Shown here: one piece after another, positions 1 through 64,000 of the stretch
Position numbering within the stretch: the stretch's first letter is position 1
How the letters are laid out: the number at the start of each line of letters is the position of its first letter
Assembly: GCA_963695895.1 (NCBI GenBank)
Contig: CAVOIK010000022.1
Span: 6,485 to 70,484 of the forward strand
Reading direction: 5' to 3'
Origin: an uncultured delta proteobacterium
GTDB lineage: Bacteria > Desulfobacterota > BSN033 > UBA1163
DNA length: 64,000 nt
Translations under genes and position numbers: made by a program
The notes under the pieces: model-generated
Told to the model about the DNA's origin: nothing
The model's input: only the letters and a program-made list of their open reading frames with translations
The model's database searches: none

Positions 1-348
1 GGTCAGGTCTATTTTCTTTAACAGAGGCCCAAAATCATTTTTGTCGGATAATTCTGTTTGATCGATGTAAAGTGCATCCCAAGATGATCTGCCACCACCC
101 TCTGGCTGTAATCGAACCCTTCCACCGCCTCAACGATCCTCTTATCCCTTCTCCTCTTGTCTCCGATAACCTCCCCTTCGAGAAGTTTCCCAAGGATAGG
201 CCCGTTCATATATGGTTGACTCTTGGGTATCTCAGGGATCTCCTTCTTGCCTCTTAGATGATCCTCAATGCTCTCAATAAAATCCTCTTCTCCAAGGATG
301 CTCCGGGCTCTTACTTTATTCAATTGTCAAGAAAATAGACCTGACCCC
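1..348 (-). mobile_element. TIR-bounded non-autonomous element, copy A1 (left terminus touches window edge)
   Basis: GGTCAGGTCTATTTTCTT at 1-18 is the exact reverse complement of 329-346. The interior holds only a transposase 3' remnant. Confidence 0.6.
18..323 (-). pseudogene. C-terminal remnant of a Y1 (IS200/IS605-like, RayT-type) transposase with DnaA_C-like HTH tail
   Basis: The 101-aa ORF contains ...RDKRIVEAVEGFDYSQRVVADHLGMHFTSI, which resembles the HTH tail of this transposase class. The catalytic N-terminal part is absent. The stop codon abuts the terminal repeat. Confidence 0.5.
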
Positions 349-357
349 AACTGTTTG

Positions 358-813
358 TTGCTGACGACGACGGAAATACGTCACTCGCCCCCTTCGACAA
401 GGATTTGGGGGGTCTATCTGCCTGACGCTCTTGGCCGGAAGTATCCGAACGCCCCGAAGGACTGGGGCTGGCAGTATGTTTTCCCCTCTTCGAAGCTCTC
501 CGTGGATCCCAGACAACATCTGTAAGGCCAAATTCCTTACTTTCACAGAAAGAGGGAAGGGGGGATTCCCGAAGAGTTTCCTCTCACCCTATCAATAGCT
601 CTTGGATCCTTCGAAGCCAAGGCTTCTTGACCTGGACCTTCAGATATGCTCCCGATTGGCCTCCGCCTTTTCCTTCTTCACCCATACCCTTCAACCGCAG
701 ATGCTGTCCGTCTCTGATTCCAGGAGGTACGGTAACGAATAATTCTCTGGCTTTTCGCCGATGAACGTATCTGATTTTTCCTCCTTGCATGGCTTGCAAG
801 GGTGTCAAGGTAA
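358..813. repeat. Direct repeat, left copy: integrase C-terminal fragment plus antisense 3' end of dnaJ-like gene
   Basis: Aligns by eye along its whole length with 16573-17033, with scattered substitutions. It starts at TTGCTGACGACGACG and ends at CAAGGGTGTCAAGGTAA. Confidence 0.85.
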
Positions 814-904
814 ATGTGATGACTTCCGACAAAAGGGGTGGATAACGAGTTAAGCTGGCAGGAGCTATCACCCGTCCGCCGCAACGATTTGCTGGCTTGT
901 TCAT
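584..904 (-). pseudogene. Chimeric ORF carrying a duplicated C-terminal ~75 codons of the dnaJ-like gene
   Basis: The tail [52 protein letters not shown]... is nearly identical to the C-terminus of ORF 16800-17615. The N-terminal 30 aa are unrelated and there is no J domain. Confidence 0.7.
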
Positions 905-1128
905 AAGAGCTTATCGAGCTCTTCAACTGTTAATTTCGCTTGTTTCAAAATGTGGGCAAGCGTGGAACGTTTGAGCGGGCGGTGAGTAGGGATACTTAGT
1001 TTCAGAGTTTCTGCAGGAGTGTGTTTTTGAAGCCGAACATGGCTTCCTTTTTGTCTTACTACAACCCATCCATCCCGTTGAAGTGCTCTTATCACTTGAT
1101 CATAATGCAGGCTGGGAACTTTTGTCAT
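901..1128 (-). CDS. hicA: HicA-family mRNA-interferase toxin
   Basis: 75 aa with ...VIRALQRDGWVVVRQKGSHVRLQKH... and ...TLAHILKQAKL, typical of HicA/YcfA. It overlaps upstream hicB by 4 nt. Confidence 0.85.
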   Translation of the reverse strand: MTKVPSLHYDQVIRALQRDGWVVVRQKGSHVRLQKHTPAETLKLSIPTHRPLKRSTLAHILKQAKLTVEELDKLL

Positions 1129-1328
1129 ACTGCCAACTCGACCGTTTCAGCATTTGGGGCAAAAACCTGGTCATCTTCAACAGGCTCAAGGTAAAGTTCA
1201 ATCGCTTCTCGAATGTTCTTCAGCGCCTCCTCCTTTGTGTCCCCTTCGCTGATGCAACCCGGCAAGCAAGGAACGATGGCTGTGTAACCGCCTTCTTCGC
1301 TTGGTTCCAAGATAATTCTAAGTTTCAT
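1125..1328 (-). CDS. hicB: HicB-family antitoxin (UPF0150-type)
   Basis: 67 aa, MKLRIILEPSEEGGYTAIVPCLPGCISEGDTKEEALKNIREAIELYLE, the classic HicB N-domain. It is translationally coupled to hicA. Confidence 0.85.
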   Translation of the reverse strand: MKLRIILEPSEEGGYTAIVPCLPGCISEGDTKEEALKNIREAIELYLEPVEDDQVFAPNAETVELAV

Positions 1329-1461
1329 AGTCTCACCTCTACATTTAAATATACATTTTTTCTTGAATTTTCGGAAGTGTAAGGTTCAGGAAGAAGTCAC
1401 CACGACACTTGGCAACGTCTGTATGGTCAAATCGTGATTTTCGTAGAAAAGTAAGAGGGAA

Positions 1462-1610
1462 GGGAAATCCCGACCCTCTTCTCTCAAGCAAGAGTTCCTT
1501 GATCCTTCGAAGCCAAGGCTTCTTGACCTGGACTTTCAGATATAGGTCCCCCGATTGGCCTCCGCCTTTTCCTTCTTCGCCCATGCGTCTTAACCTCAGA
1601 TGCTGCCCAT
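1462..1610. repeat. Third, short copy of the dnaJ-like 3' end segment
   Basis: Aligns with about 16775-16935 and 560-715. The ORF fragment reads [33 protein letters not shown]. Confidence 0.75.
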
Positions 1611-1620
1611 CTCTAGGATA

Positions 1621-1957
1621 GGGTCTATTTTCTTAACAGAGGCCCAAAATCATTTTTGCCGCATAATTCTGCTGATCGATGAAAAGTGCATCCCAAGATA
1701 ATCTGCCACCTCCCTCTGGCTGTAACCGAACCCTTCCACCGCCTCAACGATCCTCTTATCCCTTCTCCTCTTGTCTCCGATAACCTCCTCTTCGAGAAGT
1801 TTCCCAAGGATAGGCCCGTTCATATATGGTTGACTCTTGGGTATCTCAGGGATCTCCTTCTTGCCTCTTAGATGATCCTCAATCCTCTCAATAATACCCT
1901 CTTCTCAAAGGATGCTCTGGACTTTTCCTTTATTCAAATGTCAAGAAAATAGACCCC
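1621..1957 (-). mobile_element. TIR-bounded non-autonomous element, copy A2
   Basis: Termini are GGGTCTATTTTCTT (1621-1634) and AAGAAAATAGACCCC (1943-1957). The interior is homologous to A1 but frame-broken. Confidence 0.6.
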
Positions 1958-2127
1958 AACTTTTGAGGGTAACAGAGTACCAAAACGTACGGAAAATTGC
2001 CACTATGCAAAATAGGTGAAAAGGATCATTCGATTCATCCAGGCCAGACAAAGCTAGAGTATAGGAATAATTACGTAGGGTTACTTTCCTTTTATGTCGT
2101 CTGAATATCCATTGGCATATATGTTGC

Positions 2128-4104
2128 TTGTATATCGGTCGCTCTCTTATGGAAAATAACAAGAAAACCATACTTCTCCTCAGATGGACGGTCATTATCG
2201 TCACCTCTTACCTCATTCTTTTCGGAAAAGGCAGGGTTACGAACCTTGATCTTGGACATATTCTCATTTTCGCCTATATGCTTTCCAACTTTTCCTCTAC
2301 TCTTTCTCCCAAGAGGCTGGTTTTCTAACCCTAAATTCTTCTATTCTCTGGTTGCTCATCGACACCGGTGTTGTTTCGTTCGGAATGTACCTTTCGGAGA
2401 GGGTAACGACCGATTTCTATCTCGTCTTTTTCCTCATCATTATCTTCGCCTCCATGAGCCGAAACTACAAACTCTTAATGGCCATTTCCGGATTCACGGC
2501 TCTTATTTACGGGGTCCTCCTCTATTCCTGGGGGTTATTGAATTCCGAGTATCGCACTCAGTTATATCCTCCGGATTCCTTTCATCTTCATCATGGCTGC
2601 ATTCTATGGATATATTGTCCAGACCTTCACCAAAGAAAGACAGCAGCAACTTGCCCTCTCCGAAGATAAGTACCGAGGGCTCTTTGAGAACGCCAATGAC
2701 GGGATCATCATTTTGAGAAACCCCGAGCTTCTCATTGCGGATCTGAATAAGGAAGTCGAAGAGCTGACCGGATACAAGAAGAGTGGATCTCTTCCAGAAA
2801 AAAATGCTTGACCTGTTTCCCCCTAGTCGAGAAAGAGATGGCTTCCCACTATTTTGAGAAGGTAATCGAGCAAGGGGAAGGAAGGACAGATTCACTCTCC
2901 CTGATGAGAGAGAATGGAACTTCGTTTGAAGTCGATCTATCGACCAAGAGAATCGACCTGGGAGAGGACACCTTTTATCAGATGATCTTTCGTGACCTCA
3001 GTGAGCAGAGGAAACTGGAAAAGAAGATCAGAGAAAGCAAAAGAAATCTTGAAGCCATCTTCGACGGTATTCGAGACCAGGTATCGATACGGGCTCCCGA
3101 TTATCGAATTCTACGCGTGAATAGAGCAGTCATAGAAAAATACCACACGACATTTCAGGAATTGATTGGCAAGAAATGTTATGAAGCTTATTATCAAAGG
3201 GATCTTCCATGTGAAAAGTGCCCGGTGACGGTCACCATCGAGACCAAGCAACCTGCCTCTATAGTCCAGAAAAATCCAGCGATCGATAGCACCCTGCATA
3301 TCTTCTCTTACCCAATTTTGGATGAAAAAGGGGATCTTTTATCTGTGATCGAGTATTCCCGTGATGTCACCGAAGAACAGCGACTTCAAGAACAGCTCAT
3401 CCAATCGGAAAAGTTGGCGGGAATAGGGATATTGGCCTCCGGCGTGGCCCATGAGATCAACAATCCTTTGAGCGGGATTCTGGGAATGGCAGAAATCGCA
3501 CTGGAGGAGGAAGATTGCTCAAAGATCAGAGGTTACTTGACGGATATTCTCAACTGCGCTCAGAGGATCAGCGAAATCGTTAACGGACTGCGGCTCTACT
3601 CTCGGGCCTCAAGAGACGGAAAACAGACCCTTGTTGATCTCAATGAGGTTCTGGAGGAATCTCTGAAAATGGTTCGTCTGGCCACCAAGACCAGGCCGGC
3701 TGAGGTGATTAAGAAATTTCAACCTCTCGACAAAATGGAGGCCAACTTGGGTGAGATTCAGCAGGTATTCACCAATTTAATCACAAATGCCTTTCAGGCA
3801 ATGAATGGGAAGACCGGGAGAGCTGATTCTGGCCACTCGTTCGCTCGGAGATGCGGTCGAGGTGAAAGTAAGCGACAATGGCATAGGGATCCCTCCTGAA
3901 TATCTAAACAAGATTTTTGACCCGTTCTTCACCACTAAGAATCCGGGGGAGGGAACTGGCCTGGGTCTGAATATCGTCTACCGCATTGTTACCAAGTATG
4001 AGGGAAGGATTGACGTCGAAAGCAAGAAAGATATCGGTACAACCTTCACCATTAAGTTTCCACTAAGGAGAAAAGGAGATGAACAAGAAAGTGTTGGTCG
4101 TTGA
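2128..4104 (+). pseudogene. Membrane-anchored PAS-PAS sensor histidine kinase, at least five frame disruptions
   Basis: The reading frame hops 1>0>1>x>0>1 near 2285, 2560, 2775, 2828 and 3812. Pieces encode TM helices, PAS regions, the H-box [10 protein letters not shown] and the HATPase motifs DNGIGIP...GTGLGL. Confidence 0.8.
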
Positions 4105-4453
4105 CGATGAGGAGATAATCAGGACGGTGCTGAGAACCCATCTGGCTAAATGGGGATATAGGGTAACAGAAGCGTCGGACGGGGAACAAGCAATCAAGCA
4201 AATGTCGAAAGATAATTTCGACCTCATCATCTGCGATATCTTAATGCCCAAGAAGAATGGATGGCAGGTGATACAAGAAGTTAAAGCGAATCCCAAGACA
4301 AAAGATATTCCCGTAATCCTTCTGACCGCCAAAAACGAAGATCCGGATATGTTCAAAGGATATGACCTGGGTGCCGATTATTATATGACGAAGCCCTTCA
4401 CCAAAGCTCAACTTCGCTATGGGATTGAATTGATGTTGGGGAAGAATTCATGA
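4079..4453 (+). CDS. CheY-like single-domain response regulator
   Basis: KVLVVDDEE...DLIICDILMPKKNGW...TAK...KPF are canonical receiver motifs. Confidence 0.9.
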   Translation: MNKKVLVVDDEEIIRTVLRTHLAKWGYRVTEASDGEQAIKQMSKDNFDLIICDILMPKKNGWQVIQEVKANPKTKDIPVILLTAKNEDPDMFKGYDLGADYYMTKPFTKAQLRYGIELMLGKNS

Positions 4454-4684
4454 CTGTGATCTCAAACTCATGTGTTGGTACATAACCCGATGAAGAATGC
4501 AAACCTTTCCGATTATAGACTTCTTCGACGAAATAAAGGAGTCTCTGAAGAAAAAACGCCGTTGGGTGTAAGAACAAGATCTTCTCTCTCTGTCCAGGGG
4601 TGTAAAACCCTGCCAAGCGCGGTAACACATTTCGTCCAATTATTGAGGTGCAGCGCTTGCTGTAAATTTTGACGAGGAGAAAGA

Positions 4685-5728
4685 GTGCCAACAATCCTTT
4701 TAGCCGACGACGACCCAGTTATTATTAAATATCTAAGCACTCTTCTGGCAAGACATGACTATCAGTATCTCACCGCAAGAAATGGAGCAGAGGCCATCGA
4801 AAGGGCAAAAAGCAACAGACCTGACCTTATCTTGCTTGATGTCATGATGCCTGAAATGGATGGTCTGGAGGTCTGTAAGAAGTTGAGGAGTGATTCATCC
4901 ACCCAGCACATACCAATCATTGTCATTACGGGGTCTATGGACAGGGAGCTGAAAGTTAAAGGACTTTCCGCAGGTGCAAACGATTTTCTTACAAAGCCGC
5001 TCGACAGATCGGAGTTGATGGTAAGGGTTAAGAACTTGCTGAGATTAAAAGAATTCGAGGATTTTCTAAGGAACTATAACGAACTCCTCAAAGGAGAAGT
5101 GAAGGAAAAGACATGGCAGATTCGAGAGGGATATGTTGATACAATCCTTAGGCTTACAATGGTGGCAGAATACAAGGATGAAGAAACAGCAGCTCATATC
5201 CGTAGAGTTGGCCATTACTGTCATCTGATGGCTAAACATCTTGGGTGGTCAGAGGAAGAGCAGGAGACAATTTTATACGCTAGCCCTATGCATGACATAG
5301 GCAAGGTAGGTATCCCATTAGAAATCCTGCTGAAGAGTACAAAACTCACTACGGAGGAATTTGCGTTGGTGAAAACCCATACGCTTATCGGAGCCGATAT
5401 CCTCCACGGCTCCCAATCAAAGTATCTCCGAATGGCTGAAACTATTTCGCTGACTCACCATGAAAGGTGGAATGGTACTGGATACCCAAAAGGGCTTAAA
5501 GAGGAAGAAATCCCTATGGCAGGAAGAATCATGAATATTGTTGACCAGTACGATGCCCTTAGAGGGAGAAGACCCTACAAGTCCCCTTTAGATCACGAGG
5601 GTACAGTGAGGATAATCGTGGAGGGCGATGAGAGGACATCTCCTGAACACTTCGACCCAAATCTAAGCAAGGCTTTCAGTGAGCTTGCGCCGGCCTTCAA
5701 AAACATATTTGAATCACTCCAAAAATGA
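4685..5728 (+). CDS. Response regulator with HD-GYP domain (c-di-GMP phosphodiesterase type)
   Basis: The receiver carries LLADDD...LLDVMMPEMDG. It is followed by HDIGKVGIP and HHERWNGTGYPKGL, the HD and GYP signatures. Confidence 0.9.
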   Translation: MPTILLADDDPVIIKYLSTLLARHDYQYLTARNGAEAIERAKSNRPDLILLDVMMPEMDGLEVCKKLRSDSSTQHIPIIVITGSMDRELKVKGLSAGANDFLTKPLDRSELMVRVKNLLRLKEFEDFLRNYNELLKGEVKEKTWQIREGYVDTILRLTMVAEYKDEETAAHIRRVGHYCHLMAKHLGWSEEEQETILYASPMHDIGKVGIPLEILLKSTKLTTEEFALVKTHTLIGADILHGSQSKYLRMAETISLTHHERWNGTGYPKGLKEEEIPMAGRIMNIVDQYDALRGRRPYKSPLDHEGTVRIIVEGDERTSPEHFDPNLSKAFSELAPAFKNIFESLQK

Positions 5729-6174
5729 GAATCCTATTTGCTGAACAGAGAGTGAAATTTGAGGGGTTGGACTTGTGAAGGGTTGACCTATCTGGCAAAA
5801 CACTTGACAAAGTGGACATTGAGCCCAACTAGGCGTTGGCAGTTACAAAAGCGTGATCCAAGGTAAATCTATTTCTATAACGAGGTTGGAGATATTTACA
5901 GATCATATTAATTAATGCAGGCATTCCGCAGGATACGAAAGTATATCAGGTCCGTCATCTTACAATTAAGAGAACGAAGAACCTATTGCAACCCTATCAA
6001 CCACTTTAACTCTAACTGCGCAATCCAATGATACAGTCCAAATCGGTATAAGGATGTCACCGAGGGAGGGAAAACAAATTTCGGTCCAATCCCCTTGCTT
6101 ATTGCGATCCGTTCTTCAATTGTGGCCAACAACCCTTGAGATCTAAACCCTACCTTTTCTATTTAACTTTCAAC

Positions 6175-6758
6175 TCAAGTCCAAAACTTCCCCTTGCATT
6201 CTGGACATATATTATGGCTAAATTCAGTATCTGAATGTTCCGAGATATACTTTTCCAGCCGTTCCCAGCTTTCTTTGTCTGTGCGGATCTTATGACAGTG
6301 CATACAAATAGGCAATATTCCCTGGAAGTTTTGATCTGAGCCATCGCATCCTGAAGTTCCTTGATCCGTTCAAAGAGAGTTGCCTCCAGTTTTACAACCC
6401 TTTCTCCCACTCGACGCGGGCACGAAGTTCTTCACGGTCAAACGGTTTCCGGATATAATCGTTTGCACCAGCCTCAAGGCCTGCAATGACATCTGCCTTA
6501 TCCCTTCTCACGGTTAAAAGAATAATGTAAATGGGGGGAAGAGATTCTAATTCCCGTAGTTTGCGGCAGAGTTTATCGCCACTTATCCCCGGCATGACCC
6601 AATCAAGAATCGCTAGTCGTGGCGCATACTTCCTGCTGAAGCACTTGCCACGCTTCGTCACCGTTGGAGGTCTCAACGACCTCATATCCCCACTTGATCA
6701 ATATTGCTTTCAGTATCATGCGGGATGTGGCATCGTCCTCGGCAATCAGTACCTTCAT
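6175..6758 (-). pseudogene. Response regulator with Cys-rich C-terminal domain, three frameshifts
   Basis: MKVLIAEDDATSRMIL... continues as ...LAILDWVMPGISG...DYIRKPF, then ...LPICMHCHKIRTDKESWERLEKYISEHSDTEFSHNICPECKGKFWT when the frame is switched near 6625, 6400 and 6325. A GGAGGAG RBS precedes the ATG at 6758. Confidence 0.75.
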
Positions 6759-7561
6759 GCTCTCCTCCTCTGCTCGTCGGCAAGCATCTGCTCAAATCTG
6801 TTGAATTCTGTCTTGATGCGGTCGAGCATCTCGAGAGCTTGACTCAAATCTTGTCTCTCGCTATCCCTTTCCAGATGATGGGCAACTTCTTCTAATCCTG
6901 TAGCACCAACAATTCGCTGATGCACCCTTCAGGGTATGCGCTTGACGTTGAACGATGGATGCATCACCTCGATTTAATGGCATCCTCAAGTATGCGGATT
7001 TGTTTAGGCACGTCCTGAAGGAATACGGTCGATGATCTCATCATAAATCTTGCTGTCGCCTCCCAAGCGTTCCAGCAACGCATCAGGGTTGAAGCCCCTT
7101 GCCTGTTCGGAAGACTTTTGCTCGGTTTCCTTCTTAGGCGGAGTCCATCGAACGATAACCTCTTCCAATTCACCAGGATCGATAGGTTTAGATACATAAT
7201 CGTTCATACCCGCGAATTGAGGCACCTTTCCCGGTCACCCTTCATGGCATGGGCGGTCATGGCGATGATGGGGATGTGGCGATTCATTTGCCCTGTCCCC
7301 AGACTCCTAATTTGTCTTGTAGTCTTCGAAGGCTCCCATTTCGGGCATTTGAACATCCATCAGCACGAGATCATAGGGGACGGATTCTAAGGCCTTAATG
7401 ACTTCCATGCCGTTTTCCACCGCTCGTGCACGATAGCCAAACTTCTCTGAGTATCTTCAAGGCCACTTTTTGATTATGGGATTGTCTTCTGCTAATAAAA
7501 TACGAATCCTCCGCTTCGATCTCAAAGGCGGAAGGGGTCTTTTTGTATCCTTATCCTCCAT
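6755..7561 (-). pseudogene. Receiver + Hpt remnant of a hybrid sensor kinase (kinase core missing, several frameshifts)
   Basis: Fragments read RILLAEDNPI..., ...MNDYVSKPIDPGELEEVI..., FNPDALLERLGGD..., HTLKGASAN and ...LEEVAHHLE in different frames. The stop overlaps the next ATG (ATGA). Confidence 0.65.
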
Positions 7562-7623
7562 ATGTTTGTCTCCGGCACCTTAGCGAGATGACAATCAAGG
7601 ATAACAAAAATCCGTCCTGAAGA

Positions 7624-8040
7624 GGGTCAGGTCTATTTTCTTGGCAACTTGTAACTATTCATGTTGTTTGAGTGATCCTCCAGATCGATCTAAAATCGAT
7701 TTAAGGTGACACGCTAGCTCCTCTTGGCAGCCCTGGTTGTACATGGGCCTCAAATCCCTCTGTCGCCTCAGCGATCATCTTATTCATTCTTGTGTCTGAA
7801 TTAATCCTTTTGTTCCTGGCAACAGGATCACATCTTCAGAAGTCATGAATTTGTCCGATGTTTTCGGTGCCTCCGCGTGTTCGAGCACCTCCTGGTTTAC
7901 AGAATACATCTCTCTGATTTCTATGTCACGACTGTCTATTTCCGGTTGAAATCTGGTATGGCAATTCGAAGCATCAACTTGATGACTTCAGGAAGTAACT
8001 CCGGAAGCACTTTACAGTGTCCGTAATGTCAAGTTCTGAC
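7624..8040 (-). mobile_element. Solo terminus GGGTCAGGTCTATTTTCTT plus degenerate transposase-tail remnant
   Basis: The terminus lies at 7624-7642. The minus-strand translation nearby gives ...NKMIAEATEGFEAH..., a decayed match to the A1 tail. The right boundary is uncertain. Confidence 0.35.
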
Positions 8041-8127
8041 ATTAACGCCTCCTTTTAGAGCAACAGGATCCCCCGATCTATTTCCATGTAATTTTATTCT
8101 TTCTCTAATAACCCGAAGGGCAGAGTT

Positions 8128-8221
8128 CCACGGGCTTTGCCCGTGGGTGAATGGGAACTCGCCCATAGGGCGTCAAGCATAGCTTGTGTTTTGGAACGAG
8201 TGCCACGGGCTCTGCCCGTGG
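8128..8221. repeat. Two copies of hairpin CCACGGGC(T/C)(T/C)TGCCCGTGG
   Basis: 8128-8146 and 8203-8221. Each has an 8-bp stem and a 3-nt loop, in an intergenic position. Confidence 0.7.
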
Positions 8222-8312
8222 GTATCTACAGATGGGCCACTCAATTGCCTTCACTTGCCCAAAAGGGTCGATCCCGTGCTATTTTTTCGAGAAAAGATTT
8301 CTAAGAATCTTG

Positions 8313-9134
8313 TCATGAGTCCTTTTGTTGATCTAATCTGTTGGAATCTGTACTAAGACTCGTAACGAGTAATGTTAAGCCAGCTAAGTTAATCTGATCT
8401 ATGTTCAGTAGGGCTGAGTAGATAATCCCATTTTTTCTTTTTAGCTCGACTTTGTAGTTGCGTACCTTACCTGATTCCTGAAGAGCCTCAATTACCTGTT
8501 TCCTCTCCTTTTCATTTCTGTAATTCACTGCAACACCAGCCGATTTTAGCTCTTCGAGGGAATAGCCCGTTATATCAACCATTACTGAATTTACAAGGAA
8601 CACGTTACCGTCCAGATCGGCCACCCCTACCCCAAAGGGGGCATTCTCAGTAAGAAAATGGTATTTATCATTGAACAAAAGAAAGGCGGTTTCTAAGGCC
8701 TCTTGTCGCGACACCTCAATTCCAAGAACACTAATTTCAGTCAGCGCACCATCGGGACCGGTCTTAGGATGAATCGTATATTTCATCAATCTCCGATCAC
8801 ACCGGGTGACAAACTGAACAGGATCTCCTGAGGAAATGACCTCGGTGAGGGGATCTATTATCGAGCTCACAAATTCGCGAACATGAGCCTTGCCTTCGTT
8901 GGACATGCATTCTGAATGCGGCTGCTCAGCTTCCGTTGAGTTATGAGGTCTGACCCATTTAAGCAGGAGGACTCTGATCATGTCACAAAGCTGTTCATGA
9001 CATTTGCTGAATTCCCCTTCGCTTAAATTGCCTCTGGTCTCGACAGAGCTTGGATGCTCGGAAAGAAATCTTTCGAATCCTGGGAAGCGCTTCCTAATCG
9101 CGACCCCTTTATTCGAGGGGGGCTCCTTTTTCAT
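8313..9134 (-). CDS. PAS-domain protein, no output domain recognised
   Basis: The C-terminal ~110 aa (FLTENAPFGVGVADLDGNVFLVNSVMVDITGYSLEEL...ELKRKNGIIYSALL) look like PAS. The N-terminal half is unassigned. Confidence 0.55.
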   Translation of the reverse strand: MKKEPPSNKGVAIRKRFPGFERFLSEHPSSVETRGNLSEGEFSKCHEQLCDMIRVLLLKWVRPHNSTEAEQPHSECMSNEGKAHVREFVSSIIDPLTEVISSGDPVQFVTRCDRRLMKYTIHPKTGPDGALTEISVLGIEVSRQEALETAFLLFNDKYHFLTENAPFGVGVADLDGNVFLVNSVMVDITGYSLEELKSAGVAVNYRNEKERKQVIEALQESGKVRNYKVELKRKNGIIYSALLNIDQINLAGLTLLVTSLSTDSNRLDQQKDS

Positions 9135-9313
9135 TTTTTATCCTTCACCGGGAAGATCCGAGCGGAATGCTTCTGGAAATACAAGTATCATCGCAACCTC
9201 ATAGAGCCATGTCGTTCCCATTATTCTAAAAACATTTTAAGCGATGTTTGGCACAACCTTGTCACCATATAATGTTTTCCCAATCTTCTCATGTGACTGT
9301 TCTTCCAGACAGA

Positions 9314-9679
9314 TTAAGAGAAGATCTGGGAGGCAATCCTATCAATTTCAAATACATCGAGAGGTTTTTTAAGATAACTGACTGCCCCTAAAGATTTGGC
9401 CTCCTCCTCTGTTTTTTCTTGGGTGGTACCGGTAATGATGACAACGCTCACATTTTTCTGTTGCTCATGAATCATCTTCAGGATCTCGATACCGTCAAGG
9501 CCAGGCATCTTGATATCCAAGAACACCAATTTGGGAGGATCGTTTTCAAGAATTTCGAGAGCCTGGAAACCGTTCTCTGCCTTAATTAAATCGTATCGGT
9601 CCCCCAGGAGAACCTCGAATGAGTCTAAGATTCCTTCATCATCATCCACTACCAAAATCCGATTGGATAATGAGCTCAT
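9314..9679 (-). CDS. CheY-like single-domain response regulator
   Basis: ILVVDDDEG...LVFLDIKMPGLDG...ITG...LKKPL. Confidence 0.9.
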   Translation of the reverse strand: MSSLSNRILVVDDDEGILDSFEVLLGDRYDLIKAENGFQALEILENDPPKLVFLDIKMPGLDGIEILKMIHEQQKNVSVVIITGTTQEKTEEEAKSLGAVSYLKKPLDVFEIDRIASQIFS

Positions 9680-9931
9680 AACCCTCCTGTAGGTGATGAA
9701 ACCCGGTCAGATTTCGGATGTAGGCTCAAACCAGACCGCATTAAGTGTTGGTTCCCTTCATGTCCATTAAGGTAGTGCTACATTTCCCACATAATGAGCA
9801 AAGAAAATGCCAAGGAGACTCTAAATCCCAGCAATGATTCTATCGGCTGTAATTTCAAATGGTTATCAATTTACTCAAAGGGAAGAATACTACGGGAGCG
9901 GAGGTCGGGTTGCCCATTCCAATAGGCAATC

Positions 9932-11767
9932 CTATGCTACTACAGCAGGCAGTCTTATTGTGAAGGTGGTTCCTTTGCCTTTTTCACTTTGGACCTCTAT
10001 GGTCCCGTGATGATCTTCAATAATTTTTTGAGTAAGAGCCATTCCGAGGCCGACACCTTTCTCCTTCGTGGTGAAGAAAGGATTGAAAAGGTTCTTTGTT
10101 GTTGTCTCGTCCATCCCGATTCCCGTATCATGAATAACAATTTCGACCATTGAGCATTCAGAGTCCTCCGGCCCAGATGAGACGAAAAGAGTCCCGCCGC
10201 TGGTCATTGCCTGAATGGAATTAATGATTAGATTCGAGAAGGCGCGGTACAAGGTTTCCGAGTCCCCTTTGATAAGGGGGATGGTTCTGGTGAGACGGTC
10301 GTTGAAAGAGATGTGTTTTTTGGACATCTCTTCCCCATGAAGATCAATTACCTGCGTGATCAGTTGGTTTACATCCAATGCCTTCATGGGGTGTTTTCTG
10401 GTTCTAGTCAGTTCCAGAAGGTTCTCTACCAGTTGGTTAATACGATCGATCTCCCTTGGGACCGTGTTCTTAAACTTTACCAGGAAAGAGGGATTTTCAA
10501 TTTTTTGAGGGAGCAGTTGAACAAAAGTTTTGATCGCAGAGAGTGGATTCTTAATTTCATGGGCTAAACCTGCGGACAGAGTCCCCAGAGCAGCCAATCG
10601 ATCCGCTTGACGGAGCTTCCCTTCTAAGGTTTTCATTTCCGTAATATCCTGGACAACCGCAAGGGCCCCTATCCTATTGCCTTCCCCGTCCGTTAGAATG
10701 GATGTGCAGGCGGTCAGCCACAGGGTTTCAGCATCTTTCTTCAGTTCCATTTCCGGAATGATTATCCCCCGATTTTTGGAGAGCGTTTCGGTGATCAATT
10801 TCAAAAGAGGATGGTGATCTCCCAGGACCTTGTCCAGGGGGCTCCCTATCATTTCCTCCTTTCGCCTCCCAAGAATCCGTTCGACTGTTTGATTGGCAGA
10901 TACGACCTTTTTTCCCAGGTCGGTGGTAATGAGGCCATTGGTCATGGACGATATGACGTTGTCAGTATAGGTCTTAAGCGCCGTGATTTCTCGAAGCCGG
11001 GACTCCAGCTCCTCGCGATCGAGTCGAATTTGGCGGATCATATGGTTGAAATTGTTGCCGAGTTCCTCAATCTCATCTCGCGTACGGATGTCACTCACCT
11101 GTTCCAGGTTCCCCTGGGCGGCGGAAATCGTGGTCTCGACCAGTTTGGAGAGCGGGCGGGTGATCCGTTTCGAAAAGAAGACTGATCCCAGAATTCCGAA
11201 TCCGAGGGCGAACAAGCCGAGAAGGAAAAGGTTGAGACGGGTCCGCAGAATCTCCGAGGCCATTCGTTCCAGAGAAAGACCGATCCGTATCGTTCCCCAC
11301 TTCTCTTCGGACCCTTCCACATAGACCGGAACAGAGAGGTCCAGGGCAGGGACTTTCCTTTCTCCATAGGTGATCGACTGGATGTAAGGCTCCCTGGCGC
11401 TGAGCGCTTTCTGGCTCACAGGATCGGTTAATAGCTGCCCCTGCTTTTCACCGTGCCCGGTGAAGGCAGCCATCCTGTGTTCCTTATCATGAATAATCAC
11501 GTAGGCGACGTCCTCTTCCTCGGACACTCTCTCGGCATTCTGTTCAAGGACCACGTAGTTATACGTGATCAGTGCGTTCGTGCTCACTCCAGCCAAATTG
11601 CGGGCAATGGTCATTCCCCGCTTTTGGGCCTCCAGCCGTATGGCTTCACTTTGCCGTTTCTCGACGAGGATGATCGTCATAAGCATGAGGAGGAGGATCA
11701 GGAGAGATGAGGAGAGGATGAGCCTGGTCTGAAGCCGAATCGATTTAGACTTTTTATGAGAAATCAC
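9932..11767 (-). CDS. Sensor histidine kinase (periplasmic domain-TM-HAMP-PAS-HisKA-HATPase)
   Basis: 611 aa with two TM segments. H-box GLAHEIKNPL, N-box NLIINSIQAM, and DTGIGM...GVGLGM. Confidence 0.9.
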   Translation of the reverse strand: MISHKKSKSIRLQTRLILSSSLLILLLMLMTIILVEKRQSEAIRLEAQKRGMTIARNLAGVSTNALITYNYVVLEQNAERVSEEEDVAYVIIHDKEHRMAAFTGHGEKQGQLLTDPVSQKALSAREPYIQSITYGERKVPALDLSVPVYVEGSEEKWGTIRIGLSLERMASEILRTRLNLFLLGLFALGFGILGSVFFSKRITRPLSKLVETTISAAQGNLEQVSDIRTRDEIEELGNNFNHMIRQIRLDREELESRLREITALKTYTDNVISSMTNGLITTDLGKKVVSANQTVERILGRRKEEMIGSPLDKVLGDHHPLLKLITETLSKNRGIIIPEMELKKDAETLWLTACTSILTDGEGNRIGALAVVQDITEMKTLEGKLRQADRLAALGTLSAGLAHEIKNPLSAIKTFVQLLPQKIENPSFLVKFKNTVPREIDRINQLVENLLELTRTRKHPMKALDVNQLITQVIDLHGEEMSKKHISFNDRLTRTIPLIKGDSETLYRAFSNLIINSIQAMTSGGTLFVSSGPEDSECSMVEIVIHDTGIGMDETTTKNLFNPFFTTKEKGVGLGMALTQKIIEDHHGTIEVQSEKGKGTTFTIRLPAVVA

Positions 11768-11772
11768 GGCAG

Positions 11773-13404
11773 CTACTGATTCTGTAACCAGATCTTTTTC
11801 AAGGGAATGTAGGGGGCCCCAAGCGCATTCACTTCAAGGCCCTTCACATAAGGCTGATAGGCCATCTGGAATAGATTGTTGACCATGGGGAGGATCGGGG
11901 CATCTTCCATGATCAGTTCTTCAATGTCTCGGTACGTTTGCATCCGTTTGAGATAGTCCCTTTCACCTCTTGCCCGATCCAGAAGGTGGTCCACTCGCGG
12001 GTTGTTGTAACCCGTATAGTTGTATTGCGACCGGGAGTGGAAAAGGGTCCCAAGAAAATTGTCAGGGTCGGGGAAGTCAGCGTACCAGGCGTAGATGAAA
12101 ACGGGCGCCTTATTTTCGCTCAACATGGAGGTGAAGTTTTGCCAATTCGTCTCAAAATTTATATTGGCCTGAATGCCTATCCTGCTCAACTGAGCCTTGA
12201 TCTCGTTCAACTCCTTCTCGGCGGCTTCCGATTTGGATGCGCTCCAGATTTCGAGCTTGGGTTGACTTTCCCCGGCCTCGGAGAGGAGTTTCAAAGCCCG
12301 GGCCTCATTAAATGGATAGGCAATTTTCGTCGGATCATACCCCGGCATTCCGGGAGGGAGAATTCCCTTCGCCAGGTTTAATTGGTTTTTGTGGATCTCA
12401 GAGATGATCGCTCCCTTGTCAATGCCGCAGTTGATCGCCTTCCGAAGTTTCTGACTGTCCAAGGGCTTTGAGCGAAGACTAAAGCCATAGAATCTCAAGG
12501 ACAGGATAGGCTTTTGCACAAAAAGAAAGCGGGTTTCCCGGGCCGCGTTTTCCATCTCCTCCGGCGGGACGAAAGATTCATCCAGAGCGCCTGTTTTGAA
12601 TTCTTTGAACATATTATCCCGGAGGGACCCCTGGAAGATCTTGAAGATGATCTTATCCAGGTAAGGTCTTCCTTCAAAGTAGTCGCGATTGGATTCCAGG
12701 ATAATCTCTTCCCCTTCTTGCATCGAGGTAAATCGAAAGGGGCCTGTCCCCGTGGGCGATTTCGCGAACTCGACCCCCGGTTTTTCCACCTCTTCCTTTG
12801 GGACGACCTTGGCCCCCTTCATCGCAAGGATGCTGAGAAAGGGAGCATACGGTTCGGAGAAGACGATCCTTAAGGTATGGTTATCCTCCGCCGTGATTCC
12901 CTTTACTTCTTTCGCCTTTTTACTTCTAAATTCATCGGCGCCGAGGATTTTACCAAAAAAGTCGGAGGAAGTCGATCGGATTCCGGGGTCCAAGAGGCGA
13001 GTGAAGGAATAGACGAAATCTTTAGCGGTCACCTCCCTCCCGTTATGAAATTTGACGCTTTTTCTCAAGAAAAAGGTATAAGTCAGGCCGTCAGAAGAGA
13101 TCTTCCAGGACTTGGCGATGGCGGGGATGACGTTTAGAGTCTTGTCGAATTGAACCAGACCGTCGAAGACCTGCTGGATCACGGCGACGGAATTGATGTC
13201 TAAGGAGAGCGCAGGATCAAGGCTTTTCGGGTTGTAGTCGAGCGGCCTTCGATACACGCCTCCATAAGTTGGAGACTCCTTCCCTTTCGGCTGTGGAAGG
13301 GCTGCTGGAAGAGAGAAAGAGCAGATTTCAAAAACCAGGAAATAGAAACAGACGAGAGCCATTGAACTGATTCTGTACTTGTTCATTTTTTGGCGTTTCT
13401 TCAT
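11773..13404 (-). CDS. Family-5 (Opp/Dpp/Nik-type) periplasmic solute-binding protein
   Basis: A signal-like N-terminus is followed by GGVYRRPLDYNPKSLDPA... and ...ADFPDPDNFL, typical of SBP family 5. The start is uncertain: 13404 or 13386 within ORF 11773-13467. Confidence 0.8.
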   Translation of the reverse strand: MKKRQKMNKYRISSMALVCFYFLVFEICSFSLPAALPQPKGKESPTYGGVYRRPLDYNPKSLDPALSLDINSVAVIQQVFDGLVQFDKTLNVIPAIAKSWKISSDGLTYTFFLRKSVKFHNGREVTAKDFVYSFTRLLDPGIRSTSSDFFGKILGADEFRSKKAKEVKGITAEDNHTLRIVFSEPYAPFLSILAMKGAKVVPKEEVEKPGVEFAKSPTGTGPFRFTSMQEGEEIILESNRDYFEGRPYLDKIIFKIFQGSLRDNMFKEFKTGALDESFVPPEEMENAARETRFLFVQKPILSLRFYGFSLRSKPLDSQKLRKAINCGIDKGAIISEIHKNQLNLAKGILPPGMPGYDPTKIAYPFNEARALKLLSEAGESQPKLEIWSASKSEAAEKELNEIKAQLSRIGIQANINFETNWQNFTSMLSENKAPVFIYAWYADFPDPDNFLGTLFHSRSQYNYTGYNNPRVDHLLDRARGERDYLKRMQTYRDIEELIMEDAPILPMVNNLFQMAYQPYVKGLEVNALGAPYIPLKKIWLQNQ

Positions 13405-13544
13405 GGATGGAAGGGTGGGATGGGAAATTATGAACCTACTTATAAGAAAAAATGAGAGGATTGTCAAAGATTTAATAAAGAAAAGGCATACCCCAACTGA
13501 AGGATATGCCTCTTCTTCATCGTTTTTTGAAAGGAGATCCGTGA

Positions 13545-13634
13545 TTACCAGCCGTTTCCGTCTGCCAGGACTGGCATGACATAGGTCGCCACTGCCATCG
13601 CGATAATGAAAAGTTGGATTGCAATCTTCTTCAT
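13545..13634 (-). CDS. 29-codon ORF, signal-peptide-like: MKKIAIQLFIIAMAVATYVMPVLADGNGW
   Basis: The ATG at 13634 is preceded by GAGAGGGGG 6-7 nt upstream, and the stop TAA lies at 13545-13547. It sits 64 nt downstream of a -24/-12 promoter and immediately upstream of the SBP gene. It is below the ORF-track size cutoff. Confidence 0.4.
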   Translation of the reverse strand: MKKIAIQLFIIAMAVATYVMPVLADGNGW

Positions 13635-13697
13635 GATGTCACCCCCTCTCTCTTGGATTCAGAGCAATAATTGCGAATCGAATATTTCTTAATGAGA

Positions 13698-13711
13698 GCA
13701 ATACGAATGCC
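13698..13711 (-). promoter_or_regulatory. Sigma54 (-24/-12) promoter candidate GGCATTCGTATTGC
   Basis: The minus strand reads cGGCATTCGTATTGCt. The GG and GC dinucleotides are spaced exactly as in the TGGCACG-N4-TTGC consensus. An NtrC-family activator gene is adjacent. Confidence 0.55.
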
Positions 13712-13897
13712 GGGAAACAGAGGGTGACGCTTTTTCTTCTTTTATGCGGTAATCGGTTGATTTAATGAGGATTTTTGAAAGGGGCTGCTCCGGGCCGCAT
13801 GGAATCTCGACAAGAGCCCCTGCCTATAGCCTTGAAAGGAAAGATGAAGAATACGAGAAAGGAAAAAGAAAGTGCTGGATTTGACTGCGGAGATTAA

Positions 13898-13940
13898 GGT
13901 TGCACATTCGGGTAGGCAATCTCCGGGAAACTGTGCAACC
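13898..13940. promoter_or_regulatory. Inverted repeat GGTTGCACA-N25-TGTGCAACC (possible enhancer-binding-protein site or stem-loop)
   Basis: Perfect 9-bp arms, located 7 nt downstream of the NtrC-like stop and about 200 bp upstream of the -24/-12 element. No T-tract follows on the minus strand. Confidence 0.35.
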
Positions 13941-13946
13941 CGCGCG

Positions 13947-15317
13947 TTATTTTTTCAGCGGGATTCCAAGTTGCTTGGCTTTTTGAAGGAGAGTATTGCG
14001 ATTAATTTTGAGGATTCGAGCAGCTTCTGTTTGGTTCCATTGGGTTGTTTCAAGGACATTGACGATAATCCTTCTCTCAAAGGCTCCCCGGATTCCGAAG
14101 AGCCCTCGTTTTTGGGAATCCATCTCTTCAATGTCCTGGCCTGAATGGATCAGGATATCGAGGGGGATGTTTTTCAAGTCGATGATGTCATCGTTTGGAG
14201 AAAGCACGACGATCCGCTCGACGAGATTCTCCAGCTCGCGGATATTTCCCGGCCAGCGATATCTCCTTAGTGCTTCCAGTGCTTTTTCGGAGAAGCCTAG
14301 AACCTTTTTGTTGAAGGCAAGGTTGAACTTGTTGACAAAGTGTTTGGCGAGAAGGGGGATGTCATCTTTCCTCTCCCGAAGCGGCGGGATGGAAACGGGA
14401 ACCACATTGAGGCGAAAATAGAGATCCTGGCGAAAGGCGCCTTGGAGGACGGCATTTTCAAGATTGGTGTTAGTTGCAGATATGACGCGAATGTCGATCT
14501 TGATCGGCCGATTCGAACCGATGCGTTCAATCTCCCTTTCCTGGAGGACCCGAAGGAGTTTTGCTTGAAGATCGGATCTGAGCGTTGAGATTTCATCGAG
14601 GAAGAGTGTTCCCCCGTTAGCATACTCAAATTTGCCAATGGCACGTGATTGAGCCCCCGTGAAAGCCCCTTTTTCATGGCCGAACATTTCGCTTTCCATC
14701 AGCTCCGAAGGGATCGCGGCACAATTGATAGCCACGAAAGGGCCACCTTTTCGGTTACCTTGGTAGTGTATGGATCGCGCAATCAGTTCTTTCCCGGTTC
14801 CACTTTCGCCGGTGATGAGGACATTGGTCGACGTGCAGGCGACTTTTTTGACCAGATCGAAGATTTCGAGCATTGTCTTGTTCTGGGTTACGACCTGGTC
14901 AAACCCACGGTTTTTTTTGATTTCGTTTCTTAAGAAGTCCAACTCCTTATGAAGCCTTTGTTTACTGATTACGCGACTCACACTCGACAGGATATCCTCA
15001 GGTTCGAATGGTTTGGTGATGTAATCATAGGCGCCTGACTTGATGGAATCGACTGCTTTCCGAGCCAGATTCAGCGCAGAAATCATAATGACATCAATCT
15101 CCTCATCTTGCTCCTTGATTTTCCGAAGTGTCTCCAGCCCATCCATTTCGGGCATGTGGACATCCAGTAAGATCACGTCCACAGGCGTTTTCTTGAGAGT
15201 GTCCAAGGCTTCTTGCCCGCTCTCGGCGGTCAAAACTTGGTAATTGTCCTCAAGAATCACCTCAAGGGAATCCCTGGCTCCTTGTTCGTCATCTACAACC
15301 AATATGGTCGGTTTCAT
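13947..15317 (-). CDS. Sigma54-dependent response regulator (NtrC/AtoC family)
   Basis: Receiver (ILVVDDEQG...LLDVHMPEMDG), AAA+ domain (GESGTGKE, GAFTGA) and C-terminal HTH (NQTEAARILKINRNTL). Confidence 0.95.
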   Translation of the reverse strand: MKPTILVVDDEQGARDSLEVILEDNYQVLTAESGQEALDTLKKTPVDVILLDVHMPEMDGLETLRKIKEQDEEIDVIMISALNLARKAVDSIKSGAYDYITKPFEPEDILSSVSRVISKQRLHKELDFLRNEIKKNRGFDQVVTQNKTMLEIFDLVKKVACTSTNVLITGESGTGKELIARSIHYQGNRKGGPFVAINCAAIPSELMESEMFGHEKGAFTGAQSRAIGKFEYANGGTLFLDEISTLRSDLQAKLLRVLQEREIERIGSNRPIKIDIRVISATNTNLENAVLQGAFRQDLYFRLNVVPVSIPPLRERKDDIPLLAKHFVNKFNLAFNKKVLGFSEKALEALRRYRWPGNIRELENLVERIVVLSPNDDIIDLKNIPLDILIHSGQDIEEMDSQKRGLFGIRGAFERRIIVNVLETTQWNQTEAARILKINRNTLLQKAKQLGIPLKK

Positions 15318-15610
15318 CTTTATTGCCCCGATCTTTAAATTGACTCCGATATTAAGAAAAATGACTTATCCTGTCAAGCAAGACTTACGACGGGATTAAG
15401 AAACCAGCAGGGCTCCTCCTGAATAGATCTAAGCAATCCAGGAGTGCGAGATCCTGGAACAAGCCTCAGAAACCCTGAAGTGGCTCTTTTAGTAAAAAGA
15501 ACACAGAGGTTCGCCAGTATAAAAAATTTGCTTGAATTGAAAAAAGCCGGAAACAGTATTGCACAGATCCGTAGGCAATTGTCAAATTCATGAGCATCTT
15601 TCAGAAAATT

Positions 15611-15741
15611 AGGGTCTATTTTATTAGCATTCCTTCATGTAGTCTTGGCCGAAGAAGTAAAACACACCCTTTAATCATATCCCTTCTTTCTCTCAATGAT
15701 CTTGGCAAAGATGCAGATGCCAACAAAATAGACCTGACCCC
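15611..15741. mobile_element. 131-bp miniature derivative of the GGGTC(AGGTC)TATTTT-terminated element
   Basis: GGGTCTATTTTA at 15611 and AAAATAGACCTGACCCC at 15725-15741 lie in inverted orientation. The interior partly resembles the A1 right end. Confidence 0.5.
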
Positions 15742-16289
15742 TTATTGGTGGGTAGCAAATATGCAGTACTTACTTAGTAATTTCTCACCGCTGCTTCACA
15801 CGCTATCGGCTATTTCCTACAAATGACGCGGCCCTCAGAGATTACCGGGAACGAGGACTGGAGAAGCAATCCGCCTGCAGGGCCTGGTTATGTTTTTAAC
15901 GTGTCTTTTTTGTGGTTGGCTGACGCATGAACACCACATGGAAGATCTGCCACTATTCCGACCGTCTGGCCAAAATACTGTGTTGAAAGATCGCTCGAAA
16001 CGGTAGGGGCTATTGTCCTCGCAGGTACGTTACGGCTTCGGAGCATATGAGAAATTCCGCATGGCATCAAGAACTGGTAAGATGTTGAGTTGTACTGTGC
16101 TCAACCGCGGGGGAACTAAAGTAAGCTTTTCTTGATTCGCTATTTTATCGTTATGCCGAATTTATTGTTAATGATACTATATTTCAACCAAAAAAACAAA
16201 TAATTCCTGAAGGATAATCTCCTTGACTGCCGTAATTGATCCATAATATCATATTATACAGAATCCGTATATCATAGGCAGGAACTTAT

Positions 16290-16741
16290 ATGAGAGAGAA
16301 AAAGTTACCTTCACAAACCCTTCCCGATTTTCAGCAATATCTGCTTTCACGAAAGCTCGTGCCGGAAAAAAGCGTAACCTTCTACGCCTATTGGGCTAAC
16401 CGATATCTCACGTTTTCAAAACGCCTGAAGAATGCTGATGCGGCAGAGGCGCTCCGGCGATTTCTGGAGGATCTCCAATCCCGGGAAAACATTGCCGACT
16501 GGCAGATCCGGCAAGCCAAAGAGGCCATTCAGCTCTACACCGATCATTTCCACGGCGGAAAAAAGGCCGGTATTGCTGACGACGACGCAAAAACGACACT
16601 CGCCCCCTTCGACAAGGATTTGGGGGGGTCTATCTGCCTGACGCTCTTGGCCGGAAGTATCCGAACGCCCCGAAGGACTGGGCCTGGCAGTATGTTTTCC
16701 CCTCTTCGAAGCTCTCCGTGGATCCCAGACAACATCTGTAA
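16290..16741 (+). pseudogene. Degraded integron-type tyrosine recombinase (IntI-like): N-terminal domain plus one C-terminal motif block
   Basis: The N-terminal SAM-like part reads FQQYLLSRKLVPEKSVTFYAYWANRYL...WQIRQAKEAIQLY. After a frame change it continues [37 protein letters not shown], then stops. The central domain and the catalytic RHRY-containing C-terminus are missing. Confidence 0.65.
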
Positions 16742-17033
16742 GGCCAAATTCCTTACTTTCACAGAAAGAGGGAAGGGGGGATTCCCAAAGCTTTTCCTCT
16801 CACCCTAGCAAGAGCTCTTTGATCCTTCGAAGCCAAGGCTTCATAACCCGAACCTTCAGATAGAGATCTCCCGGTTGGCCTCCGCCTTTTCCTTCTTCAC
16901 CCATGCCCTTCAACCGCAGATGCTGTCCATCTCTGATCCCAGGGGGGACGGTGACGATCAATTCTTTGGCTTTTCGCCGATGAACGTATCTGATTTTTCC
17001 CCCTTGCATGGCTTGCAAGGGTGTCAAGGTAAT
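16573..17033. repeat. Direct repeat, right copy (partner of 358-813)
   Basis: See 358-813. This copy is continuous with the intact dnaJ-like gene. Confidence 0.85.
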
Positions 17034-17615
17034 GGCCTCATGCCAATCCATGCCTTTGTGAACTCCTTCGATTCCCCATACCTTCTTCAGGACATATCCA
17101 AGAAGCTTACCGAAGATCCCTGTTGAGAGACCGGGGAGAGGCGATCCCTCTGACGGGGAGACTCTTCTCTGTGCTCTTCGGAAGCCGGGACCGTAGAAGA
17201 TAACCCGTCCGAAAACGCCTGGCCGTCGAAATTCGTAACTCTGGTACCCCTGACCGTAGGATTCTCTGAAAATCTCTTCGAAACCTCTGAATCCGAAGGC
17301 GCGAGCCATCTCTTGAAAAACTTGATTGATATCAGAACCTCTGAAGATATCTTGATCCGAGTAGGTCTGCCTGAACCGGTCATAAGCAGAAGATCCATAC
17401 TCATGGCTCATCGCATCATACCTTCGCCTTTTCTCTGGATCCGAGAGCACCGCATAGGCTTCGTTAATCTCTTTCATCTTTTCCAGGGCTGCTGGATTGT
17501 CTTTGTTTCTGTCAGGATGATACTGAAAAGCGAGTTTGCGATAAGCCTCTTTGATCTTGTGAGGGCTCGCATCTCTATCCAGACCTAAAATGTCGTAGTA
17601 ATCTCTTTGGGCCAT
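16800..17615 (-). CDS. J-domain protein (DnaJ/CbpA-like, no zinc-finger region)
   Basis: [37 protein letters not shown] (HPD motif) plus a DnaJ C-terminal-like tail. Confidence 0.85.
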
Positions 17616-17723
17616 CGCATTTTCTCTTTATTGAATTTGATGAAATTGTGGTATTAAGATATGTAGCATTATTGCACTCGAATTCCAATGCGACGAAATG
17701 GAACCGCCTTCAAGGAGGGCAAC

Positions 17724-20700
17724 ATGAGGAGAAAACTACTGCCGTTGTCTCTGGGCTTCTATTTTCTGATCTCGCCTTTGGCCTTTGCGGCCGGCGATCC
17801 CCAGGTTGAGTTCTTCTCCCCTCAGGGGACTGTCAAAACGGTTCGGCAGGTCAGTGTTCGGTTTTCCGAGGCCATGGTCCCTCTGGGCGATCCTCGAGGC
17901 TTCATCGAACCTTTTGAGGCGGTCTGTTCAGAGAAAGGAAACGGCCGATGGGCTGACGGCAGGAACTGGGTCTTTGATTTCGAACGAGATCTTCCAGCAG
18001 GAATTCGATGTGAATTCCGTTTGAAGCCAGACGTAAGAAGCCTATCGGGAAAGGAAGTGGTCGGCCAGAAAATCTTCTCCTTTTCTACAGGAGGTCCCTC
18101 CATTCGGTTCTCTATCCCTCACGAAGGGGAACAATCCCTCGACGAGGAGCAGATCTTCATCCTTGCCCTGGATGCGGAACCGGATGACTCCTCTGTCCTG
18201 CAGAATGTCACCTTCTCGGTTGAAGGGATTGAGAGCCATGCAGGGATCAGAATCATCGAGGGAAATGAGAGAAAGGAGATCCTTAAGACCCGATTCCGGA
18301 ATCGCAAACCTCCAGAATTTCCGCTTCTTCTTATCCAGTGCACACAACGGTTTCCTTCCGATTCGAAGGTCAGTCTGATCTGGGGAAAAGGGGTCATGTC
18401 AAAGACCGGGGTCACCGGCGGCCAGGATCAGATCTTGCGGTTTCAGACAAGAAAACCCTTCTCTGCCGAGTTTCACTGTGAACGAGAGAATCCCAGGGCT
18501 GATTGTATTCCCCTCCTGCCCATGACCCTGAGCTTTTCTGCCCCCATCTCGAAAGACGAAGCGAGCAAAATTGTCCTGAGAAGTGCTGACGGAAAAACGT
18601 GGAGACAGAAGCCATTGGAGGACGACGAGGCGAGCTATGTCTCGTTCCCCGGGCCCTTCCCGGAGAAAACAAATTTTACTGTCGAACTTCCTCTGAGACT
18701 CAAAGATGACGCTGAGAGGCCTCTCACGAATGCGGACAAGTTCCCTCTTGCCATCCGAACAGACAGTTATCCTCCCTTGGCCAAGTTCGCCGCACGATTT
18801 GGCATCTTGGAGCTGAAGGCAGATCCACAGCTCCCGGTGACCTTAAGGAATTTGGAGCCCGAAGTGAAAGCAAGGGTAGTCAGGATTGACAAGGGAGAGG
18901 GGCTCACAGGAAAAATCATGGGGAAGATTCTGAAACTCCCTGTCGGAAGAGGAGAGCAGGTTCAAGCTTGGCTGAGGAGGGTTGCTTCGGCGTCTCGAGA
19001 TCGATCGATTCTGGCTGAGGAGAAACAGGCGAAGGAATTCAAGGTTCCGAAACCCATGGGATCTCGGGCCTTTGAAGTGGTTGGTATGCCCCTGAAAAAC
19101 CCGGGGCTCTATGTGGTCGAGCTTGAGAGTGCCATCCTCGGAACCGCACTCCTAAGTCCCCCCCAGTCCATGTACGTGCCGACAGCGGCCTGGTCACCAA
19201 TCTTTCAGTCCACTTCAAATGGGGCCGGGAATCCTCTCTCGTGTGGGTGACTACGCTCGACAAAGGGGAGCCTGTCAAGGACGCCACGGTGACCATCAGA
19301 GACTGCCAAGAAAACACGTTGTGGATTGGAAAGACGGACGCCCAGGGTTTGGCTCGGGTTGAGATTTCTCTGCCTTCTCTCGATCGGCTTCCCCGATGTG
19401 ATTACAAAACCGATCACTACGATGCCCCTCAGATGGGAGCGCTCAATTCCCTTTGGAGCGGACTCTTCATCATGGCTTCGACCCCGGACGATATGTCTTT
19501 TGTCCATTCCAGTTGGGACGAAGGGATCGAACCTTGGAGGTTTCAACTTCCTTATGAATATGACTCCGATGCCGTCGTGGCGCATACGATCTTAGATCGT
19601 GCCCTCTTTCGAGCCGGGGAAACGGTCCACATGAAGCACGTGCTGCGCAGACACACCACGAAAGGCTTCTCCGTCGCTCCGAGCTCAAAGATGCCTAACC
19701 GGGTTTTCGTCAGGCATTCCGGAAGCGAAGAGAAGTATGAGTTCCCCATCACGTGGGATCGGAGTGGAGTGGCGGAAACGACTTGGAATATTCCCAAGGA
19801 GGCAAAACTTGGAAGCTACGAAGTGATTCTTACCAAGGCATTGGACCAAAAGAAAGGAGCAGTGCCTGGAGATGCGGCTGAAGGACAGGAACGCCAACCC
19901 TCATGGACTTCGGGCCGATTCAGGGTGGAAGAGTTTCGCATTCCTCTGACCAAAGGAACCGTCCAGCCCCCTGCGGGTCCACTGGTTAAACCGCAAGAGA
20001 TTCCTTTTGACCTCAGTGTTCAATATCTGGCGGGTGGAGGTGCAGCTTTCCTTCCTGTCAAGTTTCGTCATGAGATCAAGAGCCGATCTGTTGCGCCCTT
20101 CGAAGGATTCGATGAGTTCATCTTTGGGAATGGTCCTGTCAAAGAAGGACTTGTTCGAAGGGGAGAACCTTTGGAATCGGAGGAAGAAGAGGGGGATTCG
20201 GAAAGAAGGGGGACTCCACCGCCAGCGACCGATCTTACTCTGGATCGCTATGGAACTGTTCGAACCACCCTCTCGAATCTACCCGAGATTGAGGAGCCTA
20301 AGGAACTTCTTGCAGAACTGGAGTTCAGGGATCCAAACGGTGAGATTCAGACCGTCTCGTCCAAGATTCCTTTGTGGCATGCAAGGACTCTGGTGGGAAT
20401 TAAACCGGACTCATGGGCCATGTCAAAGGAGACCTTCAAATTCCACACGGCAGTTGTAGACTTGACAGGGAAACCGATGGAAGGCGTGCGGGTCAAAATT
20501 GATCTTCTGCAAAGGAAAACTTACACCCACCGAAAACGGCTTGTGGGAGGATTCTATGCCTACGAGCATTCCACAGAGATTAAGAAGGTGGGCAGCCTCT
20601 GCGAGGGAACGACAGACTCGAAAGGGTTGCTGATCTGCGATGTGCGGTCTCCGGTTTCTGGAAATGTGATCCTTCAAGCGGACATTCTGGATGATCGGGG

Positions 20701-23421
20701 GAACCGGAGTGTGGCTCATCGGGACGTGTGGATTGCCGGGAAAGAGGAATGGTGGTTCGAGGTTGGCGATCATGACCGGATCGATTTGCTCCCGGAGAGA
20801 AAGCGGTATGAGCCTGGAGAAAAGGCAACGTTTCAAGTCCGCATGCCCTTCCGGGAGGCGACCGCACTCGTCACCGTGGAGAGAGAAGGGGTGATGGAGG
20901 CGTGGGTACAAAAGCTCTCCGGAAAGAACCCGGTCCTCGAAGTTCCCATCAAGGGGAACTATGCACCGAACGTTTATGTGTCCGCTCTCGTGGTGAGAGG
21001 TCGCGTCGCAGGGGTTCAACCTACGGCGCTGGTGGACCTTGGAAAACCTGCTTACAAACTCGGCATCGCCGAGATCCAGGTGGGTTGGAAAGCTCATGAG
21101 CTGAAAGTGAGCGTTTCATCGGCTCGGAAGGTCTACAGAGTTCGTGAGAAGGCGAAGGTTAGGATCCGGGTGAGAACAGCGGATGGAAAAATTCCTCCGC
21201 CTGGGAGCGAGGTGGCTGTCGCTGCAGTGGATGAGGGTCTTCTTGAATTGATGCCCAACCGCAGTTGGGAACTGCTGTCTGCCATGATGGGACGAAGAGC
21301 CTATGACGTCCGTACCGCCACGGCGCAGATGCAAGTCATCGGCAAGCGTCACTTCGGGTTGAAGTCATTCCCCCAAGGAGGGGGAGGGGGAGACAGCCCA
21401 CCCGGGAAATGTTCGATACCCTTCTTTTGTGGAAAGCTCGCGTACCGTTGGATCTTGAAGGAGAGGCTTCGGTGGATATTCCCCTCAATGACTCCGTCAC
21501 GAGTTTCAAGGTCGTGGCAGTTGCCACTGGAGGGACGGGACTCTTTGGAACAGGGGCCACATCGATTCAGTCGACTCAGAACTTAATGATCCTTTCAGGG
21601 TTGCCCCCTCTCGTGAGGGAAGGGGATCAGTTCAAGGCAGGATTTACGCTTCGGAACACGACAGCGGGCAGCATGGACGTGGAGCTTTCAGCGAAGGTCG
21701 AGGGCCTCCGAAATCAACCCAACCCCATGGTCGTTTCTCTGGCGTCAGGAGAGGCCAAAGAGGTCGGATGGGATGTGATGGCTCCGATCGGTGTCAACAA
21801 GCTTCAATGGGAACTGGAAGCATCTGAGCGCGGTTCCCCTGAGAAGGATCGCATCAAGATCAACCAGAGGGTTACCCCGGTCGTACCGGTGAGTGTGTTT
21901 CAGGGAACGATCATTCAACTCGATAGAGATCTTACGGTTTCCGTGGATCGGCCCCAGGATGCCATTCCGGGCCGTGGGGGTGTAAGGGTCACCCTTCGCC
22001 CCAAACTCAGCCAGGGATTGAGTGGGGTTACCGACTATATGGTCGGATATCCTTACCTTTGTATGGAGCAGAAAATCTCTGTGGCCGTCGCTCTGCGGGA
22101 TGAGAACCGGTGGAAGAGGGTGATGTCTGAATTGCCGACTCATCTCGATGCCGATGGGTTGGTCAAGTATTTTGCCAGCATGACGTGGGGCAGTCCCACT
22201 CTCACCTCCTATATTCTTGCAATTGCTCACGAAGCGGGCTGGAGTATTCCTGAGGAAACGAAGGGGAAGATGGAGACGGCGCTGCGCAATTTTGTGGAAG
22301 GATCCATCGTCCGATATTCTCCCATCCCCACAGCCGATTTGTCGATCCGAAAATTGTCGGCTGTCGAAGCGCTTTCAAGATATCGAAAAGCTGAAGCGAA
22401 GCTGTTGAGTTCCATCTCCATCGAGCCCAATCTTTGGCCAACGTCGGCCGTCATCGATTGGTTGAACATTCTCCAAAATATGGGTGACCTTCCGAGCCGG
22501 ACGGATCGGATAAAAGAGGCCGAGCAGATCCTGCGATCGCGGCTCAATTTTCAAGGGACCACCTTGGGTTTTTCAACCGAGAAGACCGATGCCCTGTGGT
22601 GGTTGATGATCTCCAATGACGTCAATGCCGTCCGTGCCGTCCTGTCCCTTCTTCCTCTTGAACGGTGGAAAGAGGATCTGCCAAGGATCGTTCAGGGAGC
22701 GTTGGGCCGACAGAAGAACGGAAGGTGGGATCTGACGCTCGCCAATGCTTGGGGCATGATGGCCATGGAAAAATTTTCGAAGGTTTTCGAAGCCATCTCT
22801 GTCAGTGGATCCACCCGAGCCACTCTTTCAAGCCAGTCTCAGATCACGGACTGGAGCGCATCCCCACAGGGAAAGGACTCTCTATTCCCATGGCCGATGA
22901 AAAGGGAGGATCTTTCTCTCACCCATCAGGGAACTGGAAAACCCTGGGCCACCCTCCAGAGCCTTGCGGCGATTCCTCTCAAAGAGTCTCTATCGAGCGG
23001 GTACAAGATAAAAAGAACGGTCATTCCGATGGAACGGAAGGACAACAACGCGTGGAGCCGTGGCGATATCTTGCGAGTCCGGCTGGAGGTCGAAGCCCAG
23101 GCTGACCAAACCTGGGTGGTCGTGAGTGACCCGGTGCCTGCAGGAGCCACGATCCTCGGAAGTGGCCTCGGAAGGGACTCACAGCTCTTGTCCCAGGGAG
23201 AAGAGTGGAAAGGGATGGCGTGGTTGGCTTACGAGGAACGCTCTTTTGAGGCCTATCGGGCCTACTATGAATATGTCCCCAAAGGGAAATGGGTTTTGGA
23301 GTACACCCTGCGATTGAATCAAAGTGGAGTTTTCCAGCTTCCAACGACCAGAGTGGAGGCGCTTTATTTCCCGGAGATGTTCGGAGAGATTCCGAATCAA
23401 ACGATGAAGATACAACCCTGA
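17724..23421 (+). pseudogene. Bacterial alpha-2-macroglobulin family protein, two frame disruptions (about 19190 and about 21385)
   Basis: Three consecutive ORFs (17688-19250, 19241-21586, 21409-23421) read through as one roughly 1900-aa protein. It has a signal peptide and the thioester-type motif GYPYLCMEQ (CMEQ at 22060-22071). The indels fall at a CC(C) run and a GGGGG run. Confidence 0.85.
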
Positions 23422-23450
23422 GGAGAACGTACCCCTTTTTGACCGGCAAA

Positions 23451-23551
23451 TGCCCCGTAAGCCCCGCCCTTGAGGGTGGGGTCGAGGGGCACAATATAAA
23501 AGAAGTACCTTACCGGGAAGCCTCGCCCTTTAGGGCGTGGAGCTTCACTTT
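23451..23551. repeat. Two REP-like GC-rich palindromic units
   Basis: GCCCCGCCCTTGAGGGTGGGG and CCTCGCCCTTTAGGGCGTGGAGCTTCAC belong to the same family as 28905, 31141, 37499, 55975 and 56079. Confidence 0.7.
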
Positions 23552-23789
23552 GGATGAGGCACGAGGAGGACCCCGGCCAGGAATGCTTTCGAAGCGTTAG
23601 AATGCGGTCTTTTGGCAATGTTATGGGAAACAGGCGTGATGCTTTAGCGAGGCGAGAGCAATGTGCTGGAGACCCAAGCAGGGCGCACGAAAAGGTTTCC
23701 GCTCTAACGCTTCTCCAGCATCCCTGGCCGGTGTCCTTGCGAGATTTGGAACTCACTGCTTCCTCTCAGAGGATTTTGTGAGAAATGGT

Positions 23790-25930
23790 ATGAGAGTTTG
23801 TATGAAGAGACGTTTGATCTGTGTCGTGGTTTTCACATTGGTTACAGGTGGGCTGGCACATGCCCTGCCGTCCTTTGATGAGGTCCGCACGTCTTTTGTA
23901 AAATCCGATTCTCTTTTACTCGATCGACATGGAGACGTCCTCCATGAATTGAGAGTGGATCAAGAAGCAAAGAAGGCTCGATTGGACACCTCTCAAGACG
24001 ATTTCCCCTGTTTTGCAGGAGGCGGTCATTCAGGCCGAGGACAGACGGTTCTATGATCACGAGGGTGTGGATTATCGTTCCATGGCAGCCGCCGTGATCC
24101 AAGGGTTAACGACCGAAAGCCTTCGAGGGGCGAGTACGATCTCCATGCAAGTGGTCTCTCTGTTGAATAAGAATCTCCAGGCCAAACAACAGAGGAAGTC
24201 CCTGTGGCAAAAGGGACAGCAAATTCTGGAGGCATTGGACATTGAAAAAGAATGGTCCAAAGAGGAAATTCTGGAAACCTATCTGAACCTCGTGACATTT
24301 CGCGGAGAACTTCAAGGAATTTCTGCGGCCTCAAGGGGGCTCTTTGGAAAGGATCCCCATGGTTTGGAGCAGGCAGAATCTCTCCTCCTCGCTTCGCTCA
24401 TTCGGGCCCCCAATGCCTCGATGAAGGACGTGGTGAAGAGAGCCTGTCATCTCGGTGAGACGCTGGGGTGGCAGGTGGATGCTCAAGAGGTCGAATTGGA
24501 AGCGCGGGAGGTCAGCCTGGGCCGCAACGATGTGCGACCGAGAATGGCCCTTGCTCCTCATGTGGCCCGGCAGTTATTGCGGTTGCATCCAGAGTCAACA
24601 GTCATCCCCTGCACCTTGGATGGACGAGTTCAACAATTTGTCCTTGATCGGTTGACGCATCACCTTTGTACGTTACAGTCGCAGAATGTGAAGGACGGGG
24701 CGGTTCTGGTCGTAGAAAACCGTACGGGAGAGGTTCTCGCCTATGTGAGCCATGCGGGAGAACCCTCCCACTCCCGCTTCGTCGATGGCGTTGTGGCCAG
24801 AAGACAGGCAGGTTCAGCCTTAAAGCCCTTTCTTTATGCCGTTGCTTTTGAGCGAAGAATTCTTGACGCCGGTCTCACTGTTGGATGACACGCCTCTGGA
24901 TCTTGCCGTGATCCGTGGGATCTATCAGCCTAAGAACTATGATTCCCAATTCAAAGGACTCGTCACTTCCAGGGTCGCTCTCGCTTCCTCTCTGAATGTT
25001 CCTGCCGTGAAAACCTTGTCGCTGGTAGGGATCGAACCTTTTCTGAGCAAACTGCGTCAGCTGGGGTTTGGAGGACTCAACGAGTCTGGTGATTTCTATG
25101 GTCCTTCCCTTGCACTCGGATCCGCGGATGTGAGCCTGTGGGAACTCGTGAATGCCTATCGAACGCTGGCCAATGAGGGTCTTTGGAGTGAGCTTCGTTT
25201 TACGCGAGAGAAAGACCTCACGACGTGCTCACGAAAAGTGTTCTCAAGGGAAGCGGTCTTTCTCATCTCTGATATTCTCTCTGATCGCGGAGCCAGGAGT
25301 CTTACCTTTGGTCTGGAGAATCCGTTGGCCACACGTTTTTGGACAGCGGTCAAGACAGGCACGAGCAAAGAGATGAGGGATAATTGGTGTATCGGATATT
25401 CAAACCGATACACGGTGGGTGTTTGGGTAGGAAATTTCACTGGGGAGGCCATGTGGAATGTCAGCGGTATTACCGGAGCAGCTCCCATTTGGGCTGAAGT
25501 GATGAACTTCCTCCATCAGAAGGAAGGAAGTGTGAAAAGTAGGCCGCCGGCGAGTTTGGTGAGGAGCAGAGTCCAATATTCCGGGGAGGGTGAGACGCGT
25601 GAAGAGGAGTGGTTTATCCGTGGGACGGAGCCCCATGTGAAACATCCAAGAACAGGCCAATTCAACCGTCGAATTGTTTATCCGCCATCCGGCGCCGTCA
25701 TTGCGTGGGATCCGGATATTCCACCTGAGCTTCAAAAAGTCTTCTTCGTTTCCCAGACCAGCGAAGGGAGTCTTCAATGGATTCTGAATGGGGAAACCAT
25801 GGACAGGGTTGGGAAAACGGTTTCCTGGACCCCGAAGGCTGGAAAATACGCTCTTGCCCTTGCAGACCCAGAAGGCAACATTTTAGATTGTGTCTATTTT
25901 GAAGTCCGAGGTCCTGAGCTTCACCCGTGA
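23790..25930 (+). pseudogene. pbpC: Penicillin-binding protein 1C, two frame disruptions (about 23980 and about 24865)
   Basis: Glycosyltransferase motif QAEDRRFYDHEGVD, transpeptidase SALKPF (SxxK), and the PBP1C-type C-terminal domain. It lies immediately downstream of the macroglobulin gene. Confidence 0.85.
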
Positions 25931-25963
25931 CCCCATTTCTCAGGGATTTATGAACGACGAAAC

Positions 25964-26602
25964 ATGAACAGGTCCACTTCCTCTAAAATCCAATGTGTCA
26001 TCTATGACTGTGACGGAGTTCTCTTCGATTCCTTGGAGACAAACCAAAGATTGTACAATGATCTCTGTGGTTCGGTTGGGAGGCCTCCCTTGAGGGAAGG
26101 GGAGATTCAGTACGTTCATAGTCACACCGTTTACGAAGCGATCCACTATCTCTTCCCAGGCGACGAGGAGCTCGAGAAAAAGGCGTTGGAGCAACTGAAG
26201 AAGATCCATCTGAGAGACTATATCGTTCACTTGAAAATGGAACCTCATCTCCTCGAGACATTGGAGTGGCTAAAGAAAAAGGGAATCCATCGAGCCATCA
26301 ACACCAACCGAACGACATCGATGCCCTTCATCATGGAGAGATTCAATCTTTGGCCTTATTTTGACATGGTGGTCACGGCCCTCGACGTGAAACATCCGAA
26401 GCCTCACCCCGAATCGATTGAGAAGATTGTCAAGGCGTTGAATGTGAATCGGGATGAAATCCTGTATGTGGGAGATTCTGACGTTGATAGGCAGACGGCC
26501 AGCGCGTCAGGGGTCAGGTTTGTTGCTTACAAAAATAAGAGGATTATAGAGACGATCTTGATCCAAGACCATCTCGAGATCCTGGCCTTTGTTGATGAAT
26601 GA
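25964..26602 (+). CDS. HAD-superfamily hydrolase (phosphoglycolate-phosphatase-like)
   Basis: VIYDCDGVLFDS (DxDG motif I), NTNR, and GDSDVD motif IV. Confidence 0.8.
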   Translation: MNRSTSSKIQCVIYDCDGVLFDSLETNQRLYNDLCGSVGRPPLREGEIQYVHSHTVYEAIHYLFPGDEELEKKALEQLKKIHLRDYIVHLKMEPHLLETLEWLKKKGIHRAINTNRTTSMPFIMERFNLWPYFDMVVTALDVKHPKPHPESIEKIVKALNVNRDEILYVGDSDVDRQTASASGVRFVAYKNKRIIETILIQDHLEILAFVDE

Positions 26603-26692
26603 CGAAAACCAAGCATCACGGGTTCAAGCGAAAGCCCATTTGAAATGGAGCTCGAGACGTGAATCGAAAGGTGCGGTTGAAGGGACCACCAC

Positions 26693-26735
26693 TTCGGAAG
26701 GATTATGTGGCACTGGATGCCACACATCCTTCCGA
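26693..26735. terminator. Long imperfect hairpin between convergent genes
   Basis: TTCGGAAGG..ATGTGGCA-CTGG-TGCCACACAT-CCTTCCGAA. It has no clear U-tract on either strand. Confidence 0.3.
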
Positions 26736-26779
26736 AAAGCCATGGGAACATCGTACAATGTTAGGTCAAGAGAGGTGCT

Positions 26780-27754
26780 TCATTTCATCGTTTTGACCGG
26801 ATTATCCTTCTTCTTCTCGATCATCGCGCTGTTTTGGTCAAGCAATGTGTGAAGCCGTTCCTTTTCTTGAGCGGTCAGTTTATTGGCGGTCCTCAGACGA
26901 GCCTCCTCTCCTTTTACAAAGTCTAAATTCTCAAGCAGTATTTTAGATTCGTCTGATGTAAGCTTCTTCGATTTAGTAGCGTTGTCAATCCGTCGCTGCT
27001 GCTTAGCAAATCGTTCCGGGATCGTCATTTTCCGCTCAGTGAGCGCCCTGTGCTCTGCGAGATCCTTTACCGGGTTGTTCTTCTTATCTTTGATCATCTT
27101 GTCGTTATCCGCGAGCATCTCGAGGAGGTCAGCCTTGTCCTCTTTTGAGAGCGTCCCATCTGCGCGGAAGCCAGTCTCCTCCTCGCGGATTTTATCGAGA
27201 TTACTCTGAAGGGTCTTTGATTCGTTCAAGGTAAACTGTTTCGATTTGATCCCTTCATCGATCCTCTTTTGCTGGCTTGCGATCTTTTCTTTGATCTCAG
27301 GGTCTTGAGCCGCTGGAGTTGGGACCGCGGTTTTTGCTGGCGCCGGAGTGGCTGCAGGGGCCGCTGTAGTCGGGGTTGCGGGTGTTGCTGCAGCTGTAGC
27401 GGCAGTTGTTGGGACGGCTATTGCCGTTATAGGGTACTTCTTCTTGTCCTGAATCATCTTATTGTTCTGGTCGAGCAACTTGTTGAGCTGGGTCTTTTCC
27501 TCTGCTGTAATCTTTCCGTCTCCCTGGAGGCGCACTCCTTCCTGACGGATTTGGCTCAGATTGTCCTGAAGTATCTTTGCTTCCTCCTGAGTAAGTTGTT
27601 TTGACTTTACCCCTTCAGCAACCCTATTTGTCTGGTTTGTTAACCTCTGTTCGATGTCCTTGTCCACCAGAGTCTGGCTGAATGTTTGAGAACTACTTGC
27701 GCCCAAAAAAATCACTGCTACGAAAATCACCCACCACACATGTAACCTTCTCAT
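26780..27754 (-). CDS. Secreted protein with three ~75-aa internal repeats and an Ala/Thr/Pro linker
   Basis: Start at 27754 behind AAAGGAGAAAC, with signal peptide MRRLHVWWVIFVAVIFLGASS. The repeats resemble QQKRIDEGIKSKQFTLNESKTLQSNLDKIREEE...DKMIKDKKNNP. Function is unknown. Confidence 0.7.
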   Translation of the reverse strand: MRRLHVWWVIFVAVIFLGASSSQTFSQTLVDKDIEQRLTNQTNRVAEGVKSKQLTQEEAKILQDNLSQIRQEGVRLQGDGKITAEEKTQLNKLLDQNNKMIQDKKKYPITAIAVPTTAATAAATPATPTTAAPAATPAPAKTAVPTPAAQDPEIKEKIASQQKRIDEGIKSKQFTLNESKTLQSNLDKIREEETGFRADGTLSKEDKADLLEMLADNDKMIKDKKNNPVKDLAEHRALTERKMTIPERFAKQQRRIDNATKSKKLTSDESKILLENLDFVKGEEARLRTANKLTAQEKERLHTLLDQNSAMIEKKKDNPVKTMK

Positions 27755-27897
27755 ATCGTTTCTCCTTTCTGACCATTGTCTATTGCCGACACAAATTTTG
27801 GACTCCTGAATCTTAAACAATGTACCAATTTTAATAATACAATTGGAATCAAGAAAAGTAAATGGGATGGTTCCAGATGAGACCTTGATGTTACTGT

Positions 27898-28344
27898 TCA
27901 GGTTCCGAGTTTTTCTCCCACCGCCTTCCCATAGTCGTGGCAGGCTTTCATGCCTTCTCGTGTTTCAACGATATCTTCTTTCAGATTCATAGAGCCGAGG
28001 TCTGTCATGTTCATTTTGAACACATGCTCCATGGTGTCGTAGATCAGCTTGGGTGCGTCGCCACTGTGAGTATACGAGCCGAAGGTCCCTCCCACCTTCC
28101 CCTCCGGGTTAGCCTTTTTTGCCAGAAAAAGAAAGGTCTTCATGTTCTCTGTCATGTCGCGGTGATAGGTTGGAGAGCCAAAGACATAACCGTCGTATCC
28201 TAACAGATCTTTCTCATTCTTGATCTGGGTGATCCTCTTAGTCTCTGCCTCGTGGCCACTGATTCGAATCCCTTCTGCAATGTACTCTGCCATCTGTTGA
28301 GTCTTCCCCGTGAGGCTGACGTAAGCCACCAAGACCTTTTTCAT
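27898..28344 (-). CDS. Short-chain flavodoxin
   Basis: 148 aa, MKKVLVAYVSLTGKTQQMAE... (FMN phosphate loop S/T-x-T-G-x-T). Confidence 0.85.
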   Translation of the reverse strand: MKKVLVAYVSLTGKTQQMAEYIAEGIRISGHEAETKRITQIKNEKDLLGYDGYVFGSPTYHRDMTENMKTFLFLAKKANPEGKVGGTFGSYTHSGDAPKLIYDTMEHVFKMNMTDLGSMNLKEDIVETREGMKACHDYGKAVGEKLGT

Positions 28345-28459
28345 CCTGAGCCCTCCTATGGTAAATATGAGACTCTATTTGAAAGGTGAAGTAAGAACAA
28401 GTACTTATGAAATGATTACCATGTCGGACCAATGATTGTCAAGAAAGACATCGGAAGAA

Positions 28460-28695
28460 GTAACCCCTCAGTTACCGGTCACGCCATTGTCCCCGGAGGT
28501 CGACCTGCTCCGTCCTCGCGTTCCAGAGGCGGGGTTTTAAACGTGACCCTAACTAAGCTCTGGGCATTGATGGACGGTGATTTGCCAGGAGTCGCGGTGA
28601 GTCCTTCGCAAAAGGATCCGCCACCGGACCGCTGCGGGTGAGCAGGTCAACCTCCGTGGAATGGGGGGGCTGCTGTGCGGTAACTGAGGGGTTAC
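28460..28695 (+). mobile_element. 236-bp MITE, copy 1
   Basis: 18-bp perfect TIRs GTAACCCCTCAGTTACCG / CGGTAACTGAGGGGTTAC. The 8-bp duplication CGGAAGAA lies at 28452-28459 and 28696-28703. Confidence 0.85.
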
Positions 28696-28904
28696 CGGAA
28701 GAAGGATATTGCGCTTGACTAAGCTGCAAATTTAGAGAATATTAAAAGTAGGGTGCACTTGTTCGGGTGGGGGCAAGAAACTTCAGAGGCAGCGACAGCG
28801 AATGGCCTCTTCTGATCCTTTCCTGACGGTGTGGGTTTTTCCACATTGATCCATTGACCACGTTAAAATGACGCAACCTCACGGACCCGGGGGGACCGGC
28901 AAGT

Positions 28905-28940
28905 GCCCCGTCCCGCCCTTTAGGGCGGGGAGCTTCACTT
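28905..28940. repeat. REP-like unit GCCCCGTCCCGCCCTTTAGGGCGGGGAGCTTCACTT
   Basis: Palindromic core CCCGCCCT-TTA-GGGCGGG with the conserved AGCTTCAC tail. Confidence 0.75.
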
Positions 28941-28996
28941 CCTGTTGTGATCCTCTAGGGTCATGAGGAAAAATTTGGCCATCGTGGAGACCGAAG

Positions 28997-31009
28997 ATGA
29001 AGGGTCCAGAAAAGCGGTCTAAAGTTCTCGTGATTGGCAGTGAAACAGAGTTCCTCCAGATGGCTGGGAAGTGCCTGGAAAATCAGTTCGACCTTCAATA
29101 CGCAACCGATCAGAACGAAGCGCTATCCAAAGCGAGAACAGAGCGGCCTGACGTCCTCATCCTAGGATACCTCGATCCTCGAGGCACTTCCTTTCGACTT
29201 CACAAGACACTCCGAGAAGGTTGGATCACAAAACATATTCCCCTCCTCGTGGTGGACGTGGAGTTACCCGGACGACCCGAAAAACGATGGACCAGTCAGG
29301 AAGCCATGGAGATGGATGCCGAAGACTACCTGTCGATTTCGGTGAACGATACCGCATCGATTCCCCAGGTCATGGCGTCCTTCGGTTTGACAGAGAGGAT
29401 CGATACCAAGTTAAGCGAGAAGGCCAATACCCTTCGAGAAGCGATACTCAACCCCCATATCTTCTGTGTCACCTGGGAACAGATCCCGGGCAGAGGCGCC
29501 TTCGAGTTGCAGCAGGAACTCGTGATCGAAAACGTGAGGAAGGCGGCCGAATTAGGCAGGATTCATGCGATCAGCGTGACAGACAACCCGGGAGGGAATC
29601 CGGCCATTTCGACGGAGATGCTCTGCATGGAGATTAAGAAATTGGGGACAGAGCCTCTCGTTCACCTGGCGTTACGAGACAAAAACAGAAGCGAGATCGA
29701 GAGCATGCTCTACGGCCTTGCCGCGGGTGGCGTGAGAAACATCTTAGTGTTGTCGGGCGATTACCCGTCGATGGAAGGATTTGAAGGAAGACCCAAGCCG
29801 GTGTTCGACATTGACCCAGTCAACGCCGTCCGTCTGATCGAAACGATGAATCGCGGTTTAGAACATATGGTCATGGGGAAAAAGGTGACGCTCGCCTCCA
29901 CAGATTTTTTTGCTGGCGTCTGCGTTTCTCCGTTCAAGCGAGAAGAATCTGAGTTGATAGCCCAGTACTACAAGCTCAAGAAGAAAATCGACGCAGGAGC
30001 GAAATTTATCATCACCCAAGTGGGTTACGATGCCAGAAAGTTTCACGAACTCATGCAATGGCTGCGCATCAATCATAATCCCATCCCCGCCCTCGCCAAT
30101 ATCTATATCTTGCCTTACGGAACAGCAAAGCTCATGAGTGCCAATAAGATCCCAGGGTGTGTAGTGACGAGCAAGCTCGTTGCTGAATTGGCAGAGGAAG
30201 CTAAGACCCAAGACAAAGGAAAATCGACTCGTCTCCTTCGAGCGGCAAAACTCTACGCGATCACCAAAGGGATGGGCTATGCCGGAGCCCATATCGGAGG
30301 GCACGGGATCACATCCGACATGGTGGAATTCATCATCACCAAGGGAGAAGAACTATCGAAGAACTGGCAGCCCCTCATTGCTGAATTCGATTATCCTCAG
30401 CCGGACGGTTTCTACCTCTTCGAGAAAGATCCCAAAACAGGCCTGAACACCGGTACCTTAGCCAAGCGACCCTTGAACCCGTCAAAACCCCTCATCTATC
30501 AGTTTTCGAGACTGGCCCATCGTTTGATCTTCAATGAGAAGAGCAGGAGATTTGAACTTCTCCAGAAGTTCGCTCAAAGGGTGGATGCCTTACCCAAAGC
30601 CAAACGAGTCCTGGGACATGTTGAACATCTCGTTAAGGCCGCCCTGTTCCACTGCATGGATTGTGGGGACTGTGCACTCTTTGATATTGCCTATGTCTGT
30701 CCCATGTCGCAGTGTCCGAAGAATCAGAGAAACGGAGCATGTGGGGGAAGCTACGAGGGGTGGTGTGAGGTCTATCCGAATGAGCAGAAGTGCATCTGGG
30801 TTCAGGCCTATGAGCGACTGAAGGCTTACAGCGAGGAGGCGAAGCTCGGGGAGACCATCATTCCTCCATGCAATTGGGATCTCTGGCAGACTTCCTCGTG
30901 GCTCAATTTCTACCTCGGCAGGGACCACACGGCCAAACGGCTCGGCGTGAAGCCGCCCCAACCGAAAAATCTACCAAAGGACCCTGGCGGAACAGAAAGC
31001 GAAAGATAA
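28997..31009 (+). CDS. Pseudo-receiver / methylene-THF reductase (MetF-like) / MetV-like Cys-rich domain fusion protein
   Basis: 670 aa. The N-terminal ~125 aa have the receiver fold pattern but lack the DD pair, the phospho-Asp (VLILGYLDP) and the Lys. The centre is ...ISVTDNPGGNP...LRDKNR...VLSGDYP (MTHFR-like). The C-terminus is CMDCGDCALFDIAYVCPMSQCPKNQRNGACGG (MTHFR C-terminal/MetV-like). Confidence 0.75.
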   Translation: MKGPEKRSKVLVIGSETEFLQMAGKCLENQFDLQYATDQNEALSKARTERPDVLILGYLDPRGTSFRLHKTLREGWITKHIPLLVVDVELPGRPEKRWTSQEAMEMDAEDYLSISVNDTASIPQVMASFGLTERIDTKLSEKANTLREAILNPHIFCVTWEQIPGRGAFELQQELVIENVRKAAELGRIHAISVTDNPGGNPAISTEMLCMEIKKLGTEPLVHLALRDKNRSEIESMLYGLAAGGVRNILVLSGDYPSMEGFEGRPKPVFDIDPVNAVRLIETMNRGLEHMVMGKKVTLASTDFFAGVCVSPFKREESELIAQYYKLKKKIDAGAKFIITQVGYDARKFHELMQWLRINHNPIPALANIYILPYGTAKLMSANKIPGCVVTSKLVAELAEEAKTQDKGKSTRLLRAAKLYAITKGMGYAGAHIGGHGITSDMVEFIITKGEELSKNWQPLIAEFDYPQPDGFYLFEKDPKTGLNTGTLAKRPLNPSKPLIYQFSRLAHRLIFNEKSRRFELLQKFAQRVDALPKAKRVLGHVEHLVKAALFHCMDCGDCALFDIAYVCPMSQCPKNQRNGACGGSYEGWCEVYPNEQKCIWVQAYERLKAYSEEAKLGETIIPPCNWDLWQTSSWLNFYLGRDHTAKRLGVKPPQPKNLPKDPGGTESER

Positions 31010-31140
31010 GCGATCCTCTTAGAAGAGATCCATCAGATCAAAAGGCAACCGAGTATACACTTATTAAACTGACGCCTCTGGGAGCCACCTTGTTCATTCC
31101 AAACTCTCCCTTGATCAGACTACGTCCGTGACCGGAGCGT

Positions 31141-31198
31141 GCCCCGCAAGCCCCGCTCTGTGCCTGCCTGCGGTAGGCAGGGGCGGGGAGCTTCACTT
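31141..31198. repeat. Nested REP unit: GCCCCGC...GGCGGGGAGCTTCAC interrupted by CCTGCCTGCGGTAGGCAGG
   Basis: The outer palindrome encloses a second palindrome type. The stop codon of the kinase gene 31193-32710 lies inside the AGCTTCAC tail. Confidence 0.7.
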
Positions 31199-32710
31199 CT
31201 CCGTTCCACAGGACTCGGGGCTCAATTCCTTCGGAAAAAGAAGGGTGAACGTCGTGCCTTTGCCCTCTTCGCTTTCAACAGAGATTTCCCCTAGGTGGGC
31301 GTCAACCATACTCTTGACAATGGAAAGCCCCAAGCCTGTTCCGATGATGTGGCGCGTTTCTTGGGATTTGACTCGATAGAATCTATCGAAGATCCGAGAA
31401 AGATTCTCTTTCTTTATCCCAATGCCTGTATCCGAAACGGTTGCCTTGACGTACCCGCTCTCCTCCCCTAAGGTGATCCAGACCTTCCCATGCTCGGGTG
31501 TATATTTGATCGCGTTGGAAATGAGATTGATGAAGATTTTCTCCACGTTGCCCCGGTCAGCACAGATGAGAGAAGGGATGACTGAGGGGGAGAACTGGAG
31601 GTCGATATTCTTTTTTTCTGCATCGGTTTTCATGAAATCGACGATTTTCCGGATGATCTCTTGGAGGGTGAGGGGTTCTTTGTACTGAGTCATCTTACCT
31701 GCTTCGATTTTGGATAGATCGAGGAGATCTTTGATCAAGGCGAGGAGTCCTTTAATTCTCTCCCTGGCCCGAGAGAGCATCTCTTCTTGCTTCTCAGTGA
31801 GTTCTCCCGCAGCCTTGCTGATGATGGCGGATATCTGCTGATCCACCGTGGCGATGGGTGACCGAAGTTCATGGGCCACCATGGCAATAAACTCTGATTT
31901 CATCCGATCGAGTTCCTTCAGGTGACTGATGTCTTGAAGCACGGTAACCGTTCCCATCATCTGTCCGAGATCATTCCCTACGGGTGCCGTGTGGACCCGA
32001 AGAGTGATTTCTTCGGCGGCTCCGACCGATAGTTCTCTAGAAATGGACGTGTAGGACTTTTCCCCCATGTTCAGAACTTCGGTGATGGTCGAAGACAATT
32101 CCGAAGGGAGGGGGGCATTGGAAAGCGTTTTTCCTAACAGGCGGTCTCCAGAGACTTGGAGCATGCGGCCGGCCGCCGGGTTGGTGAGCACGATGGAACC
32201 GTCCTGATCGCAGACCAGGACACCATCTCCCATGGCGTGGATGATCGTCTTGATCTTTGACTTTTCCGTCGAGATGTCCCTTAGCGATCTTTCTCGTTCC
32301 GTCCGCAGGAATTCGGTCTCCCTTTGGAAGGCCCGCCGCTCGAGTGCCCTTCCAACCACAAGACGAAGCTGATCGGGAGTGAAGGGTTTGGGAATGAAAT
32401 CATAGGCGCCCTTCTTCATCGCCTCCACGGCAGATTCCACAGTGGCATAGCCCGTGATGACGATAACAGGGAGATCAGGATCCAAGTTTCGAGTCTGCTC
32501 CAAAACATCCATGCCACTGACTCCGGGCATCATCAGATCCAGAAGGACTGCGTCGATCTTGACATGATGCGTTTGGATTTGACTCAGTCCCTTTTCCCCA
32601 TTCTCGGCAAGGAGGACGGACCATCCCATCTTAGAAAGAATGCGTGCACATCCTTCCCGCATTGTCTGCTCATCATCAATGACGAGAATGGTTACTTGAT
32701 CGTGTATCAC
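31193..32710 (-). CDS. Hybrid sensor: N-terminal receiver-PAS-HisKA-HATPase
   Basis: ILVIDDEQ...LLDLMMPGVSG, H-box VAHELRSPI, and DTGIGI...GTGLGLS. Confidence 0.9.
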   Translation of the reverse strand: MIHDQVTILVIDDEQTMREGCARILSKMGWSVLLAENGEKGLSQIQTHHVKIDAVLLDLMMPGVSGMDVLEQTRNLDPDLPVIVITGYATVESAVEAMKKGAYDFIPKPFTPDQLRLVVGRALERRAFQRETEFLRTERERSLRDISTEKSKIKTIIHAMGDGVLVCDQDGSIVLTNPAAGRMLQVSGDRLLGKTLSNAPLPSELSSTITEVLNMGEKSYTSISRELSVGAAEEITLRVHTAPVGNDLGQMMGTVTVLQDISHLKELDRMKSEFIAMVAHELRSPIATVDQQISAIISKAAGELTEKQEEMLSRARERIKGLLALIKDLLDLSKIEAGKMTQYKEPLTLQEIIRKIVDFMKTDAEKKNIDLQFSPSVIPSLICADRGNVEKIFINLISNAIKYTPEHGKVWITLGEESGYVKATVSDTGIGIKKENLSRIFDRFYRVKSQETRHIIGTGLGLSIVKSMVDAHLGEISVESEEGKGTTFTLLFPKELSPESCGTEK

Positions 32711-32795
32711 GGCCCTGCTTCCCTATTCACCCGTGGGAGTCTATCGCGAGTTGCTCTTCGACAAATCGACCGAGAGTCTCAAGAGGGGGCGGTTC

Positions 32796-33179
32796 CTATT
32801 TTGAGAGAAGCCCCTCGATCCGTTTCACCAATACTTCGGGCTCCACGGGTTTATCGAGGTAATCGTCCGCTTCTGTCTCAAGCCCCATCTCTTGGGTGTA
32901 CCGGGTCGTTGGAACGTGCGATGCCACGGCAGTCAAAAGGAGAACCGGAATGTGACTCATTTGAGGATTCGACTTCAATTCCCTGCAGACGGCATAGCCG
33001 TCCTTTTCCGGCATCATGACATCAAGCACAATGAGATCCGGCTTCTCGCTCGTCGCTTTCTTCAAACCTTCTATCCCGTTGTAGGCCGTCACCACGTCGA
33101 ACTTCTTCGGCTTGAGAATCAGGCTCACTGCCTCCACAAAATCTGGATCGTCATCGACCAATAGAATCTTTTTCGCCAT
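32796..33179 (-). CDS. CheY-like single-domain response regulator
   Basis: ILLVDDDPD...LIVLDVMMPEKDG...LTA...LDKPV. Confidence 0.9.
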   Translation of the reverse strand: MAKKILLVDDDPDFVEAVSLILKPKKFDVVTAYNGIEGLKKATSEKPDLIVLDVMMPEKDGYAVCRELKSNPQMSHIPVLLLTAVASHVPTTRYTQEMGLETEADDYLDKPVEPEVLVKRIEGLLSK

Positions 33180-33270
33180 CTTTCTTTCCTCCTTTGACGC
33201 ATGCCTTCAGGTCATCATTTTTGTTGTTCTGTCTTCGGAATGTCCTTCCCTGGGTTATCCCTGGTAGAGT

Positions 33271-35254
33271 TCACTGAATGGAAGTCGCCTGTCCTCCGTC
33301 AAGACCTGTTTCGTTTTCCGCACTGACAGGAAGTTCAATGGTAAACGTCGATCCCTTCTCCCACCTTGCTCTTCACGCCAATCTTTCCGCCATGACTTTC
33401 GACGATACCATAAGAGGTGGCGAGGCCCAATCCTGTTCCCTTGCCCACGTCTTTGGTGGTGAAGAAGGGTTCGAAGATACGGGAGAGATTCTCCTCAGGA
33501 ATTCCCTCCCCCGTGTCTGTAAACTCCACGAAAACAGAGGTTTCGGTCGGGTGAAGAAAAGGTGGTGATGGTGAGGTCCCCAGTTCCATGCATGGCCTCG
33601 GCGGCATTGATGATGATATTCGTAAAGACCTGTTTCAACTGACCCGCATGTCCAGTGACCCAGGGGAGCGAGGGATCGAGTCTCTTCGTGATTCGGATGT
33701 TGTGAAAGAGCGCTTGATTCTCAAGGAAGAAAAGGCCGTCGGTGATGGCCCGATTGATATCCACAGGTTCCCTCTTGGGTTCGGTCTGTCGAGCAAATTC
33801 GAGAAGGCTCTTCACGATCTCCTTGCACCGACCCGTCTTCCTGAACAATCCGTTCGAGATCCTGTCTCTTGGGATCCTCTTTTGGAAGATCTTCCATCAA
33901 GAGACTCGAGTAGATCAGAATGCCACCCAGCGGGTTATTGATCTCGTGGGCAATGCCGGCGGCGAGTTTTCCAAGAGAAGCCATCTTCTCCGAGCTCACC
34001 AGTTGAAGATGAGTCTCTTCGAGTTTTTTTTCCATCTGTAGACGAGGCCGCAAATCCGTGAAAATACCGACGGTAGCAACCTCCTTGTACGACCTGTCAT
34101 AGATGAGAGCCGCTGAGAGCTGGATGGGAACTTGCTCTCCCGCCTTGTTGAGAACGGTCAACTGGAGAGGCGTCAGTTTTCCCACCCCGCCGTGGTCTGG
34201 ACTTCGAAGGTTTTCCATGATCTCTTTGGCCATGCCTTTGGGATAAAGCTCCGTGATGTGAAGCTTTCCAATCACCTCGCTTGCCGAATACCCCGTGAGA
34301 TCTTCGGCCCCCTTGTTGAAGATGAAAATGTTTCCTTTCATATCCGTCGCTATGATTCCGTCCACCGAACTTTCGATCAAATTCCTGAAGAATTCATTCG
34401 TCTCGCGACGCTCTTCCTCGATCCGTTTCCGTTCCGTAATATCCAAATTAATTCCCTGGTAGCCGACAATGTCTCCTTTCTCATCTGCGGATGGGGTAAC
34501 CTGTCAATAAGCACCGTCATCTTTTCCCATCTTTCTTTTTGAATTCCACCTCCATGTCCTTAACATACCCATCCCGTTCGATTTTTTCCTGAAAGGTCTT
34601 TCGATCCTCAGGGTTGGCATAGAGATTTTCTGTGAGGTCCATGTTAAGACATTCCTCTTTACTGGAGTAATCGAGCATCTCAAGCAACGCCTGGTTGCAG
34701 TCCAGGAACTTGCCTTCTTTCGAACTGATAAAGAGGCCATGTCTCACCCGTTCGAAAAGATTCCGAAGCCTCTCCTCAGAGTCCTTAAGGTCTCTTTCGT
34801 ATTTCTTTCGGACCGTGATATCGCGGACATAGGCATAGATCTTCACGCCACCCTTCTCCGATTTTGCCGAAGCGATGCAAATGTCGGTCTCTTTAAGTTG
34901 ACCTTGGGGGGTCAGGATATTCATCTCTACGCAAAGCTTCTTTCCCGGCCCCTCTCCTCGGATGACGGTCCCTTCGAGAAATTCCCTGTCTTTTTTTCCG
35001 ATAACAGAGAAGAAATTTTTTCCGATAAGGTCTGATTTAGGAATTCCTGTAATGTCAGAGGCCATCTGATTGGCAAACAAGATGTTAAATTGTTCATCGA
35101 AGACAAAGATCCCATCCTCCCCCATCTCGGCAATCTTGTCAAAACGATATCCGATCTCCTGGTTTTCCGGTTCTTTGTTTCTAGCCCAAGGGCGAGAAGA
35201 TGTCTTTTTTTGCCTTTCCTTCACGGAAACGCCCTCACAGGCCTGCGTGGTCAA
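33271..35254 (-). pseudogene. Multi-PAS sensor histidine kinase, at least four frameshifts plus an in-frame TGA
   Basis: ORF pieces 34517-35254, 33721-34446, 33495-33848 and 33335-33607 chain into PAS-PAS-PAS-HisKA ([10 protein letters not shown])-HATPase (DTGEGIP...GTGLGLA). ...[17 protein letters not shown]... near 34505 is a nonsense codon, not an indel. Confidence 0.8.
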
Positions 35255-36101
35255 AAACTACTGGAATCTGACTCTCCCACCCGATGGGGATCAGATGGAC
35301 TCCCTGGCAGAAAGGCCGGATAGCCTTGACGATCTCTGCTGCAATCTCGACACTTGTTCTCTGTTTATCAGAGGCTTTCATCAAACGGTCAATGATGGCT
35401 TCGGGAATGGAGGCTCCCTCCACATGTTTGCTGATATACCGAGCCATGCCCACCGACTTGAGTAAGGTGATGCTTGCGATGATGGGCACCTTGAAAGGGC
35501 TCACCTTTCCGGCGAAGGCCTCAAACAGAGCGGGATCAAAGATGGAGTTTGTGAAAAAGAAATCCACACCCAAGCGAACCTTTTTCTCCACATCGTCAAG
35601 GTCGAGCCCCTGTCCCAAGGTTCCAACATGGGTCTGAGTCCCGAGGGTGAACGTGGGTTTTCCGCTCAACTCATGGCCCGCAAGATCCCATCCCTCTCGA
35701 AGCCGTTTGGCTGCTTCCAGGAGACCCAAGAGGTCCAAATCTGAGACAGACTTCGCTTCGTAGTGATCCCCGAGAGAAGGATCGTCTCCCTGAAGGACAA
35801 AAATATTTTCAAGGCCCAGAGCAGAAGCGTTGAGGAGATCGGATTGAAGAGCTAAACGATTACGGTGACGACAGGCGAGGTTGAAGATCGGTTCGATGCC
35901 TTTTCCTTTAAGCAGCGTGCAGACAGAAAGAGAGCCCAGTCTCATGATGGCATTCTGCAGATCTGGAACACTGACCGCATCCACGCGATGTCGGAGGTGC
36001 TCGGCGTGTTCCATAAGCTCGGAGACCTGGTTGCCCTTCGGTGGCTGGAGTTCAGCGATGACGATGAACTTTCCAGAGGCCAACTTTTCTTTGAGTGACA
36101 T
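35235..36101 (-). CDS. metF: Methylenetetrahydrofolate reductase, small acetogen-type paralog 1
   Basis: Start MSLKEKLASGKFIVIAELQPPKG behind GAGGAGAA. It has MTHFR-like TIM-barrel motifs and follows metV. Confidence 0.8.
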   Translation of the reverse strand: MSLKEKLASGKFIVIAELQPPKGNQVSELMEHAEHLRHRVDAVSVPDLQNAIMRLGSLSVCTLLKGKGIEPIFNLACRHRNRLALQSDLLNASALGLENIFVLQGDDPSLGDHYEAKSVSDLDLLGLLEAAKRLREGWDLAGHELSGKPTFTLGTQTHVGTLGQGLDLDDVEKKVRLGVDFFFTNSIFDPALFEAFAGKVSPFKVPIIASITLLKSVGMARYISKHVEGASIPEAIIDRLMKASDKQRTSVEIAAEIVKAIRPFCQGVHLIPIGWESQIPVVFDHAGL

Positions 36102-36325
36102 AAGGGTTCTCCTCTGAGGTGGCGACTCCGTGTTCCAATTTATCCGCCTGCGGGTTCTGAAAGCTAAGCCGTAGCGCTCGTCTGCCCATAGCCCCACGCC
36201 GAGTGGAACAATAACCTTGTTTGTGTTTGAGAGGGAAATCAGATCAGAACATCACGTTCAAGCCGTGATGACAGTTATGGAACGATTGAACCTTCCTCCG
36301 ATTCTGTCAACCTCAGAGGAGACGT

Positions 36326-37000
36326 TCACTGAGCATATCGTTTCTTATAGGGCTCTTGGATGAGAGATCCCCGCTTTGTGTTTTTCCATTCTCGCGGAGG
36401 CCGCACCTTCAGGATCAGGTCCAACCGATCCTGTTTTTTTAAACGATCATAGATGTCGAACCATGCACAGGGGGTGTCTTTGCTGACTTCACACTTCCCA
36501 TCGACAGACGTCCCGCCGCAGGGCCCGTTGAAAATGGATTTCGCACACCTCGTCACTGGACAGATCCCTCCTGTGTCCCCCAGGACACATTCTCCACAGG
36601 AACGACAGTTCTCCTCGTACCATCCGAGGTCTCGATCCACTCCCACGAACACCGTATTGAGAGCTGGGAAAACGACTTTTTCAGGATATCGATCCGCCAG
36701 AAATTGAACGCCTGCCCCGCAGGCCATCGAGAGGACAGCGTCGTAGGACTTAACTTTTTCATCTAATTCAGAATAGAAATCAGGGTTGCATTGGCGCTCA
36801 ATCGTGTACCCGTCCATGTGAAGCGAACCTTGATCGGCCTTACACAGTTCCTGCAATTCCTCGTTGAGCAGGCCGACCTCTTTTTGACCTCCGGCAAGAC
36901 AAATCGATGTGCACCCGCCACATCCCACGTTCAGCACTCGTTTGCGTCCTTTGATCATCTCCTTAATCTCTTCCAGAGGTTTCTTCTCTGCGACAATCAT
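36326..37000 (-). CDS. metV: MetV-type zinc/FeS Cys-rich subunit associated with MetF
   Basis: VLNVGCGGCTSICLAGG...CRSCGECVLGDTGGICPVTRCAKSIFNGPCGG.... Confidence 0.75.
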   Translation of the reverse strand: MIVAEKKPLEEIKEMIKGRKRVLNVGCGGCTSICLAGGQKEVGLLNEELQELCKADQGSLHMDGYTIERQCNPDFYSELDEKVKSYDAVLSMACGAGVQFLADRYPEKVVFPALNTVFVGVDRDLGWYEENCRSCGECVLGDTGGICPVTRCAKSIFNGPCGGTSVDGKCEVSKDTPCAWFDIYDRLKKQDRLDLILKVRPPREWKNTKRGSLIQEPYKKRYAQ

Positions 37001-37024
37001 TCTCTTCCTCCACTGCTAAAGTCG

Positions 37025-37426
37025 CTATCTCTTAACGTGGCATTCTCCGCAAAAAAAAGGACCTGTCTTCTTCCCTTCTTTCTTGTTCATTCTGTGGCAA
37101 TCAAGACACTGTCTATGAAACGCCGTCTGGAGATCCAGACGTGCCTTCGGTCCGTGGCATTCCTGACAACGAATTCCCGACTTTCCCTCTTCAAGCTCGG
37201 CCTCGTCAAGAACATTCTTCCCCTGATCGTACCGATGGTGACATTCCTTACAGGAGAGCCCTCCTTCCATGTGACGGTTGTGAGGAAAGGAGACAGGGGT
37301 CCGTTCTCGCTTCGGAAAGGAGGGGCTATTCAGCATCATCGTGTCTGGCTGGGCCCAGAGAGCCTGTCCAAAAAAGAGAAAGAAGACGGTCGCCGTGAGC
37401 GAGATGAGACGTTTCTTCTTTTTCAC
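37025..37426 (-). CDS. Tetrahaem cytochrome c3-family protein, secreted
   Basis: Four CxxCH motifs (CKECH, CQECH, CLDCH, CGECH). The signal peptide VKKKKRLISLTATVFFLFFGQALWA assumes a GTG start at 37426. The alternative ATG at 37486 would translate through a REP unit. Confidence 0.75.
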   Translation of the reverse strand: MKKKKRLISLTATVFFLFFGQALWAQPDTMMLNSPSFPKRERTPVSFPHNRHMEGGLSCKECHHRYDQGKNVLDEAELEEGKSGIRCQECHGPKARLDLQTAFHRQCLDCHRMNKKEGKKTGPFFCGECHVKR

Positions 37427-37533
37427 GGGCAAGTCGGCTGGAAGTCCTGCCCTGTAGGCAGGGAGGAAAGCCGACCCTATAATCATATCTTCATTTCCCG
37501 GAAGCCCCGCCCTGTGGGCGGAGAGCTTCATTC
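37427..37533. repeat. Two REP-like units inside the operon
   Basis: GTCGGCT..CCTGCCCTGTAGGCAGGG..AGCCGAC (nested hairpin) and GCCCCGCCCTGTGGGCGGAGAGCTTCA. Confidence 0.7.
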
Positions 37534-37562
37534 TTGTTCCATTCTTTATGATGGTCATCGCA

Positions 37563-38003
37563 TCATAACCAGCTTTCGACAGGAGAGCCATCCATATCAG
37601 GATACACCTCCTGGGATCGGCAGATGCTCCGGCCGAAAGCGATGATACTCGGAATATCAACGCCAATCGGACAATAACAACGGCGGCAGAGAACACAGTT
37701 TCTCCAGACGAGGCTCTTGATCTTTTCCAAGAATGCCCGGTCCACGGCTCCTCGCTTTTTGTAAAGCTTTCCGACAGAGTGAATAGCTTTATAAGAAGGC
37801 ATGTACTGAGGGTCCTTGTGATGGGACATATAAAGGAAACAACTCTCAGCACAGAGGCTGCAGTGGACGCAGTGGGAGAGGAGTCGTTTCATTTTTCCCT
37901 TTTTCCGTTTCAGCATCTGTTGGATCTCGTCCCGGTTCACAGGGGTTGGGGTCTTCTCAGACATCCTTCTTTCCTCTCTTCCATCCGCTGGGACAGCTAC
38001 CAC
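37563..38003 (-). CDS. Small 2x[4Fe-4S]-type protein (HdrC / DsrK N-terminal-like), no CCG domain
   Basis: CVHCSLCAESC and CVLCRRCYCP cluster motifs. The ORF start overlaps the stop of the cytochrome b gene. An alternative start is MSEK at 37964. Confidence 0.65.
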   Translation of the reverse strand: MVAVPADGREERRMSEKTPTPVNRDEIQQMLKRKKGKMKRLLSHCVHCSLCAESCFLYMSHHKDPQYMPSYKAIHSVGKLYKKRGAVDRAFLEKIKSLVWRNCVLCRRCYCPIGVDIPSIIAFGRSICRSQEVYPDMDGSPVESWL

Positions 38004-38662
38004 GTTCTCGTCCCGCGTGCGAAACTGTATTCACTTCCAATCATAAAACGATAAAGAAAGAAAAAGATCATATGGCCCAGCCTGGTAAAGGGAATAGTGA
38101 TCAACATGATCTCCCCGGACAGAATATGCAGGAAGATCATCGTCCGATAGTCAAACCACTGATGGGTGGCAAAGAAACCGGTGATGAAAGGGGCCAGGAC
38201 GATGAGCAAAACGAGATAGTCATAGGAAGTGGAAATACTCCGGACCAGGCGAAGAAAAATACGTCGACACAGAAAGAAGAGGCCGCCGAGCAGAACCAGA
38301 AGCGTAAAGACATCCGATGTTGACTCGTCAAAACTCCAGAGCTGAATTCCCCAGGCTGCTTCGAGAAGGATTTGATGGGCCAAAAGGAAAATGGGGACGA
38401 TGAAAATCAGAATGTGAAAAGTGCAGGTGACCACGATGACGACAGGATGGGTGCCAAAAATCGTCCTCTTCAACAACTTGATCCAGGTACGAACTCGGGA
38501 TCCTAACCCCTGCGAAGGACTCTGTTTCTTGAGTTCTAAGTTCAGGAGGACCCATTCTTTTTCCCGGGTGAGGCTGAAAAACCGATAGATCTGAAATAGG
38601 ACACCCAGGATGAAGATGACAAATGACATCAGGATCAGGGGGCCCTCAATGAATCCAACCAT
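37997..38662 (-). CDS. Integral membrane NarI/DsrM-like cytochrome b
   Basis: 221 aa with about five hydrophobic helices and conserved His residues (FHILIF, LAHQIL, FLHILSGE). The layout is typical of the nitrate-reductase gamma-like family. Confidence 0.6.
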   Translation of the reverse strand: MVGFIEGPLILMSFVIFILGVLFQIYRFFSLTREKEWVLLNLELKKQSPSQGLGSRVRTWIKLLKRTIFGTHPVVIVVTCTFHILIFIVPIFLLAHQILLEAAWGIQLWSFDESTSDVFTLLVLLGGLFFLCRRIFLRLVRSISTSYDYLVLLIVLAPFITGFFATHQWFDYRTMIFLHILSGEIMLITIPFTRLGHMIFFFLYRFMIGSEYSFARGTRTW

Positions 38663-38946
38663 GAAGATCTCCTCGGATCGAATCTAACTTCTTGTGCTAG
38701 TGCACCGTATCAGAAATAACATGCATAAGACCCAATAAAGGGGCGGGTGGAGATATCGGAAGAGCCTTACGGCGGCAACCTTTCACTGCATGCATACTAC
38801 TCTCGAAGGGTACGCAATCCCTACTGTTTCCAGCCACCCACATAGTTGCCCTGACCTTTCCGATATGACCGCATACGTAAGGCGATGAAGATATTTCTAC
38901 CCGCCCTGCCAGCAGGGCTTTTTTAATCTATTTCTGAAACACAACA

Positions 38947-39864
38947 CTAGACTTGAGGTCTAGGAATCAATTTGGCTCGTTCAGCAATTTCTGGAACCCG
39001 GTGTTCCCACTCAATCGCCATGAGATGGATGCCACGAACGCCTTTGATCTCCCTCAACTCTTGGATTTGTTCCACGCAGAGCTGAATTCCCTCGTCTGCC
39101 GGTTTTTTCGCTTTGACCATGCGATCAATGATCTCATCAGGGATGATAATTCCCGAGACGTTCTTCGCCATGTACCGAGCCATACCTCCGGATTTGAGCG
39201 GAGTGATTCCAGCCAAGATATAGACCTTTTCGGTGAGGCCCAACTCATCGGCCTGTTTCATCCACTCTCGAAATCTCTTCATGTCGTAGATACACTGCGT
39301 TTGGATAAAGTCAACACCCGCACTGATCTTCTTGGCAAGCCGATGGACCCGCCATTCGAAAGGCTCTGCAAAGGGGTTCGCAGCGGCTCCGATGAAGATC
39401 TTGGGGGGTTCGTCAATGGGCTCCCCATTGATGAATTTCCCTTCATCGCACATCTTCTTGACGGTGCTGATCAACTGGATGGAGTCAATGTCGTAGACCC
39501 CCTTGCTCATCGGGTGATCCCCAAACTGTTGGTGATCCCCTGAGAGACAGAGCATGTTGCGGATGCCGTGGGTATAGGCCCCCAGAATGTCACTTTGCAT
39601 GGCCAACCGGTTCCGGTCGCGGCAGACCATCTGGAAATTCGGTTCCAAACCCTCCTGAATGGCAAGGAGACAGGCCGCCCAACTTGCCATTCGAACGACA
39701 CCGGTCTGGTTGTCCGTGATGTTCACCGCATCGACGATTCCTCTGAGATGACCGGCTTTCTTGCGAACGACTTCTGCATTGGCTCCGCGAGGAGGACCGA
39801 GCTCGCCCGTAAAAGCAAAATGCCCAGAGGTTAAGATCTTCTCAAGCCGACTTCCGGATTTCAT
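38947..39864 (-). CDS. metF: Methylenetetrahydrofolate reductase, small acetogen-type paralog 2
   Basis: 305 aa, ...FTGELGPPRG...VNITDNQTG...CRDRNR...LCLSGDH.... Confidence 0.85.
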   Translation of the reverse strand: MKSGSRLEKILTSGHFAFTGELGPPRGANAEVVRKKAGHLRGIVDAVNITDNQTGVVRMASWAACLLAIQEGLEPNFQMVCRDRNRLAMQSDILGAYTHGIRNMLCLSGDHQQFGDHPMSKGVYDIDSIQLISTVKKMCDEGKFINGEPIDEPPKIFIGAAANPFAEPFEWRVHRLAKKISAGVDFIQTQCIYDMKRFREWMKQADELGLTEKVYILAGITPLKSGGMARYMAKNVSGIIIPDEIIDRMVKAKKPADEGIQLCVEQIQELREIKGVRGIHLMAIEWEHRVPEIAERAKLIPRPQV

Positions 39865-39936
39865 AGGAACCTCTTTTTGTGTCTTTCAAGATCATAGGAC
39901 ATTGTTGTTGGCGAGAAGGTGCTTTTCTCAAAGGGG

Positions 39937-40839
39937 CTATAACTCAAGCCATGAATCGGAATAGAGAATTTTCCCCATCAACACCTTGGTTGTCTTCACA
40001 TAGCCCCCCTCTTCCTTATTCAGGGACTTGAGGTCGAGCTCTTCCCCATCCATGACCCGGTAGATCAGCTTCTTGAGATCCTCCTGTCCGCCTCTCGCAT
40101 AGCGTTTGAGGTCCTCGTCGAAGGCGTCGACGATGGCAGAGGCCATGTTGTATCGTTCGAGCATCAACAGGTACGTTTGATTGAGAATGGGCCGCAAATG
40201 GTTAGGGGCTCCGTTGGAGACGTTGGAAAGACCACAGGTAGACCTCATGCCCGGGCAGACCTCTTGGAGGTCTTTGAACATCTTCATAAACTCGACGCAA
40301 CTGGGGACCTGAACTTGGCTCTGGGGGCTGGTAATGGGAGTGACAATGGGGTCCATCCAGATATCCTCGCCTGCAATCCCAAATTCCATCGCCTTTTGCA
40401 TCAGTTCCGCGGCGAGGACTCCCCTTTCCTCGGCATCCCTGGGAAGCCCTGAAGGTCCCCAGAGGAGGGCGACGAAGCCTGCATCATATTTCTGAGCAAT
40501 AGGCAATTTCACATCCATACTCTCAGGACGGGCCATGATGGAGTTGATGACAGCTTTCCCTTTCTTATTCTTGTAAACTTTGAGACCTGCTTCGATGGCC
40601 TCTGCATTGACGGTATCGAGGTAGAGCGGCGTGTCCACGACCTCCTGAACCCTCTTCACAACCCACTCCATCAGTTCTCCCCCCCCTTTACGGGCGGGTC
40701 CGAGATTGATGTCGATGTAATCCACACCTGCCCCGGCTTCAGCGATGGCAAGTTCCTGAATCGGTTTGGGATCCTTGTCCTTCATGGCTGTTCCGATCTT
40801 CTTCACCATTACATTCAGATTTTCTCCGATAAGCAACAT
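39937..40839 (-). CDS. acsE: Methyl-THF:corrinoid/iron-sulfur protein methyltransferase
   Basis: Pterin-binding-domain protein, MLLIGENLN...DYIDINLGP...GLSNVSNG, located in the acs cluster. Confidence 0.9.
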   Translation of the reverse strand: MLLIGENLNVMVKKIGTAMKDKDPKPIQELAIAEAGAGVDYIDINLGPARKGGGELMEWVVKRVQEVVDTPLYLDTVNAEAIEAGLKVYKNKKGKAVINSIMARPESMDVKLPIAQKYDAGFVALLWGPSGLPRDAEERGVLAAELMQKAMEFGIAGEDIWMDPIVTPITSPQSQVQVPSCVEFMKMFKDLQEVCPGMRSTCGLSNVSNGAPNHLRPILNQTYLLMLERYNMASAIVDAFDEDLKRYARGGQEDLKKLIYRVMDGEELDLKSLNKEEGGYVKTTKVLMGKILYSDSWLEL

Positions 40840-40947
40840 GGCATCGCTCCTTTATTCATCTCATGTGGGGGTTATGCGTTCAGAGTCTGGAGCATCACTC
40901 TGATTGGGGTTACCCCGAACTCCGAACGCCGAACTTCAAACTTGGAA

Positions 40948-42295
40948 TCATGCTCCCATCTTAAGATACGCCGTTAGGTGAGCTGCCTCTCGCGGGCCGA
41001 TCTTCACTTCCCAATCTTTCCCCAATTCTTCTTCGAGATCTCCGCTGACCGCAGCCACTGATCCGGGAATGACCACACGGCGGTGTTTGACCTTCTCCGT
41101 AATCCCACTTTTCTTAATGAAGCCTCCGATCGCATCGCCCACAAACTTCCCGGCAGCCCAAGCGGTGAGAACGGAGAGCCCTTCGGTGTCCATCACGAGA
41201 AGCCAACTAGGGACTCGGCTCGCTTCAACTTCCGCAGACACGATGAAGTAGGTGAGAGAAAAATTGGTGGTGATCAGGACCGGAGAGTCCTCGCCAGGAT
41301 TGCCGATCGGGTAAATGCCCTGTTGCATCATCATGGGTCTCTGGGGGTCCGTATAGATGTTGAGTCGCTCGACGAGAAGCGGGAATAGACTCTCGCCATG
41401 AAGATTGGAGAGCACAATAATCCCGGCATACTTTGCTATGAAAGTCGCTGCAATCAAGGCTTCCTTCATGGCGGTCGGTGGTCATCTCACAGGGGAACGT
41501 GATGGTAGGGAAACCGAGGGAGCGATTTTTTTGGTTCAGTGCAGCTCGGCGGATGAAGATCTGATCTTCAAAAGCCTTTCGCACTGTTCGCGAACCAGAG
41601 TCCAGAACAAGATCCTTGAGGCCTGCTCCCGTCAGCTTGTCGGAGAGTTGGGACAGAGCCTCAAAGTTATCGGCCTTCACCACCAGAGGACACTTGTTCT
41701 CTTTGGCAAGGTTGACCAGCGCTTCGCTATTGCCATTCGTCGCTGCGTAAATCAAGGGAACTCGGTCTGCACACACCTTCACGCCTGCGGCCAAAGACTC
41801 TGCGTTTTGGCTCATGAGGATGAGGGCTGCGTCGGTCTCGGATTTCACTTTGTTGATGAGCGAAACGAATTTTTGCGAATCTCCAGACTCGTTTTTGACC
41901 GCAATCATCTCAGGTCGTAAGGTGAGCCCCACTCTCTCGTACTTGAACTCTTTGAATTTTTTGAGACGAGAATTGACCTCGGCTTCGGGAAGGGTATCGC
42001 TCATGAGGACTGCAATCCCGGGTTTGTTCACAAAGGTTTTTTCGTGACGAAAGAGTACGGTCTCTCCGCCAATCCTCACCACGTTTTCTCCTGACCCAAT
42101 GGTTAGAGGTCGGATGGGTGGCGCAGAGGCTTCCGAGAGCATGGCCTTTGCTTCTTCGGAGACATAGGGGCAAGCCGAAAGCTCTGCTTTCCCCGCAGCT
42201 AAGTTCATGGCAAAGGCCAGGCAAGTGGGGACACCGCACTCCTTGCAGTTCGTTTTCGGTAACAGCTTGAAGATCTGGATTCCCGTGAGTGCCAT
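40948..42295 (-). pseudogene. acsC: Corrinoid iron-sulfur protein large subunit, one frame disruption near 41470
   Basis: N-terminal FeS motif CKECGVPTCLAFAMNLAAGKAELSACP. ORFs 41225-42295 and 40948-41469 join at ...TITFPCEMTTD|MKEALIAATFIAKYAG.... Confidence 0.85.
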
Positions 42296-42440
42296 CGCGT
42301 TTGCTCCTTTCAGAATCCGTTAGGAGTGAGGCGTCAGGGGTAAGGGGTGACAGATGAAAACTATACTACAGTTGTCTCATCGTCATTAACCCCTCACTCC
42401 TTGCTCCTTGCGCCTTACGGCTTACTTTGCTATGCTCTAT

Positions 42441-42462
42441 GCCTGCCTGCCGGCAGGCAGGC
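42441..42462. repeat. Perfect 22-nt palindrome GCCTGCCTGCCGGCAGGCAGGC
   Basis: Located in the 177-nt acsB-acsC spacer. Related CCTGCCTGC..GCAGGCAGG units occur at 31163, 37446 and 56595. Confidence 0.8.
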
Positions 42463-42472
42463 GCTTTGCGAT

Positions 42473-44680
42473 TTATCCAAGAATCGGATCCATCGAGAGG
42501 GCGGGATGATTCTTCTCCGTCAGGAAGGGAAGAATTTCCTCCTCCGTCATGCCGATCGTCTCATCTGCGATCATGTCCAGAAGATCTGGTATTCCAATCT
42601 CTTGGGCCCGCTTCTTCAGACGTTCACCGATTTCGTCCTTGAGCATCTTGGGTATCCAGACGAGGCGTTTGAGTCCACCGTCTCCAACGAGCCATTTTCT
42701 CTGGGTGATATTGTACTTGCTGTGGCCCACAAACCCAGGAGTGACGGCACCCCCGCCCACGGAGCCTGCAAGCGTGGTAAACTTCATGCCGCAAGGCGTC
42801 ATACCGAGGTAGTCACGGTTCACGGTCATCAATCCGTTGCACATGGGAAGGACCGCCGCGATGCACTCGCAGCAACCGCATGTCGTCATGGGGTCGTAAA
42901 CCAGGCTATAAAAATTGTAGTGATCGATCTTCTGACGGGAGGCCTTGAACACAAACTCGTCAACACCCTTCCATCGGCCCAGTTTTGCATCGATGATCTC
43001 ACCCTTGGCAACAGGTTGGTTGGGTCCGGTTGGACTGATTTCATAGGAGGCTCTACAATCCATCCAGTTGTAGGCGCCACAAAGTCCGGTCCTCTCGGGA
43101 CTCACGACGCACACGTGGCTGGGTGCGAAGGACTGGCAAAGGGTACAGGAGTAAAAGATGTCCGTCGTCTCATCCGTCATCCCTTCAATCCTCACATCCC
43201 TTTTGCCGTAAACTTCTTTCGCTTTGGCGAGCATCTCCTCCACCTTATCTTTTTCGGTGTAGACTTTGACTTGAACCTTATCAAAAATCGCGCCGAAGTC
43301 CTGGTGGAATTTGGCATGGAGGATCTTTCCCAGGTGGGAGAGCCGGAACCCTTTCTCCACGGCGCCCTTGCTCACACGCAACCAGGCAATATCCCTCTGG
43401 CCAATATGCATGATCCCCTGGGCATAATTGATCAGATGGTGGATCTGCCGCTCCAGGATCGGTTCGAAATCCTCCTGCATCTGCCGTCCGGCCACTTCGG
43501 CAACGATGGCGAGGGGCAATTGAGCGGGAGGTTTGATCTGATCAAGGTCCGGACCGATGACTTCCACTTTTCCATCTTCTACCTCGTCCATGTTCCTGGA
43601 AGTGACCCACTCGACCGCGTGAGTTCTTCCTCCGCCACACTCCAGGTAGATGTCTTCGCCTCGTACCCTTTCCCCTTCGAAGGCAGGACCGTAGGAGACC
43701 GGGATGGGGACTTCCGCGACGGCGACCTTCAATCCTCTGACCTCCACCGCCTTCTGGACGATCTGGTCGTGAGGAATGTTGGAAACCACGTGCTCGTAGG
43801 TGCAGATGCCCGTCGGAAGGACCTCGGGAATGGGTGTATCCGCGATGGTGGGGAACCCCCAGTTGATAGCCCCCGCCGCGTTGGCATACCACTCATCGTT
43901 GACAAATCCCAAAGGCATGACAAAGGCGAAGGTACGGTCCTTGTTGTAGATGAGGTTCTTTCGGAAATCCCCGGGTTTGATTCCACCAAAGGCCATCGCC
44001 ACACGGCAGGCAAACCCCATAGCAAAGACAGCAGCGGAAATGTCAGGTCCAAAGGAAACGAGACGGGTCGGCCACCCGATCTGAACCCCTGCCTCGACCA
44101 ACTGCTCGGAGAAACGTTTTCCCTCATTCTCCGCACACATGAAAATGTAGAGGTTTTTCTCCTGAAGCTCCGTGGCAATCTTCTTGGCGATTTCTGGCGA
44201 GGGGGCTGCCCCGGCAATGGCTGCAAATCCAGGCGCCGTCCCATCGACGAATTCGATCCCACGCTTGCGGAAGATCACGTCATCCGCGGCTCCGAGCCAA
44301 ATGTTATTGGGCAAGGGGTCTTCCTGTTTGGTATAAAAACCTGGATCTTCAAGGTAACGAATGGCTTCGATGATCTCCTCGGCAAAGAAGGTCACCATTC
44401 CGGCATCCAGAGCAGGAGCCAAGTAGGGTAGGGCAACCTTTTCCTTCACCAGGGGAGGCATCAAGCTACGACATCGGTCCAACACAGGCTTGAGGTCTGC
44501 CAGGTTCTTTACCGGAATCCCCAGGATCGCATAGATCACCGGCAGGTAGTAAGCGGTATTTGGGAACCCCACCTCCTGATTGGGTCCCCATTTCTCAAGG
44601 GCCTCCTGGTACTTCTTCTCGGCCCTTGCGAGGATTTTCTGACCCCCTCGGATTGCGGCGGATGCAATGATCTTGGACAC
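42473..44680 (-). CDS. acsB: Acetyl-CoA synthase (A-cluster subunit)
   Basis: 735 aa, MSKIIASAAIRGGQKILARAEKKYQEALEKWG.... It has ACS-typical length, sequence and context. Confidence 0.95.
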   Translation of the reverse strand: MSKIIASAAIRGGQKILARAEKKYQEALEKWGPNQEVGFPNTAYYLPVIYAILGIPVKNLADLKPVLDRCRSLMPPLVKEKVALPYLAPALDAGMVTFFAEEIIEAIRYLEDPGFYTKQEDPLPNNIWLGAADDVIFRKRGIEFVDGTAPGFAAIAGAAPSPEIAKKIATELQEKNLYIFMCAENEGKRFSEQLVEAGVQIGWPTRLVSFGPDISAAVFAMGFACRVAMAFGGIKPGDFRKNLIYNKDRTFAFVMPLGFVNDEWYANAAGAINWGFPTIADTPIPEVLPTGICTYEHVVSNIPHDQIVQKAVEVRGLKVAVAEVPIPVSYGPAFEGERVRGEDIYLECGGGRTHAVEWVTSRNMDEVEDGKVEVIGPDLDQIKPPAQLPLAIVAEVAGRQMQEDFEPILERQIHHLINYAQGIMHIGQRDIAWLRVSKGAVEKGFRLSHLGKILHAKFHQDFGAIFDKVQVKVYTEKDKVEEMLAKAKEVYGKRDVRIEGMTDETTDIFYSCTLCQSFAPSHVCVVSPERTGLCGAYNWMDCRASYEISPTGPNQPVAKGEIIDAKLGRWKGVDEFVFKASRQKIDHYNFYSLVYDPMTTCGCCECIAAVLPMCNGLMTVNRDYLGMTPCGMKFTTLAGSVGGGAVTPGFVGHSKYNITQRKWLVGDGGLKRLVWIPKMLKDEIGERLKKRAQEIGIPDLLDMIADETIGMTEEEILPFLTEKNHPALSMDPILG

Positions 44681-44705
44681 GTTTCTCCTCCTTCGTCAGT
44701 GAATT

Positions 44706-44784
44706 CCCCTCCCCGGGGGAGGGATGGAGGGGAGGGGACGGACTCTTCACACCCCCACCCTAACCTCCCCCGTCAAGGGGGAGG
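44706..44784. repeat. GC-rich palindromes CCCCTCCCCGGGGGAGGG and CCTCCCCCGTCAAGGGGGAGG
   Basis: Located in the acsA-acsB spacer. Confidence 0.7.
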
Positions 44785-44804
44785 AAGTGACTGTTGTTAA
44801 GTCT

Positions 44805-46787
44805 CTACGCGGCATCCAGTTCGCGACGTTTGGCCATATCGAAGAGGACTCTGTTCCTGGTCTTATCAATGCCCAGCGCCTTCCGCTTCTTGTCGATGTG
44901 TTCGATCATCAGCTTGGCGGCCTTCATCGGATCGAGCTCGAACCCCCACTTACCTTTGAGGGTATTCTCGAAGCCCTCGAAGAGCATCTTGGTGACTTCT
45001 TCGCTTCCCGTCGTCGGCCAGGTGGTGCCAAAGACCGTAAAGACCCCGGAGGTCACAAAATATTGACCAATGGCGATCGCCTTTTCGCTCATCCACTCCA
45101 GGGCCGCGCCCGCGGCTGGGAGATCACTGATATCATCGCCGAGACCTCCGTCTTTGACGACGGCCGTGGCGGCCATCAGGATCCGACTGTTGTCGACGCA
45201 AGCGCCCATGTGAAGGACCGGCGGGATGCCCACCGCTTCACACACCGAGGCCAGACCCGCTCCCGCGTATTGCCTGGCCGCCTCAGGTGTCAAGAGCCCC
45301 ATCTTTCCACAGGTCATGGCACTGCAACCAGTCACCAAAACAATGACGTCATTCTTGATCAACTCTTTGATCAATGTGAGATTGGGATCGTCATGAGTGA
45401 CCCGGGCATTGTTGCAGCCCACCACACCCGCAATTCCACGAATTCGGCCATTAATGATATTATCGTTCAAGGGCTTGTAAGAGGCTCGGAAGACTCCACC
45501 CAGCAGATAGTTGATCGTCTCATGGCTGAATCCGACCACCTGATCCATCGTCTCAGGAGGAATCTCGACACTGGCCTTCCGGTTCTTGAAATTCTGGATC
45601 CCCTCCATGAGGATCTTCTTCGCCACGTCGGGTGCCCGATGCTCGTCGAATTCGATATGCATGGCTCCTTCAATCTTTGCCTTGGGTGACGTGGTGATTA
45701 ATTTGGTATGGTAACATTTGGCCACCTGGGCCAGGGATTGCATCTCACACTGAACATCCACGACCATGGCATCCACAGCCCCGGTGACAATGGCGAGTTC
45801 CTGCTGGAGGAAGTTTCCAGCCACAGGGATTCCGTGTCGCATCAAGATCTCGTTGGCCGAGCAGCACATGCCCACGAGGTTGACCCCCTTGGCGCCCACT
45901 TCTTTCGCTGCTTTCTGAATCTCAGGATCATGGACCACATCGGCCATGATTTCGGGCAGCAGAGGCTCATGGCCATGTACGACAACATTCACCTCGTCCT
46001 TCTTCAATACGCCGAGATTAATCTGACCATAGACCGGGACTGGCGTCCCGAAAAGGATGTCTTGGAGTTCCGTAGAGATCATGGATCCTCCCCACCCGTC
46101 CGCCAGGGAGCACCGAGCTGCTGCCATCAGGAGGTTTTCGTAATCTTGATCAACGCCCATGTGGGTTCGATGCATCAATTCAACGATCTCCCGGTCGATC
46201 CCCCGGGGAGTAATCCCAAGGTTTCTCCAGATCTCCTGCCTTTTCAGAGGAGCCCTCTTGATGAAAATGGTTTCTCCCTCCTGCCGGCCAAACTCAGCCA
46301 AGGCCTTATGGCCCACATCGATAGCAATCTCCTGAATGGATCGGTCACCAATGTCAACCCCAAAGTCCATTGCCACCTGATAAAGCTTCTGCTCATCTTT
46401 GATTTTAAACCCCGGCACCTCTCCCTTGGCTGCAGCCAAGAAGACCTCCGTCACGCCCCGGGCGTGATCCGAGTGAGCTGAGGAGCCAGCCGCCACCATC
46501 CTTGCGAAGTTACGAGCAGAGATGGTCTCGGCCGTGGCACCGCAGAGTCCCGTTCGCTTAGCCTTGTCGGTTGGCGTCTCTCCCTTCTTCTTGGGGGCCG
46601 GGACACGACACGGTCCCATAGCACAATTTTTGCAACAGCTGCCTTCTGCCCCAATCGGGCAGGGTTTCATGGAGTCTGCCCGATCAAAGATGGTTTCACA
46701 TCCATCGGCCTGGGCCTTCTTCAACATCTGAATCGTTGCAGGATCAATGCTCTTCTTCTCAAAGTCTGACATGTGTTGCTCCTTCAA
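44805..46787 (-). CDS. acsA: Anaerobic Ni-CO dehydrogenase catalytic subunit
   Basis: 660 aa, ...CPIGAEGSCCKNCAMGPCRV.... It is CooS/AcsA-like throughout. Confidence 0.95.
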   Translation of the reverse strand: MKEQHMSDFEKKSIDPATIQMLKKAQADGCETIFDRADSMKPCPIGAEGSCCKNCAMGPCRVPAPKKKGETPTDKAKRTGLCGATAETISARNFARMVAAGSSAHSDHARGVTEVFLAAAKGEVPGFKIKDEQKLYQVAMDFGVDIGDRSIQEIAIDVGHKALAEFGRQEGETIFIKRAPLKRQEIWRNLGITPRGIDREIVELMHRTHMGVDQDYENLLMAAARCSLADGWGGSMISTELQDILFGTPVPVYGQINLGVLKKDEVNVVVHGHEPLLPEIMADVVHDPEIQKAAKEVGAKGVNLVGMCCSANEILMRHGIPVAGNFLQQELAIVTGAVDAMVVDVQCEMQSLAQVAKCYHTKLITTSPKAKIEGAMHIEFDEHRAPDVAKKILMEGIQNFKNRKASVEIPPETMDQVVGFSHETINYLLGGVFRASYKPLNDNIINGRIRGIAGVVGCNNARVTHDDPNLTLIKELIKNDVIVLVTGCSAMTCGKMGLLTPEAARQYAGAGLASVCEAVGIPPVLHMGACVDNSRILMAATAVVKDGGLGDDISDLPAAGAALEWMSEKAIAIGQYFVTSGVFTVFGTTWPTTGSEEVTKMLFEGFENTLKGKWGFELDPMKAAKLMIEHIDKKRKALGIDKTRNRVLFDMAKRRELDAA

Positions 46788-46793
46788 TGTGAT

Positions 46794-47750
46794 TTACTTT
46801 GCCGTCAAATCTGCGATCATCTCACGGACCAGTTTGACTGCATCTGGATGTCTCATGACCAACACATCGGCCCCTGCCAATAGAAGCATGATGGCCGTTG
46901 TGGCTTCCATTAAAATCCCTCTCCGCTTTGCATCTCCCAGAGCGGGCGCCTCTTCTGCGGGCGTCTTGGCTTCCTTGGTCTTCCAGACTTCCTTGGCCAT
47001 GTTGCAGAGCATGGGAAATTGGAGTCGCTCATCCTGCTGGGTGAGGGCGGCCATACGATCTCGCTCCATGACGGAGTAGGTATACTCGATCCCGTATCCG
47101 AGTCCTCCGGTCGTCGGATCCACGAGGATCTGGCCATCGGGGACACCCAAGTTTCCAAGAAGAATGTTCAGCTGTTTTGCGAGATTGATGTCAATGGGGC
47201 TGGTGGCCACGGCGGTGTGTTTGTATCCGATGGCTCCTGCACCGACCTGTTTATAGTTTTGTTCGACGACTGGACCAATGATCAGGTTCATCCCGTCACA
47301 GGTTTCCGCCACCTTTCGAAGTACCTCGGCGTCCTTCTCAGCATTTCCGCTTCCCCAGACGATGACAGGGACATCCACGGCTTCAGCAACTTTTTTGGAC
47401 GTCTGGGCAGCTTCCTCACTGGGGCGGTTGAGACCGTTTGGATCCGTACTGGCCAACTGGAGACAGATGATTTCAGCTCCGTAGCTCTGAACACATTTCT
47501 TGGCCCAGGCTGCCGGGTCGTTCAACACCTCTTTGTAGGGTTCCAGGGCAGCCTCTGGCCAGTCGTCCGGAACGGCGTCGTAAACCTCCATGGCGATTCG
47601 TGGAGGATGAGGCATCGCTCCTTCGAAGAGGTGAAAAGGATAGGAGGTCTCTCCTCCCAATGTGATGGCTTTGGATCCCTTCCCCAGTGTGATTTCTTTG
47701 ATCTTTCCCGTATATGTGATTTTCGGTATCTCAAATGCCACGAGACTCAC
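46794..47750 (-). CDS. acsD: Corrinoid iron-sulfur protein small subunit
   Basis: 318 aa with an AcsD/CdhD-like TIM-barrel sequence, located in the acs cluster. Confidence 0.85.
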   Translation of the reverse strand: MSLVAFEIPKITYTGKIKEITLGKGSKAITLGGETSYPFHLFEGAMPHPPRIAMEVYDAVPDDWPEAALEPYKEVLNDPAAWAKKCVQSYGAEIICLQLASTDPNGLNRPSEEAAQTSKKVAEAVDVPVIVWGSGNAEKDAEVLRKVAETCDGMNLIIGPVVEQNYKQVGAGAIGYKHTAVATSPIDINLAKQLNILLGNLGVPDGQILVDPTTGGLGYGIEYTYSVMERDRMAALTQQDERLQFPMLCNMAKEVWKTKEAKTPAEEAPALGDAKRRGILMEATTAIMLLLAGADVLVMRHPDAVKLVREMIADLTAK

Positions 47751-47768
47751 CTCCTTCTTTTGAGGGTG

Positions 47769-47984
47769 TTAAGCTTTTGTTTTCCGCTTCTCGCTACCGT
47801 ACCAATCTTCGCTGAACCAGTAACGTTCGCCGGTCTTGAGATAGGCGAGCATCTCCTCGCGATTCCTCAGTTTTTGTCGCCAGTCGATGGGAGTCTCGGG
47901 TTTCCCTTCTTCAAAGGTAGGGCCCAACACCTTCACTTTCTTCCCGTCGAAAGAAGTTTTCTCTTCCATTTTGTATTCTGACAC
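47769..47984 (-). CDS. 71-aa hypothetical protein embedded in the acs operon
   Basis: GTG start preceded by GGAGAGGAGG. The stop is 18 nt before the acsD start. No family was recognised. Confidence 0.5.
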   Translation of the reverse strand: MSEYKMEEKTSFDGKKVKVLGPTFEEGKPETPIDWRQKLRNREEMLAYLKTGERYWFSEDWYGSEKRKTKA

Positions 47985-48215
47985 CGGAAATTCCTCCTCT
48001 CCTTCTAATAGGATCTCTTTCTAAAATAAGAGTGAACGCATGGATGAAGACAAACCTCTATCCCCTTGGAGTTTCCCTCCAAGTTCATTTTGCACCGCAG
48101 CGCTGAATGAGCCAAGTAAACCACTCGAGAAATCAAGCCAGAAGGAACAACCTTCTGTGGACTATTGTCCCCACCCTTTTCATTATAAAACAGCAACTGG
48201 ATGCTTGTCGATAAC

Positions 48216-49103
48216 TCAAAGGGTTCCTGCCGCGAGCTTCGCAGCCTTGACCGTGTTCATCATCAACATCGTGATCGTCATCGGTCCGACCCCGCCAGGG
48301 ACAGGGGTGATCATGCCGGCTTTTTCTTTCACGCCCTCAAAATCCACGTCTCCGCAGAGCTTGGCCTTTCCTTCCGGAGTCATCCCGATTCGGTTGACCC
48401 CCACGTCGATAACCACCGCCCCTTCCTTGACCATGTCAGCGGTCACCGCCTTGGGTTTTCCTGCGGCGACGATGAGGATATCCGCCCGCTTCGTATGGAA
48501 GCCCATATCCCTCGTCCCCGTATGACAGATGGTGACGGTGGCATTCGCCCCCTTCTGTTTTTGCAGGAGGATGTTCGCGATGGGCTTCCCGACGATGTTG
48601 GATCTTCCCACAACGACCACTTCGGCCCCGTCGATCTTGACCCCTGACCGGATCAGAAGCTGCTGGATGCCTGCCGGAGTGCATGGCAGATAATCCGCCT
48701 CGCCGATCATCAGCTTCCCCACATTGACCGGATGGAAGCCATCGACGTCTTTTCTCGGATCGATGGCATAGAGGATTTTCGTCTCATTGATATGTTTGGG
48801 CAGCGGGAGTTGAACGAGGATCCCATGGATCTTCGGATCCTGATTGTATCGAACGATCAACTGAAGCAGTTGTTCTTCGGTGATGCTCGCGGGTTGGTTG
48901 TCTTGAATCGAATGGAATCCCAACTCCTTGGACGTCTTCTGTTTGGCGGTGACATAGCTAACCGAAGCGGGGTTTTCACCCACCAGGATCGTCACGAGAC
49001 CCGGGACCACGTGGTGTTTCTCGTTGAGTTGGGCCACTTCCTGTTTCAATTCCTCACGGATCTGTTGGGCAATCTCATTGCCGCTGATCAATTTTGCTGC
49101 CAT
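48216..49103 (-). CDS. folD: Bifunctional methylene-THF dehydrogenase / methenyl-THF cyclohydrolase
   Basis: Start MAAKLISGNEIAQQIREEL behind GGGGGGAGGAAAG. ...VGRSNIVGKP...PGGVGPMT. Confidence 0.95.
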   Translation of the reverse strand: MAAKLISGNEIAQQIREELKQEVAQLNEKHHVVPGLVTILVGENPASVSYVTAKQKTSKELGFHSIQDNQPASITEEQLLQLIVRYNQDPKIHGILVQLPLPKHINETKILYAIDPRKDVDGFHPVNVGKLMIGEADYLPCTPAGIQQLLIRSGVKIDGAEVVVVGRSNIVGKPIANILLQKQKGANATVTICHTGTRDMGFHTKRADILIVAAGKPKAVTADMVKEGAVVIDVGVNRIGMTPEGKAKLCGDVDFEGVKEKAGMITPVPGGVGPMTITMLMMNTVKAAKLAAGTL

Positions 49104-49155
49104 CTTTCCTCCCCCCTTATTCAGGCATCCCCTCTCCTCGAGGGGGCTGAATGGA

Positions 49156-49902
49156 CTATGGAATATATTTCTCAAAGATACGCCTGGCGGCCTGCACCGA
49201 CTTCGACGAGGCCGGCAGATGGAATGTGGGTCGCCCTTGGAGATCATATCGGGAGATCTCCTCGTCCACAGGGATCATGCCTCCGAGTTCCAGGCGTTGG
49301 TTTTTGGCCTCCTCCGCCATTTGGGGCTCGAGCTCCCCCTGGACGCGATTGATCACCAGCACCTCGTGAGCAATGTGTAGATCCAGTTCACGAACGAGAT
49401 CTCGGATGCGCGAGGCCGTCCGGATGCTCCGCCGGCTCGGATCAGAGAGCACGAAAAGAAGATCGACATCTCGCGTCGTGAGGCGGCTGAAATGTTCCAT
49501 CCCCGCCTCGTTGTCGATGACGATATATCGGTAATTTCCTGTCAGGAGGTCCAGACATTTCCTCGCCAGCGTGTTGGCGGCGCAATAACAGCCAGGGCCC
49601 TCGGGCCGTCCCATGACGATCAGATCAAATCCCTTGGCTTCCACCAGGGACTCCTGGACCTTATAATCAAACCAGATGTCTTTCGTCATTCCTGTCGGGA
49701 CATCCTTCTTCATCAGTTCGCGGGCCTCTCCGAGGGTGGACTTCACCTCCACGCCCAGGACCTCGTTGAGGTTCGCGTTGGCATCCGCATCGACGGCCAG
49801 AATGGGTCCCTTTCCTTTGTCCAAAAGGTAGTGAAGCACCATCCCTGCCAGGGTCGTCTTTCCCGTTCCTCCTTTTCCGGATACGGCAATGGTAAAACTC
49901 AC
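49156..49902 (-). CDS. cooC: CODH nickel-insertion accessory ATPase
   Basis: MSFTIAVSGKGGTGKTT (deviant Walker A) and CxC-containing GPGCYCAAN. Confidence 0.9.
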   Translation of the reverse strand: MSFTIAVSGKGGTGKTTLAGMVLHYLLDKGKGPILAVDADANANLNEVLGVEVKSTLGEARELMKKDVPTGMTKDIWFDYKVQESLVEAKGFDLIVMGRPEGPGCYCAANTLARKCLDLLTGNYRYIVIDNEAGMEHFSRLTTRDVDLLFVLSDPSRRSIRTASRIRDLVRELDLHIAHEVLVINRVQGELEPQMAEEAKNQRLELGGMIPVDEEISRYDLQGRPTFHLPASSKSVQAARRIFEKYIP

Positions 49903-51944
49903 AGAGATCTTTTCGCCCTCCTCTCCGAACCGTTTCCCTTTCTCATGCGGCGGAGGGTCTCCATCACGAGAGGGAAAGCAGAGGCATCCGTGTGAGGAAG
50001 AAACATGGCTGCCGTGAACTCGTTCATGAAGGTAGCGTGGTTACTTAATTCGAGGTTCGTCATCATCTGGGCAATACGCTCGGCCTCTTTCAACAGATCC
50101 TTGGAGAAAGAGAGAAGGCGCGCCCCCAACAGGGATCCGTTCCCGACGAAGATAAATTTCTCGATCTCGAGCTCCGGGAGAAGGCCGATGAGGATGGCCT
50201 TCTCGAGATCGAGATGACGTCCAAAGCCTCCGGCGATGATCATCTGCTGCACATCGTGAAAGCCCAACCCGACGCTCTCCAACAGGACCTTGCAGCCCGC
50301 ATAGATTGCGGCCTTGGTGCGAATCAGGTTTTCGATATCGATCTCCGTGAGGACGATATCCTCTTGGATCACCGTCTCGTCTTTACGGACAAGGACGTAT
50401 TCATACCCATCCGGCCCCCGCCGAATCCGGTCGGTGGGGAGATCCCTGCGGAACTTTCCATTCGGATCAATCATCCCGGTGGCGACAAGCTCCGCCACCG
50501 CATCGATCAGACCCGAGCCGCAGATCCCGATCGGTTTTACCCTGCCGATCGTCAAGATCATCGGCTCAAAGGTATGAGGGTGGATGCTGACCTCCTCAAT
50601 GGCGCCGCGGGTAGCCCTCATCCCGAACCGGATCCCGGCGCCTTCGAAAGCAGGCCCGGCAGAACAGGAGACGCTGGCGAGCCAGTCCTGGTTCCCAAGG
50701 ACGATCTCTCCGTTGGTGCCGATATCCATGTAGAGCGTGAGCGTCTCTCTCTGGAAAATGCCGGAACCGAGGATCCCCGCCACGATATCGCCCCCCACAT
50801 AACTGGCCACCAGCGGGAAGATGTAAATATGGACATGATCTCCAACGTTGATGCCCAAGTGGACGGCCCGCACCGGAGGGATAAAGTTGGCCGTAGGGAC
50901 ATACGGCTCTTCACGGATGTATTTCGGATCGAGGCCCAAGAGGAGCTGGGTCATCGTCGTATTCCCGGCGATGACGAGGTGGGAGATGAGCGACCGATCG
51001 ATCCCGCTCATGGCGAGCAATTCGTCGATGATGCGATTAAGGGTGGTGACGACAATCTCCTGTAATTTCTTCAACCCCCCGGGCCTTTGGGAATAGACGA
51101 TCCGCGTGATGACGTCCTCCCCGTAGCTGATCTGGGCATTATAATCCGAGGCCTCGGCGAGGGCGAAGAGGGTCGTCCCATCACAGCGACCGTCCGGACA
51201 CGCAAAAACGACACACTCATTCAGATTGAGCAGCTGGCCAAAGATCGTTGTCGTGCCGATGTCGATCACGATCGAATAATTCTGACGCGTCGTATCCCCC
51301 GCCTCGACATTGATCAATTTATATCCCTTCTTGGTCAGGACCAGGGTAACGGTGACCTTCCAATCCGATTCTCGAAGGATCCGGCTCAGTTTCATAATGG
51401 TTCGAAAATCGGTGGAGATTTTCTCGAGACCATGCTGGCGTGCGAGAGCCATGGTCAGGCGGGTCAAATCACTGATGTTATCCTCGAGGGTAGGGGGATC
51501 GAGCTGAACGGTCCTTTTGAAAACAGCAGGGTCGACCTCCCATCCCTTAACCAGCTGATAGATATCCTGAGGGGAGAGGAGGTATTTGTGGATGGCCCGA
51601 TCGCCTTTAAGTTTCAGAACGGATCGGTCTACCTGGGACTCGATCGGGATTTCGACATGGAGGTCATTTTGAATCGATGTGAGACAGGCGAGGCGAAATC
51701 CTTCCTCGTATTCCCACTGAGACAGCTTCGGATGCCTGGGTGAGTCAGCGGTTCCGTGGAGGATCTTAATTTTGCACTTGCCGCAGGTCCCGCTTCCCCC
51801 ACAGGAGGCATTGATATGAATGCCTGCCTCCATGGCCGCCTGAAGAAGATTCTCCCCTGCATCGACGGTGATCTTTCTTTCGCTGGGATAGAAGGTAATA
51901 GAATGTTTCGCCATGGATGACGTCATTCTAGCTTCGCCAATCAT
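49899..51944 (-). CDS. acsV: Reductive activator of the corrinoid/FeS protein (RACo; 2Fe-2S + ASKHA ATPase)
   Basis: N-terminal plant-type ferredoxin CGGSGTCGKCK, then the large ASKHA-like domain. The exact start is uncertain. Confidence 0.85.
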   Translation of the reverse strand: MIGEARMTSSMAKHSITFYPSERKITVDAGENLLQAAMEAGIHINASCGGSGTCGKCKIKILHGTADSPRHPKLSQWEYEEGFRLACLTSIQNDLHVEIPIESQVDRSVLKLKGDRAIHKYLLSPQDIYQLVKGWEVDPAVFKRTVQLDPPTLEDNISDLTRLTMALARQHGLEKISTDFRTIMKLSRILRESDWKVTVTLVLTKKGYKLINVEAGDTTRQNYSIVIDIGTTTIFGQLLNLNECVVFACPDGRCDGTTLFALAEASDYNAQISYGEDVITRIVYSQRPGGLKKLQEIVVTTLNRIIDELLAMSGIDRSLISHLVIAGNTTMTQLLLGLDPKYIREEPYVPTANFIPPVRAVHLGINVGDHVHIYIFPLVASYVGGDIVAGILGSGIFQRETLTLYMDIGTNGEIVLGNQDWLASVSCSAGPAFEGAGIRFGMRATRGAIEEVSIHPHTFEPMILTIGRVKPIGICGSGLIDAVAELVATGMIDPNGKFRRDLPTDRIRRGPDGYEYVLVRKDETVIQEDIVLTEIDIENLIRTKAAIYAGCKVLLESVGLGFHDVQQMIIAGGFGRHLDLEKAILIGLLPELEIEKFIFVGNGSLLGARLLSFSKDLLKEAERIAQMMTNLELSNHATFMNEFTAAMFLPHTDASAFPLVMETLRRMRKGNGSERRAKRSL

Positions 51945-51955
51945 TCTTTATCAAA

Positions 51956-51986
51956 GAGAGAAAGGGCCCTCCGAGGGCCCTCTCTC
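51956..51986 (-). other. GC-rich stem-loop in the fhs-acsV spacer
   Basis: GAGAG-aa-AGGGCC(C) loop (G)GGCCCT-CTCTC. Only a short T run follows on the minus strand. Confidence 0.4.
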
Positions 51987-51998
51987 TCCATCCCTGAT

Positions 51999-53782
51999 CT
52001 AAAAGAGCCCCCTCACCTTGCCCGTCTCAACGTCAACATCGACCCTTCGGAAGGCCGGATCGGAACTTGTCCCCGGCATCAGGCTGATCATTCCCGTCAT
52101 GGGGCAAAGGAATTTCGCACCGGCAAAGATCAGAACGTCGCGGACCGGCAGGATCCACCCTTTGGGAACTCCCTTTCGAGTGGGATCATGGGTCAGGCTC
52201 AGGTGGGTCTTGACCATCATCGTGTTGAAATCCTTTAAATTCGGATCGGCTTCAAACCGTTTGGCTTTGGCTTCGGCCTCTGGCAGTCCACGAGACTCCA
52301 TCTGCTCCGTAGACTTCTTTGGCAACGGTCTCCACCCGTTGCGCAACGGCATCTCCAGCGGATAGAGGAACTTCAGATTGGTTTTGTCCTTGCAGGCCTC
52401 CATGACGACATCGGCCAGCTCCAGGGCACCCTCGCCGCCCTTGAGCCAGTGTTCGGAAACGGCACACCGGGCACCCGCCTGCTCTGCATATTTCCGGACC
52501 AGGGCGATTTCCTCTTTGGTATCAGTGTGGAAAGAGTTAATGCAGACCACCGGGTTGATGCCTGATTTCTTGATCACCCCAATCAGGTGGAGCATGTTGG
52601 CGACGCCCTTTTCAAGGAGTCCCAGGTTCTCTTTGGTATATTCGTCAGGAAGGGGGCGACCCGCAACGACCGTGGGCCCGCCTCCGTGCATCTTCAGTGC
52701 CCGGACGGTGGTGGTCAGGACGGAGACATTCGGAATCAAACCGCTGAGTCGGCATTTCACGTTCCAAAATTTCTCGAAGCCGATGTCTGCGGCAAAGCCA
52801 CTCTCGGTGACGTGGTAGTCGAACATCTTCAGGCCGATGCGGTCTCCAATGATGGAGGATTGGCCCACCGCAATGTTGGCAAAGGGGCCTGCATGCACCA
52901 TACAGGGTTGATACTCGGTCGTTGACATCAATGTAGGGTTGATGGTAGTTCCGCATCCACGCACACATGGCTCCTGCGACTTCGAGATCAGACGTCGTGA
53001 CCGGTTGTCCCTTCTTATCGTAGGCCACGATAATCTTGTCCCAGCCTTTCCCTGAGGTCTTTCAGATCCCGTACAATCGACAGAATCGCCATGAGCTCAG
53101 AGCTGACCGTAATACCAAACCTGGACGCCATCATAAAGCCGTCCATCTTTCCTCCAATTCCCATGATAATGTTCCGCAAACCCTGAGCACAGAAGTCCAT
53201 CACCCAGCCCATTTCGATGTTGGTGGGATCGATGTCGAGGCGTTTGAGATTCCGCTTGGCCAACTCGGCATCATCATAGTTCCTTTCATGCTGCATCCGG
53301 GCATTGAGAGCGACCATGGCGAGATTGTGTGCGTTGGTGATATCATTGATATCTCCGGTGAGACCGAGGGAGAATTCGGTCATGGGGATCAGAAGCGCCT
53401 TGCCTCCTCCGGCCGCCGTTCCCTTCACATTCATGGTCGGACCGCCAGAGGGCTGGCGGATGCAGCCTCCCACGTTCTTCCCTCTCTTGCCAAGCCCCTC
53501 GATCAGACCCATCGAGGTCGTTGTTTTTCCTTCGCCGAGAGGGGTCGGTGTGATGGCCGTGACTTCGATATATTTCCCGTCGGGCCTGTTTTTGAGGCGA
53601 TCGATAATCTTCATGAAATCGAGCCGGCACAATCTCCCCATGGGGATAATTTCGTCCTTCTGAAGCCCAAGTTTGTCCCGCCACTGTTCGGGGGTAGGCA
53701 TATTTCCCTCGGTGGCCTCTGCAATCTGCCAATCTGCAAGTTTTCTCGGATCTAAATCTTCGTACTTAGGCATTTCGATCAT
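51999..53782 (-). pseudogene. fhs: Formate-tetrahydrofolate ligase, two frame disruptions (about 53035 and about 52950)
   Basis: ORFs 53015-53782, 52645-53028 (first ~25 codons) and 51999-52964 chain into ...EGKTTT...LRERLG|[23 protein letters not shown]...|[26 protein letters not shown].... Confidence 0.9.
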
Positions 53783-54095
53783 CTCCTCCTTCCTTAGAAT
53801 AGTCGTTTCTGGGTAAGTACAGAGACCAATCGCCGGTCCCTTGTAACTTATTTCACATCATACCACATAAACAAAACGACGCACATGGTGAAATGATAAA
53901 ATCGATGAGTGAGGCAGGATGAACAAGGATTGCTAAAATGTATATTTACATAATACAGCGCATCACTCTGGGGAAGAAGTTAGTTCCTGATCCCCCCTTT
54001 CTTTGCTTATAGTCCCAAAGAAAGGCTATGACCTACGTTCAGCTTAGATGGTTTTGGATGAATATGTGGCAAATGTGTTCCGGTATGGTTCGTGG

Positions 54096-54124
54096 ATGAT
54101 AAATCAATACTTTTTATTTGTCAA
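54096..54124 (-). promoter_or_regulatory. Sigma70-like promoter candidate TTGACA-N17-TATCAT facing fhs
   Basis: The minus strand has -35 at 54124-54119 and -10 at 54101-54096. This is about 310 nt upstream of the fhs start and 20 bp from MITE copy 2. A second extended -10 (TGGTATGAT) lies at 53857-53865. Confidence 0.3.
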
Positions 54125-54143
54125 CGAAAATTTGGAAAATTTC

Positions 54144-54379
54144 GTAACCCCTCAGTTACCGGTCACGCCATTACCCCCGGAAGTCGACCTGCTCCGTCCT
54201 CGCGTTCCAGAGGCGGGGTTTTAAACGTGACCCTAACTAAGCTCTGAGCATTGATGCACGGTGATTTGCCAGGAGTCGCGGTGAGTCCTTCGCAAAAGGA
54301 TCCGCCACCGGACCGCTGCGGGTGAGCAGGTCAACCTCCGTGGAATGGGGGGTCTGTTGTGCGGTAACTGAGGGGTTAC
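54144..54379 (+). mobile_element. 236-bp MITE, copy 2
   Basis: It has the same TIRs as copy 1. The 8-bp duplication AAAATTTC lies at 54136-54143 and 54380-54387. Confidence 0.85.
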
Positions 54380-54532
54380 AAAATTTCAACTTTGAGGGAC
54401 CGAACCATCACCCAAGGGGAACAATTTGCCGTGAACGTGATGGTCTCCCTTAAACAAGAGGCCTTAGAATGATTTGCTTCGATTGGATGAATCGAGAAAA
54501 ATGTGATATGAGGAAGGAGAGGAGACAAGACC

Positions 54533-55429
54533 ATGAAGCCTGTCGAAGTTCAGCCCCATCTCTATCGAATTCCGCTCTGCAGGAACATCGATGGATTAGA
54601 AGGGTTCATCGGGTCGTGGGTCTTTGACGGGGACGTCACCTTCATCGTGGATGTGGGACCCAAAACCTCCTTGTCGACCTTACTCGAGGGGCTGCAGGAA
54701 CTGAAGATCAAACGGCTCGACTTCATTTTTCTCACCCACGTCCATATTGATCACGCAGGTGCGACCGGTTCCTTGATCGCGCACTTTCCAGAAGCGAAGG
54801 TGGTCTGCCACCCACTGGGAATCACGCACCTCATTGATCCTCAAAGGCTATGGGAGGGAAGCAAGAAGGTTCTGGGAGAACTGGCCTTGAAATACGGTGA
54901 GATCGATCCCGTTCCAGAACAGAATCTCCTTTCCTCCGAGGAGTTTGAGTGGAAAGACTTCCGGATCATCCTTACCCCTGGACATGCCGCCCATCACCTC
55001 AGTGTCCTCCATCGTCATCGGCTTTTTGTGGGTGAGGCGGGAGGGATTTTCCTTGACTTCGGCGATGAATTCTATCTTCGGCCACCCACGCCGCCCAGGT
55101 TCATCTTGGAGGAAGCCGTTGGCAGTATCGACAGACTCCTGGATGCCCAGGCCCAAGACATCTATTATGCCCATGCGGGATTTCATCGGGACGCGAACAA
55201 AATGCTCACGCTCTATCGGAAGCAGCTCTTCTTCTGGAGGGACGTTGTCGCAGACCAAATGAAACAGCACGGAGAGAAAGATCTGATCGAGCGGTGTGTC
55301 TCCGTCCTATTGGAACGAGACGAGCTTTTAAAAAGTTTTTGCCTCATGAGACGCGAGGAAAGGGATCGCGAATTGAATTTCACCCGTAACAGTCTTATGG
55401 GATTCATTGACTATTTAAACCCTTCTTGA
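54533..55429 (+). CDS. MBL-fold metallo-hydrolase
   Basis: THVHIDHAG (HxHxDH) motif, 298 aa. Confidence 0.8.
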   Translation: MKPVEVQPHLYRIPLCRNIDGLEGFIGSWVFDGDVTFIVDVGPKTSLSTLLEGLQELKIKRLDFIFLTHVHIDHAGATGSLIAHFPEAKVVCHPLGITHLIDPQRLWEGSKKVLGELALKYGEIDPVPEQNLLSSEEFEWKDFRIILTPGHAAHHLSVLHRHRLFVGEAGGIFLDFGDEFYLRPPTPPRFILEEAVGSIDRLLDAQAQDIYYAHAGFHRDANKMLTLYRKQLFFWRDVVADQMKQHGEKDLIERCVSVLLERDELLKSFCLMRREERDRELNFTRNSLMGFIDYLNPS

Positions 55430-55466
55430 CGGAGTTCTCTTTCACTGAAACGATGGAGGATCAGAA

Positions 55467-55952
55467 ATGAAGATCTTTGAGAGTCAGGACATACTTCTTT
55501 TTGCAAAACGAATCGAGGAAAACGGAGAGAGGTTCTATCAACAATCTGCAGATCGGCTTCAGGACCCGAAAGCCAAAGAGCTCTTTCGTTACCTGGCTGA
55601 AGAGGAGCGAGTGCACAGAAATGTGTTTGAGGGAATGCTCTCAACGATGGAGAGATTTGATGTGAGGGAAACCTATGAAGGAGAGTATCTCTCCTATCTT
55701 CAGGACTATCTCGATCGCAAGGTCATTTTTGATTCCAAGGCAGCGGAAAGAGAACTGGCTGGCGTTCAAGACCCGGTGTCTGCCATTGACTTCGCCATCC
55801 GCCGGGAGATGGATGCCATCCTCTATTTTACGGAAGTGAAGCACTTTGTCTCCGAGGGGCAGCAGGGTCCGGTTGGCCGAATCCTTGAAGAGGAGAGGGG
55901 ACATTTCTCGAAATTGAACGACCTTAAGAGAACCTTCGAAAAGGAAAAGTAG
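55467..55952 (+). CDS. Ferritin-like / rubrerythrin-family diiron protein
   Basis: Two ExxH-type helices: LAEEERVHRNVF and ILEEERGHFSKL. Confidence 0.7.
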   Translation: MKIFESQDILLFAKRIEENGERFYQQSADRLQDPKAKELFRYLAEEERVHRNVFEGMLSTMERFDVRETYEGEYLSYLQDYLDRKVIFDSKAAERELAGVQDPVSAIDFAIRREMDAILYFTEVKHFVSEGQQGPVGRILEEERGHFSKLNDLKRTFEKEK

Positions 55953-55974
55953 ACCTTCTCGTTTGAGCAGCATG

Positions 55975-56124
55975 GCCCCGTCCCGCCCTGCGGGATGCGC
56001 GGGGAACTTCACATAAAAAATCTTCTTTATTTTTTCTTTCATTAGAGCTACAATTTTTCCGTCCTCAGGAGATTCTCTCACGGGCAAGTTGGCTGGATGC
56101 CCCGCCCTGTGGGCGAGGCTTCAT
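55975..56124. repeat. Two REP-like units
   Basis: GCCCCGTCCCGCCCTGCGGGATGCGCGGGGAACTTCAC and GCCCCGCCCTGTGGGCGAGGCTTCA. The second has the same GGGCAAGTYGGCTGGA leader as 37427. Confidence 0.7.
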
Positions 56125-56150
56125 AGACGGAAGGGAGAGGAGAGCACAGG

Positions 56151-56558
56151 ATGGAACCTGTAAAGGTGGTTGTTCATTATTCTAGCGGCAATATCATGAA
56201 AGGATTTACGCAGGATTTCCTGCCTAATAAAGATCGCTTTCATCTCCGTCCAGCACTGAAGCCGAGCGGTGAAGGACCCCCGGTGGAGATTCTGGTGAAG
56301 GAACTCAAGGCCCTGTTCTTTGTCCGGGACTTTGCCGGGAATTCGCAACACGTTGACCGAAAGAAATATATCGAGGGGGAACACCCAACAGGGAAGCAAG
56401 TAGAGGTGACATTTGCAGACGGTGAAATAATGGTTGGGTCGACCTTAGGTTATGATGCAAATCGCCCCGGATTCTTCGTGTTCCCGGCTGATCCGAATTG
56501 CAACAATCTTCGAGTGTTTGCCGTTACGTCCTCGGTGAAAAAAGTTCGTCAACTTTAG
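56151..56558 (+). CDS. Hypothetical protein, 135 aa
   Basis: Clean ORF with native-like composition. No family was recognised. Confidence 0.5.
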   Translation: MEPVKVVVHYSSGNIMKGFTQDFLPNKDRFHLRPALKPSGEGPPVEILVKELKALFFVRDFAGNSQHVDRKKYIEGEHPTGKQVEVTFADGEIMVGSTLGYDANRPGFFVFPADPNCNNLRVFAVTSSVKKVRQL

Positions 56559-56695
56559 CAGGTTGCTGAAAAACGGCCATCTGCTGCGTTTCTCCTGCCT
56601 GCGGGCAGGTCCCTCGTCGTTGCGGCGTACACGAAAGTACGCCTCACTCCTCAGGATTTCAAGAGCCTTGCATCTCGCCCTTTTTGAGCAACCTG
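56559..56695. repeat. 137-bp unit bounded by 15-bp inverted repeats (CAGGTTGCTGAAAAA / TTTTTGAGCAACCTG, 14/15)
   Basis: The interior contains CTGCCTGCGGGCAGG and a second hairpin. It sits at the left border of the AT-rich block. Confidence 0.5.
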
Positions 56696-56867
56696 TAAAA
56701 CATGACTTTTTCTGTAGCAAGTGCAATAAGCAGATAGGTTCTTACCGTTCTTTCGAAAAGTAACCCTGTATGGCTCTTCGGCTGATCCCTGAACCAAAAA
56801 GCGAATTTCTTCCATAAACAAGACTTCCCCTTTCCGGCATTAGAATTAGCTCCGTTCATCGGATCGA

Positions 56868-57305
56868 TTATTCATTCAGTTCACCAGTTTTCAGGAAGTT
56901 GACAAACTCTCTTTGAGATAATTTGTATTCTTTAACGGCTATTAGAGATGTAGATTCCTTATCCGGCTTATATATCGTGAAGTTAACCATGCCTTCAACA
57001 AGATTCTTATTCTTATCAAGAATCGTCGGTGTTGCAGATGTGATTTTGCAGGCAATTTTTATAGCTTTAAGAGCTTGTCCCCATTTTCTATAAGCTTTGG
57101 GGGTGTCATAAAACAAATGACCTTCAGCAAAAGAGAAATACGGCCCTTGAGTCCACTCCAAAAAGGACTGTTTATTCTTCTTACGTTCTGTAAATTTAAT
57201 GTCTAGCTGATTGCGATAACATTCTTTGACAGCCATAAACCAGCCATCAGCATATCCATTGACAAAATCTGCAATAAGATGTGTGTGGCGTTTGCCTGTT
57301 TCCAT
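56868..57305 (-). CDS. Hypothetical protein in AT-rich block, 145 aa
   Basis: The ATG at 57305 (METGKRH...) is preceded by TAGGAGCAAGA, directly after the ligA stop. No family was recognised. Confidence 0.5.
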   Translation of the reverse strand: METGKRHTHLIADFVNGYADGWFMAVKECYRNQLDIKFTERKKNKQSFLEWTQGPYFSFAEGHLFYDTPKAYRKWGQALKAIKIACKITSATPTILDKNKNLVEGMVNFTIYKPDKESTSLIAVKEYKLSQREFVNFLKTGELNE

Positions 57306-57334
57306 TCTTGCTCCTAAGAATGAAAAGTATTCTC

Positions 57335-59723
<2,389 letters not shown>

Positions 59724-60006
59724 CTATCAATGGCATTTTAGACAGGATGAAGGACCGTGTCAAATTGAATCGGCTCGGGTTTGGCAACTTGCCCTTTACA
59801 ACCACATCCCGATCTGCTCTTCTGCCATCACCTCCCTTTACAGCCCATCGTCAGTGTCTGCTGCAATTATTGGCAGACAGAATAAATTATTGTGGATAAC
59901 CTGTGGGAGAACCCCCAAGATATAGCATCTTTGTTTTCCCCGAACCGTATATGTGGAGTCGATGGCCAAATGAGGGAAGTATTTTGAATTGACTATAAAA
60001 TTTTAC

Positions 60007-60035
60007 TTGACAAAGCTGGACTTTTTATTATAAAT
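60007..60035 (+). promoter_or_regulatory. Sigma70-type promoter of the dcw cluster: TTGACA-N16/17-TATAAAT
   Basis: TTGACA lies at 60007-60012 and TATAAAT at 60029-60035, about 70 nt upstream of mraZ. Confidence 0.55.
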
Positions 60036-60047
60036 ATATTGCTCAAG

Positions 60048-60072
60048 TGGGGAAAAGTGGGATAGGGTGGTA
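60048..60072 (+). promoter_or_regulatory. Three direct TGGNN repeats at exact 10-bp phasing (candidate MraZ operator)
   Basis: TGGGG (60048), TGGGA (60058) and TGGTA (60068), each separated by 5 nt. Confidence 0.5.
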
Positions 60073-60101
60073 TGAACTGGTTCAATTAGGGGGTGTAACC
60101 C

Positions 60102-60542
60102 GTGTTTCGTGGTAGATACGAACACACCATTGATGGCAAAGGCCGCATCAGTATCCCTGCAAAATTCAGAGAGACCCTCACCACTCGATATAATGAGCAG
60201 TTAGTCATCACCAATTTTGATCACTGCCTCATCGCCTTCCCTGCGGATGAATGGACCGCTTTAGAGCAAAAGGCCGGTTCTTTCTCTCTCGTCAGCAAGG
60301 AAACAAGCGCCTTCTTCAGATTCTTCTATTCCAGTGCCGTCGATTGTGTCATTGACAAACAGGGAAGGCTTCTCATTCCTCAGACACTCAGGGATTATGC
60401 AAAGCTGCAAAAGGATGTTGTGCTTGTGGGTGAGGGGAAGCGAATCGAAATCTTTGCCAAGGAGCGCTGGCTGGAAGAGGCCCGAAAGGCCGAAGAAGAT
60501 TTTGACAAAATCAGAAACACCCTAGCCGACCTTGGTCTCTAG
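60102..60542 (+). CDS. mraZ: Transcriptional regulator MraZ
   Basis: MFRGRYEHTIDGKGRISIPAKFRE..., with a second SpoVT/AbrB-like half DKQGRLLIPQTLR. Confidence 0.95.
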   Translation: MFRGRYEHTIDGKGRISIPAKFRETLTTRYNEQLVITNFDHCLIAFPADEWTALEQKAGSFSLVSKETSAFFRFFYSSAVDCVIDKQGRLLIPQTLRDYAKLQKDVVLVGEGKRIEIFAKERWLEEARKAEEDFDKIRNTLADLGL

Positions 60543-60561
60543 GGGAGCGGGTTATCGGTCG

Positions 60562-61476
60562 ATGGGTTTTCGACACATCCCTGTTCTCGTGGAGGAGGTG
60601 GTTTCGCTTCTGAGATGTAGCCCTCACCAGACCTTTGTCGATGCGACGTTGGGCGGAGGGGGACACGCGTTGGAGATCTTGAGGCGGACAGAGCCTGACG
60701 GAATGGTGATTGGGATGGAATGGGATGAAGAGGCCATCCGTGTGGCCAGGGAAACCTTGAGACCTTTTGGAGATCGGGTAAAATTCGTTCAACAGAATTT
60801 TGTCCACTTGCCCGAGGTCCTGCCATCATTGAGGGTGGAGGGTGTGGATGGAATTCTGGTCGACCTCGGTCTCTCTTCCATGCAATTGGAGGATGCTCAG
60901 AGGGGGTTTAGCTTGAGGAATGACGGCCCTTTGGATATGCGCATGGATCAGCGTCTCGAGGACACGGCAGCAGATTGGGTGAATCGTCTCTCCCAGGAGG
61001 AGTTGTCCAAGGTTTTCTGGGAATACGGTGAGGAGCGATGGGCAAGGAGAATAGCGAGAGCGATCGTCGAGGAGAGACGGAAGATGCCCATAAGAACCAC
61101 CGCCGTGCTCCGAAGGATCGTTGTCCGGGCGATCCCTTCACGTTTCCATTCCAGACGGATTGACCCAGCCACCAAGACCTTCCAGGCTCTCCGCATCACC
61201 ACCAATCGTGAGTTAGAAAACTTGAGACAGATGTTAGAGACGGGATGGACGGTGTTGAAACGAGGGGGGCGGATGTGTGTGATCTCGTTTCACTCGTTGG
61301 AAGATCGGATGGTGAAGGAAGCCTTCCGGAATCTGGGAAGGGGAAGAGAGGGGAAAGGAGAATCTGGAGCCGTGCTCCGCGTGATTACCAAGAAACCGAT
61401 CACACCTTCCGAAGACGAACGAAAGAGAAATCCCCGCTCTCGCAGTGCAAAGATGAGGTGTGCGGAGCGGGTGTGA
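60562..61476 (+). CDS. rsmH: 16S rRNA (cytosine1402-N4)-methyltransferase
   Basis: HIPVLVEEV...DATLGGGGH...DLGLSSMQLED.... Confidence 0.95.
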   Translation: MGFRHIPVLVEEVVSLLRCSPHQTFVDATLGGGGHALEILRRTEPDGMVIGMEWDEEAIRVARETLRPFGDRVKFVQQNFVHLPEVLPSLRVEGVDGILVDLGLSSMQLEDAQRGFSLRNDGPLDMRMDQRLEDTAADWVNRLSQEELSKVFWEYGEERWARRIARAIVEERRKMPIRTTAVLRRIVVRAIPSRFHSRRIDPATKTFQALRITTNRELENLRQMLETGWTVLKRGGRMCVISFHSLEDRMVKEAFRNLGRGREGKGESGAVLRVITKKPITPSEDERKRNPRSRSAKMRCAERV

Positions 61477-61483
61477 GGAAAAG

Positions 61484-61831
61484 ATGGCGAAAGGGACGAA
61501 CAAGGCTGCGCATCGAGTGCTTTGGATGGATCAGCAACCCAAGGGGAAGAAAAAACGAAGCTTCCGAAAGAGAAAACTCCTCCTCTTCATGCTCCCCTTG
61601 CTCTTTTTCATCCTGAGCGCGCTCTTTTTTGTGTGGTCTAGAATCCAGGTGATCCAACTGGGATATGAGATCTCCAGTGCCTTGAAGGAAGGACGATCAC
61701 TCGCTGAAATGAAGAAGAGACTCACGCTCGAAGTGGCTACGCTCAAGTCCTATGGACGGATTGAAAAGGTAGCCGTTGAGGAGCTGGGGATGTCTAAACC
61801 CAAACCGGACCAGGTGGTTGTGATTCGATGA
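61484..61831 (+). CDS. ftsL: Cell division protein FtsL
   Basis: Small bitopic protein in the canonical position. RBS GAGGAAAAG, single TM helix LLLFMLPLLFFILSALFFVW. Confidence 0.75.
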   Translation: MAKGTNKAAHRVLWMDQQPKGKKKRSFRKRKLLLFMLPLLFFILSALFFVWSRIQVIQLGYEISSALKEGRSLAEMKKRLTLEVATLKSYGRIEKVAVEELGMSKPKPDQVVVIR

Positions 61832-63805
61832 AAAAGAAGTCGATCAACTGGCTCAAACTCCGAATGTTCATCATCGCCTGTGTGCTCTTTCTCGGGTTCA
61901 TCCTCGTGGGAGCGAGGATGTTTCAACTCCAAGTTCTCCAGAAGGAACAGCTCTACAAGCTGGCTTCGCAACAGCAACATGTGCAGATTCCTCTGGTTCC
62001 CAAGCGAGGAACGATCTACGACCGGCAAGGCAATGAGCTGGCGGTGAGCATCGAAGTCGATTCAGTCTTCGCAGACCCACGAAAGATCAAGGATCTGGGA
62101 AAAACCGTGAGTGGACTTGACTCGGTCCTCCAGATGGATCGGGAAGAGCGTGAGACGGAGATTGAAGAGCGGGAGTTCCTTTGAATGGGTCCAGAGAAAG
62201 ATTTCTCTCAGAGAGTCGGAGCAGATTAAGGCACTTCGTCTTCCTGGAATCTACCTCATGAAAGAGAATAAGCGGTTTTATCCAAACGCTCAAATGGCCG
62301 CACACGTGGTTGGCTTCGTCGGCCTTGATTCAAGGGGCCTGGAAGGCATCGAGTCCCAGTACGACACCTCGCTCAATGGAAAAGGGGAAGTCTGGAAGAT
62401 GAACCGAGATGCCCTGGGTAGAGGGATAGCGATGGACGAGCCCCTCCCTTCGAAACAGGAAGAACATTATCAGAATGTGGTCCTCACCATCGACAAACAG
62501 ATCCAGCATGTGGTCGAGACTGAGTTAGGTCCCGCCGTTCAAAAATGGGGGGCCAAGGGAGGGATGGCGATCGCCATGGAACCCTCCACTGGAAAGATTC
62601 TGGCCAGCGCCACCTATCCTTTCTTCAACCCCAACCAGTTTCTCCAATATGGCTCAGGGATCTGGCGGAACCGAGCCATTTCCGATCCTTTTGAACCGGG
62701 GTCTCTGTTCAAGGTTTTTTTGGCAGCGGCTGCGATCGACGGACAAATGGTGAAGCCCTCAGACGCCTTTTTTTGCGAAAACGGTTCTTATAAGGTTTAC
62801 GATCGAACGATCCACGATGTCCACAAACATGGATGGCTCACCTTTCGACAGATCATCAAGGTTTCGAGCAATATCGGAGCCTCCAAGGTGGGAGAGAAAC
62901 TGGGGAAAGATCGCCTGTTCAAGTATGTCACCGCTTTCGGATTTGGAGAAAAAACGAAGATCGGTCTGCCCGGGGAGAGCCGAGGCATCGTGCACCATCC
63001 GAGGTACTGGTCCCCTGTAGCTGTGGACACCATCTCCTTTGGCCAAGGGATTTCCGTCACGGGCATTCAGCTCGTTACAGCCTTATCAGCGATTGCCAAT
63101 GGCGGATCCCTGATGAAGCCTCTTATCGTCGAACGAGTGACGAACGAAAAAGGAGAACCCCTTCAAATTTCCCAACCTGAGATGGTAAGAAAAGTGGTTT
63201 CCGAAGAAGCGGCAAGACAAGTGACGGCGGTGCTCAAAGGGACCACTGAGAAGGGAGGAACGGGAGAGGGAGCCATTCCTGCCGGATACGAGGTGGCCGG
63301 AAAGACAGGAACCGCTCAGAAGGCGGATGGTCAATTGGGAGGATATGCAGAAGGTCGGTACGTCAGTGGCTTCATGGGATTTGCGCCAGTCGAGGATCCG
63401 AGGATGGTCCTCTTGGTGATCATCGATGAGCCCCAGGGAACGAACTACGGGGGAGTGGTTGCTGCACCGGTATTTAAGGCCATCATGGAAAATGCGCTGC
63501 CCTATCTTCATGCTCATCCGAAGGGGACGGTCATCGTGAAGAACGAGGACGACCTTTCCATGGATCTCGAGCAGGTAGGAACCAGCTCATTCGTGGAAGA
63601 TCTCCAAGTGAGGAAAGGAGCCGGGAGAGAAGTCATGCCGGACCTCGCCGGACTGCCCATGCGTGTGGCCCTCAGTCGGATTGAAGGGAAAGGTCTCATC
63701 ATTAAGGTTTCAGGAACAGGGCGATTAGCCGAACAGGCTCCGAGGGCAGGAGTTATTATCGAGAAAGGGGACCTGTGTTATCTCAAGTTCCAGTCCCCGT
63801 CCTGA
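61828..63805 (+). pseudogene. ftsI: Class B penicillin-binding protein (FtsI/SpoVD-like, C-terminal PASTA), one frame disruption near 62148
   Basis: ORFs 61828-62184 and 62111-63805 join at ...LQMDREE|VRRRLKSGSSFEWVQRK.... It carries SLFK (SxxK), SSN and KTGT motifs and a PASTA-like tail. Confidence 0.85.
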
Positions 63806-63815
63806 TGATCGATGC

Positions 63816-64000
63816 ATGAAACTGAACACGGTGTTGGAAGGGGTTGAGATCAGAGAAGTGATCGGCGAGACGCAAAGAGAGATCGAAGGCATTGCGTATC
63901 ACTCGGGTCATGTGAAGCCCGGATTTCTTTTTGTTGCCCTTCGCGGACAAGAGGTGGATGGCCACCTCTTCATCCCCGATGCCCTCGATCACGGCGCAGA
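63816..64000 (+). CDS. murE: UDP-N-acetylmuramoyl-tripeptide synthetase, 5' part (runs off window)
   Basis: MKLNTVLEGVEIREVIGETQREIEGIAYHSGHVKPGFLFVALRGQEVDGHLFIPDALDHGA is a typical MurE N-terminus in the canonical dcw position. Confidence 0.8.
   Translation, partial: MKLNTVLEGVEIREVIGETQREIEGIAYHSGHVKPGFLFVALRGQEVDGHLFIPDALDHGA

Follow-up and report, generated by a model that had tools for sequence, protein, structure and literature searches.

An aspartate-less receiver domain fused to a MetF-MetV-type methylenetetrahydrofolate reductase in uncultured bacteria and its possible link to two-component signalling

Introduction

Of all steps of the Wood-Ljungdahl pathway, the one catalysed by methylenetetrahydrofolate reductase (MTHFR) is understood least; debate continues over which electron donor it uses and what part it plays in energy conservation. 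The DNA analysed here, a stretch of 64,000 nucleotides referred to below as the window, stems from a metagenome-assembled genome (MAG) that is 74% complete. It carries a gene in which a reductase of the MetF-MetV type seems to be joined to a receiver domain of two-component systems, which raises the question of what a receiver does on an enzyme of the methyl branch. A preliminary description had taken the domain for a receiver that has lost its phosphorylation site and had proposed that it ties the reductase to the signalling genes next door.

Results

Gene layout

The gene starts with ATG and encodes a protein of 670 residues that can be divided into four parts (Table 1); the model of the full-length protein reaches a pLDDT of 77 and a pTM of 0.79. 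In Pfam, the MTHFR family (PF02219) matches residues 158-407 with 70.5 bits (cut-off 24), and the MetV-type family (PF12225) matches residues 536-627 with 99.6 bits (cut-off 23). Both matches are far above their cut-offs, and the order read earlier from the translation, an MTHFR-like barrel followed by a Cys-rich MetV-like module, stands. The same holds for the three MTHFR-domain genes that had been counted in the window, which lie at 28997-31009, 35235-36197 and 38947-39864. An open reading frame of equal length (670 aa, 21409-23421) was considered as a paralog and rejected, as it is a piece of an alpha-2-macroglobulin gene.

Table 1. Parts of the fusion gene and genes adjoining it on its downstream side (positions within the window)
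Feature	Position	Strand	Basis or remark
Pseudo-receiver - MetF - linker - MetV fusion gene, 670 aa	28997..31009	+	ORF, Pfam, homologs
Residues 1-140, aspartate-less receiver (pseudo-receiver) and short helix	28997..29416	+	profiles, AlphaFold2, Foldseek
Residues ~145-410, MetF-type MTHFR TIM barrel	29429..30226	+	Pfam, alignments, Foldseek
Residues ~411-535, helical linker domain, family-specific	30227..30601	+	alignment, model, relatives
Residues 536-627, MetV-type Cys-rich module (PF12225)	30602..30877	+	Pfam, Cys pattern
Convergent hybrid kinase REC-PAS-HisKA-HATPase, 505 aa	31193..32710	-	most loci have an ortholog next to the fusion
Canonical single-domain receiver, 127 aa; DD, D, T and K present	32796..33179	-	alignment
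PAS-PAS-HisKA-HATPase kinase, three frame changes	33353..35254	-	intact orthologs
Small MTHFR paralog	35235..36197	-	probable true start near 36101, ~289 aa

The N-terminal domain

The Pfam model Response_reg covers residues 10-113 of the fusion below its threshold, with 13.2 bits for the whole protein and 18.3 bits for the domain alone (cut-off 30.2); the NCBIfam receiver models PhoB and PleD match the same stretch at about 2e-6. A profile built from 31 of these N-terminal domains matched 105 PDB chains at E <= 1, with PhoP as the best (2e-10), and nearly all of the 60 chains listed among these matches are receivers of response regulators. The AlphaFold2 model of residues 1-140 adopts a (beta-alpha)5 arrangement (pLDDT 81.6, pTM 0.78). 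When this model was compared with the PDB by Foldseek, the best 50 matches were all receivers at a probability of 1.00, with TM scores by target mostly between 0.63 and 0.78 for single-domain chains. Three independent lines, namely profile, AlphaFold2 and Foldseek, bear out the receiver-like nature of the N-terminal ~125 residues, and the profile and fold searches agree on it over residues 1-125.

The alignment of the profile to PDB receivers places G14/S15 at the position of the acidic DD pair and G57, within the motif LGYL[D/E]P, at that of the phospho-acceptor Asp; D87 occupies the Thr/Ser position and I114/S115 the K-P position, and there is no Lys ahead of helix 5. With G14, S15, G57, D87 and I114 at the key positions, all five active-site residues are thus replaced. 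Across 33 full-length homologs, G57 never varies, and conservation is at least 90% at each of G14, S15 and D87. The loss of every phosphorylation-critical residue, which had been noticed from the translation (GS for the acidic pair, no Asp at the acceptor position, no Lys), is confirmed by these positions, with Gly at the acceptor. Receiver fold and homology are present and the phospho-acceptor Asp is absent, which makes the domain a pseudo-receiver; as judged from alignment and model, it is a receiver fold predicted to be unable to be phosphorylated. A further mark is an insertion of 5 residues between beta4 and alpha4 that bears a K/R-x-W-T motif. The residues that fused and stand-alone members have most strongly in common sit in two loops, beta3-alpha3 and beta4-alpha4, that surround what was once the active site.

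Origin of the pseudo-receiver

Among the 37 receivers of the genome, the 5-residue beta4-alpha4 insertion occurs only in the pseudo-receiver and in the neighbouring receiver of 127 aa, and the insertion motif, in the form [R/K]-x-[Y/W]-[T/S], is common to both and to all their orthologs. In a quick maximum-likelihood search over 129 columns, with only the receivers of this genome as outgroup, the two groups form one clade with an SH-aLRT of 97.6, and the receiver of the hybrid kinase falls outside it. The stem branch of the pseudo-receivers is long (2.44). By these sequence relations, the dead receiver and the intact single-domain receiver beside it are paralogs, the latter apparently the closest that the former has.

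The reductase part

Five residues of the MetF barrel, E161, T195, H223, D255 and Q341, are invariant in the fusion family; we take them to be the counterparts of Glu28, Thr59, His88, Asp120 and Gln183 of Escherichia coli MetF. The catalytic positions align with those of solved MTHFRs and of the pathway MetF in the window, and Foldseek matches the barrel to the MTHFRs of Thermus and E. coli with TM scores by target of up to 0.82. Contrary to a loss of flavin- and folate-binding residues, the Glu, Thr-Asp, Gly-Asp and Thr-Gln positions are all kept. The PF12225 module has nine invariant Cys between residues 553 and 625, and its Cys motif aligns to the separate MetV of the window at 6e-14; model confidence is low over residues 554-596. 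The linker of ~125 residues, which contains an invariant GAHIGG motif, is also found in receiver-less fusions and has no match in stand-alone MetV. The MTHFR paralogs of ~290 aa nearby carry Pro-Asp in place of Thr-Asp and Asn, Ser, Thr or Pro in place of Gln (in the copy at 35235-36197, Pro-Asp and Thr-Asn stand at the Thr-Asp and Thr-Gln positions); because these small paralogs deviate at catalytic positions, the fusion is the orthodox copy. From these residues we infer that the product of the fusion is a methylene-tetrahydrofolate reductase of the MetF-MetV type, catalytically competent and made of a single chain.

Distribution of fused and split forms

When species-representative genomes were scanned with the N-terminal alignment, the same receiver type came to light at 62 loci, all in MAGs. 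The carriers belong to Thermodesulfobacteriota ('Deltaproteobacteria'), Syntrophorhabdus, Chloroflexota (Dehalococcoidia), Spirochaetes and Calditrichales, with single bins of Clostridia and Bacillota. At 46 of these loci the dead receiver is fused to MetF-MetV, and at the remainder it is a separate gene that usually adjoins metV/metF. Among proteins of 368-1173 aa, 77 were found to carry the module, and each of them is an MTHFR. The 120 best metagenome relatives cover 79-100% of the query (most 96-100%) at 61-92% identity, and their source annotations read only 'MTHFR (C-terminal domain-containing) protein', naming neither a receiver nor a role; the architecture is common but unannotated. Within the phylum, 66 of 301 genomes have relatives of the fusion, only eight of them with the N-terminal domain; the others encode MetF-MetV fusions of ~510-560 aa that lack the receiver, and both forms occur together in three genomes.

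An exhaustive profile search returned only 16 representatives at E <= 1e-30, among them stand-alone proteins of 130-200 aa with LGY[L/M]EPRG and RKGW motifs, and no representative of ~670 aa; long forms are probably clustered under receiver-less representatives, so that this search is unable to count them. The stand-alone Asp-less receivers score 29.9-37.2 bits, which is at the Pfam Response_reg threshold. One such gene lies directly upstream of a MetF-MetV gene of 540 aa and another upstream of a long-form fusion; elsewhere, a tandem of a receiver and a dead receiver precedes an HdrA/MvhD/MetV/MetF operon, and in Chloroflexota many tandem receiver forms follow metV-metF. Split and fused forms make up a Rosetta-stone pattern for the dead receiver and MetF-MetV.

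At L044:7878-9490, a stand-alone Asp-less receiver of the family sits directly upstream of a phosphotransacetylase gene, not an MTHFR, and adjoins a pair of a REC-GerE regulator and a PAS kinase; the family may have partners beyond MetFV. Two adjacent proteins of ~540 aa at L039:364-3667 combine Response_reg with a glycine-cleavage H-protein domain (GCV_H), their genes lying just upstream of the receiver/dead-receiver tandem and the Hdr/MvhD/MetVF operon. Protein P0299 (601 aa, on a 2.3-kb contig) has the N-terminal module and is recorded with MTHFR and HATPase_c domains; a real fusion to a kinase domain and a chimeric gene call are both conceivable.

Neighbouring genes

The genes that had been named beside the fusion, a convergent receiver-PAS kinase, a CheY-like regulator and a multi-PAS kinase, are borne out by their domain content. 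In loci of this type, the phosphorelay consists of kinases and a single-domain receiver, and a DNA-binding output domain is absent. All long-form loci examined carry orthologs of the REC-PAS kinase, with outer flanks that differ, and where the contig reaches they also have the PAS kinase, a REC of ~128 aa and an MTHFR of ~290 aa; of the 46 fused loci, which come from different species, about 28 have this small MTHFR type next to the fusion. Within 7 kb, 37 of the 46 have a canonical receiver, a histidine kinase or both; the other nine have neither within that distance in the reference set used, three of them being short contigs. The orthologous kinase/receiver set is found at none of 11 loci of receiver-less fusions, with another kinase or receiver nearby in two or three. 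As the relatives are not independent, the synteny is given as counts, with no statistical test. At L015 and L016, the MTHFR, REC and fusion genes are spaced by 22 and 7 bp. In some loci, the adjacent two-component pair includes a DNA-binding REC-GerE regulator, so that ordinary transcriptional control could account for the adjacency there.

The multi-PAS kinase of the window had been described as decayed, a view that is not upheld: the gene is colinear with intact orthologs at 66-84% identity, interrupted by three frame changes (near 34492, 33835 and 33542). Contigs of related sediment populations have single-base indels there (at 33539, 33836 and 34484-34521), and the breaks are therefore specific to strain or assembly; by this comparison, there is no ancient decay of the kinase. 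None of the break sites is at a long homopolymer, so sequence context alone is no proof of assembly error. Genes for alpha-2-macroglobulin (19241-23421), PBP1C (24013-25930) and the large subunit of CFeSP (acsC, 40948-42295) are likewise each split over two frames. With many breaks in one window, a core pathway gene among them, assembly indels are plausible. Contigs of one sediment metatranscriptome library match the fusion gene in four stretches, with identities of about 90-96%; they were set aside as evidence of expression because they come from relatives and may reflect DNA carry-over.

The closest relatives have a small MTHFR upstream of the fusion, of which no remnant was found upstream of the fusion in the window. 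That side is occupied by an open reading frame of 346 aa with no Pfam match (26780-27820, minus strand) and a flavodoxin gene (27898-28344, minus strand). Farther downstream, a block on the minus strand (36326-39864) encodes a MetF (305 aa), a NarI-like membrane protein, an FeS/cytochrome c3 protein, a MetV (224 aa) and a small MTHFR; the block, which adjoins acs genes and recurs in L013, L014, L017, L019, L023 and others, points to a MetFV linked to the membrane.

Two repeated elements flank the fusion. A hairpin element of ~236 nt with terminal inverted repeats (28460-28695 and 54144-54379; dG -127 kcal/mol, z -6.5) has one copy in the spacer upstream of the gene; at least seven copies with 74-97% identity occur in the MAG, and the element looks MITE-like and belongs to no Rfam family. 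A weak match to a miRNA precursor was rejected, as it reflects merely the long hairpin. Neither a riboswitch nor any other Rfam family was found in the window, including the 652-bp spacer that precedes the fusion. On its other side, where the fusion and the kinase converge, the spacer (31001-31194) contains a REP-like repeat of ~55 bp (core about 31143-31200) that has more than 50 matches across the MAG; about 194 bp are absent here in related populations.

Discussion

Proposed mechanism and alternatives

The architecture suggests a direct link from two-component signalling to a carbon-fixation enzyme, one that has stayed unstudied because all carriers found are uncultured. The N-terminal domain is a receiver that lacks the residues for phosphorylation; it would have been derived by duplication of the co-located single-domain response regulator and would serve as the contact point between the reductase and a phosphorelay of two PAS kinases and one canonical single-domain receiver. 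The simplest reading for a set of kinases and a single-domain receiver without DNA-binding output is that it acts on the reductase itself, by way of the dead paralogous receiver. Multi-phylum synteny and the paralogy with the neighbouring regulator speak for the tie to the signalling set that the preliminary description had proposed; that the protein is an active reductase whose pseudo-receiver connects MetFV to the co-encoded phosphorelay is, in our estimate, an evenly balanced proposition. Activity of the enzyme is an inference, as are binding of any kind, the direction of regulation and its effect.

Two routes can be envisaged. On the favoured one, the phosphorylated canonical receiver would pair with its dead paralog on the enzyme; alternatively, the dead receiver would dock on the kinase. 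By either route, the acetyl-CoA pathway would have its methyl branch adjusted post-translationally. Spelled out in full, with the phosphorylated receiver binding the dead paralog on MetFV and switching the reductase post-translationally in its activity, direction or electron-donor coupling, the favoured route is a tentative proposal and somewhat unlikely to hold as a whole. Complex prediction for the pseudo-receiver and the neighbouring receiver gave a score of 0.00, obtained without controls, which speaks neither for nor against binding.

A structural or oligomerisation role, in which the domain is a constitutive dimerisation or stabilising module and the two-component genes are transcriptional or unrelated, is unlikely. 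It would fit the loss of every phosphorylation residue and the DNA-binding REC-GerE regulator next door in some loci; according to a review of pseudo-receivers, many of them are constitutive dimers that function phosphorylation-free with no signalling partner, and the MetVF of Clostridium ljungdahlii is a dimer of heterodimers, in line with the (MetVF)2 assembly of acetogens. Such a role, however, leaves unexplained why two kinases and a canonical paralog that shares the rare insertion and has no output accompany the fusion across phyla, and why fusions of ~520 aa manage without the domain.

The direction of signalling might also be reversed, with MetFV sensing folate or the redox state through bound folate, reduced flavin or FeS and with a pseudo-receiver that mimics the regulator at the kinase, so that phosphotransfer to the true receiver is modulated and the target of the latter lies elsewhere. 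The pseudo-receiver is derived from the presumed substrate of the kinase and still resembles it in helix 1, where E-P-x-F follows the DD/GS position, and the single-domain receiver needs an output, of which none is encoded in the locus; yet the full set of catalytic residues and the MetV Cys motif fit a working enzyme better than a pure sensor, and kinase binding by the pseudo-receiver is only supposed, which makes this reading quite improbable. Small-molecule binding is reported for the pseudo-receivers of KaiA and CikA, and a kinase-independent allosteric domain whose remodelled and strongly conserved top-face loops (LGYLEPRG and K/R-x-W-T) bind a small molecule such as a metabolite or quinone would agree with the strongest conservation lying in the two loops at the former active site, but no tool points to any ligand and the conserved kinase and receiver neighbourhood stays unexplained, so that the chances of this alternative are slim.

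If the reductase is indeed the output of the phosphorelay, this MTHFR would be the first from a prokaryote to be signalled allosterically and would introduce a new two-component output logic, in which a receiver pairs with a pseudo-receiver on an enzyme and the phosphorelay acts on a central carbon-fixation enzyme. An enzyme form that is conserved across several phyla and is accompanied by kinases and a paralogous receiver of its own offers a testable handle on the flux and direction of the methyl branch, and the fusion adds an enzyme-linked member of the Gly type to the poorly understood pseudo-receivers.

Relation to known systems

No published description was found in the literature on PF12225, on fused MetFV or on MTHFR together with two-component systems, and the architecture is absent from two pseudo-receiver reviews and from the 2026 MTHFR review. 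The type II MetVF reductases of C. ljungdahlii, C. formicoaceticum and Thermoanaerobacter kivui (PMC8760232, PMC8515935) resemble the fusion in combining a MetF flavin barrel with a Cys-rich MetV with predicted FeS clusters, in having no NAD(P)H-binding subunit alongside and in their Wood-Ljungdahl setting. These acetogen enzymes consist of separate MetF and MetV subunits, whereas the fusion is one polypeptide with a linker of ~125 residues and an N-terminal pseudo-receiver; reduced ferredoxin as donor is a criterion for the former.

FrzS, RitR, ChxR and KaiA/CikA share with the fusion a receiver fold that has no acceptor Asp and derives from a canonical receiver (PMC4395418; bioRxiv 10.1101/2025.06.23.661182). 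The fusion differs from them in its output, a central-metabolic oxidoreductase that is listed in neither pseudo-receiver review, in its specific beta4-alpha4 insertion and in the co-occurrence of a canonical paralog and kinases; Gly at the acceptor site places it in a class without a characterised member in the 2015 survey (PMC4395418). A barrel fused to a non-catalytic, plausibly regulatory domain is also known from eukaryotic MTHFR, which has a SAM-binding regulatory domain; this domain occurs only in eukaryotes, and prokaryotic MTHFRs are not so regulated (PMC13001107, a 2026 review). The eukaryotic regulatory domain is C-terminal, however, and its fold is unrelated to the N-terminal receiver of the fusion.

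In CheB, PleD and RpfG, an N-terminal receiver is likewise fused to an enzyme and encoded near kinases; these receivers are phosphorylated, whereas that of the fusion presumably cannot be. The pairing of a canonical regulator with an atypical, phosphorylation-deficient one is known from the BldM-WhiI heterodimer of Streptomyces. Both BldM and WhiI are DNA-binding regulators and no enzyme takes part, whereas the pseudo-receiver described here sits on the enzyme itself.

Follow-up and report, generated by a model that had tools for sequence, protein, structure and literature searches.

A Tmc/Hmc-like cytochrome module encoded with MetFV-type methylene-THF reductase: a candidate membrane-bound complex in a Wood-Ljungdahl gene cluster

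Gene content of the locus

The locus described here lies inside the Wood-Ljungdahl (WL) gene cluster of an uncultured Syntrophales-like bacterium, within a 64-kb stretch of DNA that was analyzed as a whole (the window). On the minus strand, acsE (39937-40839) is followed directly by six genes encoding, in order, a methylene-THF reductase catalytic subunit (MetF_A), a membrane cytochrome b, a small FeS protein, a tetrahaem cytochrome c3, MetV, and a second MetF (MetF_B) (Table 1). The first-pass annotation had placed the same six genes directly downstream of acsE, at essentially these coordinates, and all of its family assignments stand, with Pfam matches above the gathering thresholds.

Table 1. 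Features of the MetFV-cytochrome locus in the window
Feature	Position	Strand	Evidence
MetF_A, methylene-THF reductase catalytic subunit	38947..39864	-	PF02219, 2e-38
Dihaem cytochrome b membrane subunit, TmcC/HmcE-like, NarI superfamily	37997..38662	-	PF02665, NCBIfam
Cytoplasmic 133-aa 2x[4Fe-4S] protein	37563..37964	-	Fer4_8 4e-7, NCBIfam HmcF/TmcB
REP-doublet insertion, 105 nt, in frame, 5' end of c3 gene	37424..37528	-	Comparison with L001
Periplasmic tetrahaem cytochrome c3, TmcA-like (type II c3)	37025..37426	-	PF02085 9e-14, NCBIfam TmcA
MetV, small FeS subunit of MetFV-type methylene-THF reductase	36326..37000	-	PF12225, 5e-36
MetF_B, divergent second MetF paralogue	35235..36101	-	PF02219, 1e-26
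Wood-Ljungdahl genes acsE, acsC, acsB, cooS, acsD, folD, cooC, RACo, fhs	39937..53782	-	Pfam and L001 gene calls

One gene start had to be moved. The FeS gene had been taken to begin at a GTG (38003) overlapping the cytochrome b stop, but the most likely start is the ATG at 37964, which has a GGAAAGAAGG ribosome-binding site and at which the N termini of homologues align; this start leaves a 32-nt gap in place of the overlap. MetV begins 24 nt past the c3 gene. The gaps between MetF_A and cytochrome b (284 nt) and between MetV and MetF_B (224 nt) are larger than the family medians given below, an observation that we counted against the genes encoding a single complex. The intergenic gaps of the cluster held no coding-strand ORF of at least 60 aa, and scans of the locus for terminators and promoters gave a signal no higher than chance expectation. 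Frameshifts affect acsC and fhs in the window, as well as ligA, A2M, and PBP.

Two REP units had been reported between the FeS and c3 genes. REP sequence is indeed present, in the form of a single doublet inserted in frame at the 5' end of the c3 coding sequence, immediately behind the ancestral ATG (37529-37531). The insertion is specific to the strain in the window; it is missing from L001, another assembly of the same population, in which c3 starts ATG-AAA-AAG. Because the REP element ends in GTGAAAAAG, a GTG start is recreated at 37426, and the alternative start, ATG 37531, adds 35 REP-encoded residues. The c3 start is thereby disturbed in this strain, which was also entered on the negative side for a single complex. 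Related REP copies occur in the window at 23457/23516, 31146, and 56095; 6 REP matches were counted versus 0.62 expected by chance.

Homologies and cofactor ligands of the encoded proteins

The best NCBIfam matches of all three redox proteins are Tmc models or models of the sister system Hmc, and all three fall below the Tmc equivalog cut-offs (cytochrome b, 198.7 bits against 240; FeS protein, 91.4 against 735; c3, 91.9 against 114). The cytochrome b, which scores 27 bits against PF02665 (gathering score 22.9), matches TmcC best (8e-59) and HmcE second (7e-47), so that the first-pass description of it as NarI/DsrM-like was correct and can be sharpened to TmcC/HmcE-like. Its relatives score 157-196 bits against TmcC, and we read the family as a sister of TmcC, not as an equivalog.

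The cytochrome b has five TM helices, with the N terminus outside and the C terminus inside, and positive-inside counts support this topology (K+R of 8.8 in loop 1, 4.1 in loop 3, and 2.9 at the C terminus; 0.1-0.4 in the other loops). As in the dihaem cytochromes NarI, HdrE, and DsrM, two His lie in TM2 and two in TM5. These residues, H83, H96, H179, and H197, are invariant across the family and align with H56, H66, H187, and H205 of E. coli NarI (hhalign probability 86%, E 4.7e-6), which has five TM helices in the same topology. The haem-ligating His had been set beforehand as a refutation test, and all four NarI ligands are matched by an invariant His. The similarity to NarI is nevertheless remote, and NarI oxidizes quinol and docks NarH, whereas no molybdoenzyme is present here.

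The FeS protein corresponds to the N-terminal ferredoxin domain of HmcF, TmcB, and DsrK. It matches HmcF (5e-28, model positions 38-154 of 457) and TmcB (4.5e-26, model positions 22-136 of 430), and DsrK much more weakly than HmcF (8e-11). Pfam recognizes Fer4_8 and Fer4_17 in it but not PF02754, and both databases agree with the earlier remark that the CCG domains of DsrK and HdrD are lacking. Eight Cys are invariant (C32, C35, C38, C42, C90, C93, C96, and C98), and the second cluster motif has a conserved signature of its own, CxxCxxCxCP. The best 120 of 384 homologues are all 109-156 aa long with Fer4 domains only, which marks the missing CCG domain as a family trait and not a truncation. 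The longer homologues that we read (P0368, P0369, P0372, P0380, P0390, and P0394) carry CxxCxxCxxxCP/CT and a further C-terminal domain, as do TmcB and HmcF. A single ORF in a Bacteroidales MAG (L045) encodes both subunits, with the FeS protein joined to the cytochrome b C terminus, and the same fusion occurs in an independent 375-aa protein (P0364); fused cytochrome b/HdrD-like proteins, which the Bacteroidales fusion recalls, are known.

The c3 carries a signal peptide ending in ..AQ, four invariant CxxCH motifs, and four invariant distal His. TmcA is its best NCBIfam match (2.6e-26), and HmcA and the Desulfovibrio africanus c3 3cao are its best matches in the PDB.

A short FeS gene beside frameshifted genes (acsC, fhs, ligA, A2M, and PBP) and a c3 gene with a REP insertion in its 5' end might suggest decay: a truncated tmcB or hmcF in a module that has lost its function or that reflects errors of the assembly. 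The 133-aa form, however, is conserved throughout the family together with its eight Cys and its C terminus, its second-cluster signature is distinct from that of the longer TmcB/HmcF-like proteins, and the cofactor ligands of the cytochrome b, FeS protein, and c3 are invariant across phyla. We give decay next to no credence; the conservation of the ligands and of the short form effectively refutes it.

Both MetF proteins match PF02219 with no NAD(P)H-binding partner domain, and MetV matches PF12225, the combination that characterizes MetFV-type reductases. MetF_A retains the Glu, Asp, and Thr-Gln motifs, which we take to be those of E. coli E28, D120, and Q183, respectively. MetF_B is ~35% identical to MetF_A and keeps the Glu and Asp motifs, with Thr-Asn/His at the Thr-Gln position. 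Monomer structure predictions were poor (pLDDT of 52 and 61.5 in two models).

Conservation of the module across genomes

This gene set is shared by 45 GTDB species representatives, all of them uncultured MAGs, which argues against a chance grouping. The first-pass annotation had called for a synteny survey; this one found the arrangement conserved in several phyla, including in genomes with no acs genes nearby. All 44 loci showing both genes have the FeS gene next to that of cytochrome b (the sequence of the 45th starts at the final 32 codons of cytochrome b). MetV is found downstream of cytochrome b in 36 of 37 loci that extend far enough to hold it, and a MetF in all 35 that do so for MetF. 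The median gap is 30 nt between cytochrome b and FeS, 35 nt between FeS and c3, 73 nt between c3 and MetV, and 12 nt between MetV and MetF. Myxococcota, Spirochaetota, Thermoguttaceae, and Bacteroidales MAGs have only the module in common, in unrelated flanks, so that the module travels as a unit. MetF_A, 60-84% identical to the module-adjacent MetF in 41 of the 45 loci, is the paralogue kept with the module in all lineages; MetF_B (22/45) is limited to Syntrophales-type clusters. The exception to MetV linkage is L018, where MetF_A, cytochrome b, FeS, and c3 are present and the downstream MetV is missing. This locus, like the four lineages without a cytochrome c described below, was set against the one-complex reading.

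The window module is embedded in a complete acs/WL cluster with many FeS enzymes, and the FeS subunit alone is a ferredoxin-like wire, so that a trimmed Tmc-like module serving some other cytoplasmic acceptor (ferredoxin, CODH/ACS, or RACo), with MetFV as a coincidental neighbor, has to be considered. We judge this very improbable. Where no acs gene lies within 8 kb (L030, L039, and L044 by Pfam scan; L027, L034, L036, and L040-L042 by tblastn with the window acs proteins), the module is flanked by MetF and MetV and nothing else is conserved. MetV, moreover, trails the FeS gene or c3 by a median of 42-73 nt, and the ORFs called for MetF and cytochrome b in L030 share 4 nt.

In 39 of the 45 loci, the module includes a gene for a periplasmic multihaem cytochrome. 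In Myxococcota loci, a 16-CxxCH cytochrome replaces c3, and that of L030, the sole one scanned, passes the HmcA equivalog cut-off (455.5 bits versus 400). Four lineages (L034, L038, L039, and L040) have no cytochrome c near the module, and c3 is therefore not obligatory. Since these four keep cytochrome b, FeS, MetV, and MetF, and since the cytochrome b is a NarI-superfamily protein that retains the four haem ligands, it might interact with menaquinone or menaquinol in the manner of DsrMK, HdrED, and NarGHI. In that case the complex would act as a methyl-THF:menaquinone oxidoreductase, with c3 or HmcA as no more than a side entry. DsrM is reducible by menadiol (bioRxiv 10.1101/2023.08.03.551783), and quinone-dependent MTHFR activity has been proposed for Thermacetogenium phaeum (PMC6895022). 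Against this, the multihaem cytochrome, present in 39 of 45 modules and exchanged between TmcA and HmcA types, appears to be the normal partner. Menaquinol (~ -74 mV) also cannot drive methylene-THF reduction (-200 mV) in a NarI-like, pmf-generating geometry, so that a quinone version would be expected to work in the oxidative direction only (potentials from PMC8578096 and PMC6895022). Quinone coupling therefore seems to us unlikely, though it is a serious alternative.

The first-pass annotation had described the cytochrome b, FeS protein, and c3 as the only redox partners encoded with MetFV. That is true of the window, where no Hdr, Mvh, or RnfC2 partner was found among the annotated ORFs of the 64 kb and no type III (hdrCBA plus mvhD) or type IV (rnfC2) genes neighbor metFV, but not of some relatives, in which HdrA/MvhD with a second MetVF pair (L015) or a NuoEFG-like trio lies beside the module. 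Other electron routes may thus exist, and the presence of these genes was likewise reckoned against a single complex.

A candidate membrane-bound methylene-THF reductase

We consider it probable, on homology, cofactor ligands, membrane topology, gene order, the exchange of c3 for HmcA, and the natural cytochrome b-FeS fusion, that MetF_A, the cytochrome b, the FeS protein, c3, and MetV form a single methylene-THF reductase complex in the membrane, to which MetF_B is an addition of particular lineages. Homologies, NarI-type ligands, synteny, and the short FeS form as a family trait agree with the first-pass proposal that a minimal Tmc/Hmc/Dsr-type complex is encoded alongside MetFV and probably connected to it, as a candidate energy-coupling site.

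The module resembles TmcABCD of Desulfovibrio vulgaris in its tetrahaem c3 (TmcA), NarI-type cytochrome b (TmcC), and 2x[4Fe-4S] domain (TmcB), and in its likely role as a transmembrane conduit linking periplasmic cytochromes to a cytoplasmic reductase. In Tmc, Hmc, and Dsr, the C-terminal part of the FeS subunit is a CCG domain responsible for disulfide or trisulfide reduction. Unlike TmcB, the window protein lacks this domain and its catalytic non-cubane cluster; the cytoplasmic end would be MetVF instead of the DsrC-type disulfide of Tmc, the gene order is C-B'-A instead of A-B-C-D, and none of the six proteins matched the model for TmcD, the Trp-rich fourth Tmc subunit. HmcABCDEF is similar in that HmcE and HmcF are the second-best and best matches of the cytochrome b and FeS protein and in the 16-haem cytochrome of the Myxococcota variant, and differs in the CCG domain of HmcF and in the cytochrome c, which in the window has four haems; HmcB, HmcC, and HmcD were seen in none of the loci. 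DsrMK and HdrED also pair a dihaem cytochrome b with a docking cytoplasmic FeS subunit, but they are menaquinol or methanophenazine dependent, and DsrK and HdrD are defined by CCG motifs (CXnCCGXnCXXC) and thiol/disulfide chemistry (bioRxiv 10.1101/2023.08.03.551783), with no such motif here.

The MetFV-HdrCBA-MvhD systems of Moorella thermoacetica, Sporomusa ovata, and T. phaeum share the MetF-MetV core without an NAD(P)H site and the encoding of additional electron transfer subunits alongside it in the WL cluster. They rely on soluble Hdr/Mvh proteins, and their loci encode no integral membrane subunit, in contrast to the integral cytochrome b and periplasmic cytochrome c found here; L015, a relative of the window organism, has the two partner types side by side. 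The S. ovata and T. phaeum enzymes are membrane associated, and H2-dependent methylene-THF reduction by membranes has been shown (PMC9430772, PMC6895022). A membrane link for MTHFR is a long-standing postulate for which the literature names no integral membrane subunit (PMC8578096, PMC9430772, PMC6895022), and we found no description of the present arrangement in the searchable literature.

In the model that we propose for the complex, the TmcA-like c3 would exchange electrons with the periplasmic cytochrome c pool, the cytochrome b would move them across the membrane through two stacked haems, and the 2x[4Fe-4S] protein would accept them where the C terminus of the cytochrome b faces the cytoplasm. 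With no CCG domain to receive them, electrons would pass to the FeS clusters of MetV, the MetF flavin, and methylene-THF (E0' ~ -200 mV), MetVF having presumably replaced the disulfide-reducing CCG domain of a Tmc/Hmc-like conduit. Fed by periplasmic H2 or formate oxidation, such a system could operate as a redox loop, with protons released outside and consumed inside, which would make methylene-THF a respiratory electron acceptor. In reverse, methyl-THF oxidation might push electrons outward, aided by the membrane potential, the step that syntrophic acetate oxidizers need to make H2 or formate.

The arrangement supplies a specific candidate for the membrane connection that has been sought for the MetFV reductase. 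We give even odds to the broader proposal that it represents a methylene-THF reductase of a fifth type, a respiratory one, in which MetFV, cytochrome b, and cytochrome c make up an integral-membrane complex that evolved by a CCG-to-MetVF swap in a Tmc/Hmc ancestor, runs a proton-motive redox loop with methylene-THF as terminal acceptor and periplasmic H2 or formate oxidation as electron source, and is reversible for methyl-THF oxidation. Methylene-THF reduction was reportedly proposed as the energy-conserving site of the WL pathway by Thauer and others in 1977. If the proposal is true, the module would give that step its first membrane anchor known at the gene level, and its reverse mode, driven by the membrane potential, would serve syntrophic or complete acetate oxidation.

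Gene cluster and redox proteins of the window

The Wood-Ljungdahl (WL) cluster is complete on the minus strand, running from fhs (~53782) through RACo, cooC, folD, acsD, cooS, acsB and acsC to acsE, which is followed directly on the same strand by six further genes. Pfam searches bore out the first-pass inventory of these six, with two coordinates in need of adjustment. The FeS gene, previously begun at GTG 38003, most likely starts at the downstream ATG listed in the table, because this codon is preceded by a GGAAAGAAGG ribosome-binding site, yields a 133-aa product and coincides with the N-termini of all homologues; the GTG is an unlikely start. The repeat formerly described as two REP units is a 105-nt in-frame insertion within the 5' end of the c3 gene; it is placed directly after the ancestral ATG, and its terminal GTGAAAAAG restores a GTG start codon. 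This insertion is polymorphic, being absent from L001, another assembly of the same population (ENA ERZ25039502), in which c3 reads ATG-AAA-AAG-AAG. The element is about 105 nt long, dispersed and REP-doublet or MITE-like, with two hairpins ~60 nt apart, and further copies occur in the window. A role for the REP units as operon breakers was rejected, as the insertion is strain-specific and in frame.

Coordinates of features in the window and in related loci, with profile matches
Locus	Feature	Position	Strand	Pfam	NCBIfam
Window	acsE	39937-40839	minus		
Window	MetF_A	38947-39864	minus	PF02219, 2e-38	
Window	Cytochrome b, 221 aa	37997-38662	minus	PF02665, 27 bits vs gathering score 22.9	TmcC 8e-59 (198.7 bits vs cut-off 240); HmcE 7e-47
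Window	FeS protein, 133 aa	start ATG 37964	minus	Fer4_8, 4e-7	HmcF 5e-28; TmcB 4.5e-26; DsrK 8e-11 (far below cut-offs, e.g. TmcB 91.4 vs 735)
Window	FeS second cluster motif, residues 90-99	37668-37697			
Window	Insertion in c3 gene	37424-37528			
Window	Tetrahaem cytochrome (c3)	37025-37426	minus	PF02085, 9e-14	TmcA 2.6e-26 (91.9 bits vs cut-off 114)
Window	MetV	36326-37000	minus	PF12225, 5e-36	
Window	MetF_B	35235-36101	minus	PF02219, 1e-26	
Window	Multi-PAS kinase region	31193-35254	minus		
Window	670-aa ORF	28997-31009	plus	PF02219, 2e-19; PF12225, 8e-29	
Window	Further element copies	23457-23530; 31146-31160; 56095-56109			
Window	Split acsC	40948-42295			
Window	Split fhs	51999-53782			
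Window	Split ligA	57857-59693			
Window	Split alpha-2-macroglobulin gene	19241-23421			
Window	Split PBP gene (PBP1C-like)	24013-25930			
L003	NuoE/NuoF/NuoG-like trio	3386-6556			
L003	Multi-PAS kinase region	11423-13354			
L013	HdrC-like, HdrB-like genes	14588-15442		Fer4_8, CCG	
L015	HdrA-like, MvhD, second MetV-MetF pair	1896-5272			
L015	Multi-PAS kinase region	11680-13677			
L027	Multi-PAS kinase region	11227-13647			
L027	HdrC-like, HdrB-like genes	13651-14196		Fer4_8, CCG	
L030	16-haem cytochrome	9905-11434			HmcA equivalog, 455.5 bits vs cut-off 400
L045	Cytochrome b-FeS fusion	255-1345			

Five genes of the window are frameshifted, every one of them broken into two ORFs that overlap or adjoin, which suggests an error-prone long-read assembly; in L001 the breaks lie elsewhere, in cooS and acsE. 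Most likely these are indel errors of long-read assembly and not pseudogenes, and the six genes from MetF_A to MetF_B are intact despite them. An Rfam scan of the window returned no match, and promoter and terminator scans performed at chance level.

For the cytochrome b, the FeS protein and c3, NCBIfam matches were far more specific than those of Pfam. The FeS protein aligns with no more than the N-terminal ferredoxin domain of its models (for HmcF, positions 38-154 of 457), and the closest solved relatives of c3 are HmcA and D. africanus c3 3cao. Neither a CCG domain (the disulfide-reducing domain of TmcB/HmcF/DsrK) nor TmcD or HmcBCD is present in the module of the window. Judged by homology, the three genes together appear to be a permuted, trimmed Tmc/Hmc set, publicly annotated as “nitrate reductase gamma subunit,” “Fe-S oxidoreductase” or hypothetical.

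The haem-ligating histidines expected of the membrane protein were found on alignment: H83, H96, H179 and H197 are invariant across the family and match the E. coli NarI ligands H56, H66, H187 and H205 (hhalign, probability 86%, E 4.7e-6). Hydropathy and the positive-inside rule give five transmembrane helices and, as for NarI, a chain that starts outside and ends inside, so that H96 and H179 come to lie towards the periplasm, H83 and H197 towards the cytoplasm. Eight cysteines, spaced CxxCxxCxxxC and CxxCxxCxCP, are invariant in the FeS protein, as are four CxxCH motifs and four distal histidines in c3, which also has a signal peptide. That the module is a relic or an assembly artefact is hardly credible, since every cofactor ligand is conserved. 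AlphaFold2 models of the cytochrome b (16-sequence alignment, pLDDT 52) and the FeS protein (23 sequences, pLDDT 61.5) were set aside as evidence; a Foldseek search of the latter against the PDB gave only noise (E > 1), profile searches against PDB sequences gave only weak NarI, SdhB and HdrC matches, and the PDB holds no MetV structure.

Conservation of the module and of its short FeS protein

Scanning one genome per GTDB species yielded 45 loci, all from MAGs, with the same gene set, so that the arrangement described for the window is conserved in relatives. The majority are labelled Syntrophaceae, Syntrophales, Thermodesulfobacteriota or “Deltaproteobacteria,” the others Myxococcota, Spirochaetota, Thermoguttaceae, Bacteroidales, Thermodesulfovibrionia or Acidobacteriota, and the habitats of these uncultured species are peat, soil, groundwater and sediments. 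Wherever both are seen, the cytochrome b gene directly neighbours the FeS gene (44/44; the 45th locus, L046, opens within cytochrome b, 32 codons before its end). Among loci with room, MetV lies downstream in 36 of 37 (the exception is L018) and MetF is present in all 35. Median gaps are 30 nt (cytochrome b-FeS), 35 nt (FeS-c3), 73 nt (c3-MetV) and 12 nt (MetV-MetF). The order in Syntrophales-type clusters is acsE, MetF_A, cytochrome b, FeS, c3, MetV, MetF_B; other lineages have cytochrome b, FeS, (c3), MetV, MetF or else MetF, cytochrome b, FeS, MetV, cytochrome c.

In loci without acs genes, the flanks are mutually unrelated (e.g., inositol phosphatase, acyl-CoA synthetase, RecQ and AAA ATPase), which argues that the module is self-contained and that it is constantly associated with MetF and MetV rather than with CODH/ACS. 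A coincidental neighbourhood, in which the module serves another acceptor, would draw on its position behind the acs genes but is contradicted by these loci, and we consider it very improbable.

Most loci (39/45) carry a multihaem cytochrome c; L034, L038, L039 and L040 have none beside the module. In Myxococcota (L030, L036, L041 and L042) a 16-CxxCH cytochrome after MetV replaces the tetrahaem c3, and the one scanned, from L030, passed the HmcA equivalog cut-off, indicating that both “Tmc-type” and “Hmc-type” versions of the module exist.

The claim that the FeS protein lacks a CCG domain held up: the best 120 of its 384 homologues are all 109-156 aa long with Fer4 domains only. When 1.84 billion cluster representatives were searched exhaustively by profile, a small family emerged (16 clusters at E < 1e-30). 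The longer hits that were read (P0368, P0369, P0372, P0380, P0390 and P0394) have a further C-terminal domain, as do TmcB/HmcF, and a second motif of canonical CxxCxxCxxxC spacing, two residues longer than the CxxCxxCxCP of the short family. The latter motif should be a usable signature for locating the MetFV-linked family. The possibility that the gene is a truncated tmcB pseudogene was rejected, as the short form is conserved. Cytochrome b and FeS protein form a single ORF in a Bacteroidales MAG (L045) and in an independent 375-aa metagenomic protein, P0364; these fusions, ~360-375 aa long, join the FeS domain to the C-terminal, i.e., cytoplasmic, end of cytochrome b. P0367 resembles a fragment of a third such fusion.

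MetF paralogues and accompanying genes

MetF_A accompanies the module everywhere at 60-84% identity. MetF_B, ~35% identical to it and preceded by a variable gap of 37-536 nt, is restricted to Syntrophales-type clusters, and a homologue search identified it as a conserved, lineage-restricted paralogue. Both keep the conserved Glu and Asp, and the Thr-Gln motif is replaced in MetF_B by Thr-Asn/His; we take these motifs to be E. coli E28, D120 and Q183.

The module had been described as the only redox partner encoded with MetFV, which stands for the window and fails for relatives. In L015, and by similarity in L014, L016 and L032, an HdrA-like gene, MvhD and a second MetV-MetF pair lie between acsE and MetF_A. 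L003 has a Nuo-like trio directly upstream of MetF_A, as L022, L026, L028 and L029 probably do, judged by spacing only. HdrC-like and HdrB-like genes occur in L027 and L013 a few kilobases downstream of MetF_B, beyond the PAS kinase. These extra genes suggest that other electron routes may coexist with the module.

A multi-PAS histidine kinase lies consistently downstream of MetF_B in Syntrophales-type clusters, followed in the window by response-regulator genes, which hints at dedicated regulation of the cluster. A 670-aa ORF of the window fuses receiver-like, methylene-THF reductase (MTHFR) and MetV C-terminal domains. Its N-terminus is degenerate, with only weak PhoB/PleD matches; the Glu, Asp and Thr-Gln motifs of its MTHFR domain were located by eye. 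Orthologues with 72-76% identity occur near the module in L003, L008, L010, L028 and L029. This protein is possibly a single-chain MetFV under regulatory control, or else a regulator that senses folate.

A candidate membrane-bound methylene-THF reductase

Methylene-THF reduction is the sole strongly exergonic step of the WL pathway, and its possible coupling to the membrane, together with the mechanism of such coupling, has been under debate for over 45 years. Genome sequences have, according to reviews, offered no evidence for a membrane-localised MTHFR (PMC8578096); the enzymes of Sporomusa ovata and Thermacetogenium phaeum are membrane-associated, with no membrane subunit known (PMC9430772, PMC6895022). 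Homologies, ligands, topology, synteny and gene fusion support, at the level of comparative genomics, the earlier proposal that MetFV is wired to a membrane cytochrome module, and we think it fairly likely that the two form a membrane-bound MTHFR on a Tmc/Hmc chassis. We infer contact with MetV, the direction of electron flow and energy coupling. The FeS subunits of Tmc, Hmc and Dsr end in a CCG domain that carries out thiol/disulfide chemistry (bioRxiv 10.1101/2023.08.03.551783); this head is absent here, and its place in the gene cluster is taken by MetVF. Electrons would pass between the periplasmic cytochrome c pool, the TmcA-like c3 (or HmcA), two haems b across the membrane, the 2x[4Fe-4S] protein, the MetV clusters, the MetF flavin and methylene-THF/methyl-THF.

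The methylene/methyl-THF couple has an E0' of ~ -200 mV (PMC6895022), at which electrons would flow inwards from periplasmic H2 or formate oxidation, with protons released outside and consumed inside; an equivalent redox loop has been proposed for Sporomusa ovata (PMC9430772). A quinone-coupled variant of the complex, favoured by the NarI ancestry of cytochrome b and by lineages devoid of cytochrome c, seems unlikely, since the periplasmic cytochrome is near-constant and swappable and since, in the reductive direction, electron transfer from menaquinol (~ -74 mV) to a couple at -200 mV would be thermodynamically uphill. Working in the opposite direction, the cytochrome-linked reductase would let the membrane potential help drive electrons outwards from methyl-THF, whose oxidation is a recognised bottleneck of syntrophic acetate oxidation (PMC6895022, PMC6295475).

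Searches of full-text literature turned up no paper on a MetFV-linked module of Tmc/Hmc-like type; one may be mentioned in the 2011 review by Pereira on energy metabolism in sulfate reducers. The conduit is of the same type as Tmc/Hmc, but its predicted catalytic head, MetVF for the CCG domain, is new; equivalently, compared with known MetFV reductases, the putative partner is new and membrane-integral. Beside metF/metV, the module encodes precisely the parts that had been missing: a cytochrome b within the membrane, an FeS wire on the cytoplasmic side and a cytochrome c in the periplasm. An old hypothesis of membrane coupling is thereby reduced to five or six genes open to expression and assay. 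The module is also relevant to energy conservation, or energy investment, in uncultured Syntrophales-like bacteria with the WL pathway running in either direction, and it points to a modular evolutionary route by which Tmc/Hmc-type conduits may gain new cytoplasmic catalytic heads.
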